Assembly: GCA_039922055.1 (NCBI GenBank)
Contig: JBDSAP010000065.1
Coordinates: 360 to 64,359, forward strand
From: Ferruginibacter sp.
GTDB lineage: Bacteria; Bacteroidota; Bacteroidia; Chitinophagales; Chitinophagaceae
DNA length: 64,000 bases
Reading direction: 5' to 3'
The notes beneath the pieces were generated by a model. The model saw only the letters and a program-made list of their open reading frames with translations. It was not told the origin of the DNA and did not search any database. The translations under genes and the position numbers were made by a program. Shown here in pieces: positions 1 to 64,000 of the stretch (position 1 is its first letter; the number at the start of each line of letters is the position of its first letter).

Positions 1-100
1 AGATGCCATACTCTCCTGTTTCACTACTAAATGCCGTTTTAGTTTGTGCAAAGCCATGCATGTTTATAACAACAAATAATAAGAGTAAATACTTTTTCAT
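1..100 (-). CDS. exported protein of unknown function, 5' fragment (continues beyond left edge)
   Basis: A minus-strand ATG at 98-100 opens MKKYLLLLFVVINMHGFAQTKTAFSSETGEYGI..., which looks like a signal peptide. The frame stays open to base 1. It is too short to appear in the ORF track. Confidence 0.35.
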   Translation of the reverse strand, partial: MKKYLLLLFVVINMHGFAQTKTAFSSETGEYGI

Positions 101-183
101 GTTTGGAAAATTAGATCGTGCCAGAATATTTAGTGTTAGATTCATTTCAAAAAACAGGCTTGCTTTTCTCGTGATTAAGCTTT

Positions 184-3100
184 TTATCTAACCAATATCA
201 TTGTACTATATTTTTTGATATTCACGCCATCAAGATCTTTAAAAGTAATCAGGTAAACGTATGCGGCCGGAGCTTGTGGTACAGACTTAAATGTTCCATC
301 CCATCCTTTCAACCGCTCCCGTGTTTCAAATAACAATCGCCCCCAACGATTCCATATTTGCATGTGATAATTATTTACAGGAACGGGAATCAACGGTTTA
401 AACTCATCATTCTTGCCATCCCCATTAGGTGTAAAAGCATTTGGTATTTGGATGGTAATACAGTTGTCATAAAAAAATACTTTCATGGAATCTATACCGA
501 CACAACCGTAAGCGTCGGTTACCTGTACATTATAAGTGCCAGCATTCGTAATGCCTATGTGATCATCGGTACTTCCTGTACTCCACATATAATTAATGTA
601 CCCCGGAAGTTTTACCTGCAAAATATTTCCTTTGCAAAGGCTGCTGTCGGCAATTAAAAAATTAGCAGGCAATGGATATATTTCGGTCAGTCTCATTGCT
701 TCATCATTCTTACAACCAAACGTATCTGTAACCGTTACCGAATAATCGCCGATAAGGTTGGTTGTAAATTTTGGTTGCGTACTGCCATCCTGCCAGAGGT
801 ATGTTGTAAAATTTCCCGGATCAAGTATAAGCACATCGCCAATGCAAACACCACGATCTTGTCCCAGGTCAGGAGTCGGTAATGGATGAACGATGAGGTT
901 GGTTGTAACGATCGAATCGCAATCTAAATAAGTAGATAAGGTATCTACATAAATGCCCGTGGTAGTTTGCAAATGCCCACCGGCTAAATAAGTTTCACCA
1001 TCACAGATAGCAGTATCAACAACGGTAAATTTGTTTGGATGCACAGTTAATTTCAACGTCCTGGTACTATCACAGCCATTCACAGGCGTATATACATCCA
1101 CATAAGTGCCGGTGGTTGTATGCCCCGCATAGTTGAACCCATCACATATTGTGGCAGCTACGTTTGTACTGAACACGGGCTTTACCATAAGATGCAAAGT
1201 CCGGGTGCTATCACAGCCATAAATGTCATTATACACATCTTTGTAAGTGCCCGATTTAGTATGCCCGGCATAATTCTCACCCTGGCAAATCGATGTAGCA
1301 ATCGTTGCGAATTGCAATGGATGTACAGTAAGATTTAAAGTTCTCGTGCTATCACATCCATTAGCAGCAGTATAAACATCCACAAAAGTCCCGGTGCTTG
1401 TATGACCGGCATAATTTTGCCCCTCACATATTTCAGTTGTCACCACCGTTTTATTGATCTGCGAACTTTGGATATTATTTAAATAATTCTTTTCTGGCAA
1501 AGAGCCATTCGGCAATAGCACAGGAATCGCAGACCCGTTGTCGTTAAATACTAAAAATATCTTATTAAGATTTTGGTATGGGACATTGAGCGTATGTGTA
1601 AAACAAAAAGCACAGTTACCGCCAGGCACATCAATAGGAAGATAAAATGTTGGTGAGAGCTTGTGAGCGCCTGGTTGCAGAGGGTCTGCATCATAAAAAT
1701 TTATAGGCGTATTCTTGGGCAGCGCTGCGAACCCATAATCGGCAATACAAAAATTTACTCTCACATTTGTCTGCTGAAAACAGGCGATCGTGATATTATA
1801 TGGCGCTCCATCCGGAGTAGGATCTAACACCGGAACCATGTACATTTCTGTTGTATCTGAGCAGCCACCATTGGTTGCAACAAGCCTTATGGAATAATTG
1901 GCCGGAGTGGGGAACACGTAGGTTAAATTGACGGCAGTACTTACCACCTGTTCCGCCATCCCCTGGTCATTACTGATGAGCCACTGGTAAGATTGAGCGT
2001 TGTAAGAATTGTTGGCAAAAATGATACTATCACTATAAACATTGAACTTTGAAAAAATTGCTTTTTTGTCTGTAAAAAACCTGGCCGTCACTCCGCAGTT
2101 TACAAGAACATAGTCTGTGTAGGAAGCAAAACAGCCCACTGTATTAAATGCTTTTAATGTTACTTTATTTTTTCCTACGCTATTGAAAGTGTAAACAAAA
2201 TTGGCGGTTGTTGCCCGTACCGTATCATTCACCAACCATTCATAATTGGTGACACCGGTAGTAGTGTTTGTAAAAGAAATAACATCTCCCGGAACAGGGT
2301 ATGCTACATTCCGTGTGAATCCTGCCGTAATGTTTTGAATACAAGGCTGGGTGCATTCATCCTGCAATAAACCACTGCGCTGTGTATTGATTGCTGCATG
2401 CATCCTGTCTGCCTGGCCTTGTGTAAATTGATTACTACAAGCCGGATTACCGTAGTCCATAAAGTTAGTTACCTGGTCAGGCACGTCTGTAAAAAAGTTT
2501 CCGTTGGAATAGTTAGACAGTGTATCTGTAAAGCAGCTATTTTGAGGATTGCCGCAGGAAGGTGAAGGACTCACACTTCCATCAGGAGGCGTATCGCAAA
2601 CCCGGTCGCCCTGAGTTAAACAATCTGTGTTGGAACAGCCGCCATCGAAGGTGTGATACAATCCTAAGTAGTGCCCCATTTCGTGCGCCAGTACGGCGCC
2701 AAAACCTGTTACCACAATACCGTCTAATGAACTACCATTGGGTGGCAAGGTAGCATAACCGCCAACGCCCAAACGGTACCAAACACCGCAGCTAAAATTA
2801 GCATACGATTCACCCCGGATATTAGTGATCAGCCAGATATTTATATACCTCGACGGGTCCCATTGAACCAGGTTCTTTAGCCTGGCATCCTCTATGTCTA
2901 AATTAAAATCATTAGAAAAATAAGAGGTTGTTCGTGTAATGCCAGTTGTGTTCCCGCCATCCGGATCTTTCTTTGCCAAACAAAACCTGATCTTCGTATC
3001 CACACCGGCACTGCCCGCATAATTACCTGTTTTGCCGAAGGCATCATTCAGATCATTTATGCCACTTATTACCTGCGGATCGGTAATGCTGTTTGGCGCC

Positions 3101-3372
3101 TGGTTGATGATGTGCACCACTACCGGAAGCGTGACAATATTTACATTTAAAGTGCGAAATGCATTTAGTATGACTCTGTTCATTTCGTCTTCCTTCGCTT
3201 TATATGCCGGATTTTTCCTGAGGTTATACAGTATTATATCGTTGCTGCAAACATTTTTCGCATTGGTGGAAAAAGATGAGGATGCATTTGAGAGTGGCGG
3301 CGGAAGAGGTTGCTGCGCCATGGATACAATGAAAAAAGAGAAAAAAAGTATTGCTAAAAGAATCCTGCGCAT
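184..3372 (-). CDS. secreted M43-type (pappalysin/cytophagalysin-like) zinc metalloprotease with Ig/PKD-like modules, Cys-repeat modules and T9SS type-B C-terminal sorting domain
   Basis: Track ORF is 184-3420. The likely start is M17 at 3372 (MRRILLAILFFSFFIVSMAQQ signal peptide). The zinc site HEMGHYLGLYHTF is followed by a Cys-rich region. The C-terminus (...IQIPNAFTPNGDGKNDEFKP...) matches the gliding-motility/T9SS type-B CTD. Confidence 0.85.
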   Translation of the reverse strand: MRRILLAILFFSFFIVSMAQQPLPPPLSNASSSFSTNAKNVCSNDIILYNLRKNPAYKAKEDEMNRVILNAFRTLNVNIVTLPVVVHIINQAPNSITDPQVISGINDLNDAFGKTGNYAGSAGVDTKIRFCLAKKDPDGGNTTGITRTTSYFSNDFNLDIEDARLKNLVQWDPSRYINIWLITNIRGESYANFSCGVWYRLGVGGYATLPPNGSSLDGIVVTGFGAVLAHEMGHYLGLYHTFDGGCSNTDCLTQGDRVCDTPPDGSVSPSPSCGNPQNSCFTDTLSNYSNGNFFTDVPDQVTNFMDYGNPACSNQFTQGQADRMHAAINTQRSGLLQDECTQPCIQNITAGFTRNVAYPVPGDVISFTNTTTGVTNYEWLVNDTVRATTANFVYTFNSVGKNKVTLKAFNTVGCFASYTDYVLVNCGVTARFFTDKKAIFSKFNVYSDSIIFANNSYNAQSYQWLISNDQGMAEQVVSTAVNLTYVFPTPANYSIRLVATNGGCSDTTEMYMVPVLDPTPDGAPYNITIACFQQTNVRVNFCIADYGFAALPKNTPINFYDADPLQPGAHKLSPTFYLPIDVPGGNCAFCFTHTLNVPYQNLNKIFLVFNDNGSAIPVLLPNGSLPEKNYLNNIQSSQINKTVVTTEICEGQNYAGHTSTGTFVDVYTAANGCDSTRTLNLTVHPLQFATIATSICQGENYAGHTKSGTYKDVYNDIYGCDSTRTLHLMVKPVFSTNVAATICDGFNYAGHTTTGTYVDVYTPVNGCDSTRTLKLTVHPNKFTVVDTAICDGETYLAGGHLQTTTGIYVDTLSTYLDCDSIVTTNLIVHPLPTPDLGQDRGVCIGDVLILDPGNFTTYLWQDGSTQPKFTTNLIGDYSVTVTDTFGCKNDEAMRLTEIYPLPANFLIADSSLCKGNILQVKLPGYINYMWSTGSTDDHIGITNAGTYNVQVTDAYGCVGIDSMKVFFYDNCITIQIPNAFTPNGDGKNDEFKPLIPVPVNNYHMQIWNRWGRLLFETRERLKGWDGTFKSVPQAPAAYVYLITFKDLDGVNIKKYSTMILVR
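865..1440 (-). repeat. in-frame tandem coding repeat, about 141-145 bp x4 (47-aa Cys modules) inside the protease gene
   Basis: The module C-x-G-x-NYAGHT-x2-GT[FY]-x-DVY-x4-GCDSTRTL-x-L-x-V-x-P occurs 3x, plus a diverged 4th (CDGETYLAGGH...CDSIVTTNLIVHP). DNA landmarks are near 975-1012, 1120-1155, 1265-1295 and 1403-1437. Confidence 0.7.
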
Positions 3373-3463
3373 TTGGTATATCCTTTTACATCTTCTATAA
3401 ACAAAATTTATTTCACACATACCTTGTTTGTGCTGCCTCGTTGGGCAATGTCATATGTTATAA

Positions 3464-3606
3464 TAAACAAGGAATAAAATAATGAACAATTTTTTTTTGA
3501 GCCCAGCAGAAGTTTTTCAATTAAGCTTCATTGGCGTCGCACTCTTATACATTTTATCAATGAGGAGCAAAATACCAGGTCACTAATTTATCCCTTGCGC
3601 AGTATA
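3464..3606. repeat. 142-bp conserved intergenic element, copy 1 of 3
   Basis: Near-identical to 24534-24674 and 27729-27869 (TAAACAAGGRATAAAATAATGAACAATTTTTTT..GCGTCGCACTCTTATACATTTTATCAATGAGGAGC..GCAGTATA). It lies 92 nt upstream of the protease start at 3372. Confidence 0.9.
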
Positions 3607-3777
3607 AACAAAATGATGATACAAACTAATAGAACATGTTGGTAATAAGCCGCTCACTGTCATCTAAATTTTGTACTAAGATTTACATTGGCTTAGAAAC
3701 CTTAGAAGACACCGAACCGAATTTTTATCAACCTTATTACCTTCCTAACTTAATGACATTGCCCATTGGGCACAAAA

Positions 3778-4890
3778 TTACAGCTTAAAAAATATTTTCT
3801 TTCGATAAAGAAAATAGCACAACAGCCATTCAAGCGTAAATATGCAAAAGGAAGCAATAATAAATTTCAACATTTCTGATGCATGGAACCAGTTCATTAT
3901 GCCGTTAGAAATAGCAGCGATATAATCATTGAACCAGCGACTGCCGACTATTTCAAAAAACACGTAAATAAAAATTGAATTCATTCCTACAATGGTGAAA
4001 AACTTAAGGTGATCCCTGTGTCCTCTTATATCGATCCACCAATAAGAAAAAGCTAAAAACCATAAGCACCAGCCGAGTGATACAATTGTGAACGAGCTGG
4101 TTGCGAGTCTTTTAATTATTGGCGTAATGCCTGCAAGATCTAATCCATATCCAATTATTAAACATCCTAATCCCCACATAAACAACGGCTGTATCTTTTT
4201 ACTTTTTGCACTTAATAATAATTTACCGGCCAGTGCGCCAGCAATCGTATGTACAGAAGTCGGGATGCAATTGATCGCTACCCATCCATCATCATTTATT
4301 TTATTCATCAGCAGGGTATCCACGTAATTTCCAAAGTTGTGCTGGTCGGTAAATGGCTGATCAAATCCCGGAATATTGGTGTAGCGATACAAAATTTCGG
4401 TAAGCAATAACAAGCCAATACATACTACTATTTGTGACGAACTATTCCAACGAAAAATAAGAAAAGCAACAAGGGTAGTAAATGAAAGTTGTGTGAGCAC
4501 ATCCCACAATTCAAAAGATAAGCCATTCGGCCTGACAGCATAATCCAATACACCGAAGAAAAACAACCATCCGCTGCGTCTCAAAGCTTTTTTAAACGAT
4601 TGTGTCCAGGTAACGCCGTTTACCCATTGGCGCGTAAGAGAAAATGCCATAGCTGTACCGGCCATGAACATAAAGGCAGGTTGAACAAGATCCCAAAACC
4701 GTAAGCCGTTCCAGGGATGATGAACGAATTGCTGAATAAATAAATTAAAAGGCTGCCCTTTTGTATGATCATACAAATAATCGTACAAGCCGGTAGATGA
4801 CATCACCAGCAGCACCATGATAAGTCCACGCAAAAAATCAAGGGATAATAATCTTTGGGAAATAACTGGAACTTTTTCTGTTGATGACAT
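3778..4890 (-). CDS. multi-pass membrane acyltransferase-like protein (DUF1624/DUF5009, heparan-alpha-glucosaminide N-acetyltransferase-like)
   Basis: The track ORF start at 4926 is a TTG. The first ATG, at 4890, gives MSSTEKVPVISQRLLSLDFLRGLIMVLLVM, the N-terminal motif typical of this family. The remainder has about 10-11 hydrophobic helices. Confidence 0.7.
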   Translation of the reverse strand: MSSTEKVPVISQRLLSLDFLRGLIMVLLVMSSTGLYDYLYDHTKGQPFNLFIQQFVHHPWNGLRFWDLVQPAFMFMAGTAMAFSLTRQWVNGVTWTQSFKKALRRSGWLFFFGVLDYAVRPNGLSFELWDVLTQLSFTTLVAFLIFRWNSSSQIVVCIGLLLLTEILYRYTNIPGFDQPFTDQHNFGNYVDTLLMNKINDDGWVAINCIPTSVHTIAGALAGKLLLSAKSKKIQPLFMWGLGCLIIGYGLDLAGITPIIKRLATSSFTIVSLGWCLWFLAFSYWWIDIRGHRDHLKFFTIVGMNSIFIYVFFEIVGSRWFNDYIAAISNGIMNWFHASEMLKFIIASFCIFTLEWLLCYFLYRKKIFFKL

Positions 4891-4912
4891 ATTCTTTTTT
4901 GCTATGATTAAT

Positions 4913-6013
4913 TTATTGCAGTACAATTCGTTTTCCCTCCTTTGCAGACTTAGTCGCTGCTTCCAGTATCTTTACTACAACCAGGTTGTTTTCAAGAGAT
5001 GATAGATCATTCGCAGGCTTGATCTCTCCCGTTAACACTTTTGCCAAATAGGTAAGGTTATCCTTGTAGATCGCAGGCTTTACCACCGCCGTATCGTACG
5101 TGTTTTTATCTCTTTTAATTAAAGTCTTGCCATCTGTAGCATGCAGGTAACCGGTGGTCCCGAATAGTTCAAAATCCTTAATGCCAAAAGGCCAGTTCCA
5201 GGAAGCTTCTATTATACCAGTGGCCTCGGGGTATTCTAACAAAATAGTAGCTTCATCATCTACTTTAGGATACGCTGCCGGCTGAATATGTTTGGTGATA
5301 GCGGTAACAGCAATTGGCATTTTTCCATTCATCATCCACGTCATCAGGTTAGCTCCGTAACAACCAAAATCCATGACGGCGCCCCCTCCATTCATAACGG
5401 GATCTGTAAGCCAGCTAAGAAACTCCTTACTGCAACCAATTGCTTTAGGTCCCTGGTGGCCGGAATGAACGATCATCTTCCGCAGGTCACCGATCGCATG
5501 TTGCTCATGTGCAGTTTCATACACCTGCTGGTTACTGCTGTACCAGGTAGTCTCGTAATTGGTCAATACTTGTACATGATGTTGTGCCGCCAATGCAGCG
5601 ATGCGTTCTGCATCTTTTACCTTTGTTGCCAGGGGTTTCTCCACCATTACAGAAAGCCCCATTGGCGCACAGATCTCAACGACACCGAGGTGTTCGGAAG
5701 TTGCGTTGTAAGCCAGCACAACATCCGGTTTAACATGCTTCAGCAAATCAGTAAGTGATTTAAAAAAAATGGAATCGGGTAGCTCAGATTTCTTTTTATG
5801 CCGGTCTATCAATTGCTGATCTGTTTCGGCAATACCAACTATCAACACCTCTCCTCTTTTGTATTGCCCCAACAAACCATTTACATGATCATGCGTGAGG
5901 CCAGCTACCGCCACTTTTAAAATTTGCCCGTTAGAGATCATTGCTGATAACGCCAACACTGCGGCAAGAACAAGTTTGTTTGTATATTTTTTTTGAAGAA
6001 GAAAATTTTTCAT
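4913..6013 (-). CDS. exported Gfo/Idh/MocA family oxidoreductase
   Basis: Signal peptide MKNFLLQKKYTNKLVLAAVLALSAMISNGQ. N-terminal Rossmann strand KVAVAGLTHDH. The family's EKP motif is present (MVEKPLATK). Confidence 0.85.
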   Translation of the reverse strand: MKNFLLQKKYTNKLVLAAVLALSAMISNGQILKVAVAGLTHDHVNGLLGQYKRGEVLIVGIAETDQQLIDRHKKKSELPDSIFFKSLTDLLKHVKPDVVLAYNATSEHLGVVEICAPMGLSVMVEKPLATKVKDAERIAALAAQHHVQVLTNYETTWYSSNQQVYETAHEQHAIGDLRKMIVHSGHQGPKAIGCSKEFLSWLTDPVMNGGGAVMDFGCYGANLMTWMMNGKMPIAVTAITKHIQPAAYPKVDDEATILLEYPEATGIIEASWNWPFGIKDFELFGTTGYLHATDGKTLIKRDKNTYDTAVVKPAIYKDNLTYLAKVLTGEIKPANDLSSLENNLVVVKILEAATKSAKEGKRIVLQ

Positions 6014-6099
6014 TTATAGGTTAGTTTAATTGTAAGGTTAAAGAAAGTACCGACTTTGATGTAATGTATACGGAACATTTTTTTCGAACATAAATTCAC

Positions 6100-6335
6100 C
6101 CACTATACGTTCCTATGGAACGTTCTTTCCATTATCGTTTCTTCTACCCACCAAACATTCCTACGGAATGAATGTGATCAATTGCTTTTGACCGATCGAC
6201 TATTCAATTTATTTCCTTGTCGTAGGCGCTTTTTTTGTGCAATCACTTTCTTCTAAATCTCTCTTTTGTTCCGTAGGAACAATTGGTGGGTAGAAAAAAC
6301 AATTCAGTTGTATGCGTTCCGTAGGAACGCCTGGT
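6100..6335. repeat. inverted-repeat region carrying four 6-3-6 palindromes (GTTCC-NNN-GGAAC type)
   Basis: The four palindromes are CGTTCCtatGGAACG (6108-6122), CATTCCtacGGAATG (6156-6170), TGTTCCgtaGGAACA (6267-6281) and CGTTCCgtaGGAACG (6315-6329). TCTACCCACCA (6143-6153) is the inverse of TGGTGGGTAGA (6284-6294). The two halves are about 65-bp inverted copies of each other. Confidence 0.85.
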
Positions 6336-6401
6336 GCTAAAAAGATTGTTTGTAACAATGCACTTGTAGGATATTGATATTTGCTTTCATCGCAAATAAA
6401 A

Positions 6402-7268
6402 TTACTTCTTCAAATCTGCGTAACTGATCAACTGAATATTCCTGCGCCTGATTGCTTGCATCACCTCGGGACTTGTAAAAACATCTGTAACACCTTGCCT
6501 GTCTTCCGCAACATTTTCGTAACCGATATGATAGATCGCCCTCATCTCCGGGCCATCTAATGCCGGATGATCAACAAATAAATATGTCTCTCCGGGTTTT
6601 AAACTATCCAGCATATTGATAAAGCTTTTCACTTTTTCTGCGGCCGTAACATTCGGTCCTTTATAACCTATCCCTTTTACACCGATTGCTTTCAGATCAA
6701 TATCGATCTTATATTCCTTCACCAATTTTCTTACGAGATCCGAAACTGAATTATCCAGTTCAGTGCAACCCATGTGTGCAGATACATGGCTTATCCGTGG
6801 TATCTTTTTAATGGCAAGTTCAATCTGTGCCCTCAATTCTTTTTCCACTTCATCCAATTTCCACTCATGTTCTTTCAATGCTTTGCCGGTATAGTTTTTA
6901 TTTGGCCACAGCATCGGGTAAAAGTAACCACTACTATCAGTAAGACTGGGGCAATAAGTTAACGGCCGCCATTTTATTGTTTCCCATTCACTCGTCAAGG
7001 CGAGATGTACACCTACATCTGCATCCGGAATCTTCTCCAACAACTTTACCGCTTCAGGAAACCATGGCGATGGAACAAGTATTTCAATAGAACGCTCAAT
7101 TCCTTCCTTATAACACTTTACCAAAGCCTTATTACCCGCATGAGAAAAGCCCATATCATCGCCCCGTACAATCAAACGTGCTGCTTTCTCTTGTGCAGAT
7201 GCAGCCATAAAAATCATCATCAACCCAAACAGAAGAACAAGAACTTTATCTTTCATATTTCTACTCAT
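6402..7268 (-). CDS. exported ChbG/YdjC/HpnK-family carbohydrate deacetylase
   Basis: Signal peptide ...LLFGLMMIFMAASAQE. YdjC-type motifs LIVRGDDMGFSHAGN, GVHLALTSEW and HVSAHMG are present. Confidence 0.75.
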   Translation of the reverse strand: MSRNMKDKVLVLLFGLMMIFMAASAQEKAARLIVRGDDMGFSHAGNKALVKCYKEGIERSIEILVPSPWFPEAVKLLEKIPDADVGVHLALTSEWETIKWRPLTYCPSLTDSSGYFYPMLWPNKNYTGKALKEHEWKLDEVEKELRAQIELAIKKIPRISHVSAHMGCTELDNSVSDLVRKLVKEYKIDIDLKAIGVKGIGYKGPNVTAAEKVKSFINMLDSLKPGETYLFVDHPALDGPEMRAIYHIGYENVAEDRQGVTDVFTSPEVMQAIRRRNIQLISYADLKK

Positions 7269-7365
7269 TTTATAAGGTCATTTCCATCGTCAACCGAACG
7301 CCTCAACTGCAATCTTATTCTCCAAAAGTCCTTTCCTTTGGAGAGGATTTAGGTGAGGCCGCGTC

Positions 7366-8706
7366 TTACAACTTCATCTCCCAACCCTTTTCATATTCAC
7401 GCTTCCAAAGTTTCATTGCTTCTGCATCTTTTATATGGCCATTCGTTGGATCGCAGTAAAGCGTTTTACCCGTACGGTAAGCAATATTTCCCAACTGCGG
7501 CAGCAAGGTTGAAACATGACCAATTGAAATAGGACAATTCAATTTCGCTGTTCCTCTTACTGCGTTAATAAAATTCTCCAAATGTAGTCCATCCAACCGC
7601 TCACCCATACCAGTCGTGTTAGTGGGATCAACGATGGCTCCCATCGGGCTTTTCACTTCCTTGACAAGTTTGTTGTTCATGTCATAAATTTTATAATCAT
7701 CCCCACCGGGTATCACCATCGTTCCCGTTTCACCATAAAATATTGTGCCCCTTCCACTGCCTTCAGTATTATAATTATTACAACTCCTGCCTTCCCATGT
7801 AAAGGCTGTGTTGTTGGCAAATTCATAAGTACAGGTTTGTGTATCCGGGGTTTGCCAGTCATCTTTAAAATGAAAACGACCACCTGCCGAAACTACTTTC
7901 GTTGGATAATCTACACCCAACCCCCAACGCATCACATCCATCTCATGTGTGCCATTGTTCAATGCCTCCCCAGTGCCCCAGTTCCAGAACCAATGCCAGT
8001 TGTAATGCACAAGGTTATCCTGGTAAGGTTTGCGTGGCGCCGGCCCCTGCCATAGATCAAAATCAAGATTAGAAGGTGGTGCAATCAACTTGCCTGTGCC
8101 GATAGATTTCCTGTCATTGGTGTACCATCCCTTTGCAAAATAAACCCTGCCAATAACGCCTTCATGCAAAGCCTGCATAGCCTGCGTTACACCCGGAAAA
8201 GAGCGGCGCTGGCTTCCCATTTGAATCAGGCGATTGTATTGCTTTGCAGCGGCCACCAGCATTTCACCTTCTGCCGGATTATGTGAACAGGGCTTTTCCA
8301 AATACACTTCTTTACCAGCTTTTGCAGCAAGCAATGCCGCAGGCGCATGCCAGTGATCAGGCGTTGCTATTGCTACCGCATCCAAGTCCTTTTGCTCCAA
8401 CATCTTGCGCAGATCTCTAAATCCCTTTGGTTTTTTCCCCGTTTTCTTTTCGATCTCACCAATAGTTCTGTTCAGCACATTTTCATCCACGTCGCAGATA
8501 TATCCAACCTCCACATTAGCTATGCCGGCGAAAATTTTAGAAAGATATTCTCCCCGCCCGTTGGTGCCGATCATACCTATCACCACTTTTTCATTTGGAG
8601 ACCCATTAAAGGCGAACAAAGTAGAAAAGGGATTAGTGAGTGCCAAACCTGTCGTTGCCAATGCAGCCGACTTTAAAAAATTTCTGCGGTGAATTGATCT
8701 TTTCAT
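7366..8706 (-). CDS. Tat-exported Gfo/Idh/MocA family oxidoreductase
   Basis: Twin-arginine signal MKRSIHRRNFLKSAALATTGLALT. Rossmann strand VVIGMIGTNGRG. EKP motif YLEKPCSHN. Confidence 0.88.
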   Translation of the reverse strand: MKRSIHRRNFLKSAALATTGLALTNPFSTLFAFNGSPNEKVVIGMIGTNGRGEYLSKIFAGIANVEVGYICDVDENVLNRTIGEIEKKTGKKPKGFRDLRKMLEQKDLDAVAIATPDHWHAPAALLAAKAGKEVYLEKPCSHNPAEGEMLVAAAKQYNRLIQMGSQRRSFPGVTQAMQALHEGVIGRVYFAKGWYTNDRKSIGTGKLIAPPSNLDFDLWQGPAPRKPYQDNLVHYNWHWFWNWGTGEALNNGTHEMDVMRWGLGVDYPTKVVSAGGRFHFKDDWQTPDTQTCTYEFANNTAFTWEGRSCNNYNTEGSGRGTIFYGETGTMVIPGGDDYKIYDMNNKLVKEVKSPMGAIVDPTNTTGMGERLDGLHLENFINAVRGTAKLNCPISIGHVSTLLPQLGNIAYRTGKTLYCDPTNGHIKDAEAMKLWKREYEKGWEMKL

Positions 8707-8771
8707 ATTTGAGTTATTGATTTTAAACCAAGACTATTTTGAAAAATATTGATACAATTTTTTTTGTTTAT

Positions 8772-8844
8772 CAGCATTTGTTTTTCATAGCGGCATCGTT
8801 GTGTTATTCCAATTCCGATTTATCGGAACTCACTTGTACTACAT
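8772..8844 (+). repeat. dispersed TTTTTCAT-GC-CATCGTTG-GT...CACTTGTAC element, copy with internal hairpin insert
   Basis: CAGCATTTGTTTTTCATAGCGGCATCGTTGTGTT, then hairpin TTCCGAtttaTCGGAA, then CTCACTTGTACTACAT. It aligns with 13292-13345(rc), 17529-17571, 47634-47698 and 55455-55525(rc). Confidence 0.75.
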
Positions 8845-8994
8845 ACCATTGTGGAGCTTTGCCCATTATCTTGGCCTCACCTCCCTTCCTCCTCTCCCAA
8901 AGAGAGGAGGCGGTGCTTCATCTCTTTAATAAACATTATCACTTCCAAATCAACAGCAAATCATAACCGATCTTTCATCAGCAGAATATGTTTA

Positions 8995-9560
8995 GAAAAA
9001 GACTCTTGCCCTTTCTCCTCCCCTTGGGGGAGGCCAGGTGGGGCCACATCTCACCGCTCGTTCATCAGCAAAATATGTTCAGCACAAGACTCTTGCCCTA
9101 TCTCCTCCCCTTGGGGGAGGCCGGGTGGGGCCGCATCTTACCGATCTTTCACCAACAAAATATGTTTAGTACCAGGCTCTTCCCCTGTCCCCTCCCTTTG
9201 GGGGAGGCCGGGTGGGGCCACATCTTACCGATTTTCCACCAGCAAAATATCTTTAGTTACAAGACTCTTGCCTTTTCCCCTCCCCTTGGGGGAGGCCGGG
9301 TGGGGCCTTGTCTCTTACTCAGCAGAAGCTTTTAAATTAGTTTACTCTTGCCCTTTCTCCTTCCCTTCGGGGAGGCTGGGAGGGGCCGCATCTCACCCAT
9401 CCTTCCCCAGTAAAACATCTTTAGTTACAAGACTCTTGCCTTTTCCCTCCCCCATTGGGGAGGCCGGGTGGGGCCTTGTCGCTTACTCAGCAGAAGCTTT
9501 TAAATTAGTTTACTCTTGCCCTTTCCTCCTCCCCTTCGGGGAGGCCGGGAGGGGCCCGGC
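8995..9560 (+). repeat. REP-like array: 7 tandem copies of a GC-rich hairpin element (CCTCCCC-TTG-GGGGAGG-CCGGGTGGGGCC), period 80-89 bp
   Basis: Hairpin cores start near 9017, 9104, 9190, 9279, 9359, 9446 and 9526. A roughly 106-bp higher-order duplication links 9251-9356 and 9419-9524. A solo copy lies at 17777-17821, with diverged inverted relatives at 8888-8910 and 7329-7360. Confidence 0.9.
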
Positions 9561-10537
9561 TGATGCATGATACCCTCGTTAATAATTGACTGTACTATTT
9601 GATATGGTTGTTTTTCAATAATATAAAACTGGCCCTTCCCCTGATCGTTCCATGTATTACGTCCATCCTCCGCTACTTCTATTTTACCTTCCTTCAAACT
9701 ATACCATCGCTCATATCCTTTTATTGCGATCAATACAGCCGTCTCATCCCAACTGCTGCGGCCTGCGCTATCTTCTGCTGCCAGCGGAATACTGATCCTG
9801 AATGCGTCTTTTACAGGACTATTTTTGATAGCCCCGTTATTAATTAATGGTAATCCTGCTTTTATTTTTTTGCCAATTTCGAAGCCGCTTAAAATGACGG
9901 GTGTTTCCCAATTATCATAAACGATTTTCGACGCAGCCGCATCTTCTCTTACATTAAATTCATGCCCTTCCGGAAATTTACCTGCCATACAAACCAACAA
10001 CTTTACCTTCTTTTTTATCAATGCTTTTCCATCCAGCGCAGAATATCTATCGGGTTTGGATTGGTACAAATTAGCAAGGTTCGTTAGGAAACCCACCGTG
10101 ATGACCGTAACAGACCTATCAGGTTGGCCGGCTAATATTTTACGATACAGATCAACTGCATCGGGCACGTCATCATTGCTTTTTATTTTGTGCGGATAAT
10201 TTGCCAGCAAACTATCTGTCCAGTGCTGTGTATCTCTCAACTCAAGCGCTTTACCCCTGGGAACTGCGATAGGAATATTTGGCCGGCTAAAATAAGTATT
10301 GAACACATTGAATACCCCGGCCACACCCTGGTATTTTGTGCTTGCAATAGTGGCAAGTATTTTCGCCTGCCCGCTATCGGCATAAGCATGTAACATAGTA
10401 ATCGCTCCCACATCATCATAGTCGGGACCCATATCAGAATCAAAAATAACCGGAACAGTTTTGTTGGAAATTTTTTGCGCTTGCATGGAGAAACTAAATA
10501 GCAACACACAGGAAAACAGGAAGGATTTTATCAGCAT
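9500..10537 (-). CDS. exported inosine-uridine-preferring nucleoside hydrolase (IUNH)-family protein
   Basis: Signal peptide MLIKSFLFSCVLLFSFSMQAQK. N-terminal Asp cluster VIFDSDMGPDYDDVGAI matches the family's DxDxxxDD motif. The last approximately 22 aa (HQPGPSRPPRRGGGKGKSKLI) are encoded by REP copy 7. Confidence 0.75.
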   Translation of the reverse strand: MLIKSFLFSCVLLFSFSMQAQKISNKTVPVIFDSDMGPDYDDVGAITMLHAYADSGQAKILATIASTKYQGVAGVFNVFNTYFSRPNIPIAVPRGKALELRDTQHWTDSLLANYPHKIKSNDDVPDAVDLYRKILAGQPDRSVTVITVGFLTNLANLYQSKPDRYSALDGKALIKKKVKLLVCMAGKFPEGHEFNVREDAAASKIVYDNWETPVILSGFEIGKKIKAGLPLINNGAIKNSPVKDAFRISIPLAAEDSAGRSSWDETAVLIAIKGYERWYSLKEGKIEVAEDGRNTWNDQGKGQFYIIEKQPYQIVQSIINEGIMHQPGPSRPPRRGGGKGKSKLI

Positions 10538-10555
10538 GGCAATCGTTGAAATAGT

Positions 10556-11557
10556 TTATAAGCCCGAGTAAATTAGTAAACCTAATCCAATAATAAAAAA
10601 CAAAAACATGGCTGTAATTAATCCGCTGGTACCCTTCGGTGAATTTTTAAATTCTTTCCAAATAAAAACTCCCCAGAAAGCGGCTACCAATGTAGCACCC
10701 TGTCCGAGCCCATACGAAATTGCGGGACCTGCTTTTCCCGCCGCAATTAAATTAAATGAATTGCCAACACCCCATATCAGTCCCCCCAATACGCCTACTA
10801 AATGTGTTTTAAAACCTCCTTTAAAATAAGCAGCATAGCTGGTCGGCTCACCGGTAAAAGGTTTTTTAATAAGAATGCTGTTGAACACAAAGTTGCTAAG
10901 TAAAATACCTACAGAAAAAATGAACACAGCAGTGTAGGGAGTCATTTTACCGGCAGCAGGCTGGTGGAAATTTTCGAGGTCCATACTTACCGCAATAAAG
11001 CGATAAAAGAACGACATCAAAATACCACCGGCAATAGCAAGTACAATTCCTTTAGAGGAGACTTTACCTGCGCCGCTTGCTTTTCTCCTGTAAGCAATTG
11101 CGTTCAGCACAATAGCTGCGGCCACCAATATTGCACCGGCAAAAAGCGCCACCGGATCGCCTTTTTGAGCAGCCAGGTAATTGATGAATACGCCTAACAA
11201 TAACGCAATGCCAATGCCAATAGGGAAGGCCACCGACATACCTGCAATTGCAATAGCGGCAACCACTAAAATATTTGCCGCGTTAAAAATTATTCCACCC
11301 AATAAGGCACTGCCTATATTACTGCTGTCAGCCTGTTTCAGATCATTAATAAAACTTCTTCCCTCCTCACCCGTACTGCCCAATGTAAATGCACTAATCA
11401 ATGAGAACAATAAAATGCCGATCACATAGTCCCAATAAAACAATTCAAAGCGCCAGGTTTTTTCCGCAAGCTTTTGAGTATTAGCCCACGATCCCCAGCA
11501 AAGCATTGTGATGACGCAAAAAATAACAGCAACAGAATAATTTTCAATGATGAACAT
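10556..11557 (-). CDS. 10-TM DMT-superfamily sugar permease (GRP family, GlcU/RbsU-like)
   Basis: 333 aa, hydrophobic throughout, with two 5-TM halves. The N-terminus ...CWGSWANTQKL and a central charged loop (YRRKASGAGKVSSKG) are typical of GRP glucose/ribose uptake proteins. Confidence 0.65.
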   Translation of the reverse strand: MFIIENYSVAVIFCVITMLCWGSWANTQKLAEKTWRFELFYWDYVIGILLFSLISAFTLGSTGEEGRSFINDLKQADSSNIGSALLGGIIFNAANILVVAAIAIAGMSVAFPIGIGIALLLGVFINYLAAQKGDPVALFAGAILVAAAIVLNAIAYRRKASGAGKVSSKGIVLAIAGGILMSFFYRFIAVSMDLENFHQPAAGKMTPYTAVFIFSVGILLSNFVFNSILIKKPFTGEPTSYAAYFKGGFKTHLVGVLGGLIWGVGNSFNLIAAGKAGPAISYGLGQGATLVAAFWGVFIWKEFKNSPKGTSGLITAMFLFFIIGLGLLIYSGL

Positions 11558-11674
11558 GTTCGGTTGATTTAAGATTGAAAGGCATTTTGTTTAACATATT
11601 TGGCCACGATATCGATAAACCGACAGGCCCTCCATGATGAATAATTTTCGGGGGAGCCTTTTTTAGGCACTCCT

Positions 11675-13219
11675 TTATTTTTCATTTGCTAATAACCCAT
11701 TCACAGCCTCGTTGGAATAAACAATCACCTGTGCCGATTCGATTTGATGCTCCTGCGAAGGATTCAATAACTTAAATTTTACAGAATGTTTTCCTTTTGG
11801 CAGATCATACTTCCAGCATAGCTCATGACGGCGTGTGGTAAAATTTACAGGCAATGGAATTGCTTCCACCATTTTACCATCAATATACAATTCTGCATCA
11901 AAAACAAACCCCGATGTACTCGTCCATTTTGAGGCCCCTCCTCTTAAAACAAAACCGGTCCCTTCGAAATCAAAATTAATTTCATCCTTGCTGTCATTCC
12001 ATTTCACACCAGTTTTTGAAACCGGGTAAAGCCCCTTAAAACTCTTTTCAAATTTCACTAAAGCAGGTAGCTGCACTTTTATGGTAATGTTGTCGCCGCT
12101 TAGTTTTCCGCCATTTCTTTCTATGTTTTGAATGGCGTGTTTATAGCCGATGGCATACACATTTTCAAGGCTCATGGTGGTGTATTTAAAATCGATATCC
12201 TCTGCTTCTTTCAATCCCATCTTCCAGTAGGCAGGAATGTTTTCATAGCCTAAAACGGTTCCCAGTATTCCGCCTGCGGAAGATGGATTGCAATCCGCAT
12301 CCTGTCCGCATCGGGTGGTGATCTCCATTGTTTTTGTGAAGTCCCCACCGCCATACAACAAACCAATTGTTACATAAGCAGCATTTACTTTTGCATCAAT
12401 ATTAAACGGCACAAATACACCCTCAGGACAACCGATATCATCTGCCCATTTTTTTTGTACTTCCAGCCAGGTTTGCTTCCAGTCGTTTGGGTATTTTTTA
12501 TAAGAAATGATCACATCGTTGATGCATTGATAAAATTCACTTTGCTTAGGAATCGTCTTCAGCGCTTCGTTGATGATATAAGGAATATCTTTTGAAGTAA
12601 ATGCCAGTGTATACATAGCGCCAATATAAATACCTCCATACCAGCCATCGCCATAGTTCATAATATGTCCGATCTTATCACTGATCTGTGATGCTGTATT
12701 AGGCATGCCCGGACTCATCAAGCCTGCAAAGTCTGCCTCTATCTGGTAGTCGATACAATCCGCATGCGGGTTGTTGATCCAATGACCGCTTGCAGGCGCT
12801 TTTATACCATGCAGAATATTATAACGACCCGCCTGGTTCGCATGCCACAACATGTAGCCGGCATTTGCAAATGCATTGGCGAATGAATCAACAGGCGCAT
12901 CCAATCCATATTTTTCAAACACATCCACAAACGTTAGATCCATATACAAATCGTCATACAAGCCGGGATTATTGACCATGGTATTTTTTAAATAGCCGTC
13001 ATACCATTTCAACGGCTGGTAGTCGCCGATGAAAGTACCATTGAACTGAAACTCATAAGGCCCGCCAAATGTTACCCCAATCGTTTGACCAGCCCATCCT
13101 CCTTTTATCTTGCTTTTAAGTTGTTCTTGTGTAAGCGTTATTGTTTTACTTGTTTGTGCATATTGGCTCAATGCAATTAGCAGTATACCTGTTGTTACGA
13201 TCCATTTTTTAAAATCCAT
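11675..13219 (-). CDS. exported ADP-ribosylglycohydrolase (ARH/DraG)-family protein with a C-terminal extension of about 140 aa
   Basis: The likely start is M23 at 13219 (MDFKKWIVTTGILLIALSQYAQT signal peptide). ARH motifs GGWAGQTIGVTFGGPYEF and RCGQDADCNPSSAGGILG are present. A C-terminal beta-rich tail (GFVLRGG...LYIDGKMVE...) follows. Confidence 0.8.
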   Translation of the reverse strand: MDFKKWIVTTGILLIALSQYAQTSKTITLTQEQLKSKIKGGWAGQTIGVTFGGPYEFQFNGTFIGDYQPLKWYDGYLKNTMVNNPGLYDDLYMDLTFVDVFEKYGLDAPVDSFANAFANAGYMLWHANQAGRYNILHGIKAPASGHWINNPHADCIDYQIEADFAGLMSPGMPNTASQISDKIGHIMNYGDGWYGGIYIGAMYTLAFTSKDIPYIINEALKTIPKQSEFYQCINDVIISYKKYPNDWKQTWLEVQKKWADDIGCPEGVFVPFNIDAKVNAAYVTIGLLYGGGDFTKTMEITTRCGQDADCNPSSAGGILGTVLGYENIPAYWKMGLKEAEDIDFKYTTMSLENVYAIGYKHAIQNIERNGGKLSGDNITIKVQLPALVKFEKSFKGLYPVSKTGVKWNDSKDEINFDFEGTGFVLRGGASKWTSTSGFVFDAELYIDGKMVEAIPLPVNFTTRRHELCWKYDLPKGKHSVKFKLLNPSQEHQIESAQVIVYSNEAVNGLLANEK

Positions 13220-13291
13220 TTTTTTATTTTTTAATGACTGAAGTTGTAAGATAGTTGCCTGGAGCCTGGATTTTTTTTGTTCCACAAAGCT

Positions 13292-13345
13292 GTAAATGTA
13301 TAAGTGTGCGACGCAACGATGATGCCATGAAAAACAAATGCCCGG
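13292..13345 (-). repeat. dispersed TTTTTCATGGCATCATCGTTGCGTC...CACTTATAC element (best copy)
   Basis: The minus strand reads CCGGGCATTTGTTTTTCATGGCATCATCGTTGCGTCGCACACTTATACATTTAC. It sits in the 92-nt gap between the 2-hydroxyacid dehydrogenase stop and the long ARH ORF. Confidence 0.8.
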
Positions 13346-13377
13346 ACAAAAATATTTTCTAATTTAAATGACCTTGA

Positions 13378-14325
13378 TCAGGGATTAACAACATGCTGTG
13401 GTTTTCCTGCCAAAAACGCTTTTACATTTTCGATGGTGGTTTGCATCAACCGCTTTCTAGCTTCTTTGGTTATCCATGCGATGTGCGGCGTGATGATACA
13501 GTTTGGTAAACCGATCAATGGATTACCAGTTGGCGGAGGCTCCTGCCTTAATACATCCAATGCAGCAGCCAATAAAACTTTTTCCTTTAATGCTGCTGCA
13601 AGATCTTTTTCATTGATCAGTTGGCCCCTTGATGTATTTACTAAACAAGCAGTTGGTTTCATCAGCGACAGCAACGCTTTATTCACAAAGGAATCATTGT
13701 CTTTTGTAAGCGGGCAATGCAAGGAGATGTAATCACTTTGTGCAAAGAGCTCCTCCAAACTTACTGCTTTTGCCAATGTTGATTTTTTGCCTTTGTTATA
13801 AAATATCACCTGCATACCGAATGCTTTTGCGATCTCCGCAACTCTTTGTCCGATACGGCCAAAACCAACAATGCCGAGGGTTTTTCCACTGATCTCTGTG
13901 GTTGGTTGCAAGGTATAGCTCCAATCAGGAGATCGGCTCCATCCGCCATCAGACACGCTCTTTGCGTGAGCGCCTGTTTGGTTTGCAAGTTCAAGCAGCA
14001 GCGCAAATGTATGCTGTGCTACAGAATCAGTTCCATAAACCGGCACGTTGGAAACGATGATCCCTTTCTCCTTTGCAGTTACTGTATCAATCACATTATA
14101 ACCCGTTGCAGTAACGCTGATAAATTTAAGATTGCTACAGGAGTGTATGGTGGCGGCAGTTACAGGAGTTTTGTTGGTGATGATGATATCCGTATCCTTG
14201 CAATACTCGGCAACCGCTCCAGGTTGCATACGGTCAAAATATTTTACATCCCCAAGCCTATTGATCGCTTCCCAATCCAGGTCGCCGGGATTTAAAGTGT
14301 AGCCATCTGTAATTACTATTTGCAT
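13378..14325 (-). CDS. D-isomer-specific 2-hydroxyacid dehydrogenase (glycerate/hydroxypyruvate reductase-like)
   Basis: NAD-binding site GIVGFGRIGQRVA, plus NTSRG and the catalytic region ITPHIAW. The 315-aa length is typical. Confidence 0.88.
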   Translation of the reverse strand: MQIVITDGYTLNPGDLDWEAINRLGDVKYFDRMQPGAVAEYCKDTDIIITNKTPVTAATIHSCSNLKFISVTATGYNVIDTVTAKEKGIIVSNVPVYGTDSVAQHTFALLLELANQTGAHAKSVSDGGWSRSPDWSYTLQPTTEISGKTLGIVGFGRIGQRVAEIAKAFGMQVIFYNKGKKSTLAKAVSLEELFAQSDYISLHCPLTKDNDSFVNKALLSLMKPTACLVNTSRGQLINEKDLAAALKEKVLLAAALDVLRQEPPPTGNPLIGLPNCIITPHIAWITKEARKRLMQTTIENVKAFLAGKPQHVVNP

Positions 14326-14361
14326 AAGTTTCTGATCAATTTATTAGAAGAAACAGGTCAT

Positions 14362-17088
14362 TTATTGGGAAGAGATCACTGCAAGGCTTGTTGCATATTC
14401 AAAAACATAATCACCTGAGCCCACATTAAAAACCGTATTGCCATCCTGTTGTTTCACTTCGCCAAATTGATTACCAAGCGGTGAACCTCCCTCCATCACT
14501 TTATCCGGCTGAACAGAAGGGAGCGTAATTGTTGCCGTAGTATTTGCCGGTATACTTACCCTTACGATCAGTTTACCATCCCTCACCTCCCAGCCTGATG
14601 CGATCTTGCCGTATGCGCTTTCAAATCCAGCCTTTGCATAAGTAAGTCTTTTGGTAGGATGCGGCTGGATCAAAATATGTTTATACCCCGGCTCGCCAAT
14701 CTCAATACCGGCCACTACCCTATACATCCAGTCTCCAATGGCGCCGTAAGCATAATGGTTAAAAGAATTCATACCCACATCCTGGAAGGTGCTGTCTGTT
14801 TTTTGCCCATCCCATCTTTCCCAAATGGTAGTTGCACCCATTTTTACGGGGTATAACCAGGATGGAAAAGTTTCCTGGAGCAACAGATCGTAAGCCACAT
14901 CAGTACGACCATTTTTCGTAAGCACATGACACAAATAAGGAGTTCCAAGAAAACCGGTTGAAAGATGATTGTCTCTTCCCTTAATATCATCCACCAGGTA
15001 CTGCGTTGCTTTCGCCCTCAGGTTTTCAGGCAGCAAATCAAACATCAATGACAATACATATCCTGTTTGAGATTCAGCAGTAACGTGCCCTTCAGCCGTT
15101 ACATAATTCTTATTGAAGGCTTCTTTTATCTTTTCAAAAAGGTCGTTGTAAAACTTTTCATCATCTTTTTTGCCTAATACCGCGGCAGTATTTGCCAGCA
15201 ACTTTGTGGAGTATGCATAAAAAGTAGTAGCGATCATATCAGGATTGGTATAGCCATCATTCTCTGTCTGGTTCATAGATTTATAAAACAACCAGTCACC
15301 AAAAACACTTCCGCCTTTCCATATATAACTACCGCCCGCTTTTTTGTGGATGTACTCTACATAAGCCTTCATACTTGGATATTGTGTCTCCAAAATTCTT
15401 TTATCGCCATACACCTGGTAGATCGTCCACGGCGCAATGGTAGACACATCGCCCCAACCAGCCGAAGTGCTTTTATTCCCCAGCACATCGGGAATTACAA
15501 AAGGTACTTTTCCATCACCGTCCTGGTCTGCTGCAAGGTCCTTTAGCCACTTGGTAAAAAAAGCAGCAACATCCATATTGAAAGCTGCCGTGCGAACAAA
15601 CGCCTGTGCATCTCCCGTCCAGCCAAGTCGCTCATCCCGTTGCGGACAATCCGTCGGCACATCCACAAAGTTGCCCTTTTGCCCCCATTGAATATTATGT
15701 TGTAATTGATTCAACAACTGGTTAGAGCTTTCAAATGTACCCGTAGGTTCCATTTCAGAATGAACCACGACACCGATAATATTTTCTGGTTTTAATTCAC
15801 CGGGATAACCATCAACAGCCACATAACGAAACCCAAAGAAAGTAAACCTCGGCTCATAAGTTTCTTCTTCGCCACCTTTCAATAAATATTTTGCTGTTGC
15901 CGTTGCAGCCCTCAAATTATCCGTGTAAAATTCACCATATTTATCCAGCACTTCTGCATGACGGATCGTTACCACTGTGCCGGCGGCACCCTTCACTTTC
16001 AGTCGAATCCATCCTACCATATTCTGCCCCATGTCCACAACTAATGTACCCTTGGGCGTACGAAATACTTTTATCGCTTTCAGTTCCTGTATCTTTCTAA
16101 CGGGAACTGTTTGAGTAGCTACTAAAATATTTTTTGATTGATTGGCGGTATTCACAGCTTTCCATTTACTATCATCAAAACGGGCATTGCTCCACCCCTT
16201 CATTTCTTTGCGTGCGTCATAAGTTTCACCATCATAAATACCATCGAGTATAATAGGCCCATCCTGCGTACTCTTCCATGTATTATCTGTAACCACCAGT
16301 TGCTCGGTACCATCATCAAAGGTTAAACGCAATTGGCATAAAAGGCCCAATGTTTTGCCCCATAAGCCAAAATTACTAACCCATCCAAGTGTACCCCGAT
16401 ACCAGCCATCCGCCAGCATCGCACCCACAACATTACTACCCTGTTGTACAAGATTAGTAATGTCGTACACCTGGTATTGTAAACGTTTATTGTAACTGGT
16501 CCAGCCCGGCGTCAGCACCTGGTCGCCCACTTTTTTTCCATTAATGTATAATTCATAAAAACCATGACTTGTTACATAAGCTCTTGCTGCAACAATTTTC
16601 TTTGGAGCAGAAAAATCTTTACGCAACAAAATCGCCGGCTGTTTAGGTATCGTATCCTGCACCGGTTCTATCCAGGTAGCCTGCCATTCTCCAGGTTTCA
16701 ACAGGCCGGTTTCAAAAAATGCTGCCTCGCTCCAGGCAGATTCTTTATTGGCTTTGTCCCAAACCTTTACCTGCCAGAAATACCGCTGGCCAGATTTCAC
16801 AGCATTGCCATTATAAGGCTGAAGCACTGACTCATCAGAAGCCTGCTTACCCGATTGCCACACAAGCGATTTTTTAGAAAAATCCTTATCTGTTGCTACC
16901 CGGATATCGTAAGCGGTTTGCAGTATATTTCTGCCAGTGCCTTTTAACTTCCAGCTAAACCTCGGCTGTGCCGCACCAATGCCTACCGGATTTATTTTGT
17001 GTTCACATGAAAGGTCGTACACAGTTAATTTCTGAGCCACCCCTGCATGCGCAAGCAACATCAACAAAGCAATCTTTAGTAATTTCAT
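14362..17088 (-). CDS. alpha-L-rhamnosidase, GH78 (copy 1)
   Basis: The likely start is M18 at 17088 (MKLLKIALLMLLAHAGVAQ). The track start at 17139 lies inside a repeat. Motifs PRFSWKL, FFGFRYV and DCPQRDERLGWTGD are present, and the approximately 900-aa architecture fits. Confidence 0.9.
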   Translation of the reverse strand: MKLLKIALLMLLAHAGVAQKLTVYDLSCEHKINPVGIGAAQPRFSWKLKGTGRNILQTAYDIRVATDKDFSKKSLVWQSGKQASDESVLQPYNGNAVKSGQRYFWQVKVWDKANKESAWSEAAFFETGLLKPGEWQATWIEPVQDTIPKQPAILLRKDFSAPKKIVAARAYVTSHGFYELYINGKKVGDQVLTPGWTSYNKRLQYQVYDITNLVQQGSNVVGAMLADGWYRGTLGWVSNFGLWGKTLGLLCQLRLTFDDGTEQLVVTDNTWKSTQDGPIILDGIYDGETYDARKEMKGWSNARFDDSKWKAVNTANQSKNILVATQTVPVRKIQELKAIKVFRTPKGTLVVDMGQNMVGWIRLKVKGAAGTVVTIRHAEVLDKYGEFYTDNLRAATATAKYLLKGGEEETYEPRFTFFGFRYVAVDGYPGELKPENIIGVVVHSEMEPTGTFESSNQLLNQLQHNIQWGQKGNFVDVPTDCPQRDERLGWTGDAQAFVRTAAFNMDVAAFFTKWLKDLAADQDGDGKVPFVIPDVLGNKSTSAGWGDVSTIAPWTIYQVYGDKRILETQYPSMKAYVEYIHKKAGGSYIWKGGSVFGDWLFYKSMNQTENDGYTNPDMIATTFYAYSTKLLANTAAVLGKKDDEKFYNDLFEKIKEAFNKNYVTAEGHVTAESQTGYVLSLMFDLLPENLRAKATQYLVDDIKGRDNHLSTGFLGTPYLCHVLTKNGRTDVAYDLLLQETFPSWLYPVKMGATTIWERWDGQKTDSTFQDVGMNSFNHYAYGAIGDWMYRVVAGIEIGEPGYKHILIQPHPTKRLTYAKAGFESAYGKIASGWEVRDGKLIVRVSIPANTTATITLPSVQPDKVMEGGSPLGNQFGEVKQQDGNTVFNVGSGDYVFEYATSLAVISSQ

Positions 17089-17116
17089 AATAGATTTTTT
17101 TGGTAAATATTTATTT

Positions 17117-17514
17117 GCCACGAATGCACGAATGAACACGAATATATTTTATTTTATTTTTCGGTTTGATTCATTCTCCTGTGCAATTAGATAGTCAAAA
17201 AATATTGTGCCCATTCGTGACATTTCTTTATAAAAGCAATTCCTGCTCTTTTTCATTGGCAAAGCAATTCGTGTCTATTCGTGTATTCGTGGCATTTCTT
17301 TACAAAAGCAATTCGTGTCGATTCGTGCATTCGTGGCATTTCTTTATAAAAGCAATTCGTGTCTATTCGTGTATTCGTGGCATTTCTTTACAAAACAAAT
17401 TCGTGCCCATTCGTGCATTCGTGGCGTTTCCTTAGCAAACAAATTCGTGTCCATTCGTGCATTTGTGGCGTTTCCTTAACAAAACAAATTCGTGTTCATT
17501 CGTGCATTCGTGGC
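17117..17514. repeat. 398-bp foldback element: perfect 27-bp terminal inverted repeats enclosing a 44-bp tandem array (6 full units plus degenerate ones) of triple ATTCGTG heptads
   Basis: 17117-17143 (GCCACGAATGCACGAATGAACACGAAT) is the exact reverse complement of 17488-17514. Unit starts are at 17267, 17311, 17355, 17399, 17443 and 17488. The unit is ATTCGTGtctATTCGTGyATTCGTGGCatttctttayaaaagca. Confidence 0.92.
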
Positions 17515-17528
17515 ATATATTTTTGATA

Positions 17529-17571
17529 CCGGGCATTTGTTTTTTATAGCATCATCGTTGTGTCACAGTAC
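17529..17571 (+). repeat. dispersed TTTTT(C)AT-GCATCATCGTTGTGTC element copy
   Basis: CCGGGCATTTGTTTTTTATAGCATCATCGTTGTGTCACAGTAC. A degenerate inverted relative lies at 17890-17917 (GTACAAGAGGGCGATGCGACGATGTTCC). Confidence 0.75.
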
Positions 17572-17776
17572 TTTCATCGCCATACCTTTGGGGATCTTTT
17601 CCCACCATATATTTAACCCAACATATTCAGCGGCCGCTTGCACATAATAGACTTTTCCTTTCATTGTTTTAAATGAATATACTTGCGGCACGAATACAAT
17701 TCGTAAAAATATCTTTTATCAAGCAATATCGCTGGTTAATGAGCACCTGCAAATCAGCGAGCAACTTTTATCATCC

Positions 17777-17821
17777 TACTCTTGTCTTTCCTCCTCCCCT
17801 TGGGGGAGGCCGGGTGGGGCC
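17777..17821 (+). repeat. solo REP-like hairpin element (same family as 8995-9560)
   Basis: ACTCTTGTCTTTCCTCCTCCCCTTGGGGGAGGCCGGGTGGGGCC. Confidence 0.85.
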
Positions 17822-17955
17822 AAGCCGGCTACTCAGCACACATTTACTATCATTAGACTTTTGTCTTTTTGCTCCCCAAAGCTTTTTTTGTACAAGAGGG
17901 CGATGCGACGATGTTCCTTTATATTCTACCGCCCGGGCCCTTGATATTCTTTATA

Positions 17956-19173
17956 TCATTTCTTCCACAGATTCTTTGTTCTTAGTGGAAGGCCGGGTAG
18001 TTGTGGCAAAGTGGAAACCGGTTTATCCAAATAAAAATAGGCGGTTGCAGACACATCATCTGACCGGTAAAAGTTGGAAAAACCTTCGGGCAAACCGGGC
18101 GTATCGAGTATTAAAAGACTATCTTTTTTATAATAAGGATGTATCTTTTTTTGATCATCAATGGCGACTGGTATCAATGGCACGCCCTTCTTTTGCAATT
18201 GGCTGACGAGGCCTTTCCGGTTGCCTCCCATCTGTTGTAATGTAACGCGGCAATCGGTTTTAAAAAAGATCGGGTCAGGAATATGATAGCGGTAAAATGC
18301 CCAGCCGCTGCTATCTGTATTTGCAAAAAGGCAGCCTGTGTAATCGTTGTGAAATTCACCCTGCCCCCAGCCTGTGCCAATATAATCTTCAGCACCAGTA
18401 CCAACCAGCGTCGGAAACTCCTTATCTCCATCAAGAAACATTTTTACTTCACCTTCGCCCCACCAATATTGTTCATAAATGGGATTGGCTTTGATGCCGA
18501 TATTTACGCCGAGGAATCTGCCTTTACCATTAACACGGGGAAGCAATTCATAGTCCTTCGCCAACTCTGTAGCGGTATCGCGGTTCCAATATGCATGCAA
18601 ATACATATTGCCGGGATTCCATTTTTCAACACGCTGAAAATCTACATCAAAGAAAAGATGGCTCAGGCGTTTGCCGGATTCATTGGTGACCTGTATACGG
18701 GCCGCCTTTTTAAATGGCATCGGAATATAACAGATAAAGGATCGTCCTTCGGGATTACCAAATAAAGCATTGTTGTATTTAGCAGTTTTTCCTAAACCCA
18801 TTCCAAAAAAATCACCAAAGGGGACTGACACGGCTGGCTTTTTTTCATCATCCCAAAACATTTCCAGCTTAAGAGAACGCAGCATTTCGGGTGAACGATC
18901 CATGATGGTTACCCATATCCTGTTGATAATACCCTGCCCTTTTACATTTAATAGCACCTCTGTTTCTCCGGCCTCTACACCATCTGAAGGATGACCTTTA
19001 GCGCCATTATTTTCCATGCCGCCTTTTCCTTTTTCAGCAGTGATATTTTCGAAACTGCTCCAGCGTGGACTGAGGTTTGGATCAAATTCAAATATGGGTT
19101 TTGCTGAATTAAGTTGTGCATTGGCCATGAAGCAAAAAAAGCTACAACCTGCTGCCAATAAAATATTTCTCAT
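17956..19173 (-). CDS. exported DUF2961 / GH172-family protein (furanoside-active family)
   Basis: Signal peptide MRNILLAAGCSFFCFMANAQ. The hallmark YWWGEGEVKMFLDGDKEFPTLVGTGAEDYIGTGWG is present. Confidence 0.8.
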   Translation of the reverse strand: MRNILLAAGCSFFCFMANAQLNSAKPIFEFDPNLSPRWSSFENITAEKGKGGMENNGAKGHPSDGVEAGETEVLLNVKGQGIINRIWVTIMDRSPEMLRSLKLEMFWDDEKKPAVSVPFGDFFGMGLGKTAKYNNALFGNPEGRSFICYIPMPFKKAARIQVTNESGKRLSHLFFDVDFQRVEKWNPGNMYLHAYWNRDTATELAKDYELLPRVNGKGRFLGVNIGIKANPIYEQYWWGEGEVKMFLDGDKEFPTLVGTGAEDYIGTGWGQGEFHNDYTGCLFANTDSSGWAFYRYHIPDPIFFKTDCRVTLQQMGGNRKGLVSQLQKKGVPLIPVAIDDQKKIHPYYKKDSLLILDTPGLPEGFSNFYRSDDVSATAYFYLDKPVSTLPQLPGLPLRTKNLWKK

Positions 19174-19215
19174 GTATTGATATTAATTATTTGATAGAAA
19201 TTATTAGCAGCAATA

Positions 19216-20565
19216 CTACAGCTTTGGATAACTCTTCGACACATCATCCAGCACCAATATCCAATCCTTTCCGTAGCCGGAAGATGGAGGAGTAAATAAT
19301 TTCGTTCCCGAGTTTTGCACAACTTCGATATCAGTGGTTTTGCCATTGCGTGGATCGTACCAGTAAGCTTGTAATTGTGGGCCTTTTATTTTACCCAGGT
19401 TTACTGTAAACGGTTTTCCAACGGAGCTATAAACAAAAAGGTAATCCAGTCCGCGGCAAGCCTGTATGCGTTCGTATACATCCTGATCATTCTCTTTGAT
19501 AAGTGATTGATCAGGCACCCGATCCAGGAACGGATGCGATTCGACTAACTTTTTTGCAAAAATCATCTGGTTAGCGCCGGGAAGCTCCAGTGCATCGTAC
19601 CAAAACAAATGCGGTCCATTCACACCCTCGTATTTGGAAGAATACATTTGCCAGATATCGTGACAACCATAAGTATGGCCAAATGCACCAGCAAACAGAC
19701 CCAGGTAAGCAGACTTTCTTACATCAAAAGCATTAGAGGTACCAAGGTCTTTTGCATTGAAGCAAACCGGGTGGTCTTCATAAATGGGTTCTGCGTCCAT
19801 CACGGGTTTAGCCGGGCTAAGATTGTACACCGCCTGGATTTTATCATATACTTCATTGTCCCGGCAGTGACCTGTTTGAAACATGTTAAAACTTAACCAA
19901 TCATCCTGGTGGAACCACTCGGCAGAGCCAAGCTTACTTGGTTGCGGGTGAAAACTGATCACAGCCTTATTTGCAGTAGCCTTCATGATTGCCTTGCCCA
20001 TCGCCCTCCATACACTCACGTCTTTTTCATCTCTTGGCCTGCGATCTCCGCCTAATATCCAGATAATATTTTTTTTATCCTTGTACCGGTTAGCAAGCCA
20101 TCCGGCATAGGCAGCTCCATTCTGCTCATTAAAGATTTCAGGCCCCTTTCCCCATTTATCCTTGAATACTTTATCGCCCCATGTCGGCAACATGCCGATA
20201 CTAATATTATAAGAAGCAGCTTTGTCAATGATATAATCTACATGTTCAAAATACTTTTCATTTGGTTGGGAAGGATCTTCATTAACAAAAGGCAGATCGC
20301 CATTTGCATTTGGGACCCGCATTCCATCCATCTCCGCCAGTACCACGGCTTGTATCACTGTAAAACCCTGCTCACTTCTTCTCTTGAGGTACCTGTCGGT
20401 CTCGGCCCTGTCAAGCCGGTGAAAAAGTTCCCAACCAGTATCGCCAAGCCAGAAAAAAGGCTTATTATCCTTCAACAAAAAACGCTTGTTTGCGCTCACG
20501 CTAAATTGCGTAAACCCCGGGAGAGTAAATGCGATCAGGAGTGCCGCACTAAGGAACTTTCTCAT
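19216..20565 (-). CDS. exported DUF4038 / GH140-like glycoside hydrolase with C-terminal beta-sandwich domain
   Basis: The likely start is M21 at 20565 (MRKFLSAALLIAFTLPGFTQ). The N-terminal hallmark is KPFFWLGDTGWELFHRL. A TIM-barrel-like body follows, then a C-terminal domain of about 90 aa. Confidence 0.75.
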   Translation of the reverse strand: MRKFLSAALLIAFTLPGFTQFSVSANKRFLLKDNKPFFWLGDTGWELFHRLDRAETDRYLKRRSEQGFTVIQAVVLAEMDGMRVPNANGDLPFVNEDPSQPNEKYFEHVDYIIDKAASYNISIGMLPTWGDKVFKDKWGKGPEIFNEQNGAAYAGWLANRYKDKKNIIWILGGDRRPRDEKDVSVWRAMGKAIMKATANKAVISFHPQPSKLGSAEWFHQDDWLSFNMFQTGHCRDNEVYDKIQAVYNLSPAKPVMDAEPIYEDHPVCFNAKDLGTSNAFDVRKSAYLGLFAGAFGHTYGCHDIWQMYSSKYEGVNGPHLFWYDALELPGANQMIFAKKLVESHPFLDRVPDQSLIKENDQDVYERIQACRGLDYLFVYSSVGKPFTVNLGKIKGPQLQAYWYDPRNGKTTDIEVVQNSGTKLFTPPSSGYGKDWILVLDDVSKSYPKL

Positions 20566-20881
20566 AAGTGTTGAATGTTTATAGCCATTTAATCTTTTAC
20601 ATAGTTTTGCAATCGTCTGAAACAATTATAAAATTATCTTTTAAAACTGAACTATAATGCCGTACTGTACTGGTAAGATTATATTCTTTGTCGGGAGAAT
20701 TATTCGTAACGCTTAGCAGCATACGAAGTGGCAATAAACCATCAACAAATTAATTTATGAAAATCGTTATAAAACGAACCGTCGAAAAACTGAGCAACTA
20801 ATGCAATAAGATGTAGGAATAATGCCAATAGTAACCAGGTGTTTGTAACTGAAGAAAAGCGACACAAATAAATACGGTGCT

Positions 20882-23800
20882 TTACTTACTAAATATTACT
20901 CTTTTTACCCCCTTACTATTGATAGCTTCTACTTTTGTTATATTCGAATTGATAGCGATAAACCTGGACGATTGTGATTGAAAAGAATTGCCATAATACA
21001 TTTCCTCTTTTCTAACGAGTCCATTGTTTAAAGTGATCAACGCGGCTTTGTCGCCTGCTTCAAGTGCCACCAGCTTTTGAGTGTTATCTTTCTTGCTGAA
21101 TATTTTTAACGGGCCCCTGTTTTCGGACGAAGCCAGCAAATAACCATTGTCACTTTTCAATTTTATCAAGGCCTTTGCATCCCCCGGTATCAATATGCCG
21201 CTTTGTAAAATAGTTTGTGTTGCAAACGCTCCTTTTCCATCCCCGGTCAGCAAGAGGCTATTCATTGCATCGTATCTGCCATTGGTAACTTCAGTACCAA
21301 AATCATTGCCGCTTAACAGTATGTCAAGGTTACCATCGTTATTAAAATCGTCTGCCACCATTCCGTAAACCGGGGCCAGTTGCGCAAGTGCCGGCAACGG
21401 TACTAACTGAAATTTTCCGCCACCAACATTTTTTATAAAACTTGTTTTAAAATTATTTGCTTTCAAATGCAGTGCATCCTTTAACTCTTCCTCAGAAAAT
21501 AAACCGTGAATATCCGCGTTCGCAAAATCTTTGTAAGTAAGGAATTTTCTTTTTAAAGGCGGCAACTGCTCAACAATGTCGTCCCTGTTTTGAGCGGTAT
21601 ATTCTTTCCTTTTTCCTTCCGTATCTTTTAGGTAAAGCGTGGTAATTGCATCGAAGCTTTTGTTCTTGTCAAAATCTTTTCCGTAAACACTTACAGGATA
21701 TTCATTGCTTGCACGGTAAAAAGAATTTTCGCCAAGGTTGCCGGCTATATAATCGATATCACCATCATTATCAAAATCACCTGCTGCTATACTACTCCAC
21801 CAGCCTACTTCATTATTGATACCCGATTGCGCTACATTTTGAAACTTGCCATGATCATTTTTTAGAAATGTGACCGGCATCCATTCACCTGCGAGCACCA
21901 GGTCTACAAAGCCATCATTGTCATAGTCACTCCACAAAGCATCGCATACCAACCCTATATTTTGCAATCCCTTTGCTACCTCAGCGGTAACATCCGTGAA
22001 TTTTATAACGCCCCCTTTCGAATCGTTTCGATAAATAAAAGAGCTTACGGGTTGCGGGTATTTTCCGGGTAGGCATCTGCCACCAATAAACAGGTCGAGA
22101 TCGCCATCATTATCATAATCAGCAGCCTTCACACAGCTTTTGCTAACATAATTTTTTGGAAAGGCAGTTGTATCAAAACTGTAATTTCCTTTTCCATCGT
22201 TGATGAGAAACAGGTCCTGGTAATTTTTTGTATTGGCTGCAAATTCGTTACTGCCGCTGGCACAATAAAGGTCAAGGTCGCCATCGTTATCTGCATCAAA
22301 AAGGAGCAGGCCTTCGTTCTCCGGCCTGCGTGCATCTGGCGCCGTTATGTTGGGCAGGGGCTTTATAGTAAACTTGCCGCCTGCCTGTTGCATAAAAAAT
22401 TTGCCAGGGTAATCTCCGCTGCCACCAATAAGTATATCATCCAGCCCATTACCATCTACATCGCCTGCCGCCAGTCCTGGCCCGTACTGCGATAACTTGT
22501 GCGGCAATAACCGTTCTATATTAAAATCAATGTAATCGTACTCATGGTGCACATAATTTATTCCGGCAATGTTGGTAATATCCGCAAACAAGGCTTTAGA
22601 AGCAATGGGATCCTGGCCCCAGCCATCTTGTAAATCAGCATTTTTTATATCGGCTACCAGTAATTGATTGACTTTTACATTCAACATTTTTTGCTTTTTA
22701 TTTCCCGGCCAGCGAATAATAACTGAATCGATTGAAGCGGTATTTCCGAGACCGAAATATGCCTTTGTATCCACCGTGGAGAGGTAGCCGCGGTAGGGTG
22801 AATTTTCATACACCTGCTGTTTTCCATTCGCATAGTATATTTCTGCCCAGGCTCCAAGGCCAAAGGCATTTTTGTTGTCGCCTTTAAATTTTACAGAAAG
22901 AAAATTTGATGAATCTTTATCGATCTGCCTCGCTTTATTTTCATAAACAAAAGCATCTTCATTAATGTTGTTCACTACATAATCAACATCTCCATCATTG
23001 TCCAGGTCAGCATAAATGGCGCCCGTTGAAAATGAAGGATCGCCAAGCCCCCACTCTTTTGCCATGTTTACAAATTTCAAATCCCCATTGTTTTTAAAAG
23101 CATAGTTGGCTACTTTGATCTGTGGTATTTGTTCAATTATCGTCTCTTTGCTCGCAAGGTTTTGCGCCTTACTTCTGAAAGCGGCAAAATCATGATCGGT
23201 AACATCTTTAGGATATCCATTGGTGATAATAATATCCCGATTGCCGTCATTGTCCACATCTGCTATCGACGGTGTCCAGCTCCAGTCAGTTTCAGCTACG
23301 CCTGCATAAAAACTTATATCGCCAAAAACCGGGTGTGCAACAGAATCATTTGCACCAACCGATGGCCCCATATTTAACTGCAATGTATTGCGAACATATT
23401 GCAGCATAAGATTTTCATACATCATGCTTTGGTACACGTAATAGTTATTGCTGGCCATGTTTTTTTTCTTGCGGAAGTTGTCTTCAGGATTCATATCAAC
23501 GGCAATTACATCCGCCAGGCCATCGTTGTTAATATCCGCGATATCGTTGCCCATCGCATTTTGAGAAGTATGCTTAAAATATGATTTGACCTGGTTGGTA
23601 AACGTGCCATTTTTATTGTTGATATAAAGTAAATCGCTCCCAAAAAAATCGTTGGTAATATAAATATCTTTCCATCCATCTTTATTAATATCAGCAATAG
23701 AAATACCAAGACCAAAGCCTATATCTGTAATGCCTGCTTCTTTTGAAACATCCGTAAATACAGGATGCCTGAGAGAATCGTTGTAATCGTTCCGGAAAAG

Positions 23801-24481
23801 TTTATCAACATCTGATCTGTCGGCCGCAATATTATTTCCGCCAAAACTTGCTGCCTGCCTTTTTGCGAGTTTTGTTTCAACAAGATACATATCAAGATCG
23901 CCATCATTATCATAATCGAAGAACGCGGCATGCACTGAGAAGCCGGTATCAGCAAGTCCATATTCCTGTGAGCGCTCTTTAAAAACCGGGATGCCATCCT
24001 TGTTTTTTCCTTCATTGATATACAAAAGATTCTTTCGCTGCCCAACATTTTTAATGGAGGTGCAAACATAAATATCCTCAAGCCCATCTCCATTGATATC
24101 CACTACAGATGCGGCATTGCACCAGGAGCCAGCTCCATCCACTCCTGCCGTAGTCGTAATATCATCAAAAGATAAATTGCCTTTATTCAGGTAAAGTTTA
24201 TTGGAAACGGTGCTTGCAGTAAAGTACAGGTCGGGTAAGCCATCGCTATTAAAATCGCCTACTGCTACGCCACCGCCATTGTATAAAAATTCCATATCAA
24301 TGGGATTGATGGAATCATTCTCAATTACAACATTATTAAAATGAATACCAGTTTTGGCGGCGGGCAGTTTGTTAAAAAGTGTAGCCTGGTCGTTGCAAGA
24401 CGCAAGGAAGAATAGAGCGCTGACAAAAAACACAGCGCATGAATATTTGAACACAGGACTTCTGGATGTTAGATAAGGCAT
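20882..24481 (-). CDS. CRTAC1-like FG-GAP/VCBS-repeat lipoprotein with ASPIC/UnbV-type C-terminal region
   Basis: The likely start is M27 at 24481 (MPYLTSRSPVFKYSCAVFFVSALFFLASCND lipobox). The track N-terminus runs into the 142-bp repeat. There are more than 12 Ca-binding loops of the type DFNSDGLPDLY, DINGDGLEDIY and DYDNDGDLDMY. Confidence 0.85.
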   Translation of the reverse strand: MPYLTSRSPVFKYSCAVFFVSALFFLASCNDQATLFNKLPAAKTGIHFNNVVIENDSINPIDMEFLYNGGGVAVGDFNSDGLPDLYFTASTVSNKLYLNKGNLSFDDITTTAGVDGAGSWCNAASVVDINGDGLEDIYVCTSIKNVGQRKNLLYINEGKNKDGIPVFKERSQEYGLADTGFSVHAAFFDYDNDGDLDMYLVETKLAKRQAASFGGNNIAADRSDVDKLFRNDYNDSLRHPVFTDVSKEAGITDIGFGLGISIADINKDGWKDIYITNDFFGSDLLYINNKNGTFTNQVKSYFKHTSQNAMGNDIADINNDGLADVIAVDMNPEDNFRKKKNMASNNYYVYQSMMYENLMLQYVRNTLQLNMGPSVGANDSVAHPVFGDISFYAGVAETDWSWTPSIADVDNDGNRDIIITNGYPKDVTDHDFAAFRSKAQNLASKETIIEQIPQIKVANYAFKNNGDLKFVNMAKEWGLGDPSFSTGAIYADLDNDGDVDYVVNNINEDAFVYENKARQIDKDSSNFLSVKFKGDNKNAFGLGAWAEIYYANGKQQVYENSPYRGYLSTVDTKAYFGLGNTASIDSVIIRWPGNKKQKMLNVKVNQLLVADIKNADLQDGWGQDPIASKALFADITNIAGINYVHHEYDYIDFNIERLLPHKLSQYGPGLAAGDVDGNGLDDILIGGSGDYPGKFFMQQAGGKFTIKPLPNITAPDARRPENEGLLLFDADNDGDLDLYCASGSNEFAANTKNYQDLFLINDGKGNYSFDTTAFPKNYVSKSCVKAADYDNDGDLDLFIGGRCLPGKYPQPVSSFIYRNDSKGGVIKFTDVTAEVAKGLQNIGLVCDALWSDYDNDGFVDLVLAGEWMPVTFLKNDHGKFQNVAQSGINNEVGWWSSIAAGDFDNDGDIDYIAGNLGENSFYRASNEYPVSVYGKDFDKNKSFDAITTLYLKDTEGKRKEYTAQNRDDIVEQLPPLKRKFLTYKDFANADIHGLFSEEELKDALHLKANNFKTSFIKNVGGGKFQLVPLPALAQLAPVYGMVADDFNNDGNLDILLSGNDFGTEVTNGRYDAMNSLLLTGDGKGAFATQTILQSGILIPGDAKALIKLKSDNGYLLASSENRGPLKIFSKKDNTQKLVALEAGDKAALITLNNGLVRKEEMYYGNSFQSQSSRFIAINSNITKVEAINSKGVKRVIFSK

Positions 24482-24533
24482 TCTTAATAATAATTTTTTA
24501 GAGCAATATTTATTCCCGGTCTTTTCCTTATAG

Positions 24534-24674
24534 TAAACAAGGGATAAAATAATGAACAATTTTTTTGAACCCAGCAGAAGTTTTTCAATTAAGCTTCATT
24601 GGCGTCGCACTCTTATACATTTTATCAATAAGGAGCACAATACCAGGTAACTAATTTATTCCTTTCGCTGTATA
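24534..24674. repeat. 142-bp conserved intergenic element, copy 2 of 3
   Basis: See 3464-3606. This copy lies 53 nt upstream of the VCBS lipoprotein ATG (24481). Confidence 0.9.
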
Positions 24675-24880
24675 ATTTGAAATTAGGCCACCACCATAGA
24701 AAATGAAAACGAAATGGCTCCTTCGTTTTCTGTAATATATTTCGGCAATCAATTTCAAACATACCAAAATAATTTATTAACTGGATACCTAATTGTTGCA
24801 CGCCATAAAGTACCCAGCAGCAACAGGGAAGGCCCAATAACATTTTTTTTCTAATAAAAGAATAGTACGCCGTTGAGTGA

Positions 24881-27643
24881 TTACTTTGTTACGGAGTTAT
24901 AAGAATAATTGCCCGATCCGGTGCTGACTACTGCGTAGCCCTTTTCATAACGGATCACTTTTACCGGTTTGCCATTTTCAGAAACTTCTCCATTTGGTTT
25001 TGATGGAATATATACGGTAGCCGTAGTGTTTGCAGGGATAGAAATTTTCAACAAACAATTATTTCCGTTTAGCGCCCAATCACTTGCGATCGTTCCTCTC
25101 ACTGAATTATAGCTTCCCCTGGCCCATGTAAGATCGCCTGCGGGCTGTGGTTTTATAATGATCTTTTCAAAACCCGGCCCCGCGGTATTGATGCCGAGCA
25201 AGGAACGATAGAACCATTCATCGATGGAACCAAACATTGGGTGGTTGCGGGATGCGCCTGTCTCAGGAAATTTCCAGGCTTCCCATAAAGTTGTCGCATT
25301 TTTTTGCAGCATGTGTCCCCAGCCGGGATAATCTTTCTGATTGGCGATCCTGTAGGCGATATCATTCATGTCATTGTCACGCAATACATCAAACATCATT
25401 TTTGTGGAATATATCCCTGTTGAAAGATGCCAGTTGTGTCTTGCAAATTCGTCCAGCAATATCTTCAACGAATTATCTTTTTCGCTTGAAAGCCCGTACC
25501 ATAAAGCAAAGAGCTGGGCGCTTTGTGTTGCATTATCAAATCGGCCGGTATTGGGTACCAGGTATTTCTGAACGATGCTGCGCTTGACCCGTTGTGCAAG
25601 CTTGGTATATTCGGCGGCATCGGCAGATTTACCCAGGATACCTGCGAACTCAGCGCCCAGCAAAGCGTGGTGATAATAAAATGCGGCAGCGGTAAACGCT
25701 TCCGGCTTGGTGTCAATAGCTTCGTGATCACTGATATCCCAATGAAATAAGCCCTCAATAGCTTTCGATTGTAAAAAATCGAGCTGCTTTTTAAACGCCT
25801 CATAATTATCCTGGATGATGCGCTTATCGCCATAATAATCATACAATTGTTTTTGTACAAATGGAAAAGCCAACTCCCATCCCAGCGGGCCTGAGTCGCC
25901 GCCATAGCCCCTGTCAGCAATTCCGGTAAATGGCGCAATCTCGGTAATGCCTCCATCCGGTTGTTGCTCGTTGGCAAAATCTTTTACAGTTTTGGTGTAA
26001 AAATTTGCCATATCGTAATTATAAATAAATGCATTTGCAGTAACTGCTATGTCGGCCCCATAGCCCATCTTTTCCCGGGCGGGGCAATCAGATTGAACGC
26101 TGAAAATATTACTTAAAAAAGTCCATTGAATTACGTCATGCAACTTATTAAACATATCATTGGAACAGGCAAATGTTCCATTCTGCGGAAGATCAGTATT
26201 CATCCGCAATCCCTCTATGTCATCCACGGTTGGCCTGCCCGGCCATCCTGTTATTTCAACATACCGGAAACCATGAAAAGTAAACCGTGGATTCCATGTT
26301 TCAATACTGCCGCCGCCTTTTAAAATATATCCATCTTCCTGCCACGCAGTTTCAGGTGCGCCAGGGCCTCCTTTGATGCCGCCTTTTTTTATTTGTGTTG
26401 CCACTGCTGTCATTAAATTGATAGAGCCATCTGCAAAAATGTCTTCGCCTAAGCGCATGGTTATTTTTGTGCCGGCATTGCCCTTTACTTTTATTCGGGC
26501 CACACCTGCAAAATTCTGTCCCATATCTACAATAAAAGTGTCTGGCTTTATTTCTGTGATGCTAACAGGTTTTATCAGCTTTGTTATTTTAATTGCAGGC
26601 TGCATTTGTACGGTGAGCGCACCAGAAGGTCCTTGTACGATCACTGCTTTTTTCCAAACAGTTGCATCCTGACCTGTGGCGTTCCAATTCTTTTGTTCGA
26701 GCCTTGCATCATATAATTCGCCGAGATAAACATTATTTTTAACGATAGGCCCCGGCGCCGTTTGCCAGCTTTCATCTGTTAATATATTTTGAGTAGATCC
26801 GTCATTATAATTGATATGTATTTCCGCCTTTACACAGGGCCGCCCGGTTTGCTGATAGTTGCGAAGATCCCATCGCCCAAATAGTTTAAATGGCAACGGA
26901 TTCCACCATCCACTCCCTAACATTACAGCAGCTACGTTGGTTCCGTTTTTCAAGAATGATGTAACATCATGCACCACATACAATACCTGCTTGCGATAAG
27001 TAGTAAAGCCGGGATCCAGCACATGATCGCTTATTTTTACTCCGTTGATATATGCTTCGTAATAGCCTACACCGCTGATATATAAACGTGCCGAGGTCAC
27101 TTTCTTTGCCGCCTTAAAATCTTTTCTCAATAAAGGCATGCCATCAGGTTTATAGTAATCTTCATCCTTTTCGGGATTCCTGCTTCCATCATTTATCCAC
27201 TGCGCTTTCCATGCACTTGCGTCAAGCATGGCAGTTTCAAACCAATTGATATTGCTCCATGCTGATGCGCCGCCATTTTGATCATACACTTTCACCCTCC
27301 AGTAATACCTCGTGAAAGACTTCAATGCATTGCCTTTATATTCTACTTGTATATTTTGCGCCGAAGTTATTTTACCGGTAGACCAGGTGTTGCCTTTGCC
27401 CTGCCGGATATCTTTTTCATTATCACTTACAATTATTTCATAAGCGGATTGTGACTGGTTTCGTTCTGTGCTTTTAAACGTCCAGCTTAAGCGGGGAATT
27501 TTTGTATCAATACCCAATGGATTTTCGATATACTCGCAGGTTAGTAAACCAGGTTCTAATGGCGAAGCGGCGCTCACCATAATAAAAGAAGAAGCTATCA
27601 AAATAAAAAACAAACACAATTTTTTCATCGCGAGTTTTTTCAT
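24881..27643 (-). CDS. alpha-L-rhamnosidase, GH78 (copy 2)
   Basis: The likely start is M12 (27643) or M17 (27628), giving MKKLAMKKLCLFFILIASSFIMVSA. Motifs PRLSWTF, FHGFRYVEI and DCPAREKMGYGAD are present. Confidence 0.9.
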   Translation of the reverse strand: MKKLAMKKLCLFFILIASSFIMVSAASPLEPGLLTCEYIENPLGIDTKIPRLSWTFKSTERNQSQSAYEIIVSDNEKDIRQGKGNTWSTGKITSAQNIQVEYKGNALKSFTRYYWRVKVYDQNGGASAWSNINWFETAMLDASAWKAQWINDGSRNPEKDEDYYKPDGMPLLRKDFKAAKKVTSARLYISGVGYYEAYINGVKISDHVLDPGFTTYRKQVLYVVHDVTSFLKNGTNVAAVMLGSGWWNPLPFKLFGRWDLRNYQQTGRPCVKAEIHINYNDGSTQNILTDESWQTAPGPIVKNNVYLGELYDARLEQKNWNATGQDATVWKKAVIVQGPSGALTVQMQPAIKITKLIKPVSITEIKPDTFIVDMGQNFAGVARIKVKGNAGTKITMRLGEDIFADGSINLMTAVATQIKKGGIKGGPGAPETAWQEDGYILKGGGSIETWNPRFTFHGFRYVEITGWPGRPTVDDIEGLRMNTDLPQNGTFACSNDMFNKLHDVIQWTFLSNIFSVQSDCPAREKMGYGADIAVTANAFIYNYDMANFYTKTVKDFANEQQPDGGITEIAPFTGIADRGYGGDSGPLGWELAFPFVQKQLYDYYGDKRIIQDNYEAFKKQLDFLQSKAIEGLFHWDISDHEAIDTKPEAFTAAAFYYHHALLGAEFAGILGKSADAAEYTKLAQRVKRSIVQKYLVPNTGRFDNATQSAQLFALWYGLSSEKDNSLKILLDEFARHNWHLSTGIYSTKMMFDVLRDNDMNDIAYRIANQKDYPGWGHMLQKNATTLWEAWKFPETGASRNHPMFGSIDEWFYRSLLGINTAGPGFEKIIIKPQPAGDLTWARGSYNSVRGTIASDWALNGNNCLLKISIPANTTATVYIPSKPNGEVSENGKPVKVIRYEKGYAVVSTGSGNYSYNSVTK

Positions 27644-27728
27644 GATCTTAAATAAAAATTGATACAACGATTTCAACTAACATTCACTGGTCACTCGTTG
27701 CTCATTATTGTTATGCAATATATTGTAG

Positions 27729-27869
27729 TAAACAAGGGATAAAATAATGAACAATTTTTTTGAACCCAGCAGAAGTTTTTCAATTAAGCTTCAGTGGCGT
27801 CGCACTCTTGTACATTTTATCAATGAGGAGCAAAATACCAGGTCACTAATTTATCCTTTGCGCAGTATA
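27729..27869. repeat. 142-bp conserved intergenic element, copy 3 of 3, flanked by a 13-bp direct repeat
   Basis: See 3464-3606. This copy is flanked by identical ATGCAATATATTG at 27713-27725 and 27872-27884. Confidence 0.9.
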
Positions 27870-28003
27870 CAATGCAATATATTGGTAAAACAGGAAGCAG
27901 GAGTACCGGTCATATAAATAAGAATGCCTCTCCTATTTTAGTATGTGTTTGCGGCAAGTTCACTCTTGTACATGATGATCGGGAAATCTTTCATTACACC
28001 AAC

Positions 28004-28046
28004 TTCTAAAAATAAGTGTCGCCCTAAAAAGAATTAAAGGGCGACA
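28004..28046 (-). terminator. intrinsic terminator after susD-like gene
   Basis: A 9-bp stem pairs TGTCGCCCT (28017-28025) with AGGGCGACA (28038-28046). On the minus strand it is followed by CTTATTTTTAG. Confidence 0.6.
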
Positions 28047-28151
28047 GCTTAGCTATTATGAAAATTAAAACTTTAATGACCGGACAGGTTATTACAAATG
28101 CATTACCTGTTGAGAAACACTGCCGATCATAAGCTCTTTATATTAGTGAGA

Positions 28152-29681
28152 TTAGTAGCCAGGGTTTTGTGTAACATTTGGATTTACATCCGTTTCATTG
28201 TTCGGAATCGGGAATAAAAGATTGGTGAGTTTAAAGCCTATATCCGTAGAAGCCAATGAACTGAAGAATGCATTGTTCAGTGTAATATACCCAGCCATGT
28301 GCCAACGCCTCAAGTCGAACCAACGATGCCCCTCACCTGCCAGTTCCATTAGCCTTTCATCCATGATCCATTGCATAATGGTTGTTTTATTTGTTTCTGC
28401 CGTAGACAGATCTGCCGGCTGAGTTCCGCCGGCAGCCATACTACGGGCACGTGCTCTTACCTGGTTTATAAGTCCGATGGCTTCTACGGTAGAGCCACCT
28501 GATTGGAGCACCGCCTCTGCTTTCAATAACAGCACATCCGCATACCGAAGAATTCTGTGATTGTTCCTGGTAACAACACCGCCATCATCACTGCCTCCAT
28601 CCTTCACGTATTTGACAAAATTATCTTTATCAGCGGTTAACGTATAAGGCAAGCGGGGATCCGAAGCATGGTAAATATTTTTGATTTTATCGGTGGCTGA
28701 ATAACGCCCGCCTCCCATATAACCGCCGTTACCATCGGAAAACATTTGATAGTAAGCTCCTGCAACGCCACAGTCGCAAATATCGTTTGCAAGCCAGGAA
28801 TTTTGACCTGTCCCTAAAATGTTAGGTCCGGCCTGGTATTCAAATAAAGATTCAGAGTTATTTTCTTTTGCGAGATTAAAATTATCACCAAAATTGTCGG
28901 TTAAACTTACACCAGTGATCTTATTAAACGCCACAATAGCCGCCTGGTAATCGGCCACGTTTTTTGTTGCCGATGCACGGTAAGTCAACACCTTACCGAG
29001 CAGTCCATTTGCAGAATTTATTGTAACCCTGCCAAGGTCGTTGGCAGACCATGAAGCAGGTAGTAAACCTGCTGCTTGTGTAAGATCTGAAACAACCTGG
29101 GTCAGCAATTCTGTTCCCTTTGATCCCGGAAGATTAAACTGTTCCGTTGTTTTCGGAACTATTGTATCTATTGGCGCAGTACCAAAAAGATTCCATAAAT
29201 GAAAGTGAGCAAATGCCCTAAGAAACAACGCTTCACCCATCACCGCATTTTTATTGGCAGGTGTTGTAAAAACTCCAGACGGCGCTGTAGCTGCTCGTTC
29301 TATCACTTTATTAGCTCTCCCGATCATGATATAGCTGCTCTTCCATACCTGATTGAGCGAACCATTACCAGAAGATAATCCTTTAAAAATTTCGAAAGAA
29401 TTTCCATTACCGATCGTAAGGTCATCACCCGGAAGGAACCAAGCCTGCAACTCTGCATTACCGAAGCCACCGCCCGAATTAGAAGACGAATAGTAATCGT
29501 TGAGTATAGCATACACACCCATCATAGCTGTTCTGAATTCAGCTTCAGAAGTAAAATACGTTGATTCCGATTGCGTAGGCGATGAAAGATCCAGGTTCTT
29601 TTTATTGCAGGCCAGGTAAAGAACCGGCGTAAGAACAAGTAAACACACCGACAGTTTAACTTTATTAGATAATCGTTTCAT
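28152..29681 (-). CDS. susD: SusD/RagB-family nutrient-binding outer-membrane lipoprotein
   Basis: Lipobox ...VLYLACNKK. The ORF is 509 aa and sits directly downstream of the SusC-like gene with a 16-nt gap. It ends in the family-typical ...NVTQNPGY. Confidence 0.9.
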   Translation of the reverse strand: MKRLSNKVKLSVCLLVLTPVLYLACNKKNLDLSSPTQSESTYFTSEAEFRTAMMGVYAILNDYYSSSNSGGGFGNAELQAWFLPGDDLTIGNGNSFEIFKGLSSGNGSLNQVWKSSYIMIGRANKVIERAATAPSGVFTTPANKNAVMGEALFLRAFAHFHLWNLFGTAPIDTIVPKTTEQFNLPGSKGTELLTQVVSDLTQAAGLLPASWSANDLGRVTINSANGLLGKVLTYRASATKNVADYQAAIVAFNKITGVSLTDNFGDNFNLAKENNSESLFEYQAGPNILGTGQNSWLANDICDCGVAGAYYQMFSDGNGGYMGGGRYSATDKIKNIYHASDPRLPYTLTADKDNFVKYVKDGGSDDGGVVTRNNHRILRYADVLLLKAEAVLQSGGSTVEAIGLINQVRARARSMAAGGTQPADLSTAETNKTTIMQWIMDERLMELAGEGHRWFDLRRWHMAGYITLNNAFFSSLASTDIGFKLTNLLFPIPNNETDVNPNVTQNPGY

Positions 29682-29697
29682 ATAAAAGATTTGATAA

Positions 29698-32600
29698 TTA
29701 GAAGGAAGCTTTTAGGCCAAATAAAAATTGTCTTGTACTGGGATAAACATCATTTTCAGGATCAATACCGGTATAATCTGTTACAGTAAAAAGGTTAATT
29801 GCAGATATGTACAAACGGAAATTTTGAATTGCTCCTTTTGTATGATCGATCCATGATTTTGGGAAATTATATCCCAGTTGAACATTTTGCAAACGTAGAT
29901 AGCCTGCATTTTCTACAAACCTATCAGAGAACCTTGTATTTTGATTTGGATCTCCGTAAACCGCTCTTGGCATATTGGTAGAATGATTGGCTGGCGTCCA
30001 GGCATTTAACACGCTGGTGAAAACGTTTCTTCCATACCCATTCAAACCTTCTGCGCCGGCACGGGTACCGTTGTATTTTTGCACATCACCCCTTCCCTGG
30101 AAAAAAATAGATAAATCAAATCCTTTGAAGTCTGCACTTGCAGTGAACCCGTAATAATAACCCGGACTTGTTTTGCCCAGGTAATCCTGGTCGTTTGAAT
30201 TGATCACACTGTCTTTGGTAAAGTTGCGATCTGTACTGCCGGCTGTCGGAGCACCATACAAGTTTTGATACCAGATATCACCAGGCTTTTGTTGTCTTGA
30301 GTTTAGATCTTCAACCGACTGGTTAAATTTTGCGATTTCTGCATCACTCTGGAATATTCCACCTACTTTATATCCATAAATAAATCCAATCGGGCGACCT
30401 ACTTCAAGCCCCGCACCTCTTAACGCGGTATTGTTTAATAAACTTAATACTTCATTGTGGACTGTAGTAAAATTCCCCGTAAGTGAAGTACCTAACTCGC
30501 CGAACCTTTTATTATAGGATGCCTGGAATTCAAAGCCACTATTGAGTACTTCAGCTATATTCAGATCTGCCGTTCCACTGAAACCTGTTGTGGGAGCCAG
30601 GTTAACAGATTGAATAATGCCTTTGGTTTTTCTATTGTAATAATCCACCGTTAGCGATAGTTTATTATTAAGCATCAGGGCATCAAAACCTATATTGGCG
30701 GAATGTACTTTCTCCCACGTTAATTTTTCAGTAGCAAAAGTATTGAAGCTGATACCCAGGTTATTGAATGTTGGCGAACCGGTTCCATACGAAGGGAGTG
30801 TGGCTCCTGCGGTAGAAATATATTTCCACCCTGCCGTAGTATTTTCATTACCTAATAAACCATAACCTGCACGTATTTTCAGGTCGTTCAAAAACTTAAT
30901 AGGCTGCATAAAACTTTCCTGCGAAATACGCCATGCAACAGAGCCCGATGGGAAAGTACCCCACTTATGACCAGGAGCAAAACGGGATGATCCGTCCCTC
31001 CTTACAACAATATCCGCATAATATTTATGGCTTAAATTATAACTCACCCTTGCTAAATAACCTATCAGTGCCCATGCACCCCTGTTCTCAGCAAAGCCCG
31101 TACTGTTTGGGCCGGGGCTAAACACCCGTAGCGAGGGATCGGCGGTGAGAATAGAACTATTGGCCCCACTGGTTGACCATTTATAATTCTGTTCTGATGC
31201 ATCCAGTGTTACATTTAAATTATGCTCGCCAAAACTTTTTAAATAATCAATGTTAACCGCCTTTGTTATATTGGTAACAACGCTGGTTCCATGAGATATA
31301 ATGTTTGGTTCTGTACCTGCAATCGGTACCGGAACGGAGGCGAACGGGTTGGACGGCGTTTCCCCAAATAACCAATTAGCATAGGCTGCATAATTATCTG
31401 TAGTGATAGTAGTTTGTTGACCACTAACCGAACCTTTAATGCGAAGGCCCTCGATCGGTTGAAACTGTAAATAACCGCTTCCGATTGCCGCCTGTGTTTG
31501 GTTTTTATTATCTGATGTCGCGAGGTTCCCTAACACGTTTGTATAAGCCACAAACTGCCGTCCGTATAAGGTGCTGATGTTGCCTGCATCGGGACTAAAA
31601 TCTGTATCCGGATTTACCACGCCATTCGCCTCCCAAATGGGTGCAAATCCCATTGGGCCGGTTGGGTCATAGATTTGCTGCCAGGGAGCTGCCCGCCATA
31701 CATCGAGGCTTATACTTGCATCAGGGTTTTTCGTCATTGTTTGTACACCCCTGATGTTGATACCCGCTTCAAAATATTTTCCAATTTTTGTAATAACATT
31801 TGATGAGATGCTATAACGTTTAGCGTTGTAACCAACAAACGGACCATCGTTATTTGAATAGCCAACAGAAAAATTATAGTTGGTATTCTCGGTAGCGCCA
31901 CTGGCTCTTAAGTTGTAGTTCGAAAGCTTTGAATCATGATTGATCACGGCGTCCTGCCAATCATACGTTCCCCTGTTACCAATATAGTTTGGATCGGTAG
32001 GATTCCATAACGGTCCAAAAAATTCAGCGCTTTCGATCGGCACTAAAGCACCTCCTGAAGTCTTATCCGGATTCGCGTTATACACATCTGTATAAAATTT
32101 GGTGTACTGCTGGGTGTTTAATACGTCGTATGTTTTAGGGATTTTTTGACTCCCATACTGTGCATCAAAATCAACCCTCACCCTGCCACGCTTACCCTGC
32201 TTTGTAGTAATTAAGATTACACCGTTTGCAGCCCTCACGCCATATACTGCTGCCGCAGAGGCATCTTTCAATACTGAAATAGATTCAATATCATTAGGGT
32301 TGATAATCGTATAAATGTTAACAGGGCCTCTGCGGGTAGGATCGTTCGTTGGGTCAACTACAGCTCCGGAACCTCCTTCATAAAAAGGCACGCCATCAAT
32401 TACGTAAAGCGGATCTGCATTATTGAAAGAAGTGGTACCCCGTATGCGTATAGTTGGCCGCGATGTTGGGTTTCCGCCGCCGGACACAACATTAACACCT
32501 GCCATCTGGCCCTGCATTGCAAGTTCCGGGCTAAGTGCTGTACTCTTTTCAATATCCTTAACTCCTACCGTTGATATCGCACCGGTCACATCTCTTTTTT

Positions 32601-32976
32601 GCCGGGTGCCATACCCAATTACCACTACGTCAGATAATTGTGCAGACTTCGAGTTAAGGGAAACATTAACAGCCTCGCTGTTGGCAACCGATTCAACGGT
32701 GTTGAAACCAACAGACGAAAAGACGAGCGTAGCGCCCCTGGGAGCTTTGATACGATAATCACCCGCTGATGTGGTTACCACCCCACCCCTACTGGCCGCA
32801 CCTTTTATGAAAACGCTTACTCCACTTAATGGATTTTTGGTGGAGTCATCAACAACCTTGCCCGTAACTGTGATATCCTGTGAAAAAACAGTTGAGGAAA
32901 GAAAAAGAAAAAAAGGTAAAATAGTTAAGAATCTCAATTTGTAAGAATTGAATAATTTCCAAGTCATAGCAATCAT
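29698..32976 (-). CDS. susC: SusC/RagA-family TonB-dependent outer-membrane transporter
   Basis: The likely start is M19 at 32976. It has a signal peptide and a CarboxypepD_reg-like N-domain (ITVTGKVVDDSTKNPLSGVSVFIKG). The plug region is DVVVIGYGTRQKRDVTGA. A beta-barrel of about 1,000 aa ends in ...GLKASF. Confidence 0.92.
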   Translation of the reverse strand: MIAMTWKLFNSYKLRFLTILPFFLFLSSTVFSQDITVTGKVVDDSTKNPLSGVSVFIKGAASRGGVVTTSAGDYRIKAPRGATLVFSSVGFNTVESVANSEAVNVSLNSKSAQLSDVVVIGYGTRQKRDVTGAISTVGVKDIEKSTALSPELAMQGQMAGVNVVSGGGNPTSRPTIRIRGTTSFNNADPLYVIDGVPFYEGGSGAVVDPTNDPTRRGPVNIYTIINPNDIESISVLKDASAAAVYGVRAANGVILITTKQGKRGRVRVDFDAQYGSQKIPKTYDVLNTQQYTKFYTDVYNANPDKTSGGALVPIESAEFFGPLWNPTDPNYIGNRGTYDWQDAVINHDSKLSNYNLRASGATENTNYNFSVGYSNNDGPFVGYNAKRYSISSNVITKIGKYFEAGINIRGVQTMTKNPDASISLDVWRAAPWQQIYDPTGPMGFAPIWEANGVVNPDTDFSPDAGNISTLYGRQFVAYTNVLGNLATSDNKNQTQAAIGSGYLQFQPIEGLRIKGSVSGQQTTITTDNYAAYANWLFGETPSNPFASVPVPIAGTEPNIISHGTSVVTNITKAVNIDYLKSFGEHNLNVTLDASEQNYKWSTSGANSSILTADPSLRVFSPGPNSTGFAENRGAWALIGYLARVSYNLSHKYYADIVVRRDGSSRFAPGHKWGTFPSGSVAWRISQESFMQPIKFLNDLKIRAGYGLLGNENTTAGWKYISTAGATLPSYGTGSPTFNNLGISFNTFATEKLTWEKVHSANIGFDALMLNNKLSLTVDYYNRKTKGIIQSVNLAPTTGFSGTADLNIAEVLNSGFEFQASYNKRFGELGTSLTGNFTTVHNEVLSLLNNTALRGAGLEVGRPIGFIYGYKVGGIFQSDAEIAKFNQSVEDLNSRQQKPGDIWYQNLYGAPTAGSTDRNFTKDSVINSNDQDYLGKTSPGYYYGFTASADFKGFDLSIFFQGRGDVQKYNGTRAGAEGLNGYGRNVFTSVLNAWTPANHSTNMPRAVYGDPNQNTRFSDRFVENAGYLRLQNVQLGYNFPKSWIDHTKGAIQNFRLYISAINLFTVTDYTGIDPENDVYPSTRQFLFGLKASF

Positions 32977-33276
32977 TTTAGCGTTAGGTAAATATGAATT
33001 CCGGAGTGACGTCTTATGGGAGTCCACCATAAATTCAAACGTAATATAGAAGTACTTAAATGTTTTCCTGTACTGTACTATGCTGAATGGAGTTAAATAT
33101 TCTAAAGGTTTTCTCAGTGGCCCAAACGAATCTGAACCAATATATTATTCGTTTAAAAGACAGCAATAACCGGGATAAAAAAATTAGAAGGGAAGAATAA
33201 TCTGGCAGGATTGTAACCGTCGGAGAGGAAAATATTATTCTAAAAAATTGCAACTCAATGCCCAAATAAGAGCAAT

Positions 33277-34800
33277 TTATTTTGAGTATGTTTTATTCCG
33301 TAATAGCATCAAGCTTGACTTTTGCTTATCACTTTTTTTCCACGCCTCCTGCTGGCCCGGCACAGGTGGAACAAGACCGCCTAATACAATATCGTCATCC
33401 CCATCGCCATCAATATCACCGGCATCGATGGTGAGCCATTTGCCTTCGTTAAATTCCTTAATTGAAGTTGCATAAAATTGAAAGGATTTTTTTTGTTCTA
33501 AATAAATAAAGGATTCCTGTGGCTGATTTTTCACATCGGGGAAATAGGATATAGCCGCAATATCAAGGTCTCCATCTTTATCGAAATCACGGGCAGTTGC
33601 CTTGAAACATCCGTTTACGGGAAAGAAATATTTTTGCGAGAAACTATTGTGGCCATCATTTAAAAAAATATAGATACCATGATAGTTTTTTAACACACCG
33701 GAAGTGTAATCAGCATTGTCTCCACAGGTATATAAAATATCCTTAAAGCCATCATTATTAAAATCAATCAACTCAAAATAACTTGATCCGTATATTGCAG
33801 GAAAGCGTAAAACTTCCTTTGTTTCAAATTGGCCGTTACCCTTGTTGAGCAGTAAATAAATACCTTCCTGTGCCTGTGCCATCAGCACCATAATATCAGG
33901 GAGGCCATCGCGGTTGAAATCATCTATATATGCCCTGATTGCCCCGGGCAATTGTCTCAATATTTGCGGTTCAAATTTGCCTGTATCTGTCTTTTTTATT
34001 TTTATTAACCCTCCGGAAATTTTATTACCAAATCCACAAACAACATACTCGTTTTCCCCATTTTCTTTAGTTGGAAATTCGATGGCCTGGACTGGCCGCG
34101 GAAGACCATTGAATAACCTGCCATGAGCCACCAGTAACCCTTTTTTAGAAATGCTGAAACTATCAACAGTGCCCACTGACAGGTCATTTGGATTCATTAT
34201 TCCTATGTTAGTCATTATGCCATGCCGCCCTCCAGGACTGGACAAAGGGTCTTTAAAATACATATCCACAACTACACCATTCGCTTTAAACTCATCCACC
34301 CGGTTAAGCTCAGCGTCATAAATATTCATGGTAGAATCAAATGCATCGGCAGCATATATCCAATGATTGCCCGGATCAATCTTTACATACGATGTTGATG
34401 GATAGTGCCCTTGCGGCGGAACAATTTTTATAGCCGAAAAAAGACCGGTATATTCCGTTACTGCCGGCCTGCCCTGCTCCGGCATTTTAGCAGGCGCTTC
34501 GCTTACATAAAAGTTCACTATTTTGTTCCAATCCTCTGGTGAAATAGCGTTGCCCTTAAAATTATCTAAAGGAAGCTGATACAAATAATCAATGCCTAAC
34601 ATGGCGCCCATTGGTGGAAGAACATTTTGCTTCCAGCTATTTTTATCGAGTAGCCCTGGCTCAGGAAAAAGGTGACATGAGCTGCAATATTTTTTCGCTG
34701 TTTGTTCGCCTGCTGATTCTTTTTTAGTGTGGAGATTGTTACAACTGATTATAAAAAAAGAGATAAATAAGCACCAGGCATAGTACTTCATAATTTTCAA
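33277..34800 (-). CDS. exported protein with N-terminal CxxCH (c-type haem) motif fused to FG-GAP/VCBS repeats
   Basis: The haem-binding-type motif KKYCSSCHLFPEP lies after the signal sequence. C-terminal repeats include DFNRDGLPDIM, DFNNDGFKDIL, DFDKDGDLDIA and DIDGDGDDDIV. Confidence 0.75.
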   Translation of the reverse strand: MKIMKYYAWCLFISFFIISCNNLHTKKESAGEQTAKKYCSSCHLFPEPGLLDKNSWKQNVLPPMGAMLGIDYLYQLPLDNFKGNAISPEDWNKIVNFYVSEAPAKMPEQGRPAVTEYTGLFSAIKIVPPQGHYPSTSYVKIDPGNHWIYAADAFDSTMNIYDAELNRVDEFKANGVVVDMYFKDPLSSPGGRHGIMTNIGIMNPNDLSVGTVDSFSISKKGLLVAHGRLFNGLPRPVQAIEFPTKENGENEYVVCGFGNKISGGLIKIKKTDTGKFEPQILRQLPGAIRAYIDDFNRDGLPDIMVLMAQAQEGIYLLLNKGNGQFETKEVLRFPAIYGSSYFELIDFNNDGFKDILYTCGDNADYTSGVLKNYHGIYIFLNDGHNSFSQKYFFPVNGCFKATARDFDKDGDLDIAAISYFPDVKNQPQESFIYLEQKKSFQFYATSIKEFNEGKWLTIDAGDIDGDGDDDIVLGGLVPPVPGQQEAWKKSDKQKSSLMLLRNKTYSK

Positions 34801-34995
34801 ATTATAAACAAGGGTAGCACATTATTGGTATAATTCCTAAAAGGAAGATCCCGGACGATCTCTCAAAAACCAAATGCTAAATTCATCACGTGACAAAGAA
34901 AAATAAATTTAAACGCGAGAGCTCATTGAATTTTACTTTATTACTTTTTTATCTTTAACCTTAACAACAACTTTATAAACTACTATTTATTTTAT

Positions 34996-35057
34996 GACAC
35001 GAATTAATACGGTGCTTTTTTTTAATTCGTGTAATTCGTGCATCTAATTCGTGCAAT
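34996..35057. repeat. second locus of the ATTCGTG-heptad family (small foldback plus three direct heptads)
   Basis: ACACGAATTA (34997-35006) is inverted relative to TAATTCGTGT (35022-35031). This is followed by AATTCGTGcatctAATTCGTGc. The locus lies about 200-260 nt upstream of the 34800 start. Confidence 0.8.
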
Positions 35058-35143
35058 CATAATATAAATAAAAAATCCGGTCATGCTTTCACACAACCGG
35101 AGTACTATCCAGGAAAAACCACCAAAAAAATCAGTTTAAATAT

Positions 35144-35932
35144 TTAGAGGAAAAAATGGCCGAGCAGTTTTAAAGGCTCCTCATAATTCTTTTGAAAGAA
35201 TACGACCTTTTCCTTCACTTTATTATCGCCTCTTTGTGTTTGAACAAATATGTCGTAGTAGTTGCCTTTACCCGCATTACCCGTTGCCGCAATATTATAG
35301 GAGGAACTATCTTTTAAAATGTTATAAGCAGAAATATTCCCTAATTGATCGACAGCCTTGTTCAGGAAAGACGCCCAATTATCTTTAGGTGTTGCCTTTA
35401 ATGCTTCTTCAGAAAGCAGGGCTATTGCAGCATCGTAATTACCGGTTTTTACAGCATCCATATATTTGCTTGCTACTTTTTCGCTTGCGGCTACTTCTTC
35501 CAGGTACTTGGCTTTTGAATGTTGCCAGGTGTACCTATATAGTTTCATGCCGCCATCTTTTTCCTTTATCAATACCACCGAATCCTGTGATTTGCCGTAT
35601 TGCCATTCCACATCATAAATAGTTATTACGGTTGTACCCACGCTGGTAGACGTCTGCACATTAAAACCGCTCGTTTTCTTGAATGATTTCAATTCGCCAA
35701 GTAAACCCGCATTTCTCTGGAATGCCTTTGTCCAATCTTCCTGCGTGTCTTTTGAAAACGCCTTGTTGCTGCAAAGAGCAAGAGCGGCGGCATAATCTTT
35801 TTTCTGAAGGTCATTATAAAATGCAGTTGCAGTTTTTTCTGCATTCGAATTCAATTCCTGTGCGCCGCAGGAAGTTAACAGGATACCGAGTAAGAAAGAA
35901 ATTCCAAATAACAGCGTTGATGTCTTTTTCAT
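35144..35932 (-). CDS. lipoprotein of unknown function with two internally repeated approximately 110-aa domains
   Basis: The likely start is M35 at 35932 (MKKTSTLLFGISFLLGILLTSCGAQE lipobox). Internal repeat AEKTATAFYNDLQKKDYAAALALCS...DWTKAF matches SEKVASKYMDAVKTGNYDAAIALLS...DNWASF. Confidence 0.6.
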   Translation of the reverse strand: MKKTSTLLFGISFLLGILLTSCGAQELNSNAEKTATAFYNDLQKKDYAAALALCSNKAFSKDTQEDWTKAFQRNAGLLGELKSFKKTSGFNVQTSTSVGTTVITIYDVEWQYGKSQDSVVLIKEKDGGMKLYRYTWQHSKAKYLEEVAASEKVASKYMDAVKTGNYDAAIALLSEEALKATPKDNWASFLNKAVDQLGNISAYNILKDSSSYNIAATGNAGKGNYYDIFVQTQRGDNKVKEKVVFFQKNYEEPLKLLGHFFL

Positions 35933-36302
35933 TTTTTGAGTTTTTAATTGTAGGTCAAAAGTACTCGTGATAAAAAAAGGTATAGCAGTAAAACTACCAG
36001 TGGCGGTTTTAGTTCCATATCCGGCGGAAAACAAATTAGATGTGGAAAACCTGACTGATGTTTATATAAATTCAGTCTATAAAACGCATACAACAATCCT
36101 TGTAATAGCCGCCTGACTTCAACTGGCAGCCGCCGGAAATAAATTTATTTCTGCCAGCTTTTGCTTTAAAGACGCCAGTAGTACGGTGGTCAAAAATCTC
36201 GTCGTCCGACAGGTTAGTTTTACACCGTTACTAAAAATAAAACAAGCACACATTCCATCTCCAACACACATTTCATTACTACATAAAAATAAAAAAAGCT
36301 CT

Positions 36303-37214
36303 ATGACACATCATGCTATTAATTTGAATGAACAAATTTGCTGGATCAAATCATTTGTTGACAAAGCGGATGCAACTGCATCTGACTGGGAACAGTACGA
36401 TATCATTTCAAAGAACATAGGAGAATGCTTTAGCAATCAAACGATTTCAACCGAAGAAAAGAGCAGGCTAAAAGAAGCTTATGGTTCTGCAATGACTTCG
36501 CAAACACTACAGGGCTTTGTACTTACAAAGCCGCATGGCTATGCCGGAGATTACGAGATCATTGATAAGTTTTATACAATGCATACTTCGCCTGATGAAC
36601 GCCTGGCAAAATGGGATGATTACCTGCATACGTTCCCAGCAGTAAAAGCAGTTAGGAACCGCAAGCATTATATTAAAAGCCTACTGCAACAAAAGCTGGC
36701 TGATAAAACAAACAACTCCACTTTTGAAATGCTGAATCTTGCCAGTGGACCGGCCAGGGATTTGTATGAATTCTTTAATGAGAACCCTGGGGCGAATTTT
36801 TCTGCCGAGTGTATTGATCTTGATGAGAACGCCATTAAATATGCGACCCGGCTTTTAAGTGAACATAGCAACAAAGTAAAATTTCATAATAAAAATATAC
36901 TGCGTTTCAAAAATGAAAAACAGTATGACCTGGTTTGGTCGGCCGGCCTGTTTGATTATTTTAATGATGAAATTTTTAAGCGTCTCATTACACGGTTTCT
37001 TAATAATGTAAAGCAGGGTGGAGAGCTGGTGGTAGGTAATTTCTGTTCTACTAACCCTGATATTAATTATATGGTATTGCTCGACTGGGTGCTTTATCAC
37101 CGCAATGAAGATGATCTTATTAAGCTGGTGATGGAGTGCAACGTACTAAGAGATCGTATAACGGTAGAAAAAGAAGAAGAGGGTGTTAATTTGTTCATTC
37201 GTATCAGGAAGTAA
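36303..37214 (+). CDS. class I SAM-dependent methyltransferase with N-terminal helical extension
   Basis: The first ATG is at 36303; the track start at 36186 is a GTG. SAM motif I is MLNLASGPARDL, and the post-I acidic residue is in CIDLDENA. DLVWSAGLFDYF is also present. Upstream lies KPHGYAGDYEIIDKFY. Confidence 0.75.
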   Translation: MTHHAINLNEQICWIKSFVDKADATASDWEQYDIISKNIGECFSNQTISTEEKSRLKEAYGSAMTSQTLQGFVLTKPHGYAGDYEIIDKFYTMHTSPDERLAKWDDYLHTFPAVKAVRNRKHYIKSLLQQKLADKTNNSTFEMLNLASGPARDLYEFFNENPGANFSAECIDLDENAIKYATRLLSEHSNKVKFHNKNILRFKNEKQYDLVWSAGLFDYFNDEIFKRLITRFLNNVKQGGELVVGNFCSTNPDINYMVLLDWVLYHRNEDDLIKLVMECNVLRDRITVEKEEEGVNLFIRIRK

Positions 37215-37278
37215 AATTGTAGTTATCGGAGTAAACCGACCAAATCAGTTTATTCATTAAATACTCATCGCATACGGT

Positions 37279-37297
37279 CCGGCCTCCACGAGGCCGG
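37279..37297 (+). other. GC-rich hairpin between methyltransferase and kinase genes (weak terminator/attenuator candidate)
   Basis: CCGGCCTC-cac-GAGGCCGG forms an 8-bp stem. The downstream sequence GCCATTTATAGTT is only weakly T-rich. Confidence 0.3.
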
Positions 37298-37381
37298 GCC
37301 ATTTATAGTTAAGGAACATTGGCCGTTATAACGTAGTTTGCCGTGCATGGTATTTTTTTTACTTTGCAGCAATATTATTAC

Positions 37382-40300
37382 ATGAGAGCATTGTATTTTT
37401 TTACTGCATTATTTTGTTGTCAATATTCCTATGGGCAATGGTTCAATAACGTTTCTACTTTTACTACTCAAAATGGGTTGAGCAATAATACCATTACCTG
37501 CCTGCAAAAAGATAGCGCCGGATTTCTGTGGATCGGCACCCACGAAGGCCTCAACCGTTATGATGGTACCGAATTCATTAATGTGTTAAGCAATGAAAAA
37601 AATAACCTGCCCTCAAACAATATCAATAAAATATGCTTTATAAATAAAAGACTTGTGGCGGTAGCTACAGAGGGAGGATTGTGCTTACTAAATACGGCGA
37701 CGCTCCAGGGCAAAAAGGTGGATATGCCTTTTAATCCGAATTTTCTTAATACAGCCTCCCGTATTGATGACATACTATACAAAAAAGCTTCGAAGGAATT
37801 GTGGGTTTGTAGCTGGCATGGCTTGTATGTTTTTAATGAAGAAGGAAAGCTATTAAAAAAGATAATGGCCCCGGAAGCGGATATGAACAAAGGCTTTTTT
37901 GCAAGGTCATTTTTGACGGATGCACGAAATGAAATTTATTTTTTTTCGCAGCAACAAAAAGGATTCTATTACCCGGATTTTGAAAAGAATGAACTGATAC
38001 CTGTTGAAAAAAAGATACCAGGCTTTAAATTAAATGAGTTGCTTAAAAATGATTACATACTAAGAAGCGCAACAAGGTTGGATCATGAATCTATTTGCAT
38101 TCTTTCAAAAAGTGAGAGTACTGACAACGAAGAATATTTGGCTTATTCAAATACAGTTACCGGTAGGAATTTCATTGATAAGCTCTCAATAAATTCTCCG
38201 TATGAAAAACGCTTTTTCAATGCGTTTCCGCTAAATGATTCTATCTTTTTGATAAATTCCTATTTTGGTGAACCTCTATTATACAATACAAATAGCCACC
38301 AATTTAAACCTGCGGCAGATCGCCCGCTTTGGTTTGCATCATGGCCGGACGGACTTGTTTCATTCCTCTACAAGGATGAAAATAATATATGGATTGCCAC
38401 ATCAAAAGGTCTGTTGCAATCGTCGATGAAAACAAATTTTTTTAAAACAAATACCGTTCTTACCGGTATTATAAAAAGCAATGAGGGCCTCGTCTCTTAT
38501 AATTATGGCATTTTCGAAAATGAGAAATTGATGGTTGCTTGTATGGGCGCTGGCTTGTTTGCGCTAGATACGATCCACAATACTGCCACGACCGTGTTTG
38601 ATAGAAATACACTCCCTGTTTACAGGAAAAAGACTGTTGCCACAAAGGTGATCGGAGCAGGCAAATCTCTTTGGTTGTTTTCGGTGTACGGACCCTTGCA
38701 GGTAAATACGGTTACAAAAAAAATTAGTCTTGTTGAAGGCATTGGCAAAGATTCGGCCTTTGATGATTTAGCGATTGATCCATTAAAGGATCGCAAAGGA
38801 AATATATGGACAACCTTACCAAATGGAATTGCTAAATATAATATTACTAACGGCACATTTACCAACTACAAAACAAAATACGAGGGTGGTGTATTTCCCT
38901 TGTTAAGAGCGGGCGCCAAAACAGAAGATGATATTGGAAATATTTGGATGGCCAGACAGGATACATTGGTAAAGTTTGATGTTACCACACAAAGTTTTTC
39001 CGTGGCCCTGGTCAAAAAAAACGGGAAGGTATTAAGACCTGTCACCAATATGGCCAGCGATGGCAGTGATGTGCTGTATATGAGTGTGGCCGGGGCTTTC
39101 GGTATATACAGTATTTCTACCGGTAACATTAAACTGTTTACGAAACAAACAGGAATAATTTCCGCGGCCATCAATAATATTGTAAGCGATGGTGAAGGCA
39201 ATGCGTGGATCGCTACCGAAGGCGGCCTGGTGTTCTATAACAAGCTAAAAATGAAATTTTCTTCTTTTACCAAAGCAGATGGCCTGGTGGACGATGAAGT
39301 GGTGAGTGTGAATTTTGCAGATGAAAAAAGGGAACGCTTGTTTATTGGCTTTGCAAAATCCTATTGTCTTTTTGATCCGAAAAATTTTCTGACGGAAAAA
39401 ACAGTTCCGCAAAATATTATCACGCAAATTGAGGTAGATGGACAACCGCTTGACCCTGGATTAAAGCAAGTATTACCATACGATCAAAACAGTATTTCCT
39501 TTACCTATACCGGTATCAATTACAACCAGGGACAGCAAAATAATTATGCATGCAGGCTGGAAGGGTTTGACCAGGATTGGAAATATCCCGGCACGGAAAG
39601 AAAAATAAATTATGTCAACCTTTCACCAGGGACATATACTTTTAAAGTGAAGGCAGCTAATCACCAGGGCGAATGGAACGAAGAACCCGCAACTTTTACC
39701 TTTGAGATACTGCCACCTTTTTGGCAACGCTTGTGGTTTCGTGCGCTTATTATAGGCGCTGTGGTGGTATGCAGTTACTATTTTTTACAAAGAAGGGAAG
39801 CCAGGATACAACAAGAGAACAATATAAAATTGCAAATGAGCGAACTACGAATGCAGGCACTAAGGGCACAGATGAATCCTCATTTTATTTTTAACAGTCT
39901 CAACAGTATTCAGAATTATATCCTTAGCAATAATACGATTGATGCTGCCGGTTATCTTTCAAAATTTGCAAAGCTTATGCGGCGAATACTTGACCAGTCG
40001 AACCATAATTTTTTACCGATCGCTGAAGTAATGGAAACGCTAAAAATGTATGTGGAGATTGAGGCATTCCGTTTCAATAATGAATTTACTTATACATTTG
40101 ATGTAGAGGAAGACGATGACCTTTTTGAGGCACGTATACCGCCAATGTTATTACAGCCATTTGCGGAAAACGCGATACTGCATGGATTGATGCCAAAGGC
40201 CGGCGACAAAAAATTATTGATCAGTTGCAAGCTTGTAAATGGAAGTGCAGAAATTATTATTGATGATAACGGAATAGGGCGAACGCAACATAATCCAAAG

Positions 40301-40474
40301 GCAGGGCATACTTCGCAGGGTGGAAAATTAACGGCTGGTATGCTCGAAAACTTACAACAATTACAGCACATAAAAGCTTCAATAGAAATAATAGACAAAA
40401 CGGAAAACGAGATGCCAGCGGGCACCACCGTGAAGTTATTATTGCCATTAAAACATCACCATGCAACCAATTAA
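37382..40474 (+). CDS. sensor histidine kinase: periplasmic two-component-regulator beta-propeller repeats + Y_Y_Y domain + TM + LytS/YehU-type kinase core
   Basis: ATG at 37382. Reg_prop-like repeats are present (GFLWIGTHEGLNRYDG, NIWIATSKGL, NAWIATEGGLVFYN). The Y_Y_Y region is ISFTYTGINYNQGQQNNYACRLEGFDQDWKY...TYTFKVKA. A TM segment is LWFRALIIGAVVVCSYYF. His_kinase motif NPHFIFNSLNSI, followed by an HATPase region. Confidence 0.88.
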   Translation: MRALYFFTALFCCQYSYGQWFNNVSTFTTQNGLSNNTITCLQKDSAGFLWIGTHEGLNRYDGTEFINVLSNEKNNLPSNNINKICFINKRLVAVATEGGLCLLNTATLQGKKVDMPFNPNFLNTASRIDDILYKKASKELWVCSWHGLYVFNEEGKLLKKIMAPEADMNKGFFARSFLTDARNEIYFFSQQQKGFYYPDFEKNELIPVEKKIPGFKLNELLKNDYILRSATRLDHESICILSKSESTDNEEYLAYSNTVTGRNFIDKLSINSPYEKRFFNAFPLNDSIFLINSYFGEPLLYNTNSHQFKPAADRPLWFASWPDGLVSFLYKDENNIWIATSKGLLQSSMKTNFFKTNTVLTGIIKSNEGLVSYNYGIFENEKLMVACMGAGLFALDTIHNTATTVFDRNTLPVYRKKTVATKVIGAGKSLWLFSVYGPLQVNTVTKKISLVEGIGKDSAFDDLAIDPLKDRKGNIWTTLPNGIAKYNITNGTFTNYKTKYEGGVFPLLRAGAKTEDDIGNIWMARQDTLVKFDVTTQSFSVALVKKNGKVLRPVTNMASDGSDVLYMSVAGAFGIYSISTGNIKLFTKQTGIISAAINNIVSDGEGNAWIATEGGLVFYNKLKMKFSSFTKADGLVDDEVVSVNFADEKRERLFIGFAKSYCLFDPKNFLTEKTVPQNIITQIEVDGQPLDPGLKQVLPYDQNSISFTYTGINYNQGQQNNYACRLEGFDQDWKYPGTERKINYVNLSPGTYTFKVKAANHQGEWNEEPATFTFEILPPFWQRLWFRALIIGAVVVCSYYFLQRREARIQQENNIKLQMSELRMQALRAQMNPHFIFNSLNSIQNYILSNNTIDAAGYLSKFAKLMRRILDQSNHNFLPIAEVMETLKMYVEIEAFRFNNEFTYTFDVEEDDDLFEARIPPMLLQPFAENAILHGLMPKAGDKKLLISCKLVNGSAEIIIDDNGIGRTQHNPKAGHTSQGGKLTAGMLENLQQLQHIKASIEIIDKTENEMPAGTTVKLLLPLKHHHATN

Positions 40475-41231
40475 AACAATCATCATTGACGATGAAGCAA
40501 ATGCCCGAAATGCCATAAAGAACATGGCGTTGCAATTAAATCTTCCCGTCGAAATTATCGGTGAGGCAGGCAATGCAGCAGAAGGATTAGAAAAGATCAA
40601 CCAGCTCCATCCTGAATTACTTTTTTTGGATATACAGATGCCGGGTAAGAGCGGTATCGAACTGATGCAGGAATTGAATAACGACCATATCCAGGTGATA
40701 TTTGTAACGGCTCACCAGGGCTTTGCCATTCAGGCTTTAAAACTGAGCGCTATCGATTATATTTTAAAACCAGTAGATCCTGCTGATTTAAAAGAAGCCG
40801 TAGAGAAGGCATTGAAACGAAAAAATAAACCTGCTACGGAGCAACTACAATTATTTCAACAAGCATTGCAGCACCTGCAACAACCTATGCAAAAGGCGCC
40901 GCAAAAGCTGGCGCTATCCACTGCTGAAGGCATTTTGTTTACCGAACTAAAAGACATCATCTGGATAGAATCATTGACTGGCTATTGTAAATTTTATCTA
41001 CAAGCTCAAAAGCCAATCGTGGTTAGCAAAAATTTAAAGGAGTATGAGGACCTGCTTGCACCGCATCATTTTTTTCGTACGCACCAGGGTTCTGTTGTAA
41101 ATCTTATTCATATTAAAAAATACGTACGGGGCGAGGGCGGCCAGGTATGGATGACGGATGGAAGTGAAATAGAAGTTGCCCGAAGGAGGAAGGAAGAGCT
41201 TTTAAATAAAATGGCGGAGATCAATATTTAA
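40461..41231 (+). CDS. LytR/AlgR-family response regulator (receiver + LytTR DNA-binding domain)
   Basis: It overlaps the kinase stop by 14 nt. The receiver domain has IIDDE...LLFLDIQMPG...VIFVTAH. The C-terminal LytTR domain has IIWIESLTGYCKFYL...FFRTHQGSVVNLIHI. Confidence 0.9.
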   Translation: MQPIKTIIIDDEANARNAIKNMALQLNLPVEIIGEAGNAAEGLEKINQLHPELLFLDIQMPGKSGIELMQELNNDHIQVIFVTAHQGFAIQALKLSAIDYILKPVDPADLKEAVEKALKRKNKPATEQLQLFQQALQHLQQPMQKAPQKLALSTAEGILFTELKDIIWIESLTGYCKFYLQAQKPIVVSKNLKEYEDLLAPHHFFRTHQGSVVNLIHIKKYVRGEGGQVWMTDGSEIEVARRRKEELLNKMAEINI

Positions 41232-41431
41232 AGATCACTTATAAATATACCTGGGTCAAACATTAGGTTTGTCACCGTATTAATTACGCAGTGTTGATGG
41301 TACACTTTCGGTTATTTATTCTTGCTGCATGCAAAGGCACTGCCAGATCATTGTCTTTTGTTCACGAAAATGCGATGCTTAATCGGAGGTATGTAATAAG
41401 CACGGGTTTACCGGTGTTCACTTCGTTTTCC

Positions 41432-41923
41432 TTATTCCTTCCCAAATTCCTGCACCCAATATGTATGCAATACAGCAGCACCCATTACTGTATGCATGGA
41501 ATCCATCATTGCCTTGCAATGGCTTTCACTATTTTGCCATGCATTCATAACAGCATCAACAGAAGTGTAGTTTTTGCCAATGTTTTCCATAATGTAAGTA
41601 CCGGTATAACCTGCTGCTTCTGCTCTTTGAATGGGGATGGTTCCGGTGGGTGAAATGTGATCGAAATAATTTTTGCTGTACATATCCATTGCATGAGTTT
41701 GTGCAGCCAGTTCCAAATGTTTATTCCATTGTAGTTGCGCTACGGGAGGCATAAAGGTTGAGCCGCACATGCATCCCGTGTTTCTTAGTTGATTTACTTT
41801 TTGCAGCATGCTGACGGATAAATCTTCTATGGGCGGTTCTGGCTGTGGCTCTTTCTTACAAGAAAAAAATAGTAAGCCACTAATAACAATGAAAAGTATG
41901 TAAATGCGGTTCGTTTTCTGCAT
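41432..41923 (-). CDS. CAP (SCP/PR-1-like) domain lipoprotein
   Basis: Lipobox LLFFSCKKE. CAP motifs YFDHISPTG, YTGTYIMENIG and AWQNSESHCKAMM are present. Confidence 0.8.
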   Translation of the reverse strand: MQKTNRIYILFIVISGLLFFSCKKEPQPEPPIEDLSVSMLQKVNQLRNTGCMCGSTFMPPVAQLQWNKHLELAAQTHAMDMYSKNYFDHISPTGTIPIQRAEAAGYTGTYIMENIGKNYTSVDAVMNAWQNSESHCKAMMDSMHTVMGAAVLHTYWVQEFGKE

Positions 41924-42008
41924 TGCTTTTTAAACAAGGTTTCTAAAGGTATGTTATAAAATTTTGTATGCATATCCCTGGTTAATACAATGGAGTTTCC
42001 TTTACACA

Positions 42009-42040
42009 CCAAAAATAAAGCCCGGCTTTCGCCAGGCTTT
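42009..42040 (-). terminator. intrinsic terminator after GH12 gene
   Basis: AAAGCCCGGC-tttc-GCCAGGCTTT forms a stem with one mismatch. On the minus strand it is followed by CTTTATTTTTGG. It lies 18 nt past the stop at 42058. Confidence 0.55.
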
Positions 42041-42057
42041 AAAAATCTGAAATCAGC

Positions 42058-42807
42058 TTAGTTAAAGGAAACTGAGTAACTGTTGCAATTAAAATTCGCT
42101 CCGCCATTTGTATTGGTAATTTCATATCCATATTGTACCGCCCCCAGGGTGATGTTGCCATACCATCCTCTCGCTTGTATCCATCTTTGAATGGCAAGAA
42201 TATCAACGGTGCCGCTGTTTGTTTTGCTTGTTCTCAAAAAGGAGTAAACATTATTGCCGCCATTATGCCCCCTGAACACGTTCCAGGTATGCCCGCCTAC
42301 ATTAACGTTCCAATACACCGGAACAGGATTTCCCTGTGCGTTCCAGTTGTAGGAAATCGGTTTGATATTACCGCTGCCATCCGAATTACTGGTGTAGTTC
42401 ATCCACAACATGGTTTCATGCTGATTGCTGTTGTCCCAGATGTCGTAAGCAGAAGACCATGCGCCACCATTGGGAGTTGACGAATTAAAACTGGATCTAC
42501 AACTGCCAAGACTGCTTAATGATCTTCCTACATACCGGGTGGAGTTGGGGTAGGATTTAATTCCGCCACCGCTATGACTGCACCATACACCCCAGTTCGA
42601 AAAGGAGTTTGCCCAAATGGATTGAGGGCCTGCGTTGCCGCCCCATACGTTGTTATAAACTGTGTAGCCACCATTGTTCCAACTGGCAAATTTATCATTC
42701 GAGCTCCACACCGCTTTAACCTCGGCCACGGAGTTCTCTTTGATACTGTCTTTTTTACAGGAAAATAAGGCGATTGCAATCGTTGCAATCATGATTGATT
42801 TTTTCAT
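42058..42807 (-). CDS. GH12-family endo-beta-1,4-glucanase/xyloglucanase-like lipoprotein
   Basis: Lipobox IALFSCKKD. GH12 landmarks in order are YTVYNNVWG, SAYDIWDN, HETMLWMNY (nucleophile Glu region) and QYGYEIT (acid/base Glu region). Confidence 0.85.
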   Translation of the reverse strand: MKKSIMIATIAIALFSCKKDSIKENSVAEVKAVWSSNDKFASWNNGGYTVYNNVWGGNAGPQSIWANSFSNWGVWCSHSGGGIKSYPNSTRYVGRSLSSLGSCRSSFNSSTPNGGAWSSAYDIWDNSNQHETMLWMNYTSNSDGSGNIKPISYNWNAQGNPVPVYWNVNVGGHTWNVFRGHNGGNNVYSFLRTSKTNSGTVDILAIQRWIQARGWYGNITLGAVQYGYEITNTNGGANFNCNSYSVSFN

Positions 42808-42869
42808 GAAAGTGATTTTTAGGTGTAAAAAAAATTAATAACCAAACCTAAAACCTAATTCCGTTTTTC

Positions 42870-43093
42870 AGGGTACTCATTTGATTACAAATAGGAGTGA
42901 TTTTGTTAACCAAGGCCGGCATTTTCCTTTTTTTTTGAATGCCCAATTCATCAGTAAAAATTTGCAAGTAGGCCGCTTTCGTATCAGGGTACTCATTTGA
43001 TTACAAATAGGTGTGACTTTGTTAACCAAGGCCGGTATTTTCATTTTTTTTAGCCCCCAACTCATCAGTAAAAATTTGCAAGTAGGCCGCATT
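42870..43093. repeat. tandem duplication, 115 bp x2, upstream of GH12 gene
   Basis: CAGGGTACTCATTTGATTACAAATAGGWGTGAYTTTGTTAACCAAGGCCGG...CATCAGTAAAAATTTGCAAGTAGGCCGC starts at 42870 and again at 42985. Confidence 0.88.
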
Positions 43094-43500
43094 TGTAAAA
43101 TTACGATAGGATGCTCCGCCTTTGTTGGCAGGTAGTCCATCCTCAAGTTTCCGAGCCGTTGGTATGTGGCAATGGTAAATGAGTATAAGCTGCCAACAAC
43201 AGCGTAGCGTAGACGCAGGGGAGCAGAGAACATAGAGCCGGGCTTCTTGTGCTAATTGCTTACTTCGTTGCCTTCACAAGATTTTAATCAAGATGTCGAA
43301 ACCAAATAATTATTAGCATCAATAAAACAGACGGCACAGGAGGCAGCCGCACATTGGCATCTCCTCATTCCTGCGCCTGGCTTATAAGAGTAATACTAAT
43401 CATCGGGTAAACAACCGAATTGGCTGAGCAGTGTCGTTGGTACACCTGTGCACATTTATCTTTGCTGGATACCAATCAGTGGACCCAAAAAGTTCGCACT

Positions 43501-43857
43501 TTAAAATACCCGGTTGGGGACTATTATTGACATAAACAAAATTATAATCATGAATATAACAGACAAACTACCTAACATTGAGCCTGTAGTTAAATACCAT
43601 TTGCTTCCACGAGTTTTTTCAAGCATTTTGCAGCAAATAATATTGACTGCTCCAATAAAAATTGTAATGACGATAATACCTATCCTCCATTTTTGAATAG
43701 CAGCAAATGCCTGAAAGGATTCTACCGACGTTTCTTTTGTAAGATTAAAATTGAATCCAGCTAAAAAAAATAAGAAGCGATCTCTAAAAAATAAAACAAT
43801 TGTTAGCAAAAATATATTTGTAACGATGACAAAAAACAAAATTGCAGGAGATTTCAT
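43501..43857 (-). CDS. small integral membrane protein, unknown function
   Basis: 118 aa with 3-4 hydrophobic helices (ILFFVIVTNIFLLTIVLFF, IGIIVITIFIGAVNIICC, LSVIFMIIILFMSIIV). No recognisable motif. Confidence 0.45.
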   Translation of the reverse strand: MKSPAILFFVIVTNIFLLTIVLFFRDRFLFFLAGFNFNLTKETSVESFQAFAAIQKWRIGIIVITIFIGAVNIICCKMLEKTRGSKWYLTTGSMLGSLSVIFMIIILFMSIIVPNRVF

Positions 43858-44204
43858 TTTTCAAAATATTTATTGATACGTATCACCTGGATAAAACAAT
43901 TGATTGGCATTCATTACTCCATAAGCGCAAGGGTGTAAGGTGGAATAAGTGCGTAAGAAATGCTTGTGGTCTGCAAGCGTTACAAATTAAAAAATTTTGA
44001 ACCATCAGTTTTGGCAAGTGGTGGTTTAATTAATAAATATTGAATGCCCACCAATTAGGCCGCTACTGGATGATATGAGGTATGCTATTATGATCAATTG
44101 GTGTCTTGCTTAATCAGGGAACAAATGCACAAGAGTGCGACGCCACTGAAGCTGACCTGGGTACTACCGCCGGGTACAAAATTGTATTTACTCTTCTTGT
44201 CTTT

Positions 44205-45935
44205 CTAAATATTTCCCTTTTTCATTTCGCTGAATGCAAAATCCGCGGCCCTTGCAGTGAGCGCCATATATGTAAGCGATGGATTCTGGCAGGCGCTTGA
44301 TGTCATGCAGGCGCCGTCGGTTACAAAAACATTCTTTGCATCCCAAACCTGGTTGTTGCCATTGAGCACAGAAGTTTTTTCATCTTTACCCATACGGGCA
44401 CTTCCCATTTCGTGAATGCCCTGGCCAATATTATAATCCTTGTCCCATGTTGTAATGTTTTTTACGCCAGCAATTTCAAACATCGCCACCAATTCCTTTA
44501 TGATGTCTTTGCGCATCTTCAGCTCGTTCTCTTTCAGTTCTGCATCCATTGTTAATACCGGCAGTCCCCATTTATCTTTCACTGTTTTATTCAATGAAAT
44601 TTTATTTTCATGATAAGGTAGTATTTCACCAAATCCTGTGGCGCCGATGGCCCAGCCACCGGGCTCAGTCAATGCTTCTTTAAATCCGGCGCCAATATTC
44701 ATTTCGGCAACATCCCTGCTCCAACCCTGGCGACTGGCGCTTCCCTGGTAACCGTAGCCACGAAGAAAATCACGCTTGTCGCCATACAAGTTTGCGAATC
44801 TTGTAATGTAAAATCCATTCGCCCTGCGGCCATAATAATAAGAGTCTTCAAAACCATCAACGGTACCCTGTGCACCCAGCATGTAATGATGATCCATGAT
44901 GTTGTGACCAAGTTCGCCACTGCTGCTGCCCAGGCCGTCGGGCCATACATCCGTTGCGGAATTCATTAATACCCAGGCGCTGTTCAATGCCGATGCATTC
45001 AGGAAAAGAAGTTTGGAATGGTACTCATAAGTTTTGTTTGATTCGGCATCGAGCACTTCAACACCTGTTGCCTTCTTTGTATTTTTATCATAAATGATTT
45101 TGGTAACGATGCTCCATGGCCGCACGGTTAAATTGCCGGTTGCTTGCGCAGCAGGCAAAGTAGAAGATTGCGTGCTAAAGTATCCACCAAAAGGGCAGCC
45201 TTCCCAGCAACGGTTCCTGAACTGGCATTTCGTTCTGCCGGGGATTGCTTGCGTAAGATTCGCAACACGACCGATAACCATGTGGCGCTCATTTTTAAAA
45301 GCAGATTTGATTCTTGCCGCAACATCTTTTTCTACAATATTGAGATCCATTGGTGGCAGGAATTGGCCGTCGGGCAGGTGCGCAAGGCCTTCCTTAGAAC
45401 CGCTAATGCCCGCGAATTTTTCTACATGATCATACCAGGGCGCAAGATCTTTATAACGTACCGGCCAGTCAACCGCGATACCGTCTTTTGCATTGGCCTC
45501 AAAGTCAATATCGCTCAAGCGATAACTCTGCCGGCCCCACAAAGTAGAGCGGCCACCTAACTGGTAACTGCGCCACCATGCAAAAGGTTTTTCCTGCACA
45601 TAAGGGCAGTCTTTTTCCTTCACCCACGAGTCCACAAGGGCTTCTTGAGCAGCGGTGCCATACATGGCCCAGTCTCTTGATATTACGGGGTTATCTTTTC
45701 TGTATTGCAGGGTTGCACGTCCGCGATGGTCAAATTCCCATGGGTCCTTGGTGGCTGTTTTATAATCTTTAACGTGTTCATAATTGCGTCCACGTTCAAG
45801 CATCAATACCTTCAACCCTCTTTCGGTCAATTCCTTTGCGGCCCATCCGCCGCTGATACCGCTGCCAATTACAATGGCGTCGTAGGTATTTTGAGTTACT
45901 GCTTTGTTGTTGATGTTGGTTGAATCGCCTGGCAT
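44205..45935 (-). CDS. GMC-family FAD-dependent oxidoreductase (sugar/glycoside dehydrogenase-like)
   Basis: FAD site YDAIVIGSGISGGWAAKEL. The C-terminal GMC region has the active-site His context GIHEMGSARMG and ends with ...NPSLTYMALTARAADF. Confidence 0.85.
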   Translation of the reverse strand: MPGDSTNINNKAVTQNTYDAIVIGSGISGGWAAKELTERGLKVLMLERGRNYEHVKDYKTATKDPWEFDHRGRATLQYRKDNPVISRDWAMYGTAAQEALVDSWVKEKDCPYVQEKPFAWWRSYQLGGRSTLWGRQSYRLSDIDFEANAKDGIAVDWPVRYKDLAPWYDHVEKFAGISGSKEGLAHLPDGQFLPPMDLNIVEKDVAARIKSAFKNERHMVIGRVANLTQAIPGRTKCQFRNRCWEGCPFGGYFSTQSSTLPAAQATGNLTVRPWSIVTKIIYDKNTKKATGVEVLDAESNKTYEYHSKLLFLNASALNSAWVLMNSATDVWPDGLGSSSGELGHNIMDHHYMLGAQGTVDGFEDSYYYGRRANGFYITRFANLYGDKRDFLRGYGYQGSASRQGWSRDVAEMNIGAGFKEALTEPGGWAIGATGFGEILPYHENKISLNKTVKDKWGLPVLTMDAELKENELKMRKDIIKELVAMFEIAGVKNITTWDKDYNIGQGIHEMGSARMGKDEKTSVLNGNNQVWDAKNVFVTDGACMTSSACQNPSLTYMALTARAADFAFSEMKKGNI

Positions 45936-46067
45936 ATCGTTTAATTTCTAAATGTGATTTAGGTAAGTGAATTTTGAGGCTATGAAATTATTGGAAAAAT
46001 AGCAGAAAATAAATTTAAAATTCAAATGAGAGGATTGATGGCAGCGTGCACATTTGGTTGGGATAAA

Positions 46068-46661
46068 TTATTGATCACAGAAATTGTCATTGTCTTTATC
46101 TTCTGTCCAGTTATATTCAATTTCAAAGGCAACCTTTCTTGCAAATTTTATCCCATGCAGGTCACTTAAAAAGCCCAGTATCATATCCATGCCCGCGCTC
46201 ACGCCGGAAGATGTATAAAATTTATCATCAACTGTCCATCGTGCTTTTTTCAGCCATTTTACATTTTCACCAGTGGTGATTACCCAGGCAAACGCTTTCT
46301 TGTTGGAGGTTGCTATTTTATCGTCGAGCAGGCCGGTCTTTGCAAGCAGGGCGCTTCCTGTACAAACAGTAAACACATACCGGCTGATTGTAGATATTTG
46401 CCTGATCGCATCAATGAGTAAACTGTTATTGATCTCTATGCGGGTTCCATATCCACCCGGAATTAAAAATATATCTACCCCATTATTTATCTCTTCCAGC
46501 GATTCAGTAGAAATTATTACACCGTGGCTATTCTTAATTTTTCCACCGGTGAGGGAGTAAAACTTAATGGAGTAAAATTGTTTTAAACGTCCGAGAATTT
46601 CAACAGGGCCAAATACATCTAATGTTTCAAAGTCTTCAAAAAGTAACACGCCTACTTTCAT
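46068..46661 (-). CDS. DJ-1/PfpI-family protein (class I glutamine amidotransferase-like fold)
   Basis: 197 aa. The nucleophile-elbow Cys is in VFTVCTGSALLA. The N-terminus MKVGVLLFEDFETLDVFGP is typical. Confidence 0.85.
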   Translation of the reverse strand: MKVGVLLFEDFETLDVFGPVEILGRLKQFYSIKFYSLTGGKIKNSHGVIISTESLEEINNGVDIFLIPGGYGTRIEINNSLLIDAIRQISTISRYVFTVCTGSALLAKTGLLDDKIATSNKKAFAWVITTGENVKWLKKARWTVDDKFYTSSGVSAGMDMILGFLSDLHGIKFARKVAFEIEYNWTEDKDNDNFCDQ

Positions 46662-46718
46662 ACTATGGATTTAAATGGTGGTTCATTTTCATACCGGCTT
46701 GCACCCCTTTAAAAGCGT

Positions 46719-47513
46719 TCAATTACCTGCTTCATTCAGAAATTGCTCTATTAATTGAAGTGAATAATCCTGTGTCCATTTGCCATCTGTCAATGTTGTT
46801 ATTTCACCAATACATTTTCCATGCTCGCCGGGAATAACTGCGAGCTGGCAATGTGGGATTAAGCGAGACATTGCCACGGCATGTTCCGCAAGCACAACGT
46901 CCGCATCTCCTAGCATCAACAATGCAGGTGCAGTAATCAATTGGAGATCATTATCGCTCCAATCTTTAAATGTCCGCATTCGATGAGCATCTTTATTAAA
47001 CATGTTGAGGAGCGCCGCCGGATCATTGTTCACTTTTAAAAACTCATCTTTGAAAGCCTGCGGCATATCGCCGAATGTCGCGTTTTCCATTGCTTGCCAG
47101 AACCAGGCAGGCATGCCTTCTCTTTTGAAAAATGCTGAAACGATTACCAGCCTGCGAACTTTTTCAGGATGCCTGATGGCTACCTGCATCGCTGTACTGC
47201 CGCCGTTACTGAAACCGAGAATATCGGCGCCGGTGATGTTGAGTTGGTTGAGCAGTCCGGCTACATCATCGGCATCTTGTTCGAAACTTTCCGGTGTGTC
47301 TCTATCGGATGTGCGTCCGTGCGCCTGCAACTCTACCGCAATCACCAGGTGTGTTTGGGCGAGCAGTGGTAATATTTTTCCGAAGCTTGTTGTAATGGTT
47401 GATCCACCGCCATGTATCAGCACTAACGGATGGCCGGCTCCATGTATCTCGTAATACATATTGATTCCATTTACAAGGGAATGCGCAGATTTAAAGGACG
47501 GAGTATTTTCCAT
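46719..47513 (-). CDS. alpha/beta-fold hydrolase
   Basis: Oxyanion region LVLIHGGGS, nucleophile elbow LGFSNGG, and a C-terminal His in PGEHGKC. Confidence 0.85.
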   Translation of the reverse strand: MENTPSFKSAHSLVNGINMYYEIHGAGHPLVLIHGGGSTITTSFGKILPLLAQTHLVIAVELQAHGRTSDRDTPESFEQDADDVAGLLNQLNITGADILGFSNGGSTAMQVAIRHPEKVRRLVIVSAFFKREGMPAWFWQAMENATFGDMPQAFKDEFLKVNNDPAALLNMFNKDAHRMRTFKDWSDNDLQLITAPALLMLGDADVVLAEHAVAMSRLIPHCQLAVIPGEHGKCIGEITTLTDGKWTQDYSLQLIEQFLNEAGN

Positions 47514-47633
47514 TTGCTTGTATAATTATGGATATGATCTTTCGAAATTATTTAAAAAAAGATCTGTACAAATTTTAATTGCATTCTCTTATTTCTACTT
47601 TGACAAGTCAAACCTTTGTGTCTTTTTGTTGAC

Positions 47634-47698
47634 CAGCAGATGTTTTTTATGGCGGCATCGTTGTGTCACTCACTTGTACTGTATTTTTTCATGGCATC
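47634..47698 (+). repeat. dispersed TTTTT(T)ATGGCGGCATCGTTGTGTCACTCACTTGTAC element plus a partial second copy
   Basis: CAGCAGATGTTTTTTATGGCGGCATCGTTGTGTCACTCACTTGTACTGTAT is followed by TTTTTCATGGCATC. Confidence 0.75.
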
Positions 47699-47777
47699 TT
47701 TTTCGTTCCATAATTAAACTATCGTAACCGCGAGCTACTTTTTTTTAAATATGTCAAAGTAGAATTAAAGGCGAAAA

Positions 47778-48437
47778 TCAATCCGCGGGTTTTAAAATGG
47801 GGGTTTTTAATTGCTGGGTTTTCCAGTGTTCGCTTCTGTTGCTGTAAACTATTTTATTGAATGCATATTTGAATTTAAAAAAATCACCATAATCTACTTT
47901 ATACGTTCTGAAATTTATCTCGGTGTTTTGGCTAAGGCATTCTTCTATTGCCTCGGTGTAAACAGTGGGGCCAGTCATTTTATGTACGTCGTGTGGAAAC
48001 CTGTTTTGTTGTAAATTATCAATTACTTTTTCCATTGTTTTTGCTAAAAATGGATGGCCCGCATTATATATCAAAGCCCATTGTGCGTAAAGCCCGGGAT
48101 GGCCTTCCCTGGCAATAATGGCTTCGTCATCAGGCTTAATCAGACCGTCTAAATTTTTTTTTATCAAACTGTCAATATCAAGGTAAACACCGCCTTTTTT
48201 GTAAAGTATGGCATACCTGAAAAAATCTGCTTTTGCCGCCCCAATATTAATGCGTTTATACAATTTCAATATCTCATCGCCATATGCTTCTTCCAAAAAG
48301 GTTTCTATTGCTGCATCATCATAAAATTCATATCGGTACGAAGAGTTTTTTTTTCTGAATTTGTTTATATGTATTTTGGTAAGCCAGGGTAGTTTATTTG
48401 TTTTAAAAGTTTGATAAATCACTTTAGGGATGGCCAT
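47778..48437 (-). CDS. GT32-type glycosyltransferase (Gly_transf_sug / OCH1-like, DXD)
   Basis: The likely start is M19 at 48437 (MAIPKVIYQTFKT). Motifs FRYAILYKKGGVYLDIDS are present. Confidence 0.75.
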   Translation of the reverse strand: MAIPKVIYQTFKTNKLPWLTKIHINKFRKKNSSYRYEFYDDAAIETFLEEAYGDEILKLYKRINIGAAKADFFRYAILYKKGGVYLDIDSLIKKNLDGLIKPDDEAIIAREGHPGLYAQWALIYNAGHPFLAKTMEKVIDNLQQNRFPHDVHKMTGPTVYTEAIEECLSQNTEINFRTYKVDYGDFFKFKYAFNKIVYSNRSEHWKTQQLKTPILKPAD

Positions 48438-48559
48438 AAAATTATATTGATTTAATGCTTTAAAGAGGGGGTTGGATAAGGGCAAATGCAAGTGTTATTT
48501 TATAAATAGCCAACTCCAATAACAGTGCCTATTTGTATATATTTTACTAACCAGTGTTC

Positions 48560-50362
48560 CTAATTAATCTCCTGCATCTCAACCAGTTTTTTATAAAAAC
48601 CATCTTTTGCCATCAGTACTTCATGCGTTCCACTTTCTATAATTTCACCATATTGTAAAACAATAATTTCATCAGCATTTCTAATAGTACTGAGGCGATG
48701 GGCAATTACCAGCGATGTTCTGTCATGCATCAGGTTGATGATAGCATCCTGCACCAGCCTTTCGCTTTCGGTATCAAGTGATGAAGTTGCCTCATCCAAT
48801 ATCAATATGGGTGGATTTTGCAAAACAGCTCTTGCAATGGTTACACGCTGACGTTCGCCGCCACTTAATTTCATTCCCCGGTCACCGATATTAGTATTAT
48901 ACCCATTCTCTTTTTTAAGAATAAAATCATGTGCATTGGCAATTTTTGCTGCATGAGTGATCGTTTCTTCCGACGCATTAATATCTCCCAATGCGATGTT
49001 ATTGCCGATGGTATCGTTAAATAAAATAGCCTCCTGCGTTACAATACTCATTTGTTTACGCAAGGAGTCAATAGTAAAGTCTTTGATGTTTACACCATCC
49101 AGCAAAATTTCGCCAGACACCACATCATGAAACCGCGGGATTAAATCAGCCAGTGTAGATTTGCCGGCACCGGATGAACCAACCAATGCAATCGTTTTAC
49201 CTTTCTTAATAGTAAAACTGATATTCTTTAAAACAGCTTTGTCCTCGTAGTTAAAGGAAATATTTTTAAATTCAATTGAATTTTGAAAACCGGTTAACAC
49301 AGTGGCGTTGGGTTTTTCTTCTACCTGTATCGGCGCATTAAGTACTTCCTCAATTCTTTCTACCGCACCCATTCCTTTTTGTAAATTAGAAATGGTGGTA
49401 GAAAATGTTTTGGCCGGATTTATTATCATGGCAAATAATAAAATAAATGCCAGTAAATCGCCACCAGTAAGTAAGTGATCTGCGCTAAAAACATACCTGC
49501 CGCCAATATATAAAATGGTACATAACACAGCTACACCTAACACTTCTGTAACAGGGCTGGCCAGGTCGCGGCGTAGCGTCATTTTATTCAGGATATGAAA
49601 TAATTTGTCATTGCCTTCACTGAATTTATCCAGCATTCTTTTTTCAGCAGTAAATGCTTTTACCACTTTAATACTACTCAATGTTTCTTCTACATGTGAA
49701 ATGTTTTCGCCGTTAGCAACCGAATATTCGGTTGATTGTTTTTTTAACCGCTTACTTATTTTGCCAATCAGTAAACCGGTAACCGGTAAAAATATTAGCA
49801 GAAACAATGAAAGTTCCGGGCTCAATAAAATCATAGAAATCAGGAAGGAAATAATCATTAACGGGTCCTTGGCCAAACCTTCCAATGCAGAAAAAATAGA
49901 GCCTTGTACTTCACCAATATCGCCAATCATACGGCTCATAATATCTCCCTTTCTTTGCTCCGTAAAATAGCCTACCGGTAATTGTAAAATCTTTTTATAC
50001 ATCCGTAACCTGAAATCTGCCAATATCTGGCTTCGCAATGGAGTAGCTACTTTTAAGGCCAAATAATAAAAAATGTTTTTTAGCAAGATGGCAACAACGA
50101 TAACAATACATATAATACCGAGTGCATATAATGGACCACTGTCATTTACAAGCAATTGAAAAAAATCATTGAATCTGCCGAGGGATTTTGATTGTACGTT
50201 TGGTAAATTATTATCGCCTTTAAAAATGATGTTCATAAAAGGCGCCAGCGAATTGATGGAAAGCAGCGAGAATATCGTAGAAACAATGGTGTAAAAAAGG
50301 TAAAGCGCCAGTTTATTTCCGGGGATATGGATGTACTTAAATATTCTAAAAAAATTCTTCAT
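48560..50362 (-). CDS. ABC exporter, fused permease/ATPase (MsbA-like)
   Basis: Six N-terminal TM helices. Walker A GSSGAGKST, signature LSGGERQR, Walker B ILILDEATSSLD. Confidence 0.9.
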   Translation of the reverse strand: MKNFFRIFKYIHIPGNKLALYLFYTIVSTIFSLLSINSLAPFMNIIFKGDNNLPNVQSKSLGRFNDFFQLLVNDSGPLYALGIICIVIVVAILLKNIFYYLALKVATPLRSQILADFRLRMYKKILQLPVGYFTEQRKGDIMSRMIGDIGEVQGSIFSALEGLAKDPLMIISFLISMILLSPELSLFLLIFLPVTGLLIGKISKRLKKQSTEYSVANGENISHVEETLSSIKVVKAFTAEKRMLDKFSEGNDKLFHILNKMTLRRDLASPVTEVLGVAVLCTILYIGGRYVFSADHLLTGGDLLAFILLFAMIINPAKTFSTTISNLQKGMGAVERIEEVLNAPIQVEEKPNATVLTGFQNSIEFKNISFNYEDKAVLKNISFTIKKGKTIALVGSSGAGKSTLADLIPRFHDVVSGEILLDGVNIKDFTIDSLRKQMSIVTQEAILFNDTIGNNIALGDINASEETITHAAKIANAHDFILKKENGYNTNIGDRGMKLSGGERQRVTIARAVLQNPPILILDEATSSLDTESERLVQDAIINLMHDRTSLVIAHRLSTIRNADEIIVLQYGEIIESGTHEVLMAKDGFYKKLVEMQEIN

Positions 50363-50454
50363 TGATTACAGCGGCTTCTTTTTAAAATAAAGCTGGCTGC
50401 AAATTTACTTGAATAATAAAGAAATTGGGCGATTGAACGGTTTATAATTAATGC

Positions 50455-51771
50455 TTATAATTTCTTAAGCATATCTACAACGCCTTCATTTTTCAGTATC
50501 AGGTAACCTAACCGGTCGTTGCTGATGCCATTTTTTAGTTGGTAGTTAAATTTCAGCTGGTCGCCTGTTACCTGTGTTTCAAAATAGTTGAAAGTGATGT
50601 TGGGGTATTGTTTTAAGCCTTCACCTATTTCATACAAATGAGTAGATAATATAAAAAGTGAGTTCTGAATTTTTATTAAACCTTCAATAACAGTTGAAGA
50701 ACATTTCATGGCATCTTCCACATTGGTTCCTTTAAATAACTCATCTATTAATATCAGCCATTTTCTGCCGTCAGATACTTTGGTAACGGTTGCTTTTATT
50801 CGCTGTACTTCATTATAGAAAAAGCTTTCGCCTTTTGAAATATTATCTGCCACATTGATATTGCTCAGCAAACCATCAAAAAGGCTGAGCCTCATATTTG
50901 CTGCAGGAACAGCCATACCCATGTGTGCAAGAAAAACTGCTGTACCCACCGATTTAATAAAAGTGCTTTTGCCCGCCATATTGGCCCCTGTTAAAAAAAG
51001 AAAGTTGCAGGAAGGGTCTAAAACAATATCATAGCCCACAGGTTTTTGCAGTAAAACATGATACAATCCATTGGCTTGCAACAAAGGAATATCAACGTTG
51101 ATAAATTCGGGAAAATGAAGACCATATTCATTTATCGCCTGTGCCATTCCATGCCAGGCATCCAGCTGGAAGTAGATGTCGAGCAATTCACGCATATTAT
51201 TTTTATAATGATGCCTTAAAAACCTGGCTAAATGCAATACTTGCACTACCGTAAGTTCCGATGCTTTTTCATTTGCTGAAATAATTTCAAACTGTTGCTT
51301 ATTTATTATATGAGTAGCCGCCTTTAATATTTTTTGTAATGGGGCAGGACAATCATTGGTTAAAAAATGATTGATCAGTATTTGCATTCCTTTTATAAAA
51401 TCAAATGCGTGCCCAACAGAATATTCAACCAAAGAGTAATCGGGCTTGTGAAAAGTTTTATATGTAAATGCACTTACAATTGAGGGGTTTGCAGGGATAT
51501 CATCAATGGTACTGAGGTAAAATTTTTCTATCATTAGTACTGAACCGTTGCTGATTTGCGTTGGCCAGTGATCGAGATTTTTTAAAATAAGTTTGAGTGT
51601 TTCCTGTATACCCGTTATTGCTTCAATTGTATTTAATGGCTTAATGAAATTGTCATATAGCTTTTCACTACCGCCTACTGTGCGGCATAAATTCACCTTA
51701 TTAAATACAGAGAAGTCGTCATCTGACATTAAAATTGAAAGATCGGCTAAGGTAATTTTGTCTATTTCCAT
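50455..51771 (-). CDS. MutS-related ATPase lacking the mismatch-binding N-domain
   Basis: The likely start is M8 at 51771. Walker A is LTGANMAGKSTFIKSVG and Walker B is ILIDELFKGTN. STHLYE is also present. There is no domain I. Confidence 0.8.
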   Translation of the reverse strand: MEIDKITLADLSILMSDDDFSVFNKVNLCRTVGGSEKLYDNFIKPLNTIEAITGIQETLKLILKNLDHWPTQISNGSVLMIEKFYLSTIDDIPANPSIVSAFTYKTFHKPDYSLVEYSVGHAFDFIKGMQILINHFLTNDCPAPLQKILKAATHIINKQQFEIISANEKASELTVVQVLHLARFLRHHYKNNMRELLDIYFQLDAWHGMAQAINEYGLHFPEFINVDIPLLQANGLYHVLLQKPVGYDIVLDPSCNFLFLTGANMAGKSTFIKSVGTAVFLAHMGMAVPAANMRLSLFDGLLSNINVADNISKGESFFYNEVQRIKATVTKVSDGRKWLILIDELFKGTNVEDAMKCSSTVIEGLIKIQNSLFILSTHLYEIGEGLKQYPNITFNYFETQVTGDQLKFNYQLKNGISNDRLGYLILKNEGVVDMLKKL

Positions 51772-51907
51772 ATTATAGCACCTGAAACCCAATATAGGTA
51801 AGGCTTTAAGCTTTTTAATTTTATTTCAGCTATATTAAAATTATAGCAAATGATATTCAAAAGCAATGTTGGTGCTTTGCACTATTACATAACTATTTAA
51901 AGTAAAA

Positions 51908-53257
51908 CTAACGGATGCCCGGCATAAATTTCAATCGTTGCCCTTTATTAGATTCATTCCACCCATCTTTTCCATACACAAGGTTTCCATTTACAAATGT
52001 TTGCTCAATACTTGCCGGAAAATTGAAACCTTCCAGTGGGCTCCAGCCGCATTTGTAAAGAATGTTTTCCTTTTGTACAAGGGTTGATTTATTTAAGTCC
52101 ACAATCGCCAGGTCGGCATAATAACCTTCTCGGATATAGCCTCTTTCTTTAATTTGAAAACATTCAGCAACTGCATGACTCATTTTTTCAACTATTTTTT
52201 CAAGGCTTATCTTTCCTTCTTTGTAATAATGAAGCATCAACAGCAAAGGATGTTGCACCAATGGCAAACCGGCATGCGCATGTTCATAATCACCTTCTTT
52301 TTCTGAAAGCAAATGTGGGGCATGATCGGTAGCAATTACATCTAACCGATCGTCCAGTAATGCTTCCCAAAGTGCGGCTTTGTTATGAGGTGCTTTAATT
52401 GCCGGGTTACATTTTATTTTATAGCCAAGGGTTTCATAATCATCAGCAGTAAAATGCAGGTGATGTACACACACTTCAGTTGTAATTCTTTTTTCTTTCA
52501 ACGGAAGCATATTACTAAACAATGCCAGTTCTTTTGCGGTACTGATATGAAGAATGTGCAATCGTGTATTGTATTTTTTTGCAATTTGTATGGCACCCAA
52601 AGAAGATTCAAAACATCCATTATCATCTCTAACCAATGGGTGGTCGGCGGGTGACAAAGTGCCTTTTTCTTTTTTAAGTCTTTCGTAATTCGATTTTATG
52701 ATGGATTCATCTTCGCAATGAGTGGCAATCAGTAATTCTGATTCACTGAACATTTTTTCCAGTGTATTATAATTATCCACCAGCATATTACCGGTACTGG
52801 CACCCATAAATATTTTTACACCACAAATATCTTCTTTAAAATTATTTGATTTTAAAGCTTCATCCGCATTGGTGTTGCTAACGCCCATATAAAAGCTATA
52901 ATTGGCCAATGAAGTATTTGCTGCAAGCCGGTATTTATCTTCCAGCAATTCTAATGTCAGCGCATTTGGAATGGTGTTGGGCATTTCCATAAAACTGGTA
53001 ACACCACCTGCAACCGCAGCTTTGCTTTCTGTATAGATGTTGGCTTTATGTGTAAGGCCGGGTTCCCTGAAATGCACCTGGTCGTCAATTACACCGGGCA
53101 ATAAATGTTTGCCTTCACCATTAATCTCAATCACATTTTCCTTGCTGTTAATGGTTGGCACTATTTTTTCAATACGTTCACCGGCAATCAAAATATCGGC
53201 AATTTCAATTTTACCTTCATTTACTACCTGAATGTTTTTAATAAGATACTTTTGCAT
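51908..53257 (-). CDS. pyrC: dihydroorotase (amidohydrolase superfamily)
   Basis: Metal ligands are in PGVIDDQVHFREPG. ATDHAPH is also present. The approximately 449-aa length is typical of Bacteroidota dihydroorotase. Confidence 0.8.
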   Translation of the reverse strand: MQKYLIKNIQVVNEGKIEIADILIAGERIEKIVPTINSKENVIEINGEGKHLLPGVIDDQVHFREPGLTHKANIYTESKAAVAGGVTSFMEMPNTIPNALTLELLEDKYRLAANTSLANYSFYMGVSNTNADEALKSNNFKEDICGVKIFMGASTGNMLVDNYNTLEKMFSESELLIATHCEDESIIKSNYERLKKEKGTLSPADHPLVRDDNGCFESSLGAIQIAKKYNTRLHILHISTAKELALFSNMLPLKEKRITTEVCVHHLHFTADDYETLGYKIKCNPAIKAPHNKAALWEALLDDRLDVIATDHAPHLLSEKEGDYEHAHAGLPLVQHPLLLMLHYYKEGKISLEKIVEKMSHAVAECFQIKERGYIREGYYADLAIVDLNKSTLVQKENILYKCGWSPLEGFNFPASIEQTFVNGNLVYGKDGWNESNKGQRLKFMPGIR

Positions 53258-53298
53258 AAATTGAAATATAAAGTCTTTTGTACAATCAAATAATTACA

Positions 53299-55011
53299 AT
53301 GCAAATTATTAAAACCTTATTCAAACTACTTGTTTTTATTTGTCCATTTTTTGCGACAGCACAATCTACCTATCTTCCGCAGGGAGATAAAGGCTACCAA
53401 TTTATAGACAGGCTGGAAATAAAACAGCAAACCAATACCGATCTCAACTATTCTACGCTGAAGCCATACAGCCGGAAATTTATCGTAAGAGAGGTTGAAT
53501 ACCTTGATAGCGTTCGCAGGGCAGAAAGCTCCGGTGTTAATACCGGGCTAAAAGTGTATCCGAACCTTACTAAAATAGATGAGTATAACATGAATGGTTT
53601 GTTGATGAACAACTCCGAATGGGTTACCGGATCGAAAGAAAGTTTTATCAGCCGAAGACCCGTTTTAAAATCATTTTATAAAAACAAGGCAAACCTGCTG
53701 GAAGTAAATACAAAAGATTTTTTCCTGGCCATTAACCCAATGTTGAATGTGCATGCAGGTAAATCGAATGGCAGTGATGACCTGATGTACCTGAATACAA
53801 GAGGTGTAAATGTACGTGGTATGATTGCCAATAAAATTGGATTTTATACCAGTATTACCGACAACCAGGAAAGGGGACCGGCATTCTTTCAGCAACGGGT
53901 AGCCGATTTTAGAGCCGTTCCCGGGAATGGGTTTTATAAAACCTTCAAAGGAAATGGGGTAGATTATTTTGACGCAAGAGGCTATATCACTTTTAATGCA
54001 GCCAAATACATCGATGTACAATTTGGGTATGATAAAAATTTTATTGGCAATGGTTACCGAAGCCTGTTCCTGAGCGATTATGGAAACAGTAACCTGTTTT
54101 TAAAGTTGAACACAAAAATCTGGAAGTTCAATTACCAGAATCTATTTATGGAGCTTGAGCCGCAGTTTATTAAACGAAGCGATACGTTACTCGACAGGAA
54201 ATATGCAGCGATGCATCACCTGAGTATTAACCTTACCAAGTGGTTGAATGTAGGTTTATTTGAAGGCATCATCTTTGGCCGTAAAAATCATTTCGACTTT
54301 CAATACATGAACCCGATTATTTTTTATCGCCATATTGAAGGAACGATTGGCAGCCCCGATAATGCATTGGCAGGGTTTGACTTTAAAGCAAATGTGGCGC
54401 ATACTTTACAGTTCTACGGCCAGTTTTTGTTAGATGAATTTAAACTGAGCCAGATAAAAGCCAACACTGGTTGGTGGGCCAACAAATGGGGATTGCAAAT
54501 GGGCGCTAAATACATTGATGCTTTCACCATACCTAATCTTGATTTGCAATTTGAAATAAACAGGGTTAGGCCATTTACTTATTCTCACAATTCAACCATT
54601 GCCAATTATACACATTACAATCAACCACTGGCCCATCCCTTGGGAGCCAACTTCCAGGAGTTTATCGGCATTGCAAAATATCAGCCGGCACCTAAATGGT
54701 ATTTAAGTGCTAAATTAATTTACTACAAACAGGGACTTGATAGCTTGAATGGCAGGAATTATGGTGGAAACATATTCTTAGATAACAATTCAAGAATGGG
54801 TGATTATGGATATTCGATTGGTGGAGGAAATAAAGCTACCTGTTTTAATAGCTTGTTTCAATTATCATACGAAGTAAGGGAGAATTTATACCTTGATTTA
54901 TCAGGCCAGTTCCGGGCTTATAAAGTTGAAAATATTGCTCCCCGAACAAATACATCACTTGTTACGGCAGGCATACGCTGGAATATGTTTAAACGGGAAT
55001 ATGATTATTAA
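53299..55011 (+). CDS. outer-membrane beta-barrel protein (Wzi/RemB-like), function uncertain
   Basis: ATG at 53299 with signal peptide MQIIKTLFKLLVFICPFFATAQ. The body shows alternating aromatic/beta patterning and ends in an aromatic-rich C-terminus. Confidence 0.5.
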   Translation: MQIIKTLFKLLVFICPFFATAQSTYLPQGDKGYQFIDRLEIKQQTNTDLNYSTLKPYSRKFIVREVEYLDSVRRAESSGVNTGLKVYPNLTKIDEYNMNGLLMNNSEWVTGSKESFISRRPVLKSFYKNKANLLEVNTKDFFLAINPMLNVHAGKSNGSDDLMYLNTRGVNVRGMIANKIGFYTSITDNQERGPAFFQQRVADFRAVPGNGFYKTFKGNGVDYFDARGYITFNAAKYIDVQFGYDKNFIGNGYRSLFLSDYGNSNLFLKLNTKIWKFNYQNLFMELEPQFIKRSDTLLDRKYAAMHHLSINLTKWLNVGLFEGIIFGRKNHFDFQYMNPIIFYRHIEGTIGSPDNALAGFDFKANVAHTLQFYGQFLLDEFKLSQIKANTGWWANKWGLQMGAKYIDAFTIPNLDLQFEINRVRPFTYSHNSTIANYTHYNQPLAHPLGANFQEFIGIAKYQPAPKWYLSAKLIYYKQGLDSLNGRNYGGNIFLDNNSRMGDYGYSIGGGNKATCFNSLFQLSYEVRENLYLDLSGQFRAYKVENIAPRTNTSLVTAGIRWNMFKREYDY

Positions 55012-55033
55012 AAAAGTTAGTTCTACTAATAAT

Positions 55034-55068
55034 AAAAAAACTGCGGCTTCTTATGCCGCAGTTTTTTG
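55034..55068. terminator. bidirectional intrinsic terminator
   Basis: AAAAAAA-CTGCGGC-ttcttat-GCCGCAG-TTTTTTG. It lies 23 nt after the stop at 55011. Confidence 0.8.
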
Positions 55069-55203
55069 TTGAATATGGTTAAGAAGCTGTTTGCGTTAAT
55101 TCGAAAATATTTATTGAATTACACACTTACTTCACAAAGTTTTTTCTCTATTGTTTAAGACTCTATTTTCTTTTTTTTCTTGATAAAAAAAAGAAACAAA
55201 AAA

Positions 55204-55371
55204 AATCAAGGCTGCGAATAAAAAGGCTGAAATTTTCAACATAATCCTAAAATCAAGGAACTCGCCGCCACAGTAAAATACTTTATAGTTTATGCTGGCT
55301 CAGACAGCCTTGATTTCTTAACGGCTTATGTTGAAAATTTCTAGCACTTTTTATTCGAGGCCACAGCCAGC
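55204..55371. other. about 170-nt long imperfect hairpin (structured ncRNA or MITE candidate)
   Basis: Nested pairings are visible. CGAATAAAAA (55214-55223) pairs with TTTTTATTCG (55348-55357). AAATTTTCAACATAA (55229-55243) pairs with TTATGTTGAAAATTT (55326-55340). AAATCAAGG (55249-55257) pairs with CCTTGATTT (55304-55312). Confidence 0.5.
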
Positions 55372-55454
55372 ATGTGTTTGCGAAGTAAATGCTTAATCCA
55401 AAATATTTGTTTTCACGCTTATTGATGCCATGAAATTATTCAGATGAAAGGATT

Positions 55455-55525
55455 GCGTCCCGATGCAGCACACAAAATCTTGCTCGGGATAAATAACGCA
55501 ACGATGATGCTATGAAAAACTGCAG
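55455..55525 (-). repeat. dispersed TTTTTCATAGCATCATCGTTGCGTT element with internal hairpin insert
   Basis: The minus strand reads CTGCAGTTTTTCATAGCATCATCGTTGCGTT, followed by the hairpin TCCCGA...TCGGGA. It sits just downstream of the porT-like stop. Confidence 0.75.
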
Positions 55526-55559
55526 CTGGTATTTAAAATAAATAAAACAACTGCTTAGT

Positions 55560-56294
55560 TTATTCAACCGTTAAAGAAAATGAAATCATTCTGGAACTGA
55601 TTTTATCTATGTTATTAGAAAACTTAAGCGTGGGGTTGCGACTGTGCAAATTTGAAAGACCCCAGCTTACTTTTAACTCTGGCGAAAGAACAAAGTAGGG
55701 GAAATACAGATGGAAACCTATACCTCCTTCAACACCATAATCCAGTTTATTTAGTTTAATCAACTCGTCAGCATTTGTTTTACCTGCATTTGAAGCCATA
55801 TCATAATCTATCTTAAAACCAGCAACCGTATACACTTTTAAGTTATCAATACGGTCACTGCTAAATTTTATTTGTAACGGAAGACTCAGTGTAATTGACT
55901 GAACTTTTTTTATGGTAAGCGGCGTTTCTCCGGCAGGTTGGTCGGGGTATGTTAATGCATATTGAAAGGCCTTTTCACTAAAGGTTAAATTCAATGGGTA
56001 GGTTCTCAAATCAAAATGGTTGCTTAAGTTTAAGTTAACCAGCCATGCAAGGTTAATACCCGTACTGTTAATACTTTCAATGCCCATCACGCTATCCTGT
56101 GCAAGAAATTGGGGATGGTGGGTAAAGCTGAAATGCGATTTATTCATTCCAAGGTTAATACCAAAATGGTACAACTTACTATCATGGTCTGGTAAATTAT
56201 TACCGCCATAACGTAATTGCGAAAAGCCAGTATGATGGCAAGCCAATAAAAATAAGATGGAGTAAATTACTTTACACCGCAATAAATACTGCAT
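55560..56294 (-). CDS. porT: PorT/SprT-like outer-membrane beta-barrel protein (T9SS-associated family)
   Basis: 244 aa with a signal peptide. FGINLGMNKSHFSF is present, along with an alternating beta-strand pattern ending ...ISFSLTVE. It lies immediately downstream of ubiE, as is frequent in Bacteroidota. Confidence 0.6.
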   Translation of the reverse strand: MQYLLRCKVIYSILFLLACHHTGFSQLRYGGNNLPDHDSKLYHFGINLGMNKSHFSFTHHPQFLAQDSVMGIESINSTGINLAWLVNLNLSNHFDLRTYPLNLTFSEKAFQYALTYPDQPAGETPLTIKKVQSITLSLPLQIKFSSDRIDNLKVYTVAGFKIDYDMASNAGKTNADELIKLNKLDYGVEGGIGFHLYFPYFVLSPELKVSWGLSNLHSRNPTLKFSNNIDKISSRMISFSLTVE

Positions 56295-57019
56295 ATTCCA
56301 AAGCTCAGGGGTTTACGAAAAGTGTTTTTGTATCCCAGGTTATCTAAGATGTTTGTAAAGTTTTGTCCTTCTGGAAATTTTTTAATTGATTCGTCGAGAT
56401 ATTTATATGCGTTGCGGTTTTTTGAAAACAATCTGCCGAAACCCGGCGCCACTACGTTCATGTACACATTATATATTTGCTTTATGACGGGTGCTTTTGG
56501 CTTACTGAATTCCAGTACAACCAGTTTACCGCCGGGTTTTAGCACTCTTTTTATTTCGCTTAAACCCTTTTCGAGATGCTGAAAATTACGTACACCAAAT
56601 GCAACGGTTACTGCATCGAACGTATTATCATTAAATTTTATTGTTTCACTATCCCCATTTAACAATTCAATTAAGTGGTTCAGCCCCTGTTTTTCAATTT
56701 TTTTACGTCCCAGTGCCAGCATGCCATCACTGATATCAATACCAATGATCTTCTTTGGTTGCAAAATTTGTGCCGTCATAATGGCTACATCAGCAGTACC
56801 GGTTGCCACATCTAATATTTCTTTTGGATCAATATCTTTCAATTGACGGATGGCCTTTTTGCGCCATTGGATGTCAATACCAGCACTTAAAAACCTGTTT
56901 AAAAAATCGTAGCGGTGAGCAATGTTATCAAACATATCAGCCACCTGTTCTTTCTTGGAAAGTGTTGAATCTTCTAAAGGAACTACTTTGTCGTGTGCAA
57001 ATTGCGTCATCGTGTGCAA
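56267..57019 (-). CDS. ubiE: demethylmenaquinone/ubiquinone C-methyltransferase UbiE/MenG
   Basis: UbiE signature FDNIAHRYDFLNRFLSAGIDIQWRK. SAM motif I is ILDVATGTAD. Also LKPGGKLVVLEFSKP. Confidence 0.9.
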   Translation of the reverse strand: MHTMTQFAHDKVVPLEDSTLSKKEQVADMFDNIAHRYDFLNRFLSAGIDIQWRKKAIRQLKDIDPKEILDVATGTADVAIMTAQILQPKKIIGIDISDGMLALGRKKIEKQGLNHLIELLNGDSETIKFNDNTFDAVTVAFGVRNFQHLEKGLSEIKRVLKPGGKLVVLEFSKPKAPVIKQIYNVYMNVVAPGFGRLFSKNRNAYKYLDESIKKFPEGQNFTNILDNLGYKNTFRKPLSFGICSIYCGVK

Positions 57020-57207
57020 AGATAGGAAACTAGGGTTAAGAAGGCAGAACGCTCATGGGCATTTTGGATAACCTGTAACATACAATACTACCTACGATGT
57101 AATCATAAAAAATGTTTGTTTAATGATCTGTTTCAATACAAGGCGATGCCCATTGTTTCATAGTTACCCGATGCCTGCACCTTGAACCATCTCCCTATCT
57201 TTGCCAA

Positions 57208-57855
57208 ATGCTAATTAAGTCAGCTAAATATATAATCAGTAGCCCGGATTTTGAAAAATGCCCGGCACCTGATAAAAAAGAATATGCGTTTATCGGTCGT
57301 AGTAACGTGGGTAAATCTTCCCTGATTAATATGCTTTGCAACAATGATAAACTTGCAAAAACTTCTGCCAACCCTGGTAAAACACAAATGATTAATCATT
57401 TTGAAATAACCTCAGCTTCTGCTATCAATGAAAAAAAAGAAGGGCAAAACACAAAATGGTACCTGGTAGATTTGCCTGGTTATGGTTTTGCAAAAGTAAG
57501 CTTGCGTAGCCGGCGCCGCTGGGAGCAAATGATTGAAGGTTACCTGCGCAAAAGAGAAAACCTGGAAATGGTTTTTGTGCTAATAGATTCCCGCCATACA
57601 CCACAAAAACTGGATCTTGATTTTTTAAATCAACTGGATAATTGGGAGATTCCCTTTGCACTAATCTTTACAAAAGCGGATAAAGAAACACAATCCGTGG
57701 TGGCAAAAAACGTACGGCTTTTTCTTGACAGGTTAAGAAAAACCTGGCAATTTCTGCCACAACATTTTGTAACCAGCGCCAATAAAAAAATGGGTAAGGA
57801 TAAAATACTTGCCCTGATTGATGAAAAAAATGAAACTGTAAAAGAAGTTGAATAA
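57208..57855 (+). CDS. engB: ribosome-biogenesis GTPase YihA/YsxC (EngB)
   Basis: G1 GRSNVGKSSLIN, G3 DLPGYGFAKV, G4 FTKADK. Confidence 0.9.
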   Translation: MLIKSAKYIISSPDFEKCPAPDKKEYAFIGRSNVGKSSLINMLCNNDKLAKTSANPGKTQMINHFEITSASAINEKKEGQNTKWYLVDLPGYGFAKVSLRSRRRWEQMIEGYLRKRENLEMVFVLIDSRHTPQKLDLDFLNQLDNWEIPFALIFTKADKETQSVVAKNVRLFLDRLRKTWQFLPQHFVTSANKKMGKDKILALIDEKNETVKEVE

Positions 57856-57866
57856 TAGTGACTGAC

Positions 57867-58802
57867 TTACCTTGTAAATTCTTCTGTTGCGATTGCAATA
57901 AGCCGGGTAGCTTTTAATAGAAAATCAAAGTCAATTGTTTCGAACGTGTCATCTACTCTATGATAGTACCTGTCTGTCGGTGAACTGGCCATGATGGTAA
58001 ATGCATTTTTTATGTTAACTGCAAATGGATAATGATCACTACGATGTGCCAGGTCTTCGTCATAATACGGATCGTAACCAAAGAAATTCTTTATTGCCAA
58101 TCCCGATTTTTTTAAATGATCATTGAGCATATTCCTTACTTTATTATTACCCAAAGAAATAATGTAACAGTTGTTATAAGCAGGCCTGCCCAACATTTCC
58201 AGGTTAATGACAGCCTTTATCAATTTGGGATTTAAACTATCAGCCAGGTGGGTAGAACCTACCATTCCCAGTTCTTCACCCGCAAAGCCTATAAAAACCA
58301 GGTTGTATCGATTGTGTTTTTTTGCGGCATAATATTTTGCCAGTTCCAGCATTGCCGCCACGCCGGTTGCGTTGTCATTTGCACCATTATAAATATCATC
58401 TTTTTTTGTGTAGTCTTTATTTGTTGTAAGATCATCGGCCTGGCCGATGTGATCGTAATGGGCAGAAAAAATAATCATGGTGTCGTTTGCAACTGATGAC
58501 GGAATGCTGCCAATAACATTTACTCCAATCATTTTCTTATTGTAATTTTCTGCCGGGAATGAATCAAAAAATGACAGCTTGTTTTTCAACGGTATCAAAC
58601 CCAATTCAGTAAATTTATTTACAATGTATGTTGCTGCTTTAGTTGCTCCGTCACTTCCGGTAAACCTGCCTTTTAAATTATCGGCAGATAAAAATGAAAC
58701 GGTTTCCTGCAATGAAGATTTTTGTATAAGGCTATCTGCAAAATGGAGTTGCCCATGTACAAAAAAGGGGGACAACATTAATATAAAAAAGAGAAATTTC
58801 AT
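57867..58802 (-). CDS. M28-family exported aminopeptidase
   Basis: The likely start is M20 at 58802 (MKFLFFILMLSPFFVHG). The longer ORF would run through the upstream terminator. Zinc-ligand regions are FSAHYDHIG, GANDNATG and FAGEELGMVGS. Confidence 0.85.
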   Translation of the reverse strand: MKFLFFILMLSPFFVHGQLHFADSLIQKSSLQETVSFLSADNLKGRFTGSDGATKAATYIVNKFTELGLIPLKNKLSFFDSFPAENYNKKMIGVNVIGSIPSSVANDTMIIFSAHYDHIGQADDLTTNKDYTKKDDIYNGANDNATGVAAMLELAKYYAAKKHNRYNLVFIGFAGEELGMVGSTHLADSLNPKLIKAVINLEMLGRPAYNNCYIISLGNNKVRNMLNDHLKKSGLAIKNFFGYDPYYDEDLAHRSDHYPFAVNIKNAFTIMASSPTDRYYHRVDDTFETIDFDFLLKATRLIAIATEEFTR

Positions 58803-58840
58803 GGTTGAAAATATCGTGAAAGAATTGACTGTAAGATGGT

Positions 58841-58882
58841 ACATAAAAAAGCCATCCACCAGTAATTTGTCACGGTGGATGG
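58841..58882 (-). terminator. intrinsic terminator after cyclophilin gene
   Basis: A 9-bp stem pairs CCATCCACC (58852-58860) with GGTGGATGG (58874-58882). On the minus strand it is followed by GCTTTTTTATG. Confidence 0.75.
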
Positions 58883-58913
58883 CTTAGCAATAATTAGCTG
58901 CTGTTTAAATCAA

Positions 58914-59363
58914 TTATGGAAGGATGGTTACTTTTTCCATAATGTCGCCACTGCTGATTTCATCCACAACATCCAGGCCTTCGATAACTTTGCCGAAGCA
59001 AGTATGAACGCCATCCAGATGTTTGGTATTTGCACGGTTATGGCAAATGAAGAATTGCGATCCTCCTGTATTTGGTCCACGATGCGCCATTGATATTACG
59101 CCGCGGTCATGTATCTGCTTGCTTCCCTTGGTTTCGCATTCAATGGTATAGCCAGGGCCACCGGCACCGGTACCATCAGGGCACCCACCTTGTATCATAA
59201 AATTGGGAATAACACGATGAAACTTAAGTCCATCATAATAGCCTTCTGCTATCAGTTTTTTAAAATTAGCAACGGCAATGGGTGCATCATCGTCATACAA
59301 TTCAAATGTTAGCACACCTTTGTTGGTTTGTATTTGTCCTTTTGTTAATGCTGTTTCGCTCAT
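58914..59363 (-). CDS. ppiB: cyclophilin-type peptidyl-prolyl cis-trans isomerase
   Basis: FHRVIPNFMIQGGCP...GGPGY...SMAHRGPNTGGSQFFI. Confidence 0.92.
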   Translation of the reverse strand: MSETALTKGQIQTNKGVLTFELYDDDAPIAVANFKKLIAEGYYDGLKFHRVIPNFMIQGGCPDGTGAGGPGYTIECETKGSKQIHDRGVISMAHRGPNTGGSQFFICHNRANTKHLDGVHTCFGKVIEGLDVVDEISSGDIMEKVTILP

Positions 59364-59617
59364 TTTATTAAAATTTAAATTGAACGCAAAGGTATTCTTT
59401 ACCTTTCAATTAACAGGCTATGCTGCTATTTTTATGAATGCATTAAGTTATCCTTCAATCATTTTAACAATATTAAAATGATGAAGGAATGTTGTTGAGC
59501 ATTTATAATAAACAGATATGCATAAAGTTGAGGAAAATAATGATTCTATGCTCGACTCTTAATTTGGAAGGTCATTGGAATTAGTTACTTTTGACGTTAG
59601 TAACTTATCACAGGACT

Positions 59618-59899
59618 ATGATTGTATCATTTGGCAATTCTGATACGGAAAAAATTTGGAATGGTATTCGTGTAAAAGGTTTACCAATAGAAATTCAGAA
59701 TGTAGGGAGAAGAAAACTTAGAATGCTTCACAATTCAGTAGATCTTATAGATTTGAGAACTCCTCCTTCTAATAGATTGGAAAAGCTATCAGGGAAATTA
59801 AAAGAATTTTACAGTATCAGAATCAATGACCAGTGGCGAATTATTTTTAGTTGGAATGCTGGAAATGCTGCTCAGGTTGAGATAATAGATTATCATTAA
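59618..59899 (+). CDS. higB: HigB-type (RelE/ParE superfamily) toxin, plasmid-maintenance-killer family
   Basis: 93 aa from the ATG at 59618. The C-terminal half NRLEKLSGKLKEFYSIRINDQWRIIFSWNAGNAAQVEIIDYH matches the HigB killer-protein pattern. It lies 10 nt upstream of the antitoxin. Confidence 0.85.
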   Translation: MIVSFGNSDTEKIWNGIRVKGLPIEIQNVGRRKLRMLHNSVDLIDLRTPPSNRLEKLSGKLKEFYSIRINDQWRIIFSWNAGNAAQVEIIDYH

Positions 59900-59909
59900 A
59901 AATTTTGAA

Positions 59910-60209
59910 ATGGCTAAGTTAAATAATGTTCATCCGGGTGAAATTTTGATTGAGGAGTTTCTTATTCCTTTAAATATTTCAGCATACAAGCTTTCAAAAG
60001 ACATAGGAATTCCACAGACAAGAATTTCAGAAATTGTAAAAGGAAACCGGAGAATTACTGCCGACACCGCACTAAGATTGAGCAAATATTTTGGCAACTC
60101 AGCTAAATTTTGGCTCGGATTACAAGACGACTTTGACATTGAAGAAGAAACAATTAACAAGCAAACCATTCTTAAGTCAATTAAGACCATAAGTCAAAAT
60201 GTAGCATAA
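59910..60209 (+). CDS. higA: HigA-type antitoxin (XRE-family HTH)
   Basis: HPGEILIEEFLIPLNISAYKLSKDIGIPQTRISEIVKGNRRITADTALRLSKYFGNSAKFWLGLQ is the canonical HigA/VapI HTH. Confidence 0.88.
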   Translation: MAKLNNVHPGEILIEEFLIPLNISAYKLSKDIGIPQTRISEIVKGNRRITADTALRLSKYFGNSAKFWLGLQDDFDIEEETINKQTILKSIKTISQNVA

Positions 60210-60375
60210 GGCATTAGGTGTATTTCTACAGTCCCAAGGCACAAGATTACTTTTCGATTTTGTTGAAATTTTCATTTTTTAAATAGGCATTGCAGCCGGG
60301 TGACAAAGCCACTTATGCCTAAACGATAGGAGAGTCAGTTTTAAGGATCGTGCAGTTGAGCACACCATCGGAGAC

Positions 60376-60417
60376 ATAAAATAAAAAAGCCAACAATTAG
60401 TTTACTACTTTGTTGGC
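60376..60417 (-). terminator. intrinsic terminator overlapping the stop codon of the YkuK-like gene
   Basis: An 8-bp stem pairs GCCAACAA (60389-60396) with TTGTTGGC (60410-60417). On the minus strand it is followed by TTTTTTATTTTAT. Confidence 0.65.
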
Positions 60418-60870
60418 ACAGCTACTGCTTGCAAAGGCTTCTGGCTTGGCTTTGAAAGCAAAACCCATTCCCAGGATATAACCCATGGCTTCCCGCAATG
60501 CTTCGTTACTTTTAAAATGGGGATTGGTATTAATGTCGGCATGTACTTCCATGTCAACATCATACAGCGTAAACAAATCGCAAAGTTCGTAAGCAATTTC
60601 AATGCTTTTTGCTACTTCCACCAACATGCGTTCTTTGATGCTGTACTTCAGCAATGTTTTTTCGTTGTGAATAAACATAAAGCCTCCGTGGCCTTCTCTT
60701 AAAAAAACGATGACTGTGGCAAACTCTGTTTCTTTTCCTTTTACCTGGCTGTCAGTTCCGATACAAACTTTTAAATGATTTCCAGCCTTTGTTTCTCTGA
60801 TAATTGTCTCTTCTACCGCTTGTTTAATGGGTAGTTGAATGGGATCGCCATTGAATTTTCTCCATAACAT
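60397..60870 (-). CDS. RNase H-like YkuK/DUF458-family protein (tentative)
   Basis: 157 aa. CIGTDSQ...ATVIVFLREGHGGFMF...DMEVHADIN resembles the DUF458 acidic-residue pattern. Recognised from memory only. Confidence 0.5.
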   Translation of the reverse strand: MLWRKFNGDPIQLPIKQAVEETIIRETKAGNHLKVCIGTDSQVKGKETEFATVIVFLREGHGGFMFIHNEKTLLKYSIKERMLVEVAKSIEIAYELCDLFTLYDVDMEVHADINTNPHFKSNEALREAMGYILGMGFAFKAKPEAFASSSCANKVVN

Positions 60871-60998
60871 ATAAAAAAGTGTTTTCTAAAGTTACTGAAA
60901 TAAATAATGTAAAAACGGCGTGACATATCAGGTAATAATAAATTATTCTTAAATGTTCTGTACCCTATAATTGGCTATAGGCGGTAGTTTGAAGCAAT

Positions 60999-61466
60999 AA
61001 AAAAGGGCCAACCCCTTACGTTGACCCTTTAACTTACACATGAATCTACCTTACTGCTATACCGCGTATTTTGTGGGGCGGTTATTATTTTGATAAAACC
61101 TCTGCTAAAAAATTGTTGTTTTAAAAGTTTTAAAAAAGGACCAGCCCCTTACGCTGGCCCTTTAACTTACACATGAATCTACCTTACAGTTATACCGCGT
61201 ATTTTATGGGGCGGATAATTTATTAGAAAATGTTCTATAAAAAATTAGTTGTTTTAAAAGGTTTTAAAAAAGGGCCAGTCCCTTACACTGACCCTTTAAC
61301 TTACACATGAATCTACCTTACTTTCTTTTTTAATTTTTAAGGGAATTTTTTACAATGAACTCTTCGATAATTCAGCTATACCTTGCTTTTAAAAAGGGGT
61401 AAAAGTTTTAAAAAAAGGACCAGCCCCTTACGCTGGCCCTTTAACTTACACATGAATCTACCTTAC
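60999..61466 (-). repeat. four tandem modules (period 133-145 bp), each a perfectly conserved 27-mer followed by a terminator hairpin and T-run on the minus strand
   Basis: The minus-strand module is GTAAGGTAGATTCATGTGTAAGTTAAA-GGGCCAGC-gtaaggg-GCTGGYCC-TTTTTT. Plus-strand hairpin starts are near 61005, 61138, 61272 and 61417. The first module (61411-61466) begins at the protease stop codon. Confidence 0.88.
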
Positions 61467-63052
61467 TGTTTTATAATTCTTTCTACTTGTTTTTGATTGT
61501 TGTTTACTATTTGAAGTACATACATTCCACTTTGGAACCTGCTTACATCAACACTGTTATATCCTTCCTGGCCAATTCCCCTGGCTAACATATTGCCATT
61601 GACATCGCTTAACTGGTATTGATATGCTTCATCCGCATTTACCGTTATTTCAGTACGTACAAAAGTTGATACCTTAAATGGCTTACCGGTTTTGCTAATA
61701 CCTCTCAACATGATTGTGTTGGAATACATGCTTTGATTTAATACGGATGTTGCTTTAATACGATAATATAAATCAGCATGTTGGTAAGGCGTATATACAA
61801 AGCTTTTAGCTGAGGCTGAAATGTTGTTGTAAATACTATTGAAATGAATTCCATCCGAAGATGATTCGATCACGATGGATTGGACGGCTTCGTCAGCAAC
61901 GATGGACCAGTTTAAATTGTGTTTATTGTTTTCAGTTTTTCCAGTTAATGTTATATTTCTAATCGGTAAAACTCCACCGATAGTAGCAGTCATCGAATAA
62001 GATCCTAAACTACCGTAATCATCTACATTGTTATTTCCGGTACCATCAACAACAAGGTAATATGTGCCACTGTTTAATACTGTATCAATTACAACATTCA
62101 TCGTTGTTGCGGGATCGTACGTGTTTAATAATACTTTAGAACTGTTGTACAATAATAGTTTAACGTCCAGGTTGGCTCCCTGGTAATTGGCATCAACACT
62201 ATAAGGCTTTGCATCCAGGTGAATGGTGGAATTGGCAACAAGGTTAAAAGTAAATGCATCCTGGTCAGTAGTTGTAGTAATAATTCCGTCTACGTTTGCA
62301 CCTGTTAATAATAGTGTTGCCGGATTTAAATTAATGCTATCACTATAGTCATCCGCTCTAAATGAAAATCCGTTTTGTGATGTAATAATGGAAAGGTTAT
62401 CCTGTGTGTTTGAGCAACCATAAGGTGTAGGGCCATTGTTCCAGCCAGTCATATTTCTATAATAGCTATTACCCATTATTGGCGCCCATGCACTTACACC
62501 AATACCAATGCCATCGTTGTAAGTTGCTGTTAAATTGCAGACACCATCATATTTTGATTGATGCGACAAACCTACTGTGTGGCCACTTTCATGCGAACAA
62601 CATTCAGCAACCATCTTCGCACTATTGGGTCCCAGGCGATCGCAAAAAACAAAAGCTGGCGTATCATCACCCCACTTAAAAGAACCTGTAAATGCAACAC
62701 CGCCAACACCCTGAAACCAATTACTGGTTGGAGTTATAATGACCCTTATTCTTTGGGAAAGTGGTGCCGCAATATATTTTGCCACATCAGTGGTGATATT
62801 GATATTAAACGGGCGATAGTCTTCAGATACCCGGTTAAACACTTCTGTAATTTGTATATCTGTAAGGCCAGATGATGCACAGGTTAACGTACTTCCGCTG
62901 TTCCAATACGGGCTGTTAACGGTTTGTCCGTCAAAGTCTAAATAGATGGTTGCGGAAGCTGTAGGCAAGCTGTTTAAAATAGGCAGGCAGTACGCATTGA
63001 AAGAAACTAACAATGTCAGTAACAGCATTAAGGGTGCTGATTGCTTCTTCAT
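61463..63052 (-). CDS. secreted metzincin-type zinc metalloprotease with T9SS type-A C-terminal sorting domain
   Basis: Signal peptide MKKQSAPLMLLLTLLVSFNAYC. Zinc site CCSHESGHTVGLSH (HExxHxxGxxH). A beta-sandwich middle follows. The C-terminal ...GMYVLQIVNNNQKQVERIIKQ is typical of the Por secretion CTD. Confidence 0.85.
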   Translation of the reverse strand: MKKQSAPLMLLLTLLVSFNAYCLPILNSLPTASATIYLDFDGQTVNSPYWNSGSTLTCASSGLTDIQITEVFNRVSEDYRPFNINITTDVAKYIAAPLSQRIRVIITPTSNWFQGVGGVAFTGSFKWGDDTPAFVFCDRLGPNSAKMVAECCSHESGHTVGLSHQSKYDGVCNLTATYNDGIGIGVSAWAPIMGNSYYRNMTGWNNGPTPYGCSNTQDNLSIITSQNGFSFRADDYSDSINLNPATLLLTGANVDGIITTTTDQDAFTFNLVANSTIHLDAKPYSVDANYQGANLDVKLLLYNSSKVLLNTYDPATTMNVVIDTVLNSGTYYLVVDGTGNNNVDDYGSLGSYSMTATIGGVLPIRNITLTGKTENNKHNLNWSIVADEAVQSIVIESSSDGIHFNSIYNNISASAKSFVYTPYQHADLYYRIKATSVLNQSMYSNTIMLRGISKTGKPFKVSTFVRTEITVNADEAYQYQLSDVNGNMLARGIGQEGYNSVDVSRFQSGMYVLQIVNNNQKQVERIIKQ

Positions 63053-63131
63053 TTAGGTGGATTTTAGAATGCCGGTAGTAAGCCGGGTTGGTTTTAAATA
63101 AGGGTTGGATTCATCTGTTTGCAGCCAGTTA

Positions 63132-63590
63132 CTATTGACTGCAATTCGTTAAAATATTTTCAGTATTTATTTTTAAAAGCTGGTAATTGCCATTGGCTGT
63201 TTTCTTCAATTCATAACCGTCAGCGTATGCAGGATTGAAAATTCTGCCCACATATGTAATTATATTATTTTCTGACTGTTTTGAAATTGAAAAGAAGGTG
63301 TTTTGATACGCAGGTAACTGTATTACCAATGTTTGCAAATTGGCATATTTAACAAGGTTGCTGGTGACCGGTCCGGTAAGTGAAACCTGGCTGGCAACTG
63401 GTAATGAAATATTTTGTCCTTTCGCTGAATTAAATAACGCACCTAACTGAGCTTCGGTAAAATTAATTGTAACGGGAAGATTTGAAAATAAAACAGGCTT
63501 TGTGGAAGATCTGTTTTGCTGTGCATTTACGGTAGCTGCGCCAAGGGTAAGCAGTACCAGGCACAAGGTGATTGTGAGGTTGTTTTTCAT
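63132..63590 (-). CDS. exported protein of unknown function
   Basis: 152 aa with signal peptide MKNNLTITLCLVLLTLGAATVNAQQ. No recognisable motif. Confidence 0.55.
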   Translation of the reverse strand: MKNNLTITLCLVLLTLGAATVNAQQNRSSTKPVLFSNLPVTINFTEAQLGALFNSAKGQNISLPVASQVSLTGPVTSNLVKYANLQTLVIQLPAYQNTFFSISKQSENNIITYVGRIFNPAYADGYELKKTANGNYQLLKINTENILTNCSQ

Positions 63591-63737
63591 GGGTTCAGAT
63601 TTTGAATATTGTTATACTAAAAAACAAGGATTTAATAGTATAATCAATTAAACGGCAATCGGCATAAAATATTATATAAACCCACCAAAAAAAGAAACTT
63701 TTCCTTTGAGATAGAAAAATTTCTACAAGCCTTTTGA

Positions 63738-64000
63738 TTAATATTGACCCGTACTTAACAGTACCAATGTGCAAGCTTCCATTGCTTTAATATTGTTGTC
63801 TTTAGCAAGCGAAACCAGTTCGTCATTTTCGGTGCCAGGATTAAAAATGATACGCTTGGGATGTAGCGATAATATATAGTCGTAATACGCTGCCTGGTGG
63901 CCTGGATTTAAATAGAGTGTTACAGTATCTATATTTTCGAAAGGCAATTTTTCTGTTTCAATTACAGTATTTCCTACGCTGCCTTTTTTTCTTCCGATCG
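63738..64000 (-). CDS. CoA-binding domain protein (YccU-like), 5'-truncated by window edge
   Basis: The frame stays open from 64000 (..IGRKKGSVGNTVIETEKLPFENIDTVTLYLNPGHQ...IFNPGTENDEL...ACTLVLLSTGQY). The track start at 63947 is an internal TTG. Confidence 0.7.
   Translation of the reverse strand, partial: IGRKKGSVGNTVIETEKLPFENIDTVTLYLNPGHQAAYYDYILSLHPKRIIFNPGTENDELVSLAKDNNIKAMEACTLVLLSTGQY

Follow-up and report, generated by a model that had tools for sequence, protein, structure and literature searches.

In the soil Bacteroidota cluster considered here, secreted members of protein families that normally cleave ribosyl bonds inside the cell are encoded alongside a sugar importer. Three open reading frames on the minus strand form this arrangement: an exported ARH-fold hydrolase of 514 aa (11675..13219), a RusT-like permease of the GRP/DMT type with 333 aa (10556..11557), and an exported ribosyl hydrolase of the IUNH fold, with an ORF of 345 aa (9500..10537). 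A preliminary description, made from the letters of the 64-kb window (the whole stretch of DNA that was analysed), had placed these genes on one strand with short gaps, and ORFs, Pfam domains and coordinates all bear this out. The same is true of the two genes directly upstream on that strand: a cytoplasmic D-2-hydroxyacid dehydrogenase without a signal peptide (13378..14325, matching PF02826 and PF00389), and the GH78 α-L-rhamnosidase GH78a (14362..17139), which carries all five GH78 Pfam domains. From GH78a to the IUNH gene the intergenic gaps measure 36, 158, 117 and 18 bp, and GH78a is probably the first gene of the transcription unit.

This unit is bracketed by hairpin repeats, which are not assigned to a strand. 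A GC-rich array with an 87-bp period and about six copies closes it at 8966..9556 (Tandem Repeats Finder scores 540-665), and a single copy (17793..17810) stands upstream of GH78a, within a gap of roughly 0.8 kb. The core of the repeat, CCTCCCCTTSGGGGAGGC, occurs seven times against none expected and contains a 7-bp GC stem; a search of Rfam returned no match. The array also reaches the IUNH reading frame, whose last ~18 codons (9500-9556) run into it and have no counterpart in homologues, which stop near aa 327.

On either side lie further genes of the same strand. Downstream, a four-gene block (3778..8706) was assigned with Pfam and NCBIfam to a GFO oxidoreductase with a TAT signal (7366-8706), an exported YdjC deacetylase-like protein (6402-7268), an exported GFO oxidoreductase (4913-6013) and a NagX-like membrane acetyltransferase (3778-4926). 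Upstream, a polysaccharide utilization locus (PUL; 17956..33030) comprises, by Pfam, GH172 (17956-19173), GH140 (19216-20625, the ‘Apiosidase’ family), an FG-GAP/ASPIC protein (20882-24559), a second GH78 termed GH78b (24881-27676), SusD (28152-29681) and SusC (29698-33030), the SusC/D pair being 15 kb away from the ARH gene.

Two apparently exported enzymes and a permease

The longest ORF of the ARH gene begins at a GTG at position 13285, while homologues favour the ATG at 13219. The protein matches ADP_ribosyl_GH (PF03747; E 3.7e-33, 115.9 bits against a cut-off of 26.2) over aa 40-330, the catalytic domain (12230..13102, minus strand), and has more than 7600 homologues, the best being 74-80% identical and about 510-520 aa long. 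Its AlphaFold model, of moderate confidence (pLDDT 72.8), finds ARH3, DraG and a Thermus ARH-related protein in Foldseek with TMt of 0.5-0.7. Similarity to characterised ARHs is very low, phmmer matching no PDB chain; a family profile run against the PDB has as its best sequence match the Tri1-type ADP-ribosyl hydrolase 6dre, weakly (E 0.0028 over 55 residues). The residues E56, D89-D90 and D307-A-D309-C310 are invariant across 40 homologues. In an alignment with YegU of E. coli, DraG and MJ1187, E56, D89-D90 and D307-x-D309 correspond to the E, TDD and GDTDT motifs, and the di-metal site is retained. Across the clade the catalytic residues are intact in 99 of 109 representatives, 97 of which carry Cys for the usual Thr.

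The C-terminal module, about aa 372-502 (11714..12106, minus strand), forms a β-sandwich in the AlphaFold model, with strands running from aa 372 to 502. The β-rich nature that had been proposed for it is thus confirmed; as to its proposed role as a carbohydrate-binding module, Foldseek gives a weak likeness to CBM36 (1w0n) and to a CBM35-containing CITase (E about 4.5e-3), and neither Pfam nor NCBIfam yields a significant match. The protein carries no T9SS tail. Longer members of the clade have PKD, LamG, F5/8-C or other modules in place of the β-sandwich.

The IUNH protein matches IU_nuc_hydro (PF01156; E 2.2e-16, 60.8 bits against a cut-off of 34.2), and its AlphaFold model (pLDDT 84.5) retrieves YeiK, RihA and IU-NH in Foldseek (TMt about 0.7, E 1e-12). 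Alignment with RihA indicates that D35, D41, D42, T152, E193/N195 and D264 are retained. Its Ca/ribose ligands are preserved, with invariant ribose-binding Asp and Asn residues among homologues. Where RihA has its catalytic His239, this protein and its homologues have an invariant Trp263.

Signal peptides had been claimed for both enzymes, and heuristics based on N-terminal K/R, a hydrophobic core and an A-Q cleavage site predict conserved Sec-type peptides at both starts. In the ARH protein aa 1-21 (13157..13219, minus strand) comprise a K/R N-region and a hydrophobic core, with predicted cleavage at SQYA↓QT and no lipobox Cys; in the IUNH protein aa 1-20 (10478..10537, minus strand) comprise a hydrophobic core followed by Q21, with predicted cleavage at SMQA↓QK. 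The hydrophobic core is found in all 40 ARH and all 39 IUNH homologues, an AQ site falls within 32 residues in 30 of 40 and 31 of 39, respectively, and Q22 of ARH and Q21 of IUNH are nearly invariant. Such a site agrees with the Bacteroidetes Q-rule as outlined in PMC5837995. In contrast, the cytoplasmic RihA of E. coli lacks the N-terminal extension borne by the IUNH protein. Judged from these sequence features, both enzymes look exported and catalytically intact.

The permease has its best Pfam match in Ureide_permease (PF07168; 87.9 bits, E 7.5e-25), also matches Sugar_transport (PF06800; 32.6 bits against a cut-off of 26.3, E 7e-8), and scores far under the NCBIfam RhaT/GlcU cut-off. Of the ten transmembrane segments initially ascribed to it, eight are strongly hydrophobic and the two weaker ones are probable. 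It is 88% identical to permeases of PfkB-ARH-permease operons, and its JGI label, ‘glucose uptake protein’, is also borne by the RusT homologues in Table S5 of Glowacki et al.

Neighbourhoods in relatives and published systems

Neighbours were clustered without bias across 80 genomes of Chitinophagales, Cytophagales, Sphingobacteriales and Flavobacteriaceae. In 38 of the 80 orthologous loci the next gene downstream of ARH is the permease (median gap 49 bp), and thus the coupling of the two genes is genuine. A PfkB protein lies directly upstream, also in 38 of 80 (median gap 102 bp), and with 352 bits exceeds the cut-off (299.65) of TIGR02152, the ribokinase equivalog; the sugar imported by the permease is therefore most likely ribose. 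When only the 41 fully flanked loci are counted, ribokinase is near ARH in 27 and the permease in 24. Of 70 loci, 23 have a minimal operon of ribokinase, ARH and permease, and 34 have neither the kinase nor the permease adjacent to ARH. IUNH is present in 10 of the 41 fully flanked loci and ARH in one of 21 IUNH loci, IUNH orthologues being mostly elsewhere in the genome. The conserved core is ribokinase-ARH-permease, and the ARH-permease-IUNH trio is not conserved.

The trio had also been expected beside SusC/D. A SusC-like gene lies within 8 kb in only 5 of 80 ARH loci, and SusC/D in none of the 41 fully flanked ones (reach 8-10 kb), counts to be read with the 10-kb flanks in mind, which are too short for a pair 15 kb away as in the window. 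Linkage to carbohydrate-active enzymes, with GH172 near ARH orthologues in 7 of 80 loci, FG-GAP in 5 and GH78 in 4, is real, yet a minority pattern. The gene families of the upstream PUL recur beside ARH orthologues in eight loci. Several orthologues stand amid enzymes unrelated to ribose (GH172, GH140, GH116, GH130, apionate lactonase), GH172-IUNH-ARH arrangements are found in two loci and GH172-ARH in three, and in the locus L169 the ribokinase-ARH-permease unit has an apionate lactonase and GH172 on one side and a GH3-GH172-GH130-GH140 run on the other. In the closest relatives the contexts of the cassette are very different.

The IUNH gene is part of a second block, GH78-IUNH-YdjC-GFO-NagX-like. 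Orthologues of GH78a (73-81% identity) directly precede IUNH in the relative L083, whose run IUNH-YdjC-GFO-NagX-like shares 67-76% identity with the window genes, and directly precede ARH in the relative L167, in the order ARH-YdjC-GFO; ARH and IUNH thus alternate in one slot after GH78a. The 2-hydroxyacid dehydrogenase fills the slot held by ribokinase in relatives, and its homologues occur in the flanks of only 2 of 80 ARH loci, directly upstream in neither.

The furanosidase and pentose-import module had been regarded as an undescribed type of PUL module. However, Glowacki et al. (bioRxiv 10.1101/574913) described Bacteroidetes ribose utilization systems (Rus) with ADP-RGH, a nucleoside hydrolase, the permease RusT and ribokinases; phylum-wide, these loci hold ADP-RGH proteins of about 500-535 aa, and the entries tabulated include Chitinophagaceae PMP191F, Spirosoma linguale and Hymenobacter terrenus. 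According to the same study, B. thetaiotaomicron lacking the rus locus fails to grow on ribose and is impaired when rusT is lost, and ribose induces eight rus-like loci 100-1000-fold. Its assayed RusNH (BT2808) cleaves pNP-β-D-ribofuranoside and appears periplasmic, which speaks against the assumption that characterised IUNH enzymes are cytoplasmic; the activities of RusNH and RusGH are weak and neither is required for growth on ribose. Unlike Rus systems, which include ribokinase, the otherwise Rus-like cassette of the window has none, even at tblastn E<=10 over the 64 kb. The arrangement resembles the published system minus its kinase, with the cassette apparently inserted into a cluster of GH78, GH140 and GH172 genes.

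Ribose scavenging and its alternatives

With a probability of roughly 55%, this is a Rus-type cassette for scavenging ribose, built around ARH and the permease as its core, with IUNH as an accessory second ribosyl hydrolase. Release and import of ribose are well supported by the ribokinase and permease counts, and it is the novelty of the module and, largely, the conserved linkage of the trio to SusC/D that fall away from the original proposal. Both enzymes would be exported to the periplasm by Sec and signal peptidase I, as their conserved signal peptides suggest, and would there hydrolyse ribofuranosyl bonds. The ARH-fold enzyme, with its intact di-metal site and ancillary β-sandwich, probably acts on α-linked O- or N-ribosyl conjugates, which could include oligosaccharide fragments that the neighbouring SusC/D-GH78-GH140-GH172 system supplies. 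The IUNH-fold enzyme has kept its Ca2+/ribose site but carries Trp in place of the leaving-group His, and probably acts on β-ribosides; both anomers are assigned from family chemistry only. Conserved operon partners and the published B. thetaiotaomicron genetics suggest that the RusT-like GRP permease imports free ribose, to be phosphorylated by a ribokinase that, since none is found in the window, must be encoded outside it. The window would represent a rearranged variant, with a 2-hydroxyacid dehydrogenase-ARH-permease segment set between GH78a and IUNH; in relatives this position holds IUNH alone or ARH alone.

A rather unlikely alternative, albeit the one that survives best, is that the enzymes perform stand-alone periplasmic salvage of small diffusible ribosides (nucleosides, nicotinamide riboside, NAD- or ADP-ribose-derived compounds, cytokinin ribosides), having no functional tie to the PUL and owing their position to an accident of rearrangement between repeats. 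The scarcity of nearby SusC/D, the differing contexts in the closest relatives, the minimal operon, the bracketing repeats and the ureide/nucleobase family of the permease's best Pfam match are consistent with this, as is an analogous but cytoplasmic trio of E. coli, yegT (transporter), yegU (ARH family) and yegV (PfkB kinase). On the other hand, ARH or IUNH directly follows GH78a orthologues, in several families ARH is accompanied by GH172, FG-GAP and GH78 genes, it is fused to FG-GAP in 27 cluster members, and the β-sandwich and the PKD, LamG or CBM32-like modules are typical of polymer-acting enzymes.

It is less probable still that ARH and IUNH are furanosidases for a non-ribose sugar of the PUL, such as D-apiofuranose, D-arabinofuranose or fructofuranose, with the permease importing that sugar and the ribokinase link elsewhere reflecting a distinct though related role of the clade. 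GH140 and GH172 in the window, the apionate lactonase and GH172 contexts of relatives, the lack of a ribokinase in the window and fusions of the ARH clade to GH43, GH32N, GH92 and GH106 domains point this way. Nevertheless, the gene found most often beside the ARH orthologues (64-80% identity) is a bona fide ribokinase equivalog, ribosyl chemistry defines both families, the ribose-binding Asp and Asn of IUNH are invariant, and the window yielded no genes for the catabolism of apiose or arabinose. Finally, true de-ADP-ribosylation in the envelope, for instance reversing competitor toxins in the manner of Tri1 or DraG with permease and IUNH as unrelated neighbours, is very improbable: the weak 6dre match and the structural proximity of ARH3 and DraG speak for it, but ARH shares a conserved operon with a sugar permease and a ribokinase, neither a toxin gene nor one for an ADP-ribosyltransferase was found nearby, fusions to CAZyme-type modules occur among clade members, Cys for the metal-binding Thr is a signature peculiar to the clade, and similarity to characterised ARHs is very low.

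Beyond ribose scavenging at this locus, the exported ARH clade is large and uncharacterised, no measured activity of any exported ARH being found in the searchable literature. Its fusions to PKD, LamG, F5/8-C, GH43, GH92, GH106 and FG-GAP domains support a glycosidase-like reading. Modular proteins with PKD, LamG, CBM32-like or GH domains make up a third of the clade's best representative clusters, a domain composition which suggests that these proteins may constitute an unrecognised glycosidase family.

Gene layout and repeats of the window

The two hydrolases considered here are encoded in a minus-strand gene run that, according to ORF calls, extends from about 34.8 kb down to 3.8 kb of the window, and whose gene identities were taken from Pfam and NCBIfam scans. 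A SusC gene (29698-33030) and a SusD gene (28152-29681) are followed by GH78b (24881-27676), a 1225-aa FG-GAP/ASPIC protein (20882-24559), a GH140 'apiosidase' (19216-20625) and a GH172/DUF2961 protein (17956-19173), then by an intergenic gap of about 0.8 kb and by GH78a (14362-17139), a D-2-hydroxyacid dehydrogenase (2HADH; 13378-14325), the ADP-ribosylglycohydrolase-family protein (ARH; 11675-13219), a GRP/DMT permease (10556-11557) and the nucleoside-hydrolase-family protein (IUNH; 9500-10537). Beyond IUNH, a 590-bp repeat array (8966-9556) precedes a TAT-signal GFO/IDH/MocA oxidoreductase (GFO; 7366-8706), after which come a YdjC-like protein, a second exported GFO oxidoreductase and a NagX-like membrane protein, all of these genes being on the minus strand. 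From GH78a to IUNH, the intergenic spacings are 36, 158, 117 and 18 bp, and in this respect the genes, motifs and layout reported in the preliminary description proved correct. The run qualifies as a polysaccharide utilization locus (PUL), with a SusC/SusD pair followed by two GH78, one GH140 and one GH172 gene in the same direction. The pair lies on the same strand as the ARH-permease-IUNH cassette and about 15 kb upstream of it, with six genes and the repeat-bearing gap in between.

A GC-rich hairpin repeat with the core CCTCCCCTTSGGGGAGGC occurs in seven copies in the window, where none is expected. The array consists of an 87-bp unit repeated in tandem about six times, with a 7-bp GC hairpin (CCTCCCC...GGGGAGG), and one extra copy lies in the gap upstream of GH78a (17793-17810), so that the unit from GH78a to IUNH is bracketed by the repeat. 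The IUNH ORF extends 18 codons into the first repeat, and the resulting tail, PGPSRPPRRGGGKGKSKLI, is absent from homologues. A 239-aa plus-strand ORF (8851-9570) was rejected as a gene, being a translation artefact of the array. An Rfam scan of 8600-18100 returned no match, repeats included, and the repeat units fold no better than their shuffles (z about -0.6); thus, a terminator role is not claimed. Scanning the same interval for σ70 promoters and terminators, with a consensus that is wrong for Bacteroidota, gave counts equal to the shuffled expectation, which are therefore uninformative on operon boundaries.

Candidates for regulation are encoded on the opposite strand upstream of the PUL (37343-41231, plus), namely a histidine kinase of the Reg_prop/Y_Y_Y type and a response regulator with LytTR; the window yielded no regulator of the RusR-like or LacI type. 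At the other end, a 1078-aa M43 (pappalysin-like) metallopeptidase with PKD domains and a CHU_C T9SS sorting domain (184-3420, minus) appears unrelated to the cassette. The TAT-signal GFO protein resembles the BT_2158 glycoside 3-dehydrogenase family, with a score of 148 bits that is far under the equivalog cut-off of 750.

Two probably exported hydrolases with intact active sites

When searched against PF03747, ARH scores 115.9 bits (cut-off 26.2), its residues 40-330 covering positions 1-286 of the 287 in the profile. A phmmer search against PDB chains found no match, and the family profile gave only 55-residue matches in the PDB; the protein is thus very remote in sequence from solved structures, and a comparison of folds was needed. 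The AlphaFold model (pLDDT 72.8, several loops below 50) was matched by Foldseek to ARH3, DraG and the Thermus ARH-related protein 2yzw with a probability of 1.0 and a TMt of 0.5-0.7. In alignments with DraG, MJ1187 and YegU, residues E56, D89-D90 and D307-A-D309-C310 correspond to the Glu, (T)DD and DxD(T) di-metal motifs, Cys310 occupying the usual metal-binding Thr position. The all-alpha fold and the di-metal ligands (Glu, Asp-Asp, Asp-x-Asp) are therefore shared with the PF03747 members ARH3, DraG and Tri1. Unlike these cytoplasmic or nuclear enzymes, to which it is only about 11-15% identical, ARH carries a Sec signal, an extra C-terminal beta-sandwich and Cys in place of the metal-binding Thr, and proteins of its type are encoded in operons together with a permease and a sugar kinase and belong to a clade with multi-modular secreted members. 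ARH3 is known to cut alpha-ribosyl O-glycosidic bonds, including the ribose-ribose bonds of poly-ADP-ribose; for the protein of the window, hydrolysis of ADP-ribosyl conjugates or binding of an ADP moiety would be at most a putative activity. In the model, the C-terminal residues from about 372 to 502 form the beta-sandwich, for which Foldseek gave weak matches to CBM36 and CBM35 (E about 4.5e-3, TMt 0.47) and Pfam, run on this module alone, only a sub-threshold DUF7152, so that 'CBM-like' is a possible but unproven description.

IUNH exceeds the PF01156 gathering cut-off (60.8 against 34.2 bits), and its AlphaFold model (pLDDT 84.5) matches YeiK, RihA, IU-NH and plant NRh in Foldseek, with E about 1e-12 and TMt about 0.7. 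Residues D35, D41, D42, T152, E193-F-N195 and D264 align with the Ca2+/ribose ligands of RihA and are invariant among 39 homologues, and the DXDXXXDD motif appears as D33-S-D35-MG-P-D39-Y-D41-D42 (DSDMGPDYDD), with a two-residue insertion. IUNH therefore resembles the group I IU-nucleoside hydrolases (E. coli RihA and YeiK, Crithidia IU-NH) in fold, at a TM of about 0.7, and in its Ca2+/ribose residues, but differs from them by its signal peptide and the insertion, is only 24% identical to RihA, and lacks the defining histidine of this group, the leaving-group His239 of RihA being replaced by an invariant Trp263. The purine-specific IAG-NH class uses aromatic stacking, and the exchange of His for Trp recalls that class. 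Taken together, the retained ligands and the substituted histidine predict that the scaffold of a ribosyl hydrolase is intact but its aglycone pocket different. The preliminary description had named the loss of metal or catalytic residues as a sign of pseudoenzymes; in both proteins the metal and ribose residues are kept, according to the alignments and the homologues, so that this objection does not hold for them.

By sequence heuristics, the N-termini of both proteins have a basic N-region followed by a hydrophobic core, and cleavage is predicted at an Ala|Gln junction after residue 21 in ARH (YA|QT) and after residue 20 in IUNH (QA|QK). The hydrophobic core is kept in 40 of 40 ARH and 39 of 39 IUNH homologues and the Gln is nearly invariant, and the cytoplasmic E. 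coli proteins RihA and YegU have no such extension. A Gln at the N-terminus after cleavage follows the Bacteroidetes 'Q-rule' for signal peptidase I substrates (PMC5837995). Pfam and NCBIfam scans and inspection of the N-termini found neither a lipobox Cys at the junction nor a T9SS tail in either protein. With no Por_Secre_tail and no lipobox Cys, T9SS cargo and lipoproteins were ruled out, and both enzymes are most likely soluble periplasmic proteins.

Conserved neighbours and the relation to Rus

Genomic context was examined in contigs of one genome per species, where 597 of 599 candidate stretches were confirmed and 80 ARH loci (64-77% identity) were kept, from Chitinophagaceae, Cytophagales (Spirosoma, Emticicia, Chryseolinea, Ohtaekwangia, Hymenobacter), Mucilaginibacter and one Flavobacteriaceae MAG. 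Unbiased clustering of every ORF within 8 kb of ARH returned two main partners: the permease family, present in 39 of the 80 loci, 38 times downstream of ARH with a median gap of 49 bp, and a 306-aa PfkB protein, likewise present in 39, of which 38 have it upstream of ARH at a median distance of 102 bp. With 352 bits, the latter exceeds the cut-off of the ribokinase equivalog TIGR02152 (299.65). Among the 70 loci in which both immediate flanks are available, 23 read ribokinase-ARH-permease, 6 have only the permease, 7 only the ribokinase and 34 neither. The permease of the window is 88% identical to those of PfkB-ARH-permease operons, matches PF06800 (32.6 against 26.3) and PF07168 (87.9 against 27), stays under the TIGR00776 cut-off of NCBIfam (45.6 against 319.6), and has eight clear hydrophobic segments with two weaker ones probable. 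A ribokinase is absent from the window itself, since tblastn with the ribokinase of neighbouring loci found nothing in the 64 kb even at E<=10.

In some loci, other genes accompany ARH. An exported 395-aa protein (for example at 2677-3864 of locus L053) lies directly downstream of it in 7 of 80 loci, with a median gap of 94 bp and no NCBIfam match, and a DUF6786 protein of about 410 aa adjoins GH172/ARH genes in three loci (L011, 7196-8446; L073, 541-1776; L083, about 20762-20996) and lies directly upstream of ARH in a fourth (L168, 8751-9986). The surroundings of ARH orthologues repeatedly contain periplasmic oxidoreductases (GFO, PQQ/cytochrome c, GSDH/cytochrome c, GMC), as well as TIM barrels that resemble xylose isomerase (L001, L011, L073, L168), which suggests a theme of oxidative deglycosylation.

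These partners recall those of the Bacteroidetes ribose utilization system (Rus). In Bacteroides thetaiotaomicron, the rus locus (BT2802-09) comprises rusR, rusK1/K2, rusC/D, rusGH, rusNH and rusT; its deletion abolishes growth on ribose and that of rusT impairs growth, while RusNH, which appears periplasmic, cuts pNP-beta-D-ribofuranoside and, weakly, nucleosides (bioRxiv 10.1101/574913). At least 70 rus configurations occur across the phylum, with ADP-ribosylglycohydrolases (ADP-RGH), nucleoside hydrolases and at least 22 GH families as variable enzymes; the ADP-RGH of B. xylanisolvens served as a search query, and Table S5 of that study aligns ADP-RGH over about 500-535 aa beside a ribokinase and/or a 'glucose uptake protein', for instance in Chitinophagaceae PMP191F, Spirosoma linguale, Hymenobacter terrenus and B. 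ovatus (bioRxiv 10.1101/574913). RusGH (BT2807) was ruled out as an ARH homologue, its own homologues being annotated as BNR-repeat proteins in that table. The window resembles Rus in combining a GRP-type permease, a putative counterpart of the 'glucose uptake protein' RusT, with an exported hydrolase of the IUNH family, to which RusNH belongs, and many Rus variants, including tabulated entries from Chitinophagaceae, Spirosoma and Hymenobacter with ADP-RGH, RusT and RusK, hold the long ADP-RGH next to ribokinase and permease. The study by Glowacki et al. reportedly appeared later in Cell Host Microbe (2020).

The window differs from Rus in having neither a ribokinase nor an identifiable RusR, with 2HADH at the position of the relatives' kinase, and in a cassette that apparently has no SusC/D of its own but stands at the tail of a GH78/GH140/GH172/FG-GAP PUL; furthermore, the IUNH homologues tabulated for rus loci of Chitinophagales reach only about 30% identity with RusNH. 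The system would work like Rus but does not have the one or two ribokinase genes of a Rus locus. The same three functions are also combined in the E. coli operon yegTUV (yegT putative transporter, yegU of the ARH family, yegV PfkB kinase), although YegU has neither signal peptide nor C-terminal module and YegT belongs to a different transporter family; in K-12 (NC_000913.3, 2178821-2182061), this operon is a cytoplasmic version of the transporter/ARH/kinase triad. The preliminary description had correctly observed two exported hydrolases flanking a sugar permease, and its interpretation is partly supported; calling them an undescribed type of PUL module is not justified. Likened to the tabulated RusT homologues by Pfam architecture and by a shared JGI product name, and 88% identical to permeases of PfkB-ARH-permease operons, the permease places the mechanism suggested there within the published Rus concept. 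With ribose scavenging in Bacteroidota and ADP-RGH in Rus loci both already published, the locus is not a new kind of system.

The reading we favour, at a probability of roughly 55%, is a kinase-less Rus-type cassette, in which the periplasmic ARH-like and IUNH-like hydrolases would release ribose from ribosyl conjugates, the RusT-like permease would bring the freed ribose in and a ribokinase encoded elsewhere would phosphorylate it. It draws on the gene content, the signal peptides, the retained active-site residues and the operon partnership with ribokinase and permease in relatives. We infer the substrate class of both hydrolases and any supply of substrate by the PUL, and family chemistry would give ARH an alpha and IUNH a beta preference. 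In a rather unlikely alternative, the cassette would salvage small ribosides on its own, functionally separate from the PUL; still less probable is the view that ARH and IUNH are furanosidases for sugars other than ribose that serve the GH140/GH172 PUL, and de-ADP-ribosylation in the envelope by ARH, an activity of its family, is very improbable next to the kinase and permease partners of its relatives.

Among 41 ARH loci with at least 8 kb on both sides, ribokinase occurs in 27, the permease in 24, IUNH in 10, GH172 in 4, GH78 in 3 and SusC in none; a more sensitive phmmer pass found a SusC-like gene within 8 kb of ARH in 5 of the 80 loci and SusD in 3, and the genes that in the window stand between SusC/D and ARH recur in a minority, GH172 in 7 of 80, FG-GAP in 5 of 80 and GH78 in 4 of 80. 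Flanks of 10 kb nevertheless understate PUL linkage, because SusC/D of the window sits 15 kb from ARH. In a survey of 80 soil-metagenome loci with IUNH orthologues (63-72% identity), 21 have at least 4 kb on both sides, and of these the permease is adjacent in 3 and ARH in 1, which rules out IUNH as an obligate partner of ARH. Many of these loci have a housekeeping context, with genes for an ABC transporter, DnaJ/GrpE and Ppx, as is the case in Mucilaginibacter gotjawali, and in nine loci a GFO oxidoreductase with a signal peptide precedes IUNH.

The layout of the window becomes clear from the gene order of three relatives. One locus (L083, 7199-17251) reads GH78a (73% identity), IUNH (69%), YdjC (67%), GFO (69%), NagX-like (76%), GH78b (70%) and GH172, and another (L167, 6-5875) reads GH78a (81%), ARH (77%), YdjC (74%) and GFO (68%). 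A third, from the same assembly as the first (L169, 1709-17683), has apionate lactonase, GH172, GH116, ribokinase, ARH (71%), permease (88%), GH3, GH172, GH130 and GH140, a context which hints that the cassette is linked to the metabolism of apiose or another furanoside. In the window (3778-17139), GH78a is followed by 2HADH-ARH-permease, IUNH, the repeat array with the TAT-signal GFO, and YdjC-GFO-NagX-like. The trio of ARH, permease and IUNH therefore straddles the junction of two conserved blocks. The GH78a block can be written as GH78-X-YdjC-GFO-NagX-like acetyltransferase, X being IUNH in one relative, ARH in another and 2HADH-ARH-permease-IUNH in the window. That the slot directly after GH78a holds IUNH in one relative and ARH in the other argues for a functional connection of either hydrolase with the GH78/YdjC/GFO/NagX-like set in this lineage, as judged from gene order, and shows as well that the precise order found in the window is idiosyncratic.

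The exported ARH clade

More than 7600 homologue matches were returned by a sequence search with ARH, and an exhaustive search of 1.84 billion representatives gave 3342 clusters at E<=1e-3 and 480 at E<=1e-30. Among the best 150 representative clusters, 109 cover all catalytic sites; the E/DD/DxD residues are kept in 99 of these 109 and Cys replaces Thr in 97. The best 150 include 50 clusters of at least 600 aa, all of which keep the ARH domain, with added PKD (26), Laminin_G_3 (6), F5/8 type C (4), T9SS tail (2), esterase (2) or GH43 (2) modules and single cases of GH106, GH92, GH84-like NAGidase, GH32N and FG-GAP. The ARH-FG-GAP cluster comprises 27 proteins, which derive from independent assemblies of Bacteroidaceae and Prevotellaceae, and an ARH-LamG-PKD-FIVAR protein of 2390 aa comes from a cultured clostridial species, Ligaoa zhengdingensis; the GH92, GH84-like and GH43 fusions are singletons that could be assembly artefacts. 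Judged by domain content, this modularity fits the expectation for secreted carbohydrate-active enzymes, and it echoes the FG-GAP and rhamnosidase neighbours in the window. In about 10 of the 109 clusters (P0260, P0261, P0264, P0266, P0287, P0291, P0304, P0339, P0374, P0385), the catalytic Glu, Asp-Asp and Asp-x-Asp residues are lost while the architecture of about 500 aa with its beta-sandwich is kept, and these may be pseudoenzymes acting as binding proteins. Some Rus loci hold two ARH paralogues.

To our knowledge, ARH-fold proteins are known only as intracellular de-ADP-ribosylating enzymes. The Rus work never assayed its ADP-RGH, and no assay of an exported ARH was found in the literature searched (ribofuranosidase; ARH with CAZy, PUL or periplasm). 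The exported clade, with its E/DD/DxDC signature, is a credible candidate for an unrecognised glycosidase family. In its full form the proposal is tentative and possible rather than probable: a metal-dependent, ARH-fold glycoside hydrolase family would act on ribofuranosyl or other furanosyl linkages outside the cytoplasm, in the window together with GH78, GH140 and GH172 on a rhamnose/furanose polymer such as a bacterial surface polysaccharide, with dead paralogues serving as binding proteins.

While the concept of the locus is already published, what is new concerns this exported clade, which is very large, strongly conserved (64-80% identity across orders), tied to ribose uptake and repeatedly fused to CAZyme-type modules. 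The window, where ARH lies inside a cluster of the rhamnosidase/apiosidase type, lends itself to a natural test of the enzyme. The substrate of the exported ARH would show which ribosyl compounds, whether glycans, nucleotides or cofactors, feed Bacteroidota of soil and gut, and the enzyme could bring a new catalytic scaffold to the glycoside hydrolases.

Follow-up and report, generated by a model that had tools for sequence, protein, structure and literature searches.

A heptad-array element upstream of a GH78 gene in Ferruginibacter sp.: a probable solo member of a repeat family associated with GxxExxY nuclease-fold genes

Results

The locus upstream of the GH78 gene

The window analysed here is a stretch of 64,000 nucleotides of Ferruginibacter sp. 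On its minus strand a GH78 alpha-L-rhamnosidase gene is preceded by a DUF2961 gene, and the 867-bp gap between them contains an array of ATTCGTG heptads with inverted termini (Table 1). The first-pass annotation had described a foldback element, and a foldback, non-coding and non-autonomous-looking repeat between two co-directional glycan-utilisation genes is supported. The array indeed adjoins the start of GH78: the distance from the left arm to the ATG at 17088 is 29 nt. This ATG opens a signal-peptide-like sequence (MKLLKIALLMLL...) of the five-domain GH78 protein and is the likely start; the N-terminal extension MFIRAFVANK arises from a GTG at 17139 and, as had been suspected, is spurious.

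Table 1. Features of the locus and related loci of the same genome. Coordinates without a contig prefix refer to the window.
Feature	Coordinates	Strand	Remarks
GH78 alpha-L-rhamnosidase gene	14362..17088	-	downstream neighbour; Pfam Bac_rhamnosid6H, E = 6.5e-129, and four further GH78 domains
Left arm	17117..17143	-	GCCACGAATGCACGAATGAACACGAAT; exact inverted copy of 17488-17514
Spacer ("loop") between the arms	17144..17266		123 bp, non-coding, AT-rich; blastn against the genome
Tandem array	17267..17514	+	six 44-bp units, the final one consisting of the arm only
Rest of the gap	17515..17955		pieces of at least three other dispersed repeat families; blastn against the same genome, 129 hits
Dispersed repeat pieces in the gap	~17539-17605, 17769-17822, 17865-17936		blastn against the same genome
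Small CACGAAT/ATTCGTA palindrome	17687-17712		inverted-repeat search
DUF2961 gene	17956..19173	-	upstream co-directional neighbour; Pfam PF11175, E = 9e-68
Second family member in the window	34995..35057		solo TTACACGAATTA-type hairpin, one CACGAAT and three ATTCGTG
PF13366 cassettes	C15:2180-2554; C2:11427-11798		between inverted heptad arrays (two of the five PF13366 genes)
TIGR02436 genes	C38:24477-24797; C152:297-623; C125:5539-5862; C166:7223-7534		between arrays such as TGATGTG ... CACATCA
RAYT-like Y1 genes	C70:15474-15971; C292:66-638; C341:3342-3965; C79:13119-13691; C146:7002-7547		

The inverted termini reported earlier are confirmed: the outer 27 nt at the two ends are exact reverse complements, and with the flanks the inverted repeat reaches 42 nt at 90%. 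The left arm contains three heptads, which read CACGAAT on the plus strand and ATTCGTG on the minus strand, and a GCC cap preceded by an edge of an A-run and a T-run. The right arm ATTCGTG-N3-ATTCGTG-N1-ATTCGTG-GC forms, together with a linker of 17-19 nt (ATTTCTTTAYAAAAGCA and variants), a unit that starts at 17267, 17311, 17355, 17399, 17443 and 17488 (TRF: period 44 bp, 5.7 copies, 87% matches, 17266-17516). The six 44-bp units with three heptads each, at start-to-start spacing of 10 and 8 bp, stand as first described, with the third heptad of the 17443 unit, ATTTGTG, as the sole exception; this tandem count is taken from a short-read assembly of 435 contigs and may be wrong. Units 1 and 3 are indeed the closest pair (95% identity, against 93% for units 1 and 2 and 89% for units 2 and 3), but the difference amounts to two positions, which is too weak to claim the 88-bp higher-order repeat that had been suggested.

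The 89-aa ORF at 17166-17435 reads through the repeats, has no family match in this context, and was rightly taken for an artefact. Apart from one degenerate unit (about 17207-17266), whose single heptad is at 17213, the spacer between the arms is unique in the genome. The triple pattern ATTCGTG-N3-ATTCGTG-N1-ATTCGTG occurs seven times in the window, always in the array region, and not once in 100 shuffles. The window has 27 heptads, compared to the expected 7.1 +/- 3.1. The element itself holds 3 + 18 heptads and is intergenic; members of the family described below have at least three heptads at 8-10-nt spacing.

In the sense of GH78, six CACGAAT-type units are followed by the 123-nt spacer, one ATTCGTG-type arm, a 28-nt A-rich leader and the ATG. 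A cruciform or RNA stem covering the GH78 start had been proposed. A stem is indeed predicted (28 bp, RNA fold z = -2.8), but the start codon lies outside it and the A-rich leader is single-stranded in the predicted fold. The Bacteroidota-type -7 box TAnnTTTG does not occur on the GH78 strand throughout the 867-bp gap. This is a weak hint that GH78 may be co-transcribed with DUF2961, with the element inside a polycistronic RNA. A scan with promoter and terminator consensuses yielded nothing above shuffles, and Rfam returned nothing, either for 16500-18500 at E <= 1 or for the whole window at the gathering score. An ortholog of the GH78 locus is absent from the relatives compared, where the best match is 50% identical and lies in another context.

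The gap as a whole is almost wholly repeat-derived. The central piece in its distal part is a GC-rich hairpin repeat (tcctcctccccttgggggaggccgggtgggg) with many copies in the genome, including one at 9100-9310 of the window, and the pieces on either side of it represent two more dispersed families (hits on C383, C208, C401, C31 and C301). A minus-strand ORF of 33-42 codons at 17563-17691 (…MKGKVYYVQAAAEYVGLNIWWEKIPKGMAMKVL) is probably spurious.

A genome-wide family of heptad arrays

The genome assembly (5.9 Mb, 435 contigs, 40% G+C, 93% complete) contains 757 heptads. Of these, about 335 fall into 55-56 clusters with three or more heptads each, and every cluster is intergenic. Counted over the genome, as the first-pass annotation had proposed, heptad arrays thus form some 55 clusters, so the window array is not alone. 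Single heptads are no commoner than composition predicts, and hence the excess is all in the clusters. In an unbiased count of doubled 7-mers ATTCGTG ranks first genome-wide, with 99 doublets versus 0 for the reversed word. The clusters are situated between tandem (30), convergent (15) and divergent (7) genes; they adjoin unrelated genes, at 3' ends as well as 5' ends, and many are 3-20 bp from stop codons. There is a hint of a pattern in heptad orientation relative to the nearest gene end.

The arrays occur as short hairpins GCCACGAATGCACGAATGAACACGAAT-loop-ATTCGTGTNCATTCGTGCATTCGTGGC, as one-sided arrays built from TTACACGAATTA words, and as tandem arrays in which an arm with a locus-specific linker of 36-130 bp is repeated. 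Many arrays are one-sided and direct, and unable to form a hairpin (C70, C218, C334, C409). Arms are commonly amplified in tandem, both at further loci and next to the gene-bearing cassettes described below, whatever the neighbouring genes. The heptad words are conserved across the family loci, but the linkers are not, and copy numbers and linkers differ locus by locus. The A-type arm, (A-run, T-run)-GCC[A/G]CGAATG-CACGAAT-Gnn-CACGAAT, occurs in inverted pairs. Its outer edge (A-run, T-run, GCC[A/G]CGAATG) is conserved in 68 arms genome-wide, and both termini of the window element match the 68-arm consensus. The same arms were found at C142, C367, C414, C257 and the C15 cassette. The outer arm edges show neither a target-site duplication nor a cleavage signature; the flanks are symmetric A/T runs alone.

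The second family member in the window lies between two minus-strand genes and has about 20 similar copies in the genome, several of them with conserved flanks (gttaacaatgaaatgacgtatgatt...). At C6:7133-7673, two heptad arrays in direct rather than inverted orientation enclose an ORF of about 125 aa that does not belong to PF13366 (MSEFELNPDLNIEV...).

The exact triple heptad was found in Dyadobacter, Flavobacterium, Pedobacter, Ferruginibacter, Flammeovirgaceae, Cyclobacteriaceae, Crocinitomicaceae and other Bacteroidota. Its distribution within the genus is patchy: 17-99 heptad doublets are present in 7 of 25 genomes and none in most others. Doublets are absent from 16 other genera of the order.

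Association with GxxExxY (PF13366) genes

At two loci of the same genome, inverted heptad arrays about 500 bp apart enclose an ORF of 124-125 aa. It encodes a GxxExxY protein (TIGR04256, E = 3e-38; PF13366 PDDEXK_3, E = 8e-35) from a large family spread across many phyla, whose function is listed as unknown (PMC3424549). The arms of the C15 cassette are GCC-capped and consist of 8/10-spaced CACGAAT, the same word and type as in the window element. The three other PF13366 paralogues of this genome are bracketed by other words, CACGGAT/CACAGAT and CAGGATT. No PF13366 ORF or remnant was detected in 17089-17955 (hmmsearch --max, 97-sequence PF13366 profile, six frames; best E 0.86). Since there is no trace of the gene in the gap, the GH78 element is solo and not a cassette; a degraded cassette at this locus was rejected on the same ground.

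The association was observed in samples selected in different ways. Among 114 loci (848 kb) from other Bacteroidota selected by the heptad only, eight contain a PF13366 gene, and in all eight it is flanked by heptads. Conversely, 80 metagenome loci were selected by the protein only (59-79% identity), and 72 of them have both flanks. At least one exact heptad within 300 bp of the gene was found at 56 of these 72 loci, at least two at 48 and at least three at 39, the chance expectation being about 0.08 heptads per locus. Most of the remaining loci carry variants with one or two substitutions: CACTAAT, CGCGAAT, CGCTAAT or CACAGAT. Among 86 unselected PF13366 genes from 40 relatives, 40% have a non-trivial flanking 7-mer repeated at least five times, versus 4.8% of 1500 control ORFs. 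The flanking words mostly follow the pattern C-R-S-N-N-A-K (CACAGAG, CACAAAG, CGCAAAG, CACATAG, CGCAGAT, CGCTAAG, CGGGAAG and others).

The words co-vary with the protein clades. When 97 proteins are placed on a maximum-likelihood tree, the CACGAAT-flanked genes, 17 in number, all fall into a single clade (one change on the tree versus about 15 in shuffles of the labels). All word labels together require 27 changes versus 41 +/- 1.3 for shuffled labels, a value reached in 0 of 1000 shuffles; with every locus that had suggested the idea removed, 26 changes remain versus 37.6 (0/1000). Within the CACGAAT clade, the GCC-capped 8/10-spaced context (A-type) tracks the subclade of the C15 protein and the TTA-context (B-type) that of the C2 protein (10 changes versus 15 shuffled, reached by 3/1000). 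The window array has the context of the C15 subclade. Such co-variation could also arise if a gene and its flanks were simply inherited together.

The cognate gene is present in almost all heptad-rich genomes. Of 41 genomes, 10 contain a gene of the CACGAAT clade, and ten or more doublets occur in 6 of these 10, versus 1 of the 31 without it (Fisher p = 3e-4; within the genus p = 0.007). The exception, G015 (88% complete), has 17 doublets and no PF13366 gene. On the other hand, four genomes hold the gene with just 1-4 doublets, and thus the gene is not sufficient for spread.

A second word family, CGCAAAG/CTTTGCG, is represented by about 24 hairpin loci in the genome studied (e.g. C60:4863-5080, C9:8290-8500, C222:1300-1690). 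In relatives this word flanks a distinct PF13366 clade. Its cognate paralogue was not found in the 93%-complete assembly despite the 24 hairpins.

An AlphaFold (AF2) model of the GxxExxY protein, built on an alignment of eight sequences, has a mean pLDDT of 85. Its best Foldseek matches in PDB are Cas4 SSO0001, archaeal Hjc resolvase, lambda-type exonucleases and RecU, with TM of about 0.5. These matches are generic and fit a minimal PD-(D/E)XK core in the predicted structure. A search of PDB by sequence yielded no relative. The D...E-x-K motif is intact in both cassette copies of the genome. At L119:6598-6969 the catalytic D is replaced by Y and the K by R, and the arms are retained; judging by the sequence, this copy may be an inactivated nuclease kept in place.

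The preT-preA gap and look-alike cassettes

The C15 cassette is situated between PreT-like and PreA-like genes (gap C15:1995-2828). The same arrangement was found in three other Chitinophagales assemblies, with proteins 73-76% identical, and thus the insertion is old. The gap was compared among congeners with PreA 86-92% identical (L326-L339). It is empty (40-61 bp) in four of them (G002, G003, G007, G018). The genome studied here (G000) has the CACGAAT cassette, and G001 and G011 have a PF13366 cassette with CGCAAAG arms. In G015 and G017 the gap contains a TIGR02436 gene between inverted arrays of TGAATG-type words, and in G005 and G032 it contains word hairpins without an ORF, of the CGTTTAA/TTAAACG type in one genome. 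This variety shows gain, loss and replacement of cassettes at one site. With five states across the genomes, the gap is a hot spot. Every cassette seen in it is co-oriented with the operon.

The five TIGR02436 genes of the genome studied, which encode four-helix-bundle proteins, also lie between inverted word arrays. The architecture is that of the nuclease cassettes and the cargo is unrelated. The TIGR02436 proteins owe their first name to intervening sequences (IVS) of 23S rRNA; four-helix-bundle proteins of this kind are not known to be enzymes. The existence of such look-alike cassettes implies that the arms may serve a cargo-independent purpose at the level of RNA.

Discussion

Interpretation of the GH78 element

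The element at 17117-17514 is best explained, with a probability of about 0.6, as a gene-less (solo), non-autonomous and locally amplified member of the nuclease-bearing CACGAAT/ATTCGTG word-array family. Some 55 copies of this family are scattered over the genome, and the family has a gene-bearing full form; the element thus has the appearance of a passenger and not of a switch dedicated to GH78. The complete form of the family is a cassette in which a GxxExxY protein of about 125 aa (PF13366/TIGR04256) is encoded between two inverted arms, each of them a short tandem heptad array capped by GCC and an A/T-run. The window element has arms of the cassette type with the 123-bp non-coding spacer in place of the gene, and one arm with its linker has been amplified six-fold into the 44-bp array, probably by slippage or unequal recombination between the word repeats. 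We infer that the nuclease, or a factor cooperating with it, recognises its own word array, because the gene and the words are linked, the words are clade-specific, the two co-occur in genomes, and the words are conserved but the linkers are not. Such recognition would keep the words conserved and would let arms and hairpins spread to new intergenic sites. On GH78-sense RNA, pairing between the arms would give a long stem in a region that is probably intercistronic, and this stem may affect RNA processing or stability; we regard this putative effect as a by-product and not as the reason for the element.

One alternative, which overlaps in part with the explanation above, places the function in the RNA, similar to IVS. 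The inverted arrays would form a double-stranded stem that is cut, for example by RNase III, or that stabilises or terminates transcripts; the cargo genes would ride inside the stems, and solo hairpins such as that of GH78 would be processing or stability sites between cistrons. The predicted stem on the GH78-sense RNA is perfect over 28 bp (z = -2.8), the lack of TAnnTTTG on the GH78 strand of the gap suggests co-transcription with DUF2961, all preT-preA cassettes are co-oriented with the operon, and two unrelated cargo families share the architecture, one of them being named after IVS. However, any compensated sequence would do for a generic stem, yet the exact heptad is kept across orders and the linkers diverge. 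Moreover, the many one-sided direct arrays (C70, C218, C334, C409) cannot form a hairpin, and Rfam provides no match. Thus this alternative is rather doubtful.

The other alternatives have a much lower probability. That the heptads are operators binding a regulator, LytTR or another, of GH78 or of polysaccharide-utilisation genes was a natural suggestion, as direct repeats at 8-10-bp spacing resemble response-regulator sites and the array abuts the GH78 start. However, the 55 clusters adjoin unrelated genes, 15 of them lie between convergent genes and many are 3-20 bp from stop codons. Within one genus the word is patchy, and it is missing from 16 further genera of the order; its identity follows the clade of the nuclease gene and not the neighbours, and each locus has its own linkers and copy numbers. 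It is therefore very unlikely that the array serves as a dedicated operator of a local regulator, as suggested initially. A contingency (VNTR) locus, at which selected changes in unit number would tune GH78 expression, is suggested by the six near-identical 44-bp units directly upstream of the gene; against it, arms are amplified at other loci and cassettes regardless of the neighbours, and the locus has no ortholog in relatives, which leaves this reading little credit. The remaining candidates are a conventional REP/REPIN mobilised by a RAYT and a MITE of a DDE transposon. The genome does have five RAYT-like and three IS200-like Y1 genes, and the element, being palindromic and extragenic, shares the inverted termini of such repeats. 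However, each Y1 gene has its own, different flanking repeats, none of them heptads; the element has neither a GTAG or CGTC tag nor a target-site duplication; and PF13366 is the only gene found between GCC-capped CACGAAT ends. Such an origin is highly improbable.

No published description of the heptad/nuclease family was found. We found no paper connecting GxxExxY/PF13366/TIGR04256 or TIGR02436 proteins with repeat arrays, and searches of the literature for the letters of the heptad returned chance matches only. Dispersed bacterial heptamer arrays had no known partner (PMC4679880). The clade-specific pairing of nucleases and arrays makes two questions testable: the role of the nuclease, and what makes and maintains the arrays. 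For annotation, heptad arrays create false ORFs and false N-terminal extensions, as at GH78, and further evidence is needed before they are taken for local regulatory sites. The GH78 locus is ordinary within its family, and the interest lies in the family and its partner gene.

Comparison with known systems

Some known types of repeats were rejected on structural grounds. The array is not a CRISPR, because the whole 44-bp unit including the linker repeats at 80-95% identity and there are no unique spacers. A ToxI-like type III toxin-antitoxin array was rejected, as the neighbours are GH78 and DUF2961 and the family is dispersed at about 55 loci.

The window element resembles a MITE in that it is non-coding and that its terminal inverted repeats, perfect over 27 nt, are the same as those that bound a longer, gene-bearing element, and the family resembles MITEs in having filled and empty sites among relatives. 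Unlike in MITEs, there is no recognisable transposase or target-site duplication, and the termini are word arrays of variable copy number. The only gene that shares its ends with the window element encodes a nuclease-fold protein not known as a transposase. The proposal of a classical MITE insertion is thus not supported: neither a target-site duplication nor a DDE or Y1 transposase with these ends was found.

Cyanobacterial STRR heptamers are dispersed intergenic heptamer repeats. The TAACTGA heptamer arrays of Beggiatoaceae, Cyanobacteria and some Bacteroidetes have no known mechanism or binding factor (PMC4679880). In both, as here, one specific heptamer is scattered over intergenic regions, often just upstream of start codons, and is phylogenetically sporadic. 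However, those arrays are strictly head-to-tail, use another word and have mostly one orientation, and no inverted-arm cassette or associated nuclease gene has been reported for them. IVS of 23S rRNA with a TIGR02436 ORF are similar in that a small ORF of the same families lies inside long inverted repeats with the potential to form an RNA stem. Unlike IVS, the copies described here are situated between protein-coding genes and not in rRNA, and there are solo arrays without an ORF.

The closest parallel is provided by the REP/BIME/REPIN elements with their RAYT (Y1 HUH) transposase (PMC3116915, PMC3337134, PMC5581495, PMC3479197, PMC3733652). By definition, a REP consists of one imperfect palindrome, 20-40 nt long, one end of which has a conserved GTAG or CGTC tag (PMC3733652). 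Membership in this class was rejected, as the element lacks the two features that define it, a Y1 partner and a tagged palindrome; the arms begin with GCC-CACGAAT. A RAYT/IS200 partner was rejected as well. The genome has eight Y1_Tnp hits, five of them RAYT-like, none with heptads within 250 bp, and all eight genes are bracketed by their own different repeats. The RAYT-like genes are flanked by inverted REP-like repeats such as aggcgcaggactcctgtcctgtgtctac and gaaaccccgacg; thus classical REP-RAYT systems coexist with the heptad family in this genome.

As in REP/REPIN systems, the repeats are short and extragenic, come as inverted pairs folding into hairpins, number in the tens and show mosaic tandem arrangements. 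As with RAYTs, inverted copies of the repeat bracket a protein gene of low copy number, the type of repeat changes together with the protein clade, and the system is patchy among related genomes, with some sites long-lived and vertically kept. Unlike in REP/RAYT systems, the partner is a GxxExxY protein of the PD-(D/E)XK fold where those systems have a Y1 transposase, the arms consist of 7-nt words repeated in tandem at 8-10-nt spacing instead of one tagged imperfect palindrome, and one genome hosts several paralogous gene-word systems. By this analogy, which is close in logic, the GH78 array might be viewed as a counterpart of a REPIN without a RAYT. If the pairing is functional, a relationship of the REPIN-RAYT kind would have been invented independently with another enzyme, and this would bear on how bacterial genomes tolerate and use persistent repeats. 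We tentatively suggest, as a conjecture somewhat short of even odds, that GxxExxY proteins of the PD-(D/E)XK fold are sequence-specific nucleases or recombination factors acting on the heptad arrays that bracket them. They would constitute a second, RAYT-independent class of repeat-plus-enzyme systems with many paralogous specificities (CACGAAT, CGCAAAG, CACATAG, CGCAGAT and others), which would seed solo hairpins and arrays such as that of GH78 across Bacteroidota and would have its architecture in common with the four-helix-bundle "rRNA-IVS" ORF cassettes.
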